This document shows positions 1 to 38,470 of a stretch of DNA of 38,470 bases, one piece after another. How positions within the stretch are numbered: position 1 is the stretch's first letter; each line of letters begins with the position of its first letter. A program made the position numbers and the translations under genes. Under the pieces are notes generated by a model that did not search any database, was not told the DNA's origin, and was given only the letters and a program-made list of their open reading frames with translations. Origin of the DNA: Asterionella formosa (Eukaryota); NCBI GenBank assembly GCA_002256025.1, contig NKIB01015063.1, positions 1 to 38,470 on the forward strand, written 5' to 3'.

Positions 1-1669
1 GGCCGAGGATCATTAAAAAGTCTGACGACTCCGGTTCATGCCGAAAAATGGGTGCCGCGAACATGTTGGTAATCAATCCTGACTGTGTCACGCCTTCTTC
101 AACTTCTCCAATAAAGGGACCGTGTATTTTAGGATGCAATATTTCCGTCACTCCTTCGGGCAGAATATCAATTGACAATTTGTCCGCTAGCTCATCCCGT
201 TTCTTTTTGGGAGGCTTTCCAATCCAATCTTCTAAAGTTGTCTTGACACTAGGTCCAATCAATCGAGGCGGTCGCTCCGATTTTTCAGTTATATCTTTGG
301 TAGAACCGTGATCAGCTCTTTTTCGTCGTGAGGGCCGATCTCCTCCACCTGCGGACACGGGGCAACGTACTTTGTCACCTCGATAATAATTGACAATTTT
401 AGATGACATACCTTTGGTCAATTGTATGCAAGGGCGTTCCTCTGAATATTCAAACATAACCAGCATTCCTTCCGTCGGATTTAAGTCTGCTTCTGTTCTA
501 ATCTTGGTTTGTGAGAGCGCTCCCGCATGCGATCCCATCATTGATTGATAGGAAGTTGCATTGGAAGAAGAATCAACCTTTTTCGTCGAAGGTACGAAAC
601 GTATCTGCAATTGCCACGGGCGTTCTCGTCGTACAAAATTCAATGGCAATTTCGGGCGATGATATTGTCTCAATTCCACTCTATTCAATTCAGTTTTGAC
701 CAAAGTGTGGTTATAAACTAAATCCAATTGCTCAATATACTCTGCATCATAGCTCAGCGATCCACTCCCAACGTGACGATTTGGTCGTCCAGTTCGTTCT
801 GTTCCTCCAGGACCCATGAGAGACGACGTGATTGTTCGTCCCTTTCCTCCACCCAACTGCAACGTTCCCATGGCTTGTGTGACGCGATTCGTCTTATCCT
901 TGGCCATTTGCGCCCGCTTCCGTTGCCTTGCTTCAATGAAGGCTTCCATCTTATCTTTGTCAGCGTGGAGAGATCCCTTGCTGACCTCGGCGGTGGAAGT
1001 AATCGGTGTGGACCACTCTCGTTCGTATCGACTATGATATGCTTCAGATTGTCCAAAGGAGGTGGGACGGGATACTGGCAAAACGTGACGCGCAATAGAT
1101 TGTCCAGCTATGCCAAGTTCCAAAATAATTTGAATGCGCTGACTCATTTTGGCACCCAGTTCGACGTCGCCTTCCCAGTTGACATTAGAATTATCAAATA
1201 CTAGAGCGTCCAAGTACGGATTCCGGCGCTTTGCCAACAACTGTTTTGATGCGCTGCACGAATAATCGATGCGTTCTTCCGTATCTTCCTTCTTTCCCTC
1301 CCAATCAATCATAAGCTCCCAGTTGGCCAATTGCACTTGATGTAGTGCCGGTGCGAGTGTCTTCCATTCTTGTTGCGGCTCAGACGGCATGCGCTTGACC
1401 ATTTCCATGATATCATCATGGTTATTAGGCGGCAAGCCCTCTTCGACATGTTTGATATACGTGGGTGTTTTCGAAACCAGCTTGCGAATCAAATCGGCTT
1501 GTTCATCATGTTCGTCCTCATGGTGGTAGACCGGCTCATCCAGGGCCTTGGAGGTATCGTTCCATGTGAACGCTTCCTTCGGTTCTAGAATGGAAACTCG
1601 CGACGGTTTGTGGTTGCTGCAAAAGAGCGACGCCAGGTCCAATGGCGCGGACGATGACGCTATCGCCAT
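1..1669 (-). CDS. TAF1: Transcription initiation factor TFIID subunit 1 (TAF1), 5' part; the ORF runs off the left edge of the window
   Basis: Manual minus-strand translation from ATG 1669 (in-frame TGA upstream at 1691-1693) is open for 556 codons to the window edge. It contains TAF1 DUF3591-type segments: LRQYHRPKL, DLNPTEGMLVMFEYSEERPCIQLTKGMSSKIVNYYR and TNMFAAPIFRHEPESSDFLMIL. It is absent from the ORF track because no stop lies in the window. Confidence 0.9.
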   Translation of the reverse strand, partial: MAIASSSAPLDLASLFCSNHKPSRVSILEPKEAFTWNDTSKALDEPVYHHEDEHDEQADLIRKLVSKTPTYIKHVEEGLPPNNHDDIMEMVKRMPSEPQQEWKTLAPALHQVQLANWELMIDWEGKKEDTEERIDYSCSASKQLLAKRRNPYLDALVFDNSNVNWEGDVELGAKMSQRIQIILELGIAGQSIARHVLPVSRPTSFGQSEAYHSRYEREWSTPITSTAEVSKGSLHADKDKMEAFIEARQRKRAQMAKDKTNRVTQAMGTLQLGGGKGRTITSSLMGPGGTERTGRPNRHVGSGSLSYDAEYIEQLDLVYNHTLVKTELNRVELRQYHRPKLPLNFVRRERPWQLQIRFVPSTKKVDSSSNATSYQSMMGSHAGALSQTKIRTEADLNPTEGMLVMFEYSEERPCIQLTKGMSSKIVNYYRGDKVRCPVSAGGGDRPSRRKRADHGSTKDITEKSERPPRLIGPSVKTTLEDWIGKPPKKKRDELADKLSIDILPEGVTEILHPKIHGPFIGEVEEGVTQSGLITNMFAAPIFRHEPESSDFLMILG

Positions 1670-2299
1670 GACTAGAGGGAACGGAGTAATTCAAGAACGA
1701 AGGAGCCAAGAGAGTGAAAGCAGCTCAATGATGGTGCATGCAAGGATGTGATCATGCCTGATTTTTGTTTCAGCTCCTGGTGACGACTCCTGAAGGCAAT
1801 ACAAGCCCGAGGTTGCTTGCCTCATGCAAGCGAGAACACGAACTACCGGTACACGAGAAGGTATGTAGCCGACGAGAAGGGTACATACGGTTGAGGCAAT
1901 TCACAACATAGCTATGGTAGCGCAATTCGTTCACCTACTGCCCAGTCATTGCTCATAAATGTCATATATCTACATTCTTATTGCTCATCATGAAAAAATT
2001 TATTTTGAGTATTTCCTATATAGGCATCCAAATTTGCGATGGGTCCCGTAATATACATCATTGAGATACTGTATATTTTGTGAATTCCTTAGGTATATTT
2101 GCCGATTATTGCCCATCATGACAATTTATCATGTTTATTTCGTTTGTTACCATTTACACCAATTGCCCCTGGGTTTTTCAATTTCCGATGCATTTCGGTA
2201 GTGGGTCTACATACTGGTAATAAGGAAACCATTTTAAATACTCTACATAGAGATAAAACTATCATACATATCAAATATCATAAATGATGGGATTCATTT

Positions 2300-5200
2300 T
2301 TCGCAGCGCGCGTGCATACATTTTTCTTCGGACAAACAATAATGATAATTGTTTACCCGAACGTGCTACAAGCTAAGCAGGACGGAAACAGTGGACACTT
2401 TCCGGGGAGCTCGAAGAAAAGGCTACCGAAGGTTACCATGTGCGGAACCAGGTACCCCGACTGAGGTGGTACAGACTCCGCAGATGGTGGAAACACATCC
2501 ATCTGGCGGAGTAGTGATATTACAACACAGCCAAGGTATGTGCACCACTATTCTTCGTTTTTCTGAAGAGTGGTTTGGACTGGTGTTGTTTATTGTTGAT
2601 CCTTGTCTGGAGCCATTGTCGGAGCAGCACTTGATCAGGCTGGTTGCTGATGGTTAACAAGTACTAAGAACAACAATGCATGACTATAGTTTCCGTGAAC
2701 AAACTTTAATACTTACTTTGAAAATGTTAAAATATTATACTGTAGACTTTGTATTATCTTCAAAAGACCAGTATATTAAATTAATTTGTTTCACATTTAT
2801 CATTCATTGATTTTAGATACACACCATTTTTTCCTCACAATTATAATTTTCATTCTATCCTACCTGTCATTGCTCAATCTGGACTTCCATCAATAACCTT
2901 TCGACTTTCGATTGATCCCATCATCTGCTTGTTATGCTACTTAGAGCAGATCGGTGAGTGTTACATTGTCCAATTTGAAATTTGATAACTTCTATTCACT
3001 AATTGGATTGCTTACTTTTTTGTTGTATACTTTTGCATCAGTTCGATTGTATGTCAGTTTGTATCATTGCCTACCCTTTGAAGATATAGTGTTGCTGAAC
3101 TTATTTGTTGATTTGTAGATCGTGGACAATGATGTCAATATTGGCATCAAGCAATGCTTTTCTTGTACCACCTTGTTTATTTGATATCTTTCTACTCAGA
3201 ATTCTTATTGCAAGCTACAATTCAATATTCAACAATAATGGCTGAATAAAGAGAGGGAATCAATAGAGGAGCAGCATGGCGATCATGCACAGAATGGAAT
3301 GATCAGGGTTGTTTGGATTGGGTCAGAAGGATGGCCACTGGTACTTGTATTCTAGTATTATCAGGCTACAGCTATAGATATACATTGTTCCAACGACAAG
3401 ATTAGCTACTCCTTAGTACGAAACAGATCTCAATTGGGTTCAGGGTTTGTATTAATTTTCTGTGTTAAATCATTTTTCAATTTTGTGGTGGAAAGTCAAT
3501 GCAGTCCATTTTCGAAGTTATATTACAATTCGTATGTCTCCTCGGAAACTGATTTTTACTTCAATTTACTACTAATTTCATTGCATAGCTGCAAGTTGCG
3601 GTGAATTCGCCGAAATGACGATTTGGACATCATGTATATGCATGCCTGACGATCCAATACATAAAATGTGCTGGCTAGCTCAAAAAAGGTTTTTGCTTTT
3701 ATTCGTGGTACGTAGTTGGCCCCTTAGGTAAATCAGGATGAACCAATTGAGACCACAAGAACAAGGGTGCATCCTTACTCTGTGATACATGCCCAATCTT
3801 ATTAGGGACACCTGCTATAGTCCATTGACCATTTGATGATGAAGCAGAGAATTGAACTTTAACAGGAAGGGATGGTGAATGGATCTTGGTAGGCGATATT
3901 CCCAAATTTTCAGGCAAGGTACAAGGCAACATCCTTGTATCCGGAATCATTCCTTCGAAATCAATTTCTGTTGAAATACCCTCAGTTACATTTATATATA
4001 CATTACTCATCTTCTTCTGTGTGTTTTCTGTAAGAAATTAATCACTTGAAAAAGGAATTTTTCGTGCCAAGGAAAACTGCCTTGTTTCATATGACCGTGT
4101 CAAAATGTCATGCTTTAATCGATGTAATTGTCCATTGACACGCTTACTGGGTAGCTCGTTTCAATTTGTCTTTCAAAAAAAGACTCCAAATATCCACCAA
4201 AGCAATTAAGAGGCGTTCAAAACTTCCTAATCAGATGAGGGTAATGTTTCATTCCATGAAATTTCGCCAATCGTAAGCCAATTTGAGATATCATTTCCTA
4301 GTTGGGGACCAATCATGCATAATCTTCGTAAGTGACATAAATCTCTTAACCCTTTCCTCTAAAATATCAATACATGTTGACGTATACTGCGGTATGAATA
4401 AAGTGTCATTGATGGAAAAACATAAAAATAACAGCAATGTGAAATCCTTTTCTAGGTGCATGTTCTCTGAACCCATCACTCCATCCATTGAAAAAATGGT
4501 TAACAGACATAATTTGGGAATTTTTTGCCATGAAATTTTTGACAAAGCTGTCATCCCAGATCTGTAAGACAATTTTGGAATATCACGATCGCTCTGCCTT
4601 TACAAATGACTATTAATATCTCTAGCACTTTGTTCGAAGTATATTTCTGAAAATACATTTCTGGTGCTAGTACAAGTGTTGGGTCTTGATTTTTGCCAGT
4701 TTAGATTTTTTTGGTAACTGGTGCGTGAAGCAGTGTCTGTTGTTTCAGTGATACGTTTATTATCAGAGATGTTCTCTGGAATATCTGGTGTTTTTTTGTT
4801 TAAAAAAGCATGTCCATTCTTCAGGGATAGTCCGATACATTGTACAATGACTCAAAAATGTGTTTGTATATTCCAAGTATTAGTTGATGAAGAAACTCAA
4901 ATGGAGTTGCACCAAATTATACTTCTAAGTCACCTCCAAAAAAATGATTTATTAGTGCAGGCATAGTAGGATTATGAGAGGATATAACACGGCACCACTT
5001 GTTGTTTGCTGTTGCGTATTTGCCATTAGATTGGGAGACACCATACTCAGGTGGGATACATGGTAATTTTCCATCGGGATATTCATTTTTGTCAAGAAAT
5101 TTGTTTTAAAATTTTTAACATCTGACACTTTACGACGTTCACATCCAATATCGGGATTATCAGCAGCTAATGTTGGTGAAAATGAAACATGCATGCATTC

Positions 5201-8020
5201 CTTCAAATTCTTGCATCCAATGTCAACAGTGACCATATGCAAAAAAAACACGGTTGCTACAATTTTGATTGTGAGACTCAGATGGGGATTTGTTCTTCCG
5301 AAATTTGTAGTTACACAGATAACACCATTGCAATGTCCACAGAGACATTGCAAAATTCACATGATGACAAAGTCAGGATATGAACAGGATAGAATGAAAA
5401 TGATTTAACAATAATAAATTTAGCATCACTCCTATCATGCTTTGCTGGACAATGCAGAGTCGTGAAATTATCACTCCACCATAGTAGTAAAAATGAAGGT
5501 ATACCGCTACATGAAGTACAGGCGGCACTACTAGTGTAGAGCAGCATCAGTGTTTTCTTAACATGTAAGATATGATTTGCATTGTAGAAGTCTAACACTA
5601 ACTATATTTATTATGTAAATAAGTTTGCATTGGATTCTATTGGATCCATTCAAAATCAATGTCATCATCAATGACCCATTGATTAATGCGGTCGTTGTAA
5701 TCAATATTCTTCTCAGGAACATTTGGTTGAAGTGGTTCAACATATTGATGCATCTCCTTTTCATCGATTCTTTTGTGAAAGTCCAGAGTAGATTTCCTTA
5801 CAATAGACGAGTAAATTATCAGTCCATTGATCAGTGAGACCATGGAAACTGAACTTACACACCTTTTTTGATAAGTGCTTTCCCACCAATGTCAACAAAA
5901 TCAATAGAATGACGAATATCGTTCTCTGAAATTTCATGCATATCTCGATTGAGTCCCAAATATTTTGGTTGCAATCGGAATTTTCCTTTCAGCACCAAAA
6001 AACAAAAGGCTTCTGTACTGGAATTGATCAGCGAACCAACATAACGTGATTGACATTCACACTGTGCCCGAACGCACACTCAGTTAAAATTTGGTAACAC
6101 CAGATTTGTATCCTGTTAAAAATGGTTCTCCACAGCTTGTCCTGCCTATAATATACACTGGAGCAAGAAAATCACGCCAGACTTGGTATCCTTGGCTTCC
6201 CCTGTCCATTTCCTTTGACTGCGCAAAACGATAAAGCGTCAATGCCCACCTAATAAAGTCATCAATATCCATAGTCTGGAAGTTATATTATGTTAGACCA
6301 GCTGGTGTGTCATGAATTATGTTAGCATTTTTAGATTGAAACATATTTGATAAGAATATAATTACCAACTCAAAACATCATGTTTTCAGAGCATCTCCCG
6401 CCATGCAAGAATTTACCTAAGATTCCTTTAAATTGGTTATTCAATACATTCTGACACGAGCCATTCTCTCAACTTTTTAATGCACATGCCACCAACTGGT
6501 GATTTGATGTAATCTAAATGTGCCTTATTTGTACATTCAATGGTCTGATTCATCGGAAGTAGTGCATCAGAACCATTCCATATGAAATCGGCAAGCTCTG
6601 GGTCACTCTCCAATTCTTTGCCCAACTCCGGTTTCACTGTGTATAGCCGAGTTAGGCAACATTGGGCAAACCAATCCTGTTTGTGATTGGAAATGCCTTT
6701 CATACATCTAAGCCGCGAATACGCCACTTTTCGAAATTTCGTCTACGTATGAGTGTTAACTATGTGGTACTTCACATGCATTAATGCCACTCTTCCTTTA
6801 AAAAAAAGGTTACTTTTAACGGTTTCATGTGAAGTTTTAACGGTTTCATGTGAAGTTCTCACAATGAACTTTGAACGCGAGACTGAATTAGTTGATGTTT
6901 CAAATAATTCATTTGTCTTTTCGAAATTTCGTCTACGTACGAGTGTTAATTATGGGGTACTTCACATGCATTAATGCCACTCTTCACGAAAAAAAACGGT
7001 TTCATGTGATGTTTTAACTGTTTCATGTGAAGTTTTCACAATGAATTTTGAACGCGAGACTGAATTAGTTGATGTTTCAAATAATTCATTTGAAAGTTCA
7101 ACTAAGATCCTGCTCTTGAGGCTAATACATTCACAACACGCATTTTACATAATACAATAGTAAGGATATTTGTGGTTTCTTATGTCATCCTCCATCTGAG
7201 ATCAAAGTTTTACGGTTGTACAAATCACATGAAGAACTCACATTTTCCGGTAAAAAATCTCCCTCTTCCCAGTTTTCATGTTATGTAGGTTATTACCGGT
7301 ACTAGGTAACTGTACTACTAGCCAGTGGTAGGCAACCCAATTTTTACGATATGGCGGGATGTTTGATTCTCTTTTGGGACCAGAAAGAAGCACATTAGAT
7401 TGATATTCTCTTTTACAGTAACTGCAATTCACGAACTGTAACATCAAACTTACATGTTGTTTACAGCAAAACTTCTTGGTCTTGAAAATTAAAATTAAAC
7501 TCACAACCTTTGTGACAATTGATGATGGTTCAATTTTAGCTAAGCGGGAACGACGTTCTGATAAGGCTGCTGAAATTGAAGATTCTTGATAGCCTCGTAT
7601 GAACGGGTTTTCAATCGAATTACGACCTTTGTAGTGATTGAGTTCATTGACCAATTGATAATATCCTTTGGCAAGTGCAAGATTTTTTCCCCTCCGTTTG
7701 TCATGTACTTGTTGGTCTGTGCAATTAGAAAATTCATGATATGGTACCATGTTGTCCATCTGCATCTGGGAATTATTAATGGTATTATCGACAGGAGCCA
7801 TTTTTCTTGTAGCAACAACTGAGGAAGAAATGTCATCATCGCTTTCAGTATCATCTAGGGGATCCTGTGAAGCTGATGATGGGGTAGTACCCCCACTAAC
7901 TCCCTGTCACCGATTGGGTTCCTTTGGATAATCGCCGATTCGCTTTTTCTTTGTCAACTCAATTTTGGTACTTGCTTCTTTGTTCCATACCGGCAGTATT
8001 TGCCACATGTCGCTTGTTTC
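2300..8020 (-). pseudogene. Long decayed, apparently intron-containing coding region of unknown identity; boundaries approximate
   Basis: A chain of minus-strand ORF pieces (7238-7801, 6437-6727, 6084-6272, 5855-6079, 5637-5843, 4952-5353, 4291-4572, 3699-4010) is broken by stops and frameshifts. Candidate introns lie at 7504-7436 (GTGAGT..TACAG, 69 bp) and 6365-6276 (GTAATT..CTAAC..TTCCAG, 90 bp). No recognisable domain. Confidence 0.4.
6727..7092. repeat. Two-copy tandem duplication (period 190 bp) with a nested ~21-bp sub-repeat
   Basis: Copies 6727-6915 and 6917-7092 both start CTTTTCGAAATTTCGTCTACGTA and end GATGTTTCAAATAATTCATTTG. Each holds two units resembling TTTTAACGGTTTCATGTGAAG. 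Confidence 0.95.
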
Positions 8021-9887
8021 CATGAACCTCTTTATGGTTTTTTGAAGACATTGCTTGTACTACTAGATAACTGTTGTCTTATGATCTTAAAATCAGGTGT
8101 TGCTAGCTACAATGAATTGAATCATCAGCCACTGCATGTAATATTTTTCGCTGTCTAGATATGATAACATAAGACCAACAGTGCTATTAACACTATCATA
8201 TACAAAATCACAACCGAGTTTGAGTAATAGCATATCTTGCTTTCAATTTTATGATCATATGATCTTGAAGCTATGATGATTTACAGTCCCACTGCAGTAA
8301 CAACATTCCTGAACACATGATGTTCTTTTGCTTGCTTACTACTCCAACTACCCCTACCAGGTACCAGGTCCGTCTATGTTACGCCCGATAGTACTATAGT
8401 ATGAGCATACCGGTAGAAGACATCGCTTTTAGTATCCCAACAACAACAAGATCATGCGTTTCCATCGTTATTCTAATATGAAAGGTAGACACAATTCGGT
8501 CTCTTCCTATGTACAAAGTACCTTGCTTCACGTCAGCATGTTGAAGTTAGCAGTTGCTACCTGCTACTACTGGTTCTCTTTATATACATGATAAAATGTT
8601 ATGATCATATGATGTACGCATGAAGAACTTCCGCCAAGAAGGGGCTCAAATAATTAGCTAGCAAAATCCTTGTGTATAAATAATGATGTAAATGGGTGGC
8701 GACTTACACCAATTGAATGGTCTAAATAATCAGTTCCAACGTACGTAGAAAAATTTGATGCAAACAAACTTCAGAAACAGTACCGTTACTCGAAGTCGTG
8801 GAAAACAATGGACATATCGTGCATTGAGTATTTTCGAATTATTTAAATACGAATATGATCATCTCAACAATACCAGACATGCTATATTGAGAGTGTCTTT
8901 GAATTTTATAAATGTACAACACTTCATATATTTATGTATTTACAAATTTTATAACTATATACATGGCAAATAAATTTGAAATTGCTCTGTCATGCTAGCA
9001 AACAATGCCTGCTTTGTGAAAAGAAATATCGTAGTAAAGCATATGACAAGCAAGGAAAGTTTACGCAATAACGAAAAACATTGTGGCTTTGACACATAGC
9101 GCCTTCAAAGGATGGAGTATGTTTAAGGTAATGAAGTCATCAATGTGGTATGTGGTTGACAATCGTTGGGAGGACAACAACAAGTTGTAAACTAAATGCA
9201 CGTTTCCTCAATAGCTCATTTCGCTTGTTGGGGAGCACCAATGTAAAACAAAACAAAAGTGGTAAGAAGTGCTCTTGTCGTTTGACCTATTCACTTCTGT
9301 TGGAACATAACTGACGGACACGTTTACCTTCTCTCAAAGTTAATCTAACAAAAATGAAAGTTCATTATGAATGAGAACTCAACCAACCATGACAACAATG
9401 AGATTGGATGGTAAAATTATTTAAATGTATACATAATATTTATTGAAATGTATGTTATTTATGTAGATAATTTTACTTAAGCTAAAGTTATGTTGTACTG
9501 GTAGCTACGGTGGCTACCTAATCTAGTTTCACGATGCATCACCACAGCCACATCACCGGTATGCATGGCTTTGTGTTATTGCTTGCTTCGCTCGTCTGTG
9601 AATGCAAATGCTGACGTCACAATCATTGATTGTCGTTCAAAAAATACCGGTATGTGGGCTGATGGCGGCAAGTGCATGCAGCAGAGCCGGACGAACCGAC
9701 AACCAACGTTCACTTTTTGTATGTGGCAGTTGTTTGTTTTGGATATTTCGTTTTCTCATCATCAAACGTCGGCGGCAATCAACATCCGTCGTTGCAATAC
9801 CGGTACATTCTCAACCAATACAAACACGCGCTGCAAGGCAAGACCAGCAGTGCGGCACTTGCCTCCTGAGAATCGAAATATTGAATA

Positions 9888-12800
9888 ATGAATAGAGCTC
9901 GAAAACTGTTTGGGTCGCCCTCTGCCATTAAGGCGCGCCGCGAGGGAAAGACATCGATGAGCCCCTCCCCAACCACTAAGTCAAGTAAGGAAGGCACAGC
10001 AAGTAGGAGTGATCTCGAGGTCACGAAAATGCAGGGGGAAATCAATGATCTGCGGGGACAACTTCAGTCCTGCGCAGACACTGAACTTATTCGAAGTCAA
10101 CTCATGGAGCAAGCAAAGGAAAACAAGCGAAAGGATCAGGAGCTTCGAAATCTCAACGATAAGTTTCATGAGGTCCATAAGGGACTTTTGGGGGTTGAGG
10201 AAGAGCGCCAAAGGCTCCGACTGTCCATGCAGCGGCTAGAAAACGAGAAAAGGAAAATACAATCACAACTCGACATACGAGAAAAGGAGGTATTGTCGCT
10301 TGCTCGCCGATGTTCGTCCCAAGAAGAAAAGATGAAAGAAGCTGCCAAGATGCGTGCCTCTCATGGTGATCTTTCAAATCAAGTCGAGGATTTACGAACG
10401 TCGTTATCCGCCAAGAATAAAGAAATCTTACAGATCGAACGACTTAAACAAGAATTGGAGCACTCTGAAGCGTCCAAGCAAGAGCTTCAGTTCCGACTTT
10501 CAAAACTCAAGAAGGACCATGACGATATTGCCGAAACACTTAATTCTTGCTTCTCTAGCATGCAAAAGATGACAGACAGTCACCGCGATCGTGAAGAAGA
10601 TCGGCGGCGTGAACAGCAAAGAGCCGAGTTGGACCTAGAGCATCAGCGCCTTGCGCATCTCGAAGCTACTGCTGACTTACGACGTGAACTGGAATGTCGA
10701 CAAACACGCATTGACCAAATAGAGAACATACTGAAAGAGAACATGGCAATAAGTACAGCTTTGAGAAAGGAACACGCCGATGCCACGATGATCAAAGAAG
10801 CTGCTCTATCGGCCCAAAAGCTTGAGTACGAGCAACAACTCGCAAGTTTGCAAGCGAATCACGACAGCGTCTTGGCAAGCTCCCAAGAAGATAATAAAGC
10901 ATTACTTAAGAAAGTGCAAGAAGAATTAAATGAGAAAGTCACTTTGATTGCAGCTCTCGAGAGGGAATTGTCTATTTGTATGCAGAATATGATGGCCATG
11001 TCAAGCGACTTCGAACAACTTCAGAGTGAGAATGAGAAAACAATAATTTCCCATAGGGAATCACTCTTGATTATCGAAAAAGAAATACTTTCTTTGAGAG
11101 AGCAGGCTACGTCCAATGATGTTGAGCTTACCATGATGAATTTCAAATTGTCCAATCTCGAGTCTGAGAACTCTGACTTGAGCAAGCGATTGGAAAATGT
11201 TCTCGCCCGATGTGCTGAGCTTGAAGAAGAGAACGCCTTTATAATGGACCTTGAGGAGCAGCTCTTAGAAGTTAATTATGAGATCGTTGAAACAGAAGAA
11301 GAGCAGATTATGGCTGCCGAGGAGCATCAACTGGCGATGGAGAGTCTCCGAGCTGAATATGATAACCAGCGAAGTATGTGGTCCAGCATGGAAAAAGGTC
11401 TCGTCGAAAGGTTGACTTCTCTAGAGAAAGAGAAAAATGAAATTTTAGACGAATTGAAGCGCTTCCGTGTTGCTGCAAACTCGTCGACCGCTGATCTTGA
11501 AGGTCGCTTAAAACGATCAGACGATCTCGCCCATTCCTTGAATTCTACAGTCGAAATTCTAAGAAAGGCGCTGAATGAAAAGGATGAGCGAGTGGCTGCA
11601 ATCAATGCAACTTTGGAAGGTGAACGAATGAAATCAATGAACCATGACGATATCATGTCTGCTTTGCACTTGGAAATTGAAGACCTTCGCTCTAATGTTG
11701 AAGTCCAAACGGTTGAGATGGAAAAGACTCTAGCTGAAAAGGCTATTGAGATGAGACACTTGGAAGAAGAACTTTCAAATGAACGAACTCTCCATTTAGA
11801 AAACAAAAAAAAATGTTTGAATCTTCAAGCTGAGCTTGACTTGACCAAAGATGTTTCAAAGCGAGCTCTTGACAACATGATTACTGCCGTTCAGGACAAA
11901 GACAATGAAACACAATCTCTTTTCACAGAACTGGAATATGAACGGAAAATATCAAAAGAAAGAGATATTCGCTGTCAAAATCTGGATTCGGACTTGTTCT
12001 TGTTGCGTCAAGACAATGAGAAAGTCGTACTCGAATCGAGTGTATTTGCTACAGAGAAAGAACAGACGATCGTAGCCATAACTGCAGAGCTTCGAAATTT
12101 GGAAAACGAAGTGACCAGAAAGGATGAAGATTATTGTACGAAGATATTGATAAAGGAACAAACCATTCAGCACTTGGAGTTCTCACTTAATGAGCAGCAA
12201 AATGCATTGGAGCAACTGACTTTTGAGAACCAAGCTATTATCACAGACAAAAAATTACTTTTTGAGGACCTGGAGAGAGAGAGAAAGAAGTCTGTTGAGA
12301 CCGAGTCGCGAATAAAGTGTGTAGAAGCTGCGCTGCTTAAACTTCGACAAGACGCAAAGAGCAGTACTCTTCAACTTTCTACGTCCATCGTCGAGAAGGA
12401 TCAAAAGATACAATTATTGAGTAGCGAGCTCACGAAATTACGTGAGGATTTCCGAAGGGAAGGCGATGCTCTTCGTGCCGTCATTGTGACAAGGGACCAA
12501 AGTATCATGTCCCTTCAAGAAGAACTTGACAAAAAAATAGCTTCTGTTGAACAGCTGAAGCTCTCAAAACATGTTGCATTATCGGAGAAGAATACAGGTA
12601 TCACTGTCATGCAAAATGAACTAGACGCTTGCAGGGCTAAACAGGCAAAAGACGACGAACAGAAATTCCTTTTATTACAAGAGAAAGAGAATCAAATAGT
12701 CTCCCTTAAAAACGAGATTAACATTTCAAATGAGACTTCCTTGGAGCGAAACGAAGCCAGTCGAAAAGAAATACTAAGTCTTACAAGTAAGCTTCAAAGA

Positions 12801-14129
12801 GCAACTACTGATCTGACCATTGCAGAAGATGAAATCCGTGAACTGAAGCTCGTTGACCTCAAAGAAGCCGAGGATACTATATCTTCCCTAGAGAACGAAG
12901 TGAAAATGCTTCGCAAGAAAACAACTGCCGTCTCCAGGAATGCTGCAGATACAACTGCCGACCTGGAATGTCAAGTCGCTCAGCTGAGAACGAAGACAAG
13001 CTCACTTGAACGATCACTTATAGACACTAAGCACATGCATGAAAAGACGGTCGAAAAGATGCAATCGGAACAAGCGTCTTTGAAGGAGGACAACTTGAGA
13101 CTAACAGCCGAGCTCCAAGAACGATTTGAAAAGTTGCAAGAAAGGCATTCAACGATTGCGTCAATGACAACAAATATATCGCAGTTAGAAGCCAACGAGC
13201 GACTGCTGCAATCGGAAATTGAGACCATGCGAGTGAGTGAAGCAAAGGTCAAGGGAGACTACGAGATTTTGGCGGTCGCACTTGAACACGAGATGCAAAA
13301 GCAGCAAATGAATCGCGAAGACCATTATCTTGAACGCCAAAAGCAGCAATCTGTCCTTTTGAAAGAGCTTGCTGATGCTGAAATGAAGATCAATTCCCAC
13401 CAGGAGCAAATGGCGTCGCTTGAAGCGGTCATTGACGAGCGGTCTAGGTTGTTGGCTGAAATGGTTTCGCACAATAAGGAGACGGAAGACGCCCTGGTCA
13501 AGGCCCAAGTCAAGCTATCTGATCTTGAGCTTGTTGCCGATAACAACCGGATCGAAAAGGAAAACGCCAAACTCGAAATCGATCGTTTAGTTGTCCTATT
13601 GCAACGAAAAGACGACCAATTCTTGGACACTTTACAGAACGAAAGACAGCGCCGTGAAATCGTCGAGGCAGACCTGGAGAATGCCATTGCTAGTGCCAGA
13701 CTTTCGAAAACTGACAATAAAGAGTTGGAAGAGCTCGAGAGGGAAAACGCGGTGCTCAAGGACAAAGTTCGCCGCCAAGAAGCCTATCTAAAACGAAAAT
13801 TGGAGAAAGACAAGGCGTTGAGGGATCGGACTATTCCCTGTGACAAGCTAGAAAAGGACAAGGGTTTGAGGGACCGAACATTTCCAAGTGACAGCATTTT
13901 TAAGGAAAGATCAGTGACTGCGATCAAGAACGTCATGGCAACGCCTTTGCAGAGCAAAATTCAATCAAAAATCGCTACACCTGCTCGTAGCAAGATTCCG
14001 TCGCCATCGAAACGGGGGCCGATCTCAATATCGCAAATCGCTGCACCAAGTTCTGGAAGATCCACAACCACGATTCAAACAGATTCATCGTCATTTCCTG
14101 ACGAATGGGATCTGAACTCATTGTACTGA
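9888..14129 (+). CDS. Long coiled-coil protein (1413 aa) with Ser/Pro-rich basic ends
   Basis: Uninterrupted 4242-bp ORF with an E/L/K/Q-rich, heptad-like composition over about 1280 aa and almost no Pro in the body. No motor or ATPase domain was seen. Confidence 0.9.
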   Translation: MNRARKLFGSPSAIKARREGKTSMSPSPTTKSSKEGTASRSDLEVTKMQGEINDLRGQLQSCADTELIRSQLMEQAKENKRKDQELRNLNDKFHEVHKGLLGVEEERQRLRLSMQRLENEKRKIQSQLDIREKEVLSLARRCSSQEEKMKEAAKMRASHGDLSNQVEDLRTSLSAKNKEILQIERLKQELEHSEASKQELQFRLSKLKKDHDDIAETLNSCFSSMQKMTDSHRDREEDRRREQQRAELDLEHQRLAHLEATADLRRELECRQTRIDQIENILKENMAISTALRKEHADATMIKEAALSAQKLEYEQQLASLQANHDSVLASSQEDNKALLKKVQEELNEKVTLIAALERELSICMQNMMAMSSDFEQLQSENEKTIISHRESLLIIEKEILSLREQATSNDVELTMMNFKLSNLESENSDLSKRLENVLARCAELEEENAFIMDLEEQLLEVNYEIVETEEEQIMAAEEHQLAMESLRAEYDNQRSMWSSMEKGLVERLTSLEKEKNEILDELKRFRVAANSSTADLEGRLKRSDDLAHSLNSTVEILRKALNEKDERVAAINATLEGERMKSMNHDDIMSALHLEIEDLRSNVEVQTVEMEKTLAEKAIEMRHLEEELSNERTLHLENKKKCLNLQAELDLTKDVSKRALDNMITAVQDKDNETQSLFTELEYERKISKERDIRCQNLDSDLFLLRQDNEKVVLESSVFATEKEQTIVAITAELRNLENEVTRKDEDYCTKILIKEQTIQHLEFSLNEQQNALEQLTFENQAIITDKKLLFEDLERERKKSVETESRIKCVEAALLKLRQDAKSSTLQLSTSIVEKDQKIQLLSSELTKLREDFRREGDALRAVIVTRDQSIMSLQEELDKKIASVEQLKLSKHVALSEKNTGITVMQNELDACRAKQAKDDEQKFLLLQEKENQIVSLKNEINISNETSLERNEASRKEILSLTSKLQRATTDLTIAEDEIRELKLVDLKEAEDTISSLENEVKMLRKKTTAVSRNAADTTADLECQVAQLRTKTSSLERSLIDTKHMHEKTVEKMQSEQASLKEDNLRLTAELQERFEKLQERHSTIASMTTNISQLEANERLLQSEIETMRVSEAKVKGDYEILAVALEHEMQKQQMNREDHYLERQKQQSVLLKELADAEMKINSHQEQMASLEAVIDERSRLLAEMVSHNKETEDALVKAQVKLSDLELVADNNRIEKENAKLEIDRLVVLLQRKDDQFLDTLQNERQRREIVEADLENAIASARLSKTDNKELEELERENAVLKDKVRRQEAYLKRKLEKDKALRDRTIPCDKLEKDKGLRDRTFPSDSIFKERSVTAIKNVMATPLQSKIQSKIATPARSKIPSPSKRGPISISQIAAPSSGRSTTTIQTDSSSFPDEWDLNSLY
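13797..13892 (+). repeat. In-frame 48-bp (16-aa) tandem duplication inside the coiled-coil gene
   Basis: KLEKDKALRDRTIPCD followed by KLEKDKGLRDRTFPSD. Confidence 0.9.
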
Positions 14130-14379
14130 TATAATAATAGGCCGCAATTTGTAGATCCATTATGGACTAAATTAATAGATTGAAAATATGGCTCAGAAGA
14201 CCTCTATGGGACTGCAGATGTAGAGGATACCCAACCCAATCTTTGTTGATCAAGGTCTTCATTCCTACCAGTTGCTTGTGTATGAGAAGAAGAAGCAGCA
14301 TAAGGGCAGGTCTTAACAGAGATACAAAAATTGAAAACTGCTGCTGCTACTTCTCACCATGGCATCATTTGATTCAGAC

Positions 14380-15760
14380 AATGAAACTTATTCTGCAGCA
14401 AGGAAACAGGATGACCAGAGGGTTGCAAGTTTCACTCTTGCTGTTTTTTCATCAACAACAAAGGGTCTTTGACAATGATAAAAGACCTGTTAATTCAACA
14501 GATGTAGCTACAACAACTACATCATATTTGTGTTCACTTTAAAGTCTCTGGATACAGGAACAAGACAAAGATGATCACTTTTACACTCATCAAGAATTAG
14601 TTAAAGACTTTTGATCTTCAAGACATGATGGGGTATATATCCAACAAACCAACAAAGTCTTTGAAAAGAAATGGAGCTCCGTTTACTCCTGAATCATAAA
14701 CAAGGAAGTCTCCACACCTACTATCAAAGAAACTTTCTACCACCAGAGAAGATATTGACAATGATTCTAGTATAGATTCTGAATTATCCCTTTCCCCATT
14801 GGCTGCTTTTCAATCCCCAGTCTCTGCTGATATTTTATTGGATGAGGATGATGATTCAGAAAAGTCCCAGATTATCATTAAGAAACACAGATGACCCCCA
14901 AAGGAAAAGAAAAAAGAAATGCTGCAACTGCTCCCAAATATATTAAGAAATTTCCCCGTAAAGCTGTTTGGGACAAGTTATTACATACTTACATGGACAT
15001 AGACAATGATACAGTTGGATCCATGGCATTCAAACACAACCAGTTTGAATACCATGGAATTGATGATAACTATTCCCTCACTTCTGATATGTTGGATATC
15101 AAACAATTTTCAGAAGTTATGGAATCTCTGAATGCATATTACAAGATCTGTTTCAATAATAACAAAGTTTCTGTTCAACATGATAATTTTAACATTTTCA
15201 CTCAGAACCAGCCTTATTGTTTGTACTATCATTTATGACTTCAACAGGTGCCACATTTCTGTGCCTACGCAGTACCAAGTTTAAGTGAGGGTGTTGCTAT
15301 GGACAATCTCATTCATAATCGTGCAGAGGATGAAGTTGCCAAGCTCCCTGTTCAACGAAAAAGGGAGAAAATATGGCAGCAATGAGTTTGAAAACATGTC
15401 CAAACAAGTGGTTGAATCTTCTAAAGAATTTTCAAAAGCAAATAACTGCCGTACACAAATGACATTACCCTCTCAAAGTTCCAACAAAGGATTTGTACAA
15501 GCAAGTTTTGTTGTAAAACAAGAGAAGGAACTAATGAATCTTGTAAGTATGTACCACGAAAAGTTAAAGATGCTCAGGCTCATGAATTAGCAAGCAATGA
15601 AGTGTCACAAAACTGCTGTGCTGGTATAGAGTATCAAGAGAATGTCAGTTTTGGTGAATTTTTTGAAGCCAAACTTTTTGAAGCCATGGATGCACTGCCA
15701 AAGAATTCTGTAGCTCTAATCCGGACAGCTGAGGATGATCCTAATCATAATTATTATACT
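14380..15760 (+). pseudogene. Disrupted ORF1 (accessory or DNA-binding protein) of Harbinger-like copy A
   Basis: Frameshifted pieces ETYSAARKQDDQ, KRNAATAPKY, QHDNFNIFTQNQPYCLYYHL and a helical tail. The N-terminal half is shared with copy B. Confidence 0.6.
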
Positions 15761-15818
15761 TCTACTTTTACTTGTTATCACCTTTTTTTCTTCCAGCTAT
15801 TTTCTGTCTGTATGCATG

Positions 15819-16020
15819 CTACATAAATCCTATTTCAGTCAGCTCACATCGTCGGCGCAGCACATCAGCTGGAGGTTGCCTAAACCCATTGTTGGTGACA
15901 ACATCAAGAATATTTTGCCAAATCTGTGCAGTACCTTGTACTCCATCTAACTTCCTGACACTTGGACAATAAATCTACCCAAGAGGAGCATTGAGCATTG
16001 GATCAACAAGCTCTAATGCG
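15819..16020 (-). pseudogene. C-terminal fragment of a Harbinger-like DDE transposase
   Basis: Manual translation DPMLNAPLG*IYCPSVRKLDGVQGTAQIWQNILDVVTNNGFRQPPADVLRRRCELTEIGFM* (stop 15819-15821). It converges on ORF1 and resembles PIF transposase tails. Confidence 0.55.
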
Positions 16021-16243
16021 ATCAGAAATTCAATTATATTAGCATGTTCTTTCTTTTTTTCATCATCCATGAAAACAACGAAGAAGTAGAAGATAGGTGC
16101 ATATGTTGTTGTTGATTGTTGCATCATTGTGATTCCGTTTTGATTCTATCATTGATGATGCGATCACTCACAATTGCATTCTTGTTTTCTTTCCGCTCAT
16201 TCTCAGCTTTAAAGGACCTTCTAAAAGGAATGTATCTACAGCT

Positions 16244-16850
16244 GTGAACTCTTCCAATGTGTTGGAAATACCCTGTTCTGACATTGATAGCCCCAGCTCT
16301 GTTGATTGTCGTGACTCTGATAATTACAACAGTACTAGCACATATGATTCCGATTCAAGGTATTTGTTACCTGCTTCCATCTTTGCACCTCATGCTGGAG
16401 CTCATGCTCATCATGCTGATTCCTGGATTCTTATGTCTCACTCAACTGCCAAAGACTATGCCAATGCAATTCGATCCAGCAATAAAGTTTTCGGATCACC
16501 AAAACAAACAAACTCTATTAAAAACCTGTTGCACAACACAAGCAAATCTACCAAGTCACCACTTACCATCATGTTTTTTGAATCCCTTGTTGAGAATGAA
16601 ACCTTGAGCTCCCTTGCTTCTTTCGACAACAATGATACTGACAATGGCAACCAACCAATCATCCATAGATTCTATCTAATCTGTCGTGGGCTAAGACGCA
16701 ACTCCACCAAAGAGATCATCAACACTGCTGTACTTTGGTTCGCAACCAAATTCTTCAAGAAAAAATCGCCCCTCATCCTAAAAAGTGGCTTCGTTGCAAC
16801 GGCAATTTACCAACCAAACACCGCCAAAACCAAGCTGAAAGACCTCTTCC
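16244..16850 (+). mobile_element. Truncated ORF resembling the N-terminal core-binding region of a Crypton-like tyrosine-recombinase element
   Basis: INTAVLWFATKFFKKK followed by YQPNTAKTKLKDLF resembles the YxPxT helix that precedes the YR domain in Crypton/DUF3504-type proteins. It is cut by the LINE, and no catalytic residues are present. Confidence 0.4.
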
Positions 16851-17968
16851 ATCGACAGAAAAACACACATTCAGGTTATATTTCCAGAACATAGCTAAGC
16901 GGTCCATCTTCAACGAAATGCAAAGGATCTGGATTATTATATGGAGACAATGAAAACCTTTCAAGTCAGTTTGTACGGCTGGGCTGAGACAAATACAAAC
17001 TGGCTCAACCCAGACACGCAGCATGAATATAGAGAAAGATCCACAAGAACATTTAAAACTGCAAAGAGTGTATTTTCTACAAGCTCCATGCCATCATCAT
17101 CGCACTACAAACCTGGTGGAACAGCAACAACCCTCATAGGAAAATGGAGTGGGAGAGCAGAACACAACTCAGGTATGGGTTGTTGGAGTTACTATCTAAC
17201 TCTGAAAGGAAAGAATAATGTAGTGATCACCATTATAATGGCATATAGAGTATCACAGCTGTCCATGCCAAAAATGGGGGATATCACCACATATCATCAG
17301 GAACACGCAATGGTATGTGCAAGGCAAATGGGCATGCCAGTAGCGGCAGTGCTAGATCACTCTGAAACACTTCGCCAAATGAACTACACAGTGAAAACAG
17401 TCTATGTAATCTCAGAATATTACTACTGCGGTACTGCTTCCCATCTTCTAGCTGGAACAGGACAAGGTAGCGAAGCCTCCCCAGCAGTTTGGTTAACCAT
17501 TTGTTCAGTAATCATCAATGCTTATTGTTTGGCAGCTACAAGGAAAATGAATTTCATTGACCCCACAGGAACCATCAGGTCAGAGAGAAGCCTAGACGCT
17601 ATTGAGGATGATACTTCAGTACTAGGACTGACAGATTACCCAGGGGGAAAGCCAATGTCAGCTCTTACAATGTTCAAGCTTCTGGAAAAATGTGCACAAA
17701 CATGGCAAAATATACTATTTGCATCAGAAGGAGCTCTGGAATTAAGCAAATGCTATTATTATATGATTCAATGGCACTGGGATGCCCAGGGCTACCAAAA
17801 AATGACAGAATTCAGAAAACACCTTGACAACCCAAGCAAACACAACTTTGGCTCCGGAGAATACCAGGCCCTGAATGAAACCTCAAGCACAGATCCAATT
17901 TAAGTTTTCATAAGAAATGAATCAGTTTGGGACAGCTCAAAAGTTCTGGGAGTCCTGATCCCGGTGAA
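16845..17968 (+). mobile_element. Non-LTR retrotransposon (LINE, Ambal-like) ORF2 remnant: AP endonuclease fused by internal deletion to partial reverse transcriptase
   Basis: Endonuclease motifs TFRLYFQNI, WAETNTNW, YKPGGT, GMGCWSY, IIMAYRV. RT motifs GTGQGSEASPAVW, AIEDDTS (degenerate YxDD), AQTWQNILFASEGALELSKCYYY, then KVLGVLIP. Confidence 0.9.
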
Positions 17969-19643
17969 AAGTTAACTTCATTTATTAAGCGCCTTAAGAC
18001 TACTCAAGTGTTAGTAGGGTAGCCCGCATGGCGCTTCCTGGCATTGACAGCCTAGGTTGTATAAAAATCTTAACCTACCCAGTATCAACCAAACAAATGT
18101 GGTGACTTTGGGTGCTGCAAGGCAGGGAAATGGTGGATACACTCTCTTGAATGAGAGTAGGGGAAATTTTGTGTTGTAAATGCCATATTCTGGCACTGGT
18201 GATTTAATCTACCCCCACATCTTGATGACTGAAGAGAAGGCAGATGGCTTGGTTTGATTTTTTTAATGAGGCATTTATTTGCCTCCCATGTCTTTGCCTT
18301 GTCTTTTGTGGTATTTATGGCAGACTCTGATAATATTGTGCAGCTTTGGTTATCTGTTTGGATCAAAATGAAATGTGGTGACATGATCATCATGACTTTT
18401 CTTGCATGAATAATGCATCATATTCCAGCCACTTTGTCAAGCTCCTTGAGTTTCTTGTTGTTTCTATTGATTCTTTCATGTGTTTGTAGCTCATTGCGTA
18501 CGCTGTAGTTATTGTGTAGCTCAAAGCGCCAGCGCAGACCCGCTTCTGATGCCAGGACATTGACAAATGCACTCTTCAATTGAATGATACATGTTGTTGC
18601 ATTCCATTCATTTTCGTCAAGCTCCTTGAGTTTTTGTTGTTTCTGTTGATTCTTTCATGTGTTTGTAGCTCATTGCGTACGCTGTAGTTATTGTGTAGCT
18701 CAAAGTGCCAGCGCAGACCCGCTTCTGATGCCAGGACATTGACAAATGCACTCTTCAATTGAATGATACATGTTGTTGCATTCCATTCATTTTCGTCAAG
18801 CTCCTTGAGTTTTTGTTGTTTCTGTTGATTCTTTCATGTGTTTGTAGCTCATTGCGTACGCTGTAGTTATTGTGTAGCTCAAAGTGCCAGCGCAGACCCG
18901 CTTCTGATGCCAGGACATTGACAAATGCACTCTTCAATTGAATGATACATGTTGTTGCATTCCATTCATTTTCGTCAAGCTCCTTGAGTTTTTGTTGTTT
19001 CTGTTGATTCTTTCATGTGTTTGTAGCTCATTGCGTACGCTGTAGTTATTGTGTAGCTCAAAGTGCCAGCGCAGCCCCGCTTCCGATGCCAGGACATTGA
19101 CAAATGCGCTCATCAATTGAATGATGCATGTTGTTGCATTCCATTCATTTTCGTCAATCTCCTTGAGTTTCTTGTTTCTGTTGATTCTTTCATGTGTTTG
19201 TAGCTCATTGCATACAGTGTAGAGATTTTGTAGCAAGAGAGGTCTGATATGATTGCACAGCTGTAAATATACATCGCCCTCCATGGTGAGAGGGGGTGCT
19301 TACCAGTGCTAGTAGGATCGCTGTGATAGTACTAACTTAGTTTCTTTTGTTTACATTTGGATGCTTTGACAAAGTTATGTACTTCTGGTGATAGTAGAGA
19401 GCAGGTAGAGTAATTGATTGTTCCACAAATATTTTGTTGAGAATGACAGTCGTTCTGCCTGGACCAGCACCAAGGTCAAAAACAATGAGAGAATTGATGG
19501 CAAGTAATTTAAATTCAGGTCCAGCATCAGTAACAGAAAAGTTGGCACAATGGAGCAATAGTTTGGCAAGACAGATACTCCCTCTGTCCAATATTAGTTG
19601 CATGGAGTTTTCAAAATTTTCCGGGGCCATTTTGACTCATACG
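17969..19643 (-). mobile_element. 1675-bp insertion of an unclassified element into the LINE, flanked by a 13-bp target-site duplication
   Basis: TGATCCCGGTGAA occurs at 17956-17968 and 19644-19656. Removing the insert restores the LINE frame VLGVLIPVNNDWTDKINRL. Bases 17972-18127 are the reverse complement of 23005-23160. Confidence 0.85.
18436..19222. repeat. Tandem array of about 4.4 units of 179-180 bp
   Basis: Units start GTCAAGCTCCTTGAGTTT (GTCAATCTCC in the last) at 18436, 18616, 18795, 18974 and 19153. Inner units are essentially identical and there are no variable spacers. Confidence 0.97.
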
Positions 19644-19770
19644 TGATCCCGGTGAATAATGACTGGACTGACAAGATAAATAGACTAAAAATGACTGGAC
19701 TGACAAGATAAATAGACTAGCAACAAAGACTGACAATCATGCCAGATTAACCATGTCACACAGGCACCGA
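19644..19770 (+). mobile_element. Continuation of the LINE ORF2 remnant after the insertion, with a 30-bp tandem duplication (19658-19687 and 19690-19719)
   Basis: Reads IPVNNDWTDKINRL[dup]ATKTDNHARLTMSHR. The duplicated unit is AATGACTGGACTGACAAGATAAATAGACTA. Confidence 0.7.
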
Positions 19771-20892
19771 TGATGCAATGCAGATTTATCACATTGTCTG
19801 CAAATAGAAACATTTAATTCATGTGATGCATCTTATAATGGTGATCATATGATCATATAAATTCGGTTTATCATCTAATATGAATAATATTTATTGTCTG
19901 AGAGAATATTGTAAGTATATGTATATTCATACATGTATGTTTTTGTTTTTACCATCACTGGCTGCAAACCATCAGCAACCATTCCATCTGAATTTGAATC
20001 ATTCATGTTGCAATAGGACAGTCGTACATGGGGATATGAATATATCTGTACCTTTTTATTGTAGAGAATAGATTTCCATATATTTCCATAGAATACAGGT
20101 ATATGGATATACATGTACGAGACTCCTTCTGTGTGAGTACTGGTACTGGTATATTGTGTGAGTTTGTTTCATCTAGCTATTGTTATTGTACAGCAGGTAC
20201 CGAAATGTTGTACATGTATTTTTGTAAGTAAACATACGCATACATTTGATTTGAATTTAAATCATGTCCATCGTTAGGATACCTACTACCAGTGCCGTAT
20301 ATATGTTGCACTGATATTTTTGTAAGTAAGCGTCCATACCGTATACGATTGATTTGAATTCAAGTCATGTCAATCACAGGGATAGGGTTAAGATGAGGGA
20401 GTGACGGAGAGTACCAGTACCTGGTACGCAACAGTCACACGTTCTTCTCGTACAAACAAGCAAGGGGGGGGGGGTACGCTATATCACAACGATCTCGTAC
20501 AAACAAGGTGACGTAGGGTTCTGTACACTCAAAAGATATCATACCGTTAATATCATATTATCGTATGATTACAACAGTTAACTTATAATTTATTATCACA
20601 TACTCACAATCACTAATAACTAAACCTATGATATTTTGATCACATTTATAAGATCAAATAAATGCACATAAAATAAAATGTTCTTGCTAATTTTTCTGAT
20701 ATATATTACTAAATATTTTATTACATTTATCCCCTCCAGCTGGTTGTCCTCCTCAATTGTTTAGGGATTGTTTTTGATGCTTCCATTTTGTTGTTTGTCT
20801 GTAATTTCTAGCATAACATGCCAGCCCAGCAAACTGCTATCCCTCAACCAAATTATGATTGGCTACGCAAATAGCACATCATGCTTTAATTG

Positions 20893-20920
20893 CAAAATCA
20901 AGATTTAAATCTTGATTTTG
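20893..20920. repeat. Perfect 28-bp palindrome
   Basis: CAAAATCAAGATTT|AAATCTTGATTTTG. Confidence 0.95.
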
Positions 20921-21218
20921 TTGATGAAATATTTGTCTCCTTTCCGGGTTTGTTTATCAGAAAAACGATTCTCGGATACTTTTTTACGCCATATCCGTGG
21001 ATTTTTTTGTCAGAACGTGCCTTTTCTTTCTTTTCAAATTTATTTTATTTTATCAGCCCGAAGGTACCTACTTTGCCTGGTAATGAACCTCGGCCCTCCG
21101 GAAGAGACTGAAACTCATTCTCGACTCTGGCGTTGTCGTTAGGCTCTCCTTCTGTTATACAGGTCTCTCGTTTTTAATCCTATGATAACAGCGCCACCGC
21201 TCCTATTACGTTTTTGAA

Positions 21219-22085
21219 ATGATTACGGACATAGATGGTCGTGACCAGCGCAATGAACTATCAATGTCGTGGAGCGAAACGGCCCTTGAATGGATGCAAC
21301 GATCTGAAATGCTCGAAGCCGATGCTGCGGTCCCCAAAGATCCGAAATCAGCAGCGTGGGCGTTTTTGCGTGCCAGGGAATCTTATGGAACAGGGTTATC
21401 ATTTATTGATTCTGTCATAAAGAATAATGCAGAGCACTTGTCCGTTGTTGAGCTTCGGGGTGGCAATGGAGTGGGAAAGACATGGACTTTAGTTACCCTC
21501 GCAGCTCGGTTCGTTGTGGCGACGAGAGCGACAAAGTTTCAGTCTATAACGTCCAATGATCTACCCCAAGTATTTTTTATGGACTCGTTACAAAGTGTGA
21601 AGATACAACACATCAAATCAGCTGTTAGAAGGGAATTACTACGAGATTTAGGCGATGACACGGCAATTCAATCAGAGTATTTGGAACTGGAAATTTGCAG
21701 TGCACTGCGACGGATTCGCATTATTTTTGGGGAAGGTGCGACCACGTGGGTTCCAACCTTGGAATCTCTTCGGCATGAACTTGCGGGAAAACCTTTTCCA
21801 ACTCTTGTCGCTTGGGATGGGTTTCTATCGGATGTACACGATGTCACTGGAACGCTGGAAGTTATTCGTCAGGTCAACCGCCTGACCAAGGAAACAACTG
21901 TGCAAATCATCACCACAACAGCATCCGGCCGATTCTATGCTGGGTGGGACAAGTGTGTTGACCATCGAATACGTTTGGAACGGATTGAGGCGGTCGATGC
22001 AGACAAGCACGAATTTATGGCTACCACAAGTCAACCCTTTGCACAACTTGCATATACTATCACTGGAGGGGGTATTTTAACGTAG
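21219..22085 (+). CDS. XRCC2: RecA/RAD51-family paralog, XRCC2-like DNA repair protein (alternative start ATG 21264)
   Basis: TGLSFID, then VVELRGGNGVGKT (Walker A, 21459-21482), VFFMDS and Walker B-like LVAWDG. The RAD51 N-terminal helical domain is absent, and an ETA motif near the N-terminus recalls XRCC2 orthologs. The family is secure; the paralog identity is less so. Confidence 0.7.
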   Translation: MITDIDGRDQRNELSMSWSETALEWMQRSEMLEADAAVPKDPKSAAWAFLRARESYGTGLSFIDSVIKNNAEHLSVVELRGGNGVGKTWTLVTLAARFVVATRATKFQSITSNDLPQVFFMDSLQSVKIQHIKSAVRRELLRDLGDDTAIQSEYLELEICSALRRIRIIFGEGATTWVPTLESLRHELAGKPFPTLVAWDGFLSDVHDVTGTLEVIRQVNRLTKETTVQIITTTASGRFYAGWDKCVDHRIRLERIEAVDADKHEFMATTSQPFAQLAYTITGGGILT

Positions 22086-23004
22086 TGCCAATGTTGGACA
22101 ATCTTCATGATTATCTTTTCGAGTTCAAGGCGAAACCCTACCTATTCGCTAGAGCAGAATCAAGTGGGGCTAAGCCTAATTTCTTGGCACTCCTTGGATC
22201 TTGATCAAGTTTAAGTTGACGACTACTAATCACGTGTGGAACATGCTAAGATCAATTCAAATTCTGACCCAGCAGATTGGTGCTGTATTGGACTGTCTCC
22301 TGTTACTGATTGCATGATTCAAGCATACCATTACTATACTAGGGAAGGTCCCCGCATGAATGAAGGTGCCACTTTCTACATGATGAGAAAAACAAGGTGG
22401 TAGGGCCTTTTACCAGGTTGGTGGAGTACCAAGCCAGTTCAGGAAAAGGATTCAACAACAATGCAAATTACATGACAGAAATAATGGACGATGCCTGTAT
22501 AGTAGTGTGCTAGTACCAGTAGTTAGCTAGAAATGTGCACAAAGCTAGAGATAGCAATGCTAGATATTCATGCATATGCATGAATACAGTGACAACTTGC
22601 TTTGCTGTGTTAAGCTCTTTTATAGACTGGCAAATGCTTCTTTTTTATAGTGCATTCTTCCTACTGTAATCTATATTCTGGATTCATGGTTAGGGTTAAT
22701 AACATCATCAACTCTTGTGGCAAGCCTCCAAAGACTGCTTAAGCGATTCCTGCTATAGCTATTGTCTTGCCACTTGGGTGCTTCTAAATATTTTTTACAC
22801 TCTATGTAATTTCTTAAGCAATTCTATTTGGGGGTAATATGGGGCACATCGAATTTTTCGGCATAAAAATTGCAGATTTTAGTATGGCAGCCAGAATAAC
22901 GGTAATAGACATAGAAATGGTAAAACAAGCATGAAACACACAATAATGATTTTAACATACAATAACAATGAAAATTGAACATGATGTTTGAAGCAATCAA
23001 AGTA

Positions 23005-23162
23005 CCCCGCGTTCCAGCGCCCAAAGTCACCATGGCTGCTGGGCTGATATCGGGATGGTTAATTTTCCAGAAAACCAAGGCTGGTAATGCCAGGAAGCGC
23101 TACGCAAGCTCCCCTACTAGCACTAGAGTAGTTTAAAAGCGCTTAACAAATGAGGTTATATA
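23005..23162 (+). mobile_element. Short (about 158 bp) truncated copy of the element at 17969-19643, with its own target-site duplication
   Basis: Flanked by AGCAATCAAAGTA at 22992-23004 and 23167-23179 (17 bp with one mismatch if extended to 22988 and 23163). The interior aligns with the reverse complement of 17972-18127. Confidence 0.85.
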
Positions 23163-23758
23163 TTGGAGCAATCAAAGTATGATATGCTATGTAATAGGTA
23201 GCATTAAGTGAGAACTAAATAAAATTGTTTTGGGTTAGAAATTGAGTAAAAAAATATCAGTTTCCATGAAGACATATGCATTGTACTAATAGAGCTTACA
23301 CAACAGACAGCATTGACATTCCATCACACAATTGAAGGACGAACTACCATGGAAAAGAAAGAGAAACCCTGAACGCAATTGAGATCTTTATTATACTATA
23401 GTGTAGCTGATGTGGGGGTCATTGGAACCATGTAAACAGCTGTTGCCTGATGGTAGAAGACAGGTAGTAGCAGTCTCCCCCAAGCTACCCTGACAATTCT
23501 ATTCTGTGTGTGATCGCCAGGCTGCTCCTCTATCAACTCCCTCTATATGATCAGCGTTTATTGATGAATAATGAATTGTAGGTTACAATAAGGAATCTGT
23601 GTAGAAAGATATCAAACCGACTTAGTACAAGAAAAGCATTGCTTGGAGGCAAAATTGACATCATGGTCAACAACTATACAAATCAACATATGTCTTCCTC
23701 AATTCTGTGTGATTCTTACATTCAAGGTTATACAATGTAAATGATGAAAAGGAATCAC

Positions 23759-24189
23759 TTGGAACATCATGTTGATTTACTGGTGAGGGATAACAAAGAA
23801 TGAATGATTTATGCAAAAAATAAATTTAAGTATTTTACATTGACAAGGCACATTTCCTTAAGCCTGTGGCCGCGATTTACATGGTTGCATCAATTTGGTG
23901 CGTGAGGATGGCGAAAACTCTGTTCTATGCATCTTCGTCATTTCTTGGATGATTCATACCTTCTTGGCATATGTTACATATGTCAACAGGAGACTTTTGG
24001 AACATGTTGGTTTACTGGTGATGGATAACAAATGAATGATAAATTTCAGTATTTTTCATTGACAAAGCTTATTTCGTTAAGGATATTGCGGCGATGTTCA
24101 CTGTTGCATCAATTTGGTTCATGAGGATGGCTAAAAGACTTTTCGTCGTATCTTGGTCATTTCTTTGCCGATTCATATCTTCTTGGCAT
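23759..24189. repeat. Old, diverged tandem duplication (about 23759-23970 and 23997-24189)
   Basis: Shared blocks in the same order: TTGGAACAT, TTTACTGGTGA, GGATAACAAA, CATTGACAA, GTTGCATCAATTTGGT, TGAGGATGGC, GTCATTTCTT, TTCTTGGCAT. Confidence 0.85.
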
Positions 24190-24420
24190 TTGACTAATAA
24201 TTTAAGGAAAAAGATATTTCGTCCCCCTCTTTTTGATAAACCCTTAAACACTACATAGCCTTCATATAATCACAAATTTGACTGCGATTCTGACAATGGA
24301 GAAGTTGACCATGATCCAGAAACGAATGAAATGGTGGCTTTTGAACACAAGGTGCTGGATATTATCGGTCCTTAAGGCCCAAGATTCACTATACTTATAG
24401 GAGTTGAAGCCGTCGCATGG

Positions 24421-25126
24421 TTGAAGAGAAAATATGAGGGACATGAGAAGAAAATTCAGGAAAATGTTTGTCATGACCAACTGACTACTGACAAAGCTTG
24501 TGCTGACAGGGACATTTACAAGTTCGATGGGATCAATATCAATGAAAGTGACAGTGATGAAAATGACAGTGACTTTGAAGGTGAAAGTGATAGTGATGAA
24601 GATGACAATGATGCCTACAGCTTGGACAGTTCCTCATCATTCCATGACGCCATGACTAATGACATTTTGTACCTACAAGATTCATCCTCATGGGTCCTTC
24701 CAGATGTTACTTCACAGTTGACTAAGCAAGCTCAACAATAAAAGGGATATGCTATATACACGGAAGTTCCAAGAACAACTACTTGACATTCTTTCAAGTG
24801 AGGAGGAGAACGACGACAATTTTATAGAAAAGAAACTACATTGCTGTGGCAAGTCGTCATGTTAAATAATGTAGGGGAGCAACAAATAAGTGCTGCTGTT
24901 AAAATTTTGGCTTGAATTCCTTGTCCAAGCAGAAGATGTATTGAACGAACACAAATGCAACAGTTATACCACATTCCTATTGGCAGGCACACTTGCCCCT
25001 GGCATGGTACCATATGTATCAGTTACCCACTTTGTCATTTTGGCCTGTTCTGATTGCCATTCATATTCTTCCTGCAACTTGCTTACTCAGAACAATCTGT
25101 CCCCAAAAGATGCCGAGAATGTGTAA
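24421..25126 (+). pseudogene. Decayed TE-like ORF remnant (acidic tract then Cys-containing segment), family not identified
   Basis: A D/E/S-rich ORF at 24421-24741 is followed by broken frames (LHCCGKSSC, HKCNSYTTFLL, VTHFVILAC) in CpG-poor DNA next to Harbinger copy B. Confidence 0.3.
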
Positions 25127-25613
25127 ATTGTTGGAAGGGCAAGCTTTTCTGTCGGAAAGTATTTCTGCTCCCAGTTCCCTCATGATTACAAGTGTTGTCA
25201 AGCCAACTGAGTTTCGTGTGGCAAAAAACATTGGTGGTGTATATGAAGGCTATGTAGGCTAGGGGTTAGGGCCAATCTTAACAGAGATACAAAAATCAAG
25301 AAATGTTTCTCGGCCCAATTTTTTGTATCTCACATATCCAGGTGATATGTTGCTTCCAGCAACACATTTTTGTTGCTCTGAAATGTGTATCTGTGTGTAT
25401 CACTGCAGATACAGCGATAAGCAACACTAATTTTATAAATTTAATATAAGTCATGTAATTAAATTAATCAACAAAGACAACATTTTTATCTCTGACGGTA
25501 ACAACAGAAATGAATTTGGGAGGAGGGATTCTCAGCAGCAATTATTATTATCTCTAGCTTCTCATGGAATAATGCTTTTCATCACTTGTAAATGACTTGC
25601 GCAATGGCATCAT

Positions 25614-26264
25614 TTGAATCTTTTGGAAAATGAAACTTACTCTGCAGCAAGGAAACAGGATGACCAGTGGGCTCCATGTAACACTCCTGCTGATTTATTC
25701 ATTGACAATGAAGGTTCTTTGAGGACAATAAAAGACATGCTCATTCAACAGATATCGCTACAACAACTTCGTCGTATTTGCGTTCACTTTAAAATCGCCG
25801 GATACAGAAAAAAAAGATGATAATGATTACACTCATTAAGAATTGGTTAAGGACTCTTGATCTTTGAGACATGATGGGGAACAACAAAAAGTCATCAAAA
25901 GAACCGATGAAGTATCTGAAAAGAAACGGAGCTCCCTTTACTCCTGAATCATCAACAAGGCTGTCTCCTCCTCGCCTAAAGAAGTATCTGAAAAGAAAAG
26001 GCTCTCCCTTTACTCTTGAATCATCAACAAGGCAGTCTCCTCGACTACTACTATCAAAGCAACTTTCTACTACTGGAGAAGATATTGCCAATGACTCAAG
26101 TACAGATTCCGAATTATCTCCTTCCCAATTGTCTGCAGTTGCATTTCCAGTTCCTGCTGATATTTTATTGGATGATGATTCTAAAAGATCCCACCAGATT
26201 ATTAAGAAACAGGGACAACCTCCCAAGAATCAGAGGAAAAGAAATGCTGCAACTGCTCCCAAAT
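25614..26264 (+). pseudogene. 5' half of ORF1 of Harbinger-like copy B
   Basis: ETYSAARKQDDQW..LQQLRRICVHFKIAGYR..KRNAATAPK. Homology to copy A stops after CTCCCAAAT at 26264. Confidence 0.65.
25909..26042 (+). repeat. 72-bp in-frame tandem duplication in ORF1 of copy B (single in copy A)
   Basis: Units start GAAGTATCTGAAAAGAAA at 25909 and 25981, encoding KYLKRNGAPFTPESSTRLSP and KYLKRKGSPFTLESSTRQSP. Confidence 0.9.
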
Positions 26265-26820
26265 TCATGCCGGCTGTACAGCAATTGTGGCGGTTATCAT
26301 TGGATGTACACTACTAACTGTTGCGAATGCTGGGGATTCCCGAGCTGTCCTTTGTAGGGCGGGTGGAAAGACGGAAGTATTAAGTTTGGACCACAAACCA
26401 CAGCAAAATCGAGAAATGGATAGAATTCACAAGGCTGGTCGATTTGTCAACCAATTTGGGCGTGTGAATGGAAACTTGAACCTTTCTCGATCCATTGGTG
26501 ATCTGAAATATAAACAAGTTCCTGGAACTTCCCCAGCAGGACAAATGATTACAGCGGAACCCGATATTTTTCAGGTGATTCTGCATCCAAATGACGAATT
26601 CATTATTTTGAGTTGTGATGGTATTTGGGATTGCCTCACTAACGAACAGGCGGTAAAATACGTGAGAGAGCGAATTGACACCAAGACGCCAGTAGAGATT
26701 GGAATTGAGATGCTTGATGAAATCATAAGTGAAGATCCTCAATCTACCCAAGGTATTGGAGGAGATAACATGACGATTATGGTTATTGATTTGCAACCGC
26801 AGCAACAAGCCTACCGGTGA
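26263..26820 (+). pseudogene. C-terminal half of a PP2C/PPM-family protein phosphatase (PPM1G-like), 5'-truncated captured fragment
   Basis: IHAGCTAIVAV, VANAGDSRAVL, LSLDHKP, GRVNGNLNLSRSIGD, ITAEPDI, CDGIWD, GGDNMT. The N-terminal metal-binding motifs (RxxMED, DGHG) are missing, there is no in-frame ATG upstream, and the fragment abuts TE ORF1 directly. Confidence 0.9.
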
Positions 26821-26941
26821 AATTTCTGTAATTAAAAGTCTCAGTAAGGTAAAAAATGTCATCATATTTGTCGAATCATTTCTGACAACGGCTGCATGCA
26901 GTAGGTAAGAACCCAATAGTATAGGGTTGGGCAGCCGTTAT

Positions 26942-27163
26942 TTAAGGATTCAGACGCTTGGGGTCACGATGGAACCAGGCTGCCTTTCGAATGTTGGGCA
27001 GCCCTAAAAATAGCATAACGACACGCTCGAGTCCAATACCTCCGCCGCCATGGGGAAGAGCACTATTACGGAACGAGTTCACATAATCCTGAATCGTCGA
27101 TACATCGATTCCCCATGCTTTGGCCCGCTTTTCCAAAAAGTCTGGGTCATGAACACGCTGAGC
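26942..27163 (-). pseudogene. DARS: C-terminal fragment of cytosolic aspartyl-tRNA synthetase, 5'-truncated captured fragment
   Basis: [44 protein letters not shown] is class IIb motif 3 plus the eukaryotic AspRS tail. The conserved FPRDP reads FHRDP here. Upstream sequence is transposase-like. Confidence 0.9.
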
Positions 27164-27169
27164 CTGCAA

Positions 27170-27484
27170 CAAAATTTCTCATCCACAAATGATGTGATGG
27201 AAGGTCAAAGGAGTTCCAGTAGTTGATTGAAAGGTTCAAGAGACATGCAATATTCATGATGAAATCTATTCTCATGAAGAAGCTTTCTTGTGACATGCTC
27301 ATTCCAGTCAATTTGTTGATGCTCCCATTTTGGAATTCGCACTGGCTTTGAGTTTTGTTCATAGGACTCCAAAAATGATAATGTAACTGCTGCAATTAAC
27401 AAAAAGCTTTGTTGTTCCACTTCTTTATCAAGATTGTCAATGACATCCCAGCCAACTGTCAGGTTCTTCCGGTCGATTTGTCAT
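27170..27484 (-). pseudogene. N-terminal fragment of a Harbinger-like transposase
   Basis: From ATG 27484, with a frameshift: ..IDWNEHVTRKLLHENRFHHEYCMSLEPFNQLLELL*PSIT. This matches the F..YRMS...F..L...L helix at the start of PIF/Harbinger transposases. Confidence 0.7.
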
Positions 27485-27608
27485 GGTCGTTACAGCAATG
27501 ATAATGGTCAGAAATGTTGAATAATTGAAGCTCACATTACAAATTTTTTTACTGAGTCTGATGCACATGTTTGCAGAGACATAAAGAAAACAGCTAACTG
27601 TTTTACCG

Positions 27609-27643
27609 TTACAGAGATATATTTGTGAAATGTATCTCTGTAA
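27609..27643. repeat. Subterminal inverted repeat (16-bp arms, 1 mismatch, 3-nt loop)
   Basis: TTACAGAGATATATTT-GTG-AAATGTATCTCTGTAA. Confidence 0.9.
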
Positions 27644-27914
27644 AGATTCATTTTTTTTCTGAAGATACAACAAAAAATAATTTGTATCTCTGCTAATTTA
27701 ATAGAGAGGGATGAAATATCGAAATAGCTAGGGCTACGAAATATCTTTTTCCTATTTTAATTACAGAGACAGCGTTTATGTTCATGGTTATGTAACTCAT
27801 AAAGCACACATTTTTTATGTAGGAGTTAGCTGACCCTCATATTGAAGAATGGTATATTTTCAACATGATCCAGCACTTGAGTCACAGCAAAACGGTGCAA
27901 ATGTTAGGAGGGAG

Positions 27915-28240
27915 CACCGGTACCGGTACCAGGTACCAGGCACCTGGTAGTCTTCCGGCTACTGGTACATACTACATACTAGATAGTTACCAGTTGCTAG
28001 ACGTTTACCGGCTACCGGTACCAGGAGAACAAGCAGAGTGCCCATGTGAGATAGCCATGCATGACCTGTTCAGTACCTCAACGCCATGGTGTTCGTATCG
28101 TTACCCGCCAATTAACAGGCGTTTCCGTTTTCGGCAAGTCGGTTGACGAACTATTGGAACAAGGCCACGGTCTTCGCGTGAAATTCAACGTGATGCCCAC
28201 TACCATAAAGATCCTTTATTAATTCATACCGGTACCAGGT
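27915..28240. promoter_or_regulatory. Cluster of TACCGGTA / TACCAGGTA motifs upstream of the PDZ-PH gene
   Basis: CACCGGTACCGGTACCAGGTACCAGG at 27915-27940, and TACCGGTA at 28013 and 28227. A regulatory role is inferred only. Confidence 0.4.
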
Positions 28241-28541
28241 AGCCTGGCATCGCTTCGGCGCTTTCGGCTGTTGCTCACGGCATATTTATTACCAGTACAG
28301 GGTAATAATATTAGCAAACGCAACCAACGGTACGATTGCAAGATCGTATATTCGATTGAGGCAAAGTAGCCGCAAGTAGCCTCGTCCCATTTCCAATCCC
28401 TTCTATTTCTCTTCCATCGTGACTATTGAGAGGTAGATTGAAAGTCTTCTCTTGCAACGCAACTCTCTATTTCGCCGTAACTTACAGTGTCCAAATCGTT
28501 TGTCACCATCCCTGTGGAAGGACACTTGAGTGACAAATAGA

Positions 28542-30869
28542 ATGTCGAATCCTTTTGATCAGTTTGCGTCAGATATTGCCGCTGCACTTCCTCCTTCGAC
28601 GCAGCCTCCTGTCTCGTATCAAAGCCAGTTTGGGGCTCCCCCTGGTCAGAACGTTCCTCCTGCGCAATATCCTAGTTATGGCGCGCCTGGTGGATATGCC
28701 GCTCAGCCTTCTCATCAACAGCCAATGACGCAGTACGGGATGCCTAATGAATCCCCCCCTCTTCAGCCAATGGGAAATGCAATTGTTCCCGCTGGAGTGC
28801 AAACAAACCCCTATGCATTGGCTGATCCATCATATGGCCAACCTCCTGCTCCATCATATGGCCAAACTTCAACTTACGGTCAACCCCCTGCTCAATCATA
28901 TGGCCAACCTCCAACTTACGGTCAACCTCCCGCTCCATCATACAGTCAACCTCCTGCCCAATCATATGGCCAGCCTCTTGCTCCATCATATGGTCAACCT
29001 CCTGCCCCCGCTTATGGTCAACCTCCTGCTCCAGCTTATGGTCAACCTCCTGCTCAGCCCATGTCAGGGCAACCTCCTGCCCAGTATGGCATACTTCCAA
29101 CTGCCGCGCCCATGTTTGACCCCTCAACAGCTGCCAATCCTTTCGGCGCTCCAGCTCCCTCTGCTGCCCCACCTCATCTACCTGCTGGTGCTGAATCCAA
29201 TCTATTCGGTGGACTAGCAGCAATTGAACCTGTGGCGGCTGCCGGTGATCCATGGGGTGCTCCACCTCCTCCAACCCCTTACGGTCAGCCCCCTGTCGAT
29301 TATGGTCAACCCCCCGCTCCATATGGTCAGCCTGCCCCGTATGGCCAACCTGCTCCATATGGTCAACCGGATGCATCATTGGGTGCTTTGGTCGTTGTAC
29401 AGTCTGCTGCCCCACCTGCACTTCCTTTAGTTGAAGATGACCCTTTTGGTGGAGTCTTCAGTTCCCCTGCACCTCCTCCAGCTCCTGCAAGGTTTTATGC
29501 TCAGCCTTCAACAGATACTTCTATAGTATCCTCGCAACCATCGGCCTTCGGTGGTGATATTTACGGCCAAAGTGCACTTGTGCCCGCTCCAGTATCCGAC
29601 CCTTGGTCTGAAATGGGCTTTGCACCTCCTGTCAGCGCTGCTGCTGCTCCTGGTAGCCAACCTGCCAACAGCGATGGTCTCTTCGATGGACCTGTTGCTG
29701 TCACTGATTCCGGGCAACGACAAGAAGGCGAGTTGCCTCCTGGTGGAGAGTGGTACGATGCCAGAATCTTTACCCCTACGCTGGGAGTCATGTTTTTCAA
29801 GCCCCAGGAGCTTACTGATTCGCTGTTTTTGAACACTGATAAAGAACTTGTCGACGGTCTTGCCGAGCGTCCCGTGGTTGCTTTCATTGTTGAGGGATCC
29901 TCTGCTCGTTCTGCCGGTGTGGAACTTGGTCATGTCTTGTTGAAGGTGAATGGTGTGGACGTCAAGAACCCCAAGGATGCATCTCGTTTGATTAAAGAAG
30001 GTCCTCGTCCCCTTCCCTTGCTCTTTTATGTCCCAAACACGCAAATTGTCGTTGCCGAGGGTGAGCATATGGTAAAATACGATACCAAGGATACGACTGC
30101 GCCGAATAGTGCCAAGGAGTGGAAACCCAAGTATGTTGTCATTGGAGGTATTATTGCCCAGCCATGGATGATAAATATGTACCGTTCTAAGGTGAGTATG
30201 TGGTTCACAGCCTAAATAATTCGGAAATTGAGCATCTCAACAAACTCTCTAACGTCAGCCTTTTTCGAACAGTCGGAATACGATATTGCTGTAATTGAAA
30301 CTCAGGCTCGACGCCCAGTATCAGTGAAAGTGAAGCAGTTCTCGTTGCAGGGAGCTCGCATCCAAAACGACTGGCAAGGACCCCAGATGGTCAAGTACAA
30401 GAATAAGCTTCATCCCTGGAAATTCATTGTCGTTCTCCCAGTTGCCAGAAACCCTATTAAGATATCATCTCCCAACCTGACCCAGCTGAAGCCTGTTCAT
30501 GATGGAATTCGTAGAGTATTGTTGGCTCAACAACGTGACCGTGGTGCGAACCCGCACATAGCAAGCCCTGTCCGTGGTGGAGATCCCTATGCAGATTCTG
30601 GCAGTTACAATAATGGTGGACCCCCTCCTGAGCGTGGTGGTCCTTATGGAAGTCAGCCTCCGCCGCCGGAACGTGATCCTTACGGAAGTCAGCCTCCTCC
30701 TCCTGAAAGATATGCTCAGCCTCCTCCACAACCTCAGTACCCTGCTCAACATCCACAGTATGGAATGCCACCGCCTCCACAGCAGTATCCTCCTCAACAA
30801 CCTCAGTACGGTGCTCCACAGCAGCAGCAACAATGGGGTGCACCGCCCCCTCAACAGTATGGCTACTAG
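28542..30869 (+). CDS. Pro/Gln/Tyr-rich protein with PDZ and PH-like domains; join(28542..30191,30273..30869), 748 aa
   Basis: Two same-frame ORFs are joined by a phase-0 intron. Features are YGQPPAP repeats, PDZ-like VVAFIVEGSSARSAGVELGHVLLKVNGVDV, PH-like KEWKPKYVVI..MYRSK|SEYD..IKISSPNLTQLKPVHDGIRRVL and a PQY-rich tail. Confidence 0.88.
30192..30272 (+). other. Spliceosomal intron (81 bp)
   Basis: AAG|GTGAGT donor, CTCTAAC branch point, TTTTTCGAACAG acceptor. Splicing removes the in-frame stop at 30213-30215. Confidence 0.9.
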
Positions 30870-33074
30870 AAATTTGTGGTTGGGCATAGGATCAGGTTGG
30901 TGCAAATAAGTTTATTTTGTTCGATTCAATAATCTCTTGGTGATGATGATTATAAACTCTCTAGTGATATTGGAATTATCTTATTTTGTTTATAAACATA
31001 GAACAAGAGCATGGCACTTCCTGGGGTTGGTGCTTGGCATTCCTCCCTTATATTTTCATGTCCTCCAAATAAACAATAATGTCAGATGGTGGTGTCTCTT
31101 CGCGGAGTTTGAATACAATATACTAACAGACTACCAGTAATAAACTGGTCATCATTGAGGGTGTTTGTTTGACTCCTCCGACTAAAGGTAAATTCTACCA
31201 AATTGCAGACCAGTTTGTTTGATAGGCCTAATGTCAGAGCAGCATCAATCAATCAAGCTGTTTTGTTAAAATTCTCATTGAAAGATTCATCAGAAGATGC
31301 GATGATTATAAAATAGCTAAAAAGAGATTTCAATGGGTCACGGTAATATATACTTTTTTCTAGATAAATGAATATAAATTTATATTCATTTTCGAGGACA
31401 GATTAGGTCATGTGTTAAAGCACTTGTCATGTGTGTGATTAAACACCTTGTGAAAATCTGGTATGTAATCCCAACCTGGTATACCAGTAACCATACATTA
31501 AGCATATGCATGATGATACAGTGCACCTAAATGATTTGCCTTCTCCGTAGAAGTCAATACCAAGACAAAGATATAAATTGTTGCAATTGAGGTTTGTTAA
31601 GGTTCAAGTCAATATCGAAAATTTTATATTGATCATTTTATATCATATGACGCAGAGACTTCTAAACTTACCCAAATCCGTGTTCTTCATATTTTTTTGG
31701 TCAATTGACCATTTCAGGCAATCTATCAAGATGAACAACTTGCTCCAAATCTCAAACTAATTACATAACTGACTAGCCTATATGCTCGGCCGGGTAGGGG
31801 CAAGAACTCTCAGAATTTACATTTTATCAGTTTTGATAGCAAAACGTGTTATTCTGCATTCAAGGGGTCGGAGCTGTTCAAAAATGGGTCATGGTAGTTT
31901 TTACTGGCACCATCAGAGTGACCTGGGGTGGGGGCTAGGACACCAGGTTTTGCAGTAGTGAATTCTGATAAAACTACAATAATTTCCTAGCTTTCTGGTT
32001 TCTACGCTTCACCTTCTGCTGCCTCCTCAAGTACATAATAGCCTTCACCATGGTGAAATTTGTCTGGAAAACCATCAGAAATGATCTTGAAATGATTTTC
32101 AAGAGCATACAACAGTCATATCAGCATCATGTAGTGACCACAATGGCCATCACCTCTTGAACTCTGATTTTCTTGAGCGCCCTCCTCAGAATTTTCATTC
32201 TTTCAAGTCATTGAAACTTTTCGATATTCATATGATGATTTCTTTCTGACCCACAATGATGGATGTTAAGTCATGAAATGACAGCACCTTACCAATTGTC
32301 AATTTTTATTTTCGGACCATCTTAGACAGATAAATTGTCAGATTCTTTTGGCAGACAGGCTTCTCATGTAGCTGAAAAATTTTAATCTAGAAGTTTACTG
32401 CTATGTATACCTATAGAAACATCCAATTTTGTAGATATAGATTATTTTTTCAGAAATGAAATCCAATGAATTGAGCTAGTAGGCCGGGGCAAGAGAATGA
32501 AAATCCAGCCTAGTCTTCTGAAAGAATCAGTTTAGGCCCTTGCTTGCTTACTGGTCGGAAATTCGCATTTGGAAACTTAAATTTTTTTAGATTTCCAAGA
32601 AATCCGAACCCGGCAAAGATTCTCTGACTCCAAAAAAGCCTTTTCCTAATGTATTGGAATTACATTTTGCGGATTGTCTGAAGTTTTTTGGTAAAGGCTG
32701 TTCCTTACCGTGCCAGAATTCCTTCAGATGGTTAACCCGACGATGGTGAATATTGAGCGTTTTTTCGCTGTTGGCAATGCATTAATATTACGTTGATGAT
32801 TCTGTTGAAGATGATGTTTTATCATCAACAACAAACCTTTTGGATCCTTTCTTTGCTGACTTTTTGATTTATTAACATTCTGGCGCGCCCATGGATCCTG
32901 ACACAGCTACTTACCCAACAGGCGACGGTATCAACACAGGTATGTATTATTGGCACGCCGATAATTGATAAAGAATGTTGTATGCTCTCCTGATGACAGA
33001 AACTCATCATCTGATGAGGAGGATGATGAAAATACTGGTAGTGTTTGTGATTGATTAAGTAATCATTTAATTAA

Positions 33075-33654
33075 TTAGCTCAAGAAAATTTCATTTCTTT
33101 CGTTGGCCTGTCTGTAGTGATGAACTAAATTTTCTTTCCTTTTTTTATATGCTTGCTTTTCAGTTGAAGTTGGAGAATCAATAGTGTCCTCTGCATTATC
33201 AACATCAAAATAATTGCCTCCGGCAAACTCTGTATCATTGATTTCTAAAGCTTGAACCATGCGATGCTGATGTCTTGTGTGTCTGTCAGATCCACCAACA
33301 TCTGTTCCTCTTGGTAGACCATCTTCATCATTCTCTCCATCAACTGCATTTTCAGCATCATCATTGCCAATCAATTCTTTCCAGTCATCATACCCATCAT
33401 ATAAAAGCGAAATATTGTAAATAAGGCAGCAAGTAATTAAAACATTCCTAATTTGCTTACTGTCATGGAAAATAATTCAGTGCCGATGTCTTTTCTACAT
33501 CTTCTGAGCTATCCTCAGCAATCAAGTCCAACACCTTATTGACTATGACATCATATATAATATCTTGCCAAGGATCACCAGTAGAATCCATCTGGGAGGA
33601 CAGCAAAGAAGACAAGGAGGCCATGGCAGACCAATGAGCGATTGTTAATTGCAA
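33075..33654 (-). mobile_element. Internally deleted PIF/Harbinger-type transposase remnant of a second family (N-terminus joined to C-terminus)
   Basis: 33075-33475 reads H*IIFHDSKQIRNVLITCCLIYNISLLYDGYDDW..KRKENLVHHYRQANERNEIFLS*, resembling the TCCxLHN helix and tail of DDE_Tnp_4/Plant_tran transposases. The catalytic core is absent. ATGTATCTATTTA-type repeats lie at 33660-33780. Confidence 0.65.
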
Positions 33655-34147
33655 TTGTTGGGATGTACCTATGTATCTATTTATCTATGTATTTCTTTTT
33701 TTGTATTCACCTATTTACTCATGTATGTATCTATTTATTCATGTATTCTTTTATTTATGTATGTGTCTTTGTATCAATATACCGGTACAATTACCGGTAC
33801 TTGATTTTGTGTTGATGCCTGAGTCGATCTAGTCAATTTCTGTTATCTAAGTCATTCTATCTAGGGCTTTCTTTGGGTGTGAAATCAATTTAAGTTTCTG
33901 AAGAAAATTGTCTGCGTCGGTAAAATCGACGATTTTACTGATGGCTGTGACTGAAAATATTTTTTTGCTTGCTTTTTTCGTTTTATTCATTTTTCTCGCA
34001 TCATCACTCAAACAGGTCGCCCCCCCCCCTGCATTTCCTTCCATTCCCTTCCTCTCCTCTCCCAGACGATCGGGTGTGCTCTCGATTCCAAGCTATTGGT
34101 CTTGTAGGAAATCTCCAATCACGCCTCAGTTTGCTTTAGACGGAATA

Positions 34148-36301
34148 ATGTTCACGCTTGGATTGAGATTGCTCGCGTTAGTGTTGCCTGTGTCCATTGC
34201 ATCTAGTTGGACAATCACACCTACTTCACTTCAGCGCCCCTTTCAGAGAACATGTCGCAGATGCAAGTTTCCGCTTTGCGTGAGATCTTCCCCGGAAGAA
34301 GATGCCATGGGATTGAATGAACTGCAAACACTGCTAAGAAACGCAGCCCTAAAGGAAGATTTCGTTGAAGCCGGGCGTCTTTCGGACCTTTTGATCTACC
34401 GTATGGCAGGCGACAACCCTCCCACGACAGACGACGAGATCAAAGCCCGCCGATTACGTATGAGCTGGTCTGGTCTAGGAGCTGCTCCATGGTTGGTTGA
34501 TCGATTGGATGCCCTTAACTACACCTTTCCGACAACAATTCAAATTAACTCGATGGAAGCTGTTAATTCTATTTTGGGTGCCTCCGACGACATCCTGGAA
34601 TCAACGACTTTGGAACAACGTTATGAAATGAATGACAAGGATATGGGGATTGTAGTTAGTGGTACAACTGGATCGGGGAAGACCATTGCGTATTTAGTTC
34701 CTCTATTGAGTACGTTAAGTGACTCGCTCTTCACCCGGCAACGTGTTCGTGTCGGTGCGGAGGAACGCCTCGTGGGAGACAAAACGGACGAGTTGATATC
34801 ACGCGTGATGGCTGTCACATCTCCTGAAATTCGCTCGAATTCTCGCAAGCAAACACGACAAGGAGGAATTGCGACGGGTGCAGCCTTGTCCAGTTTGGGA
34901 ACTTCGGGGACCGATGTCAAAACCCCGCTGGCTTTGATAGTGGTTCCTACGAGAGAGCTCGGTGTCCAGATAGCCATGTTGCTGTATCAATTGGTTGGAG
35001 GAAGCCTTAAGCGGACTTCGACGCAGATGAATGCCGGAAAGGCAAACATGTTCAAATACAAGGGGCCCAAGGGGGTCAAGATTGGTTGTGTGTTGGATGA
35101 AGAAGAGTCAAGTTTTGGATTGAAGCTACAGACAGACATCGCCATTACTACTCCTCAGTATTTGAGCAAACTCATTGCGGATAATGACGTAGATCCTACC
35201 AAACTCCGTGTTGTCATTTACGATGAAGCAGATTTGGCATTGGAAGAGACCAAACCATCTGATTTGTCGGCCCTTTTTGATGACGATGCAGATGAAAGAC
35301 AATACACTCGCTTGACCTTTCTCGTTGGTGCAAGCGTCACCGAATCTCTTGGTAGTCTCGCTGTTCGTTCACGTGTAATACCTGAAGGGAAGAGCTATAT
35401 AGCTACAGCAACCAGCTACGCACCATTGAAGCCATCCAAAATCCTGAGGACTGATGTGTCCAATGAAGAAGCTTTGGTCAAGTCGAGCAAATCTGCTTCC
35501 GCCTCCTTGAAGGACCTTAGCGTCTGCATGGACCCTGGTCTAGTTCATCAGCGCATCGTTGCTCCACTTAATACTGGTCTCTTGACGTTGACCCGGCTAC
35601 TGCGAAAAGAGCTCAAGGAATACGAAGAAGCGGTGGAGGAAGGCTCACGGGAGAATGGAGTGCAGAGGCCACGAGTAGTTGTGTTTTTCCCAACTGAAGT
35701 AGAGGCTAAGGCTGCTATCGCACCCCTTCGCGATGCAGTCTGGGGCGAACACAAGGTGTGTGTCTTACTTCCAAAGACTGGAATCAACCCTTTACAAATG
35801 ATGGATGATTTCAAAAACAACCAAACGAGCGTCATGATTGCGACTGCAAACTCAGTTCGTGGTCTTGACTTCCCAGCCCTGACATCTGTGTACACGCTTT
35901 ATCTTCCTATGGATGATCCCCGAGAATATGTCCATCTTGCTGGTCGTGTTGGCAGAGTTGGTCAAATGGGCAGTGTTCAGGGTGCTGGAGGCAGAGTTGT
36001 TTCCATTTTGAAAGAGAGTGATGCTGCGAAGATGGATGAGCTTGCAAAGGAGCTCAACTTTAAATTCACCGACATTGCTCCTGTAGAAGAATCCCTCTTC
36101 ACGCTCACAGAGGATGGTGAAGTTGATATTGACAATGCTGATGTCGAAAAAATGCGACGACTCCTTGAAGATACCATGAATCTTTTGGGAGATGGCGAAG
36201 ACCGCATAGTGGATTTCGATTCAATAGGAAATGGTGACATTGAGGTTGATGACAATGACGAAGATTACGACGAGGATGATGATGACAACGACAGCCGCTG
36301 A
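34148..36301 (+). CDS. DEAD-box RNA helicase-like protein with N-terminal UVR (UvrB/C) motif and predicted plastid targeting, 717 aa
   Basis: ATG 34148 begins a hydrophobic signal peptide (ASS-WT cleavage) and an R/S/T-rich transit peptide. UVR-like LQTLLRNAALKEDFVEAGRLSDLL follows. Helicase motifs: Q FPTTIQ, I GTTGSGKT, Ia PTREL, II DEAD, V RGLDFP, VI HLAGRVGR. Confidence 0.9.
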   Translation: MFTLGLRLLALVLPVSIASSWTITPTSLQRPFQRTCRRCKFPLCVRSSPEEDAMGLNELQTLLRNAALKEDFVEAGRLSDLLIYRMAGDNPPTTDDEIKARRLRMSWSGLGAAPWLVDRLDALNYTFPTTIQINSMEAVNSILGASDDILESTTLEQRYEMNDKDMGIVVSGTTGSGKTIAYLVPLLSTLSDSLFTRQRVRVGAEERLVGDKTDELISRVMAVTSPEIRSNSRKQTRQGGIATGAALSSLGTSGTDVKTPLALIVVPTRELGVQIAMLLYQLVGGSLKRTSTQMNAGKANMFKYKGPKGVKIGCVLDEEESSFGLKLQTDIAITTPQYLSKLIADNDVDPTKLRVVIYDEADLALEETKPSDLSALFDDDADERQYTRLTFLVGASVTESLGSLAVRSRVIPEGKSYIATATSYAPLKPSKILRTDVSNEEALVKSSKSASASLKDLSVCMDPGLVHQRIVAPLNTGLLTLTRLLRKELKEYEEAVEEGSRENGVQRPRVVVFFPTEVEAKAAIAPLRDAVWGEHKVCVLLPKTGINPLQMMDDFKNNQTSVMIATANSVRGLDFPALTSVYTLYLPMDDPREYVHLAGRVGRVGQMGSVQGAGGRVVSILKESDAAKMDELAKELNFKFTDIAPVEESLFTLTEDGEVDIDNADVEKMRRLLEDTMNLLGDGEDRIVDFDSIGNGDIEVDDNDEDYDEDDDDNDSR

Positions 36302-36348
36302 TTACCTATACTAAGCTAGAACAATGACTTCCCCAACTAATTATGCTC

Positions 36349-37826
36349 TTATTCCAACTCATCTTCACCGAGAAGCTGGTCTTCTCCCGCGCCGCTGCTC
36401 ATCTCGTCCTCTTCTTCAGCAGCATAAATCTCTTCTGCCATGTTCCATATCTGCAAGATATTGTCTTCGGAAACACTCGCGATCGTCCATTCGTCCTTTT
36501 CATTCCAGGAAAAGTCATTGACCTTGCTCGTATGCCCTCCATGTAAGAACAAAAGCTCAGGGGGGCCATCTTCGGCGTCTTCTTCTGATTGTTCCATTCC
36601 AATTCGAGATAGATCCCAAATACCCACTCGTCTGTCGGCAGAGCAGGAACCAAGAATGCTTTCATTAAATGGAGCCCACTCGAGCATATACACTTGGTCG
36701 TTGTGGCCATTCAGAGTATGAACACGACTGCGGTGCAACAGAAGGGTTAGTCCATTAGACGACATTTAAGTAACTGGGAAAGCGAAAGCCATACTCACGA
36801 CTTTAAGTTTCTCATATCCCATACAGCCACAGTTTTGTCCGCACTTCCGGTTGCCAAAACGAATTCATTGATTGGGTTGAAAGCAATGCAATTCACGTCA
36901 CCAGCATGTGCATTGCGGACCACATGCGCCGGCTCGTTGGCGTTCTTCTCTCGGACGTCCCAAATCATGATACTTCGATCATCACTGACAGAACCAACCA
37001 TGTTTGGATCGCGTTCATGCCAATCTACGTCTTCCACGACGGCTTCGTGGCCAGAAAAGATGGAAAGGGGTTTGATTTGAGTACCCGCTTCGGATTTACT
37101 GCCGATAGCACAGTTGATATCCCAGAGAGCAAGCGTTTTGTCTTCGGATCCACTAATCAAGTGGCCTTCAGTATGCTTCGACCAGGCTAATCCATAACCC
37201 TCCTTTGTGTGTCCAATACAGACTCCCTGAGGACAGAACGGAGAGCTGTCGTCAGTGGGAAATGAAGGATGCTTGGAGAGGTCCCAAATGTATATTTCCG
37301 GCGAAGGACCCCTTGAGGCTACAACGAAGTGATTCTGAGGCATATATCGCGCTCTGTTGACTTCGCCTTCGTGTTTGACCTTCATGCGGATTTCAATCTT
37401 GCCAACGCCAGAGTTTGCATGTCCAAAGCCACCCAGCTCCTTCTTTTCCTCGTCGTAATGCGCAGCAGGCGTCGTCGTTCCGGATGTCTTGTTACTGGTT
37501 GCATTCTCCTTGTTGTTTTCCGTTCGGTGATCAATGACGGCATCCGACTTTGGCAAGTGGACCGATGCAAGCATCAAGTAGTTCTGCTCCCCGGTCGTGT
37601 GCGTGCCGAGCAACAATGAATGCTCTGACGCGCTTTCGCCTGCGTTCTTTACGACGGGTAACCACTGACATGTAAGGCTGGGCCACTCGAGCGAGTGTGT
37701 CATGACAAAGTCGTAAAGGTAGGGAGTGTTCTTCTTCCAGATCTTGTACTCGGCGTCAATCAAGCGTTCCTCCAAGACGTCAGCGACGTCTTGCTTCGTG
37801 GCATCGGCGGTCAGCATTGCGGACAT
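36349..37826 (-). CDS. MSI1: WD40 histone-binding protein MSI1/RBBP4 (CAF-1 p48/p55); complement(join(36349..36727,36799..37826)), 468 aa
   Basis: [93 protein letters not shown]. Confidence 0.96.
36728..36798 (-). other. Spliceosomal intron (71 bp, phase 2)
   Basis: TC|GTGAGT donor, GACTAAC branch point, CCGCAG|T acceptor. Splicing restores DMRNLKSRVHTL. Confidence 0.93.
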
Positions 37827-38470
37827 TGTAATGGGAAGGGATATGGGAAGCAACGAAGGACGTGTATCGAAATTGAATTGCTACGACCTTTGCCTTTTAT
37901 GCATGGCCATTGGAGTCACCGGTATAGAATTTACCTTTGCAGCAGTCTACTGGCACAGTATTGATATCGGTCATCTGCACCATGCATGCTGAGCATTCAC
38001 TCTCATCACATGTGCGTGCCCCTGGATATCATTATGTGTGAATGTATGATCCTGTCAAGAATATTAGCCCGAGTCACAAGGATTGTGGACTCGATTGTAA
38101 TCGAACGAGTCGAATATTGCATTGCCACGTCAATCAGCTGTCTAACGAGATCAGAGATTGAAGATTTCTATGGAAATGTTAAGTGGAAACTCGAAGAGAG
38201 TCTTAGAATGACTTTGCAGGAAGCAAAGATGCGTGGAAAGGAAACATTTAGTTTAGCTTATAATTTAATTTGAGATTTAGATTATCAACCGAGGAAACAG
38301 TGTGTTAATTGACAGGAAGGTCAATTAGTCTATCTAGCAGGAAGGCTAGAAGCAGAGACAAGAGAGAAAGTGAGTGGTACTAGGTAGTACTACGATCACG
38401 TAAGAGTCTACGTGAAGAGAGACCCAACCCGCGGGAAGGAGTACGGACCATTTCAACACGCTTTAAAGCG

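Follow-up and report, generated by a model that had tools for sequence, protein, structure and literature searches.

A probable Pack-type PIF/Harbinger element with the convergent 3' ends of a PP2C and an aspartyl-tRNA synthetase gene in a diatom-like alga

Positions 25269-27696 of the window (the whole 38,470-nt stretch of DNA that was analysed) very probably correspond to one decayed copy, here called copy B, of a PIF/Harbinger family that is non-autonomous and of Pack type and resides in a diatom-like alga; from its structure we infer that the family captured host DNA. The data show the anatomy and superfamily of the element, its multi-copy state, the junctions common to its copies and a pattern of substitutions compatible with neutral decay. 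An earlier note on this DNA had described the order transposon left end, ORF1, PP2C (+), spacer, aspartyl-tRNA synthetase (AspRS) (-) and transposase 5' end (-), and this order is borne out by Pfam matches and alignments (Table 1). The 121-bp spacer that the note had reported likewise agrees with the distance from stop codon to stop codon.

Anatomy of the element and its ends

Table 1. Positions of copy B, its parts, its flanking repeat and its sister copy in the window
Feature	Position	Strand	Basis or remark
Left TSD, putative	25266..25268		TTA, read from sequence
Left terminal inverted repeat (TIR)	25269..25293	+	GGGCCAATC + TTAACAGAGATACAAA; 94% pairing with 27681-27696
Left arm: TIR, subterminal ACAGAGATAC motifs, 5' part of ORF1	25269..26264	+	blastn to copy A, motif matches
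ORF1 5' part within left arm	ATG about 25871, to 26264	+	reading frame
Host block	26265-27192		928 bp
PP2C fragment, presumably captured	26265..26820	+	final 185 codons + stop; PF00481
Intergenic spacer, presumably captured	26821..26941		121 bp separating two stop codons
AspRS-type class II tRNA synthetase fragment, presumably captured	26942..27192	-	about last 83 codons + stop; PF00152
Transposase gene remnant	27193..27480	-	first ~90 codons, frameshift near 27452, without DDE domain
Right arm, ending in truncated TIR	27193..27696	-	27681-27696 is the inner TIR part
Host repeat Y, left part	24205..25268		inverted repeats
Host repeat Y, right part	27697..27753		alignment to reverse complement of 24198-24244
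Sister copy A	14304..16091	+	left end, longer ORF1 region (+), transposase 3' end (-) at 15822-16091

The extent first proposed, 25269..27837, holds for the left end, where contigs of three DNA sequencing runs (X1, X2 and X6) depart from the window sequence exactly before 25269 and continue into varied flanks; the right end lies at 27696. The sequence at 27837, GCTGACCC, was rejected as a TIR on comparison of the repeats and motifs of the window. Short TIRs, a feature of PIF/Harbinger elements, are present as an inner pair of 16 nt (25278-25293 / 27681-27696, 94%), to which canonical copies add 9 nt complementary to 25269-25277, reading GATTGGCCC after 27696 before entering varied flanks. These outer 9 nt of the right TIR are absent from copy B, the left end being the only exact match to the 9-mer in the window, and because of their loss the copy is probably immobile. 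The truncated end at 27696/27697 is spanned with 2 mismatches by a 3525-nt contig of X2 (record 23). Three occurrences of the end motif TCTTAACAGAGATAC were counted in the window, where 0.08 would be expected. The left flank is TTA in copy B and TAA in copy A, and the flank consensus of the other copies, which is noisy, ends in CTA before an aligned A at 25268 and thus gives TAA. Of the 3-bp target-site duplication (TSD) TWA (TTA/TAA) that marks PIF/Harbinger elements, a compatible triplet is accordingly seen at left flanks only, the right end being deleted in copy B and missing in copy A.

Around copy B the region is repeat-rich and nested. The surrounding repeat Y contains inverted repeats of 24 nt (24205-24228 / 27730-27753, 92%) and 18 nt (24251-24268 / 25240-25257, 100%). 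The reverse complement of 24237-24277 aligns to 25230-25268 and that of 24198-24244 to 27707-27763, so that the sequences on either side of the element correspond to neighbouring positions of the Y arm.

The transposon genes and the two junctions

No Pfam family was found above threshold for the transposase remnant, for the proteins P0121-P0125 or for the pieces of ORF1. The assignment to DDE_Tnp_4 (PF13359), a domain deleted from copy B, was reached by way of relatives: P0121 shares 89% identity with the remnant, a search with P0121 returned 1252 representatives at E ≤ 1e-3, and PF13359 is present in 24 of 26 long matches. Direct alignment to 27109-27474(-) was obtained for 21 of these 24 proteins, by their N-terminal parts (residues 1-124; residues 173-221 for P0154), and 2 align to the transposase 3' end of copy A. 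Matches of the transposase family split into two frames at 27452/27453. Immediately before 27193, canonical copies read ..AACATTAAC (9 contigs), and translation across this junction on the minus strand gives RPSIT/VNVVKSNASS, identical to the independently found sequence of P0121. The segment described earlier as a transposase 5' end was thus confirmed by 21 of the 24 DDE_Tnp_4 proteins, in spite of having no Pfam match of its own. The designation of the element as a transposase-less, Pack-type derivative of PIF/Harbinger was also upheld, since it has the TIR ends of the family and retains only ~90 frameshifted N-terminal codons of the transposase.

Copy A, a diverged (~80%) and truncated relative of autonomous type with its left end at 14304, follows copy B at ~80% identity up to 14939/26264 (blastn segments 25604-25968 and 25982-26264, about 80%), where, as the earlier note had described, copy B switches from ORF1 to PP2C. 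Past this left breakpoint copy A reads ATATTAAGAA and copy B reads TCATGCC, and in X1 the canonical copies (13 contigs) have ATATTAAGAA.. after 26264, as copy A does. The junction of copy B is bridged by a contig of X1 (record 2; 152 nt, 11 mismatches, 3 gaps). Orthologues read CAY CCN ATH CAY at the left breakpoint, so that a 2-3 nt overlap (microhomology) may exist there. The summed depth over the left arm in X1 is 196,000-344,000, compared with 418 for the single-copy flank. At its other end, copy A is aligned at 15822-16091(-) by residues 476-560 of 560 of P0154 and 371-431 of 431 of P0166. In PIF/Harbinger elements the second gene encodes a Myb/SANT-like DNA-binding protein. Both copies, although degraded, have a second ORF (ORF1) that converges on the transposase. 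ORF1 gave no Pfam family at E ≤ 0.1 beyond two sub-threshold chance matches, with no Myb-like domain detected, and a protein atlas contained no usable match to ORF1 of copy A (best score 0.80).

The right boundary of the host block had been set at 27170 in the earlier note. Instead, the breakpoint is 27192/27193, as seen from loose contig ends, from transposase matches that stop at 27193 and from AspRS homology that extends to 27192, reaching the junction through the FFIRGQEIL codons. With both junctions exact to the base and a single contiguous block between them, the case is an unusually readable one.

The host block and its copies

The PP2C ORF at 26206-26820(+) matches PF00481 (E 4.2e-53, profile positions 90-248 of 255), and the fragment, which is out of frame with ORF1, corresponds in alignment to residues 383-576 of P0001, a diatom PP2C of 576 aa. 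Its closest full-length relatives in the protein database are 81-83% identical, and every named one is from a diatom. The AspRS fragment at 26942-27178(-) matches PF00152 (tRNA-synt_2 C-terminus; E 1.6e-13, profile positions 235-306 of 308) and aligns to the C-terminal ends of two full-length AspRS ORFs (residues 497-583 of 583 in L023 and 539-625 of 625 in L028); it contains an in-frame TGA at 27179-27181. The interior is thus homologous to host protein-coding genes, one of the features that define Pack-type elements, the nearest full-length proteins being those of diatom genes. No N-terminal part of PP2C or AspRS was found anywhere in the 38.5-kb window.

The AspRS C-terminus lies on the strand opposite PP2C in 5 of 33 related contigs, the 33 being those with at least 600 nt downstream of PP2C, and the two alignments are 74-2,176 nt apart in these five. 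Three of the five have complete or near-complete AspRS ORFs (571-625 aa), and two have PP2C ORFs of 511 and 730 aa. The tail-to-tail order of PP2C and AspRS is hence native in five related contigs, which lends indirect support to the presumed intact parent genes elsewhere in the same genome. As the block spans two convergent gene ends together with their spacer, its earlier interpretation as a single piece of genomic DNA, not cDNA, stands.

Depth over 26262-27131 exceeds that of the single-copy flank in all three DNA runs, where X1 gives 28,797-51,863 for the block and 418 for the flank, X2 gives 750-2,301 and 163, and X6 gives 37-58 and 6.4; these are summed contig depths, which do not equal copy number and are read as ratios only. 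The rough ratios for the block are 70-120x in X1, 5-14x in X2 and 6-9x in X6, and the spacer shares the excess (bin 26784-26957, depth 35,306 in X1). Between 11 and 36 variant contigs were listed per site in X1. Contigs of the RNA run X11 cover every bin; such contigs do not show transcription.

A search of metagenome contigs returned 80 loci, of which L002 alone is a near copy, the other 79 being orthologues with 49-79% protein identity; the host donor locus is not among the 80. L002 belongs to another assembly and shares 93.4% identity with the window along 989 nt, through the right junction and into the transposase remnant. It departs from the window left of 26291, so the left junction is not common to L002, and its bases 1-119 match neither the window nor any of the retrieved loci. 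Between window and L002, PP2C differs by 23 substitutions over 530 nt, the spacer by 7 over 121 nt and AspRS by 17 over 251 nt, and the differing PP2C codons comprise 6 synonymous and 17 non-synonymous changes; in L002, moreover, PP2C is interrupted by a stop codon and AspRS by a frameshift. As a raw count from one pair of copies, these sequence differences are compatible with neutral decay. Given the missing N-terminal parts, the lack of an in-frame fusion with ORF1 and this neutral-like decay, the gene fragments are not expected to have a protein function. Among the longer and similar-length proteins of the protein database there was no PP2C above 83%, and neither a parent (at least 90%) nor other Pack copies. 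This silence is odd if there are dozens of copies, and may reflect that ORFs of fragments lacking a start were not called.

In combination, the multi-copy depth, the contig bridging the left junction, the right junction of L002 and the re-joined Y flanks show that the chimera transposed, being present in more than one copy with the same junctions. The one-off event at this locus that the earlier note had implied is consequently replaced, on the evidence of depth and L002, by an amplified family, block already included, of which this is one decayed copy.

Origin of the chimera and its relation to known elements

The canonical element would have had the order TIR, ORF1 (+), transposase (-), TIR, and the interior of the ancestor (the 3' part of ORF1 and the transposase past its first ~90 codons) would have been replaced by one 928-bp genomic piece, the donor being a locus with PP2C and cytosolic-type AspRS genes tail to tail. 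The most economical path would be a single event, in which repair of a double-strand gap after excision switched template to the ectopic locus and back; on grounds of parsimony a gap-repair origin is plausible. Because both ends and the subterminal motifs were retained, the chimera could presumably have been mobilised in trans with proteins that autonomous relatives supplied, and it multiplied to many copies. One of these, copy B, would have inserted at a TTA inside repeat Y, and the outermost 9 nt of its right TIR would have been lost later, after insertion.

A different and rather unlikely route would be that two Harbinger copies inserted close to each other, into the PP2C and the AspRS gene respectively, that their inner ends were deleted and that the outer ends moved the composite. 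Parts of PMC8903248 describe this route as one proposed for plant Pack-TYPE elements and documented for a maize Pack-PIF cluster. The great abundance of the Harbinger family here makes it plausible, and both arms have the orientation that it requires. However, it needs two insertions and two deletions where gap repair with template switching needs one event, each deletion must end inside a transposon gene and take an inner TIR with it, and the arms complement each other exactly as parts of a single canonical element.

That the window instead holds a native PP2C/AspRS locus, broken by two independent transposon insertions without any capture, is highly improbable. The convergent gene order is native in relatives and the PP2C frame is open from 26206 to its natural stop, as this reading would expect, but three DNA runs contain the block, spacer included, in multiple copies, L002 of the other assembly has the same right junction together with a frameshift and a premature stop codon, neither gene has any upstream part in the window, the sequences on both sides of the whole unit join up again in repeat Y and the AspRS remnant has its in-frame TGA. 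Next to no probability is given to an assembly chimera, in which reads of repeats were mis-joined with reads of genes: the region is indeed repeat-rich and nested and no single listed contig spans the whole element, yet the left junction is bridged by a diverged X1 copy (record 2), the right junction recurs in the unrelated assembly of L002 and the truncated right end is crossed by the X2 contig of 3525 nt (record 23), which comes from a different study.

The element has parallels elsewhere. Pack-MULEs of rice and other plants are transposase-less TIR transposons that carry host gene fragments, mostly pseudogene-like, and are moved in trans; they belong to the Mutator superfamily, with 9-bp duplications and long TIRs. 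They often join fragments that come from a number of unlinked loci, in contrast to the single contiguous block of copy B. Internally deleted derivatives of Ac/Ds and P elements keep their ends and have foreign filler DNA at the deletion junction, which is attributed to interrupted gap repair after excision. That filler is usually short; here it would be nearly 1 kb of two genes, followed by amplification. Pack-MULEs are mentioned in parts of bioRxiv 10.1101/2023.01.02.522487.

The Pack-PIF and Pack-TYPE elements of maize and rice, as described in parts of Gisby and Catoni 2022 (PMC8903248), are likewise non-autonomous and PIF/Harbinger-type, with family TIRs, no working transposase, host coding DNA in the interior and amplification into a cluster of copies; their TTA/TAA targets have a counterpart in the left flanks of copies A and B. 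In contrast to what is given there, the host here is a diatom-like alga and not a plant, the captured piece is large (928 bp, as opposed to 163 and 58 bp in a maize example) and takes in the ends of two convergent genes with the spacer between them, and substantial remnants of both transposon genes are retained. The presence and abundance of Harbinger-like transposons in Thalassiosira pseudonana, that is, of the same superfamily in the same host group, have been reported (Maumus et al. 2009, PMC2806351), and the parts of that source considered here contain nothing on gene-carrying derivatives. A full-text literature search, which extended to sources other than subscription journals, gave no report of Harbinger elements that carry genes, or of Pack elements of any other kind, from diatoms.

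With many copies of the convergent 3' ends of two essential genes lying between inward-facing ORF1 and transposase promoters, dsRNA might be formed by read-through from either side and give small RNAs that match the host PP2C and AspRS mRNAs, although we regard this as very unlikely. If it were true, small RNAs made against the transposon would give it a handle on host gene dosage, and the host would have reason to tolerate the transposon.

To our knowledge, capture and shuffling of gene fragments by cut-and-paste transposons is documented almost entirely in plants, and an amplified Pack-type Harbinger in a diatom-like alga would extend the phenomenon to stramenopiles. Given the donor locus, the case could serve to test how capture happens. 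It also holds a warning for the annotation of such genomes: transposon cargo may account for dozens of PP2C and AspRS 'gene' fragments, which would then not be members of gene families.

Anatomy and family of the chimeric element

The window is eukaryotic, with ordinary nuclear genes present as long, nearly intron-free ORFs. Across the element under study, copy B, we found the order of features that an earlier note had described, i.e. left end, 5′ part of ORF1 (the second transposon gene), C-terminal half of a PP2C gene, spacer, C-terminus of an aspartyl-tRNA synthetase (AspRS) gene, 5′ end of the transposase and right end. The left end starts with GGGCCAATCTTAACAGAGATAC, and a 15-mer within it occurs three times in the window (0.08 expected), one occurrence being the left end of the sister element, copy A. 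The alignment of the two copies ends at 26264 (B) and 14939 (A), and the 19 bases up to this point are the same in both; thereafter copy A reads ATATTAAGAA and copy B TCATGCC, in line with the proposal that copy A carries on where copy B switches to PP2C. The ORF1 part of copy B also contains a 72-nt tandem duplication (62 nt aligned, 92%) whose unit is single in copy A, and some contigs from the public DNA sequencing run X1 omit 69–78 nt there. Copy A itself stops within the transposase 3′ end at ~16091; the two long ORFs beyond have no Pfam matches, and 16092–17903 may be an unrelated insertion that cut copy A short.

On the right, copy B retains 16 nt of the terminal inverted repeat (TIR), namely its inner part. 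In public contigs of canonical copies, the sequence past the position equivalent to 27696 continues with 9 nt complementary to 25269–25277 and then with varied flanks. These outer 9 nt are absent from copy B, and within the window the 9-mer is matched exactly by the left end alone. The truncation is real, because a 3525-nt contig from a different study's run (X2) spans the cut-off end with 2 mismatches; the right end originally placed at 27837 is thus moved to 27696.

Features of copy B and its surroundings
Feature	Position	Strand	Remark
Copy B	25269–27696		
Copy A, left end	14304		
Copy A/B similarity	25604–25968; 25982–26264		~80% identical
ORF1 duplication	25909–25970; 25981–26042		
Host block	26265–27192		928 bp
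PP2C frame	26265 to stop 26818–26820	+	
Transposase ORF	27205–27480	−	
Inner right TIR	27681–27696		16 nt
Transposase 3′ end, copy A	15822–16091	−	
ORFs past copy A	16133–16894; 16899–17903	+	
Repeat Y	24205–25268; 27697–27753		
Y, terminal inverted repeat	24205–24228; 27730–27753		24 nt
Y, subterminal inverted repeat	24251–24268; 25240–25257		18 nt, perfect
High-copy sequence beyond Y	27754–28001		rich in GGTACC/ACCGGT palindromes
Tandem array	18422–19234		period about 179 nt, ~4.5 units, 92–97% alike
Dispersed inverted repeats	3103–3567 vs 23239–23691; 17973–18127 vs 23005–23158		74–77% identity

The transposase ORF gave no Pfam match and is 63–89% identical to five database proteins, the best being P0121. 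A search with P0121 returned 1252 representatives at E ≤ 1e-3, and among the 26 longer matches scanned, 24 contained PF13359 (DDE_Tnp_4), the PIF/Harbinger transposase domain. The domain lies downstream of the P0121-matching part in full-length relatives, starting at residues 172–221 in 22 full-length proteins (322 in the longer P0154). Twenty-one of the 24 proteins align straight to window 27109–27474 on the minus strand, 20 via residues 1–124 and P0154 via residues 173–221, and two of these also align to the transposase 3′ end of copy A via their last 61–85 residues. On homology, therefore, the family is PIF/Harbinger with convergent ORF1 and transposase, as initially assigned. About the first 90 transposase codons are left in copy B, frameshifted near 27452.

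The captured host DNA

All transposase family matches end at 27193 and AspRS homology extends to 27192, with the codons of FIRGQEIL recognisable; the limits of the host block consequently replace the earlier 26263–27170. The PP2C frame, out of frame with ORF1, matches Pfam PP2C (E 4.2e-53) at profile positions 90–248 of 255 only. The absent first 89 positions hold metal-binding motifs, and the fragment is expected to have no phosphatase activity. Beyond a 121-bp spacer, the minus strand encodes the C-terminal end of an Asp/Asn/Lys-type class II tRNA synthetase (PF00152 at E 1.6e-13, profile positions 235–306 of 308). Alignment to full-length ORFs of related contigs identifies this piece as the final 87 residues of an AspRS of cytosolic type, 583 or 625 aa long. 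These data uphold the suggested capture of convergent 3′ ends and, since the spacer and genes of both strands are included, the view that DNA rather than cDNA was copied. The remaining parts of both genes are found nowhere in the 38.5-kb window.

The best full-length PP2C proteins in the protein database are 81–83% identical, all named ones being from diatoms, and no donor above 83% was found among full-length or similar-length proteins there. Among the related contigs, 33 extend 600 nt or more past the downstream side of PP2C. In five of these, the C-terminus of AspRS lies on the other strand, with the two alignments 74–2,176 nt apart; AspRS ORFs that are complete or nearly so (571–625 aa) occur in three of the five, and PP2C ORFs (511 and 730 aa) in two. 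The convergent AspRS end is absent from the other 28, many of which are short and some of which are suspected to be transcript-derived or more distant. The block thus mirrors a native tail-to-tail PP2C/AspRS locus of this lineage, which supports such a donor well, if indirectly.

A scan of metagenome contigs with the PP2C fragment revealed one near copy, L002, in another assembly. It aligns to the window for 989 nt at 93.4% identity; the similarity starts at 26291, covers the spacer and the AspRS remnant, crosses the right junction and reaches the transposase remnant. On the left, L002 departs from the window 26 nt within the block, and its bases 1–119 have no match in the Harbinger arm, in PP2C or in the fetched loci; this side may stem from a rearrangement at a later time or from chimerism of a low-coverage contig. 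Substitutions between the copies number 23 in 530 nt (PP2C), 7 in 121 nt (spacer) and 17 in 251 nt (AspRS). The differing PP2C codons (6 synonymous, 17 non-synonymous; raw counts for this single pair) are compatible with neutral evolution. In L002 the PP2C part is interrupted by a premature stop and the AspRS part by a frameshift, and the window copy has a stop in AspRS; one AspRS codon reads TGA in the window, CGA in L002 and CAA in orthologues. Both copies share a Gly to Arg change in AGGF, where Gly is invariant in 12 diatom orthologues, so a single captured ancestor gave rise to both, or Arg is already present in the parent gene.

Copy state and insertion site

We mapped contigs from three DNA runs, together with those from an RNA run, onto window 24000–29200. 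Read as contig depth sums, which are not copy numbers and whose ratios vary by run, the single-copy flank reached 418 (X1), 163 (X2) and 6.4 (X6), the transposon arms 162,000–344,000, 5,900–12,400 and 57–332, and the host block, non-coding spacer included, 28,797–51,863, 750–2,301 and 37–58. Two housekeeping gene ends present in single copy would not give such depth. At the block variant sites listed, 11–36 distinct X1 contigs carry a non-window letter, and one X1 contig spans the left junction (152 nt, 11 mismatches, 3 gaps). Loose contig ends occur at all four boundaries. Ahead of 25269 they run into varied flanks, past 26264 into the rest of canonical ORF1, ahead of 27193 into canonical transposase sequence and past 27696 into the canonical TIR end. 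The translation before 27193 gives exact residues of P0121, a protein found independently. Together, these data are evidence that the chimera forms a mobile family rather than being an accident of this locus.

Copy B is inserted within another repeat, Y. The reverse complement of the Y left arm matches the left flank of copy B to 25268 and, from 27707 on, the flank on the right. Both flanks map to adjoining positions of the arm, and the chimera therefore came in as one unit at a TTA. The Y ends are very high-copy (X1 depth about 100,000 at 24174–24347), and the sequence beyond Y is high-copy too (46,000–71,000 in X1). In contigs from elsewhere, Y end 24205 is joined to positions 25462 and 27657 of the Harbinger element; the two families are therefore often nested in one another. 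The tandem array holds an open minus-strand frame repeating one ~60-residue peptide, and the two dispersed inverted repeat pairs point to several other repeat families in the window.

Possible routes of capture and known Pack-type elements

The structure could have arisen if an autonomous copy excised and the gap was repaired from a sister copy, with repair synthesis jumping to the PP2C/AspRS locus and then returning. This would leave both ends, the 5′ parts of both transposon genes and the host DNA, and a single event explains the chimera. Alternatively, two neighbouring insertions may have fused, a route raised in PMC8903248; this requires two insertions plus two deletions. The data fit both template-jump repair and fusion. 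Mobilisation of the chimera in trans is suggested by the ends that it has kept and by five ACAGAGATAC-like motifs in subterminal position.

Harbinger-like transposons are known in diatoms (PMC2806351), and the accessible text of a diatom MULE paper names Pack-MULEs only for exclusion of that class (bioRxiv 10.1101/2023.01.02.522487). We found no description of a gene-carrying Harbinger or other Pack element from a diatom in full-text searches of literature outside subscription journals. In plants, PMC8903248 describes PIF/Harbinger Pack-type elements with TTA/TAA duplications in maize and rice, with clusters that exceed one hundred elements. The copy B chimera is a real, cleanly delimited feature and a further element of the Pack-type PIF/Harbinger kind already known in plants.
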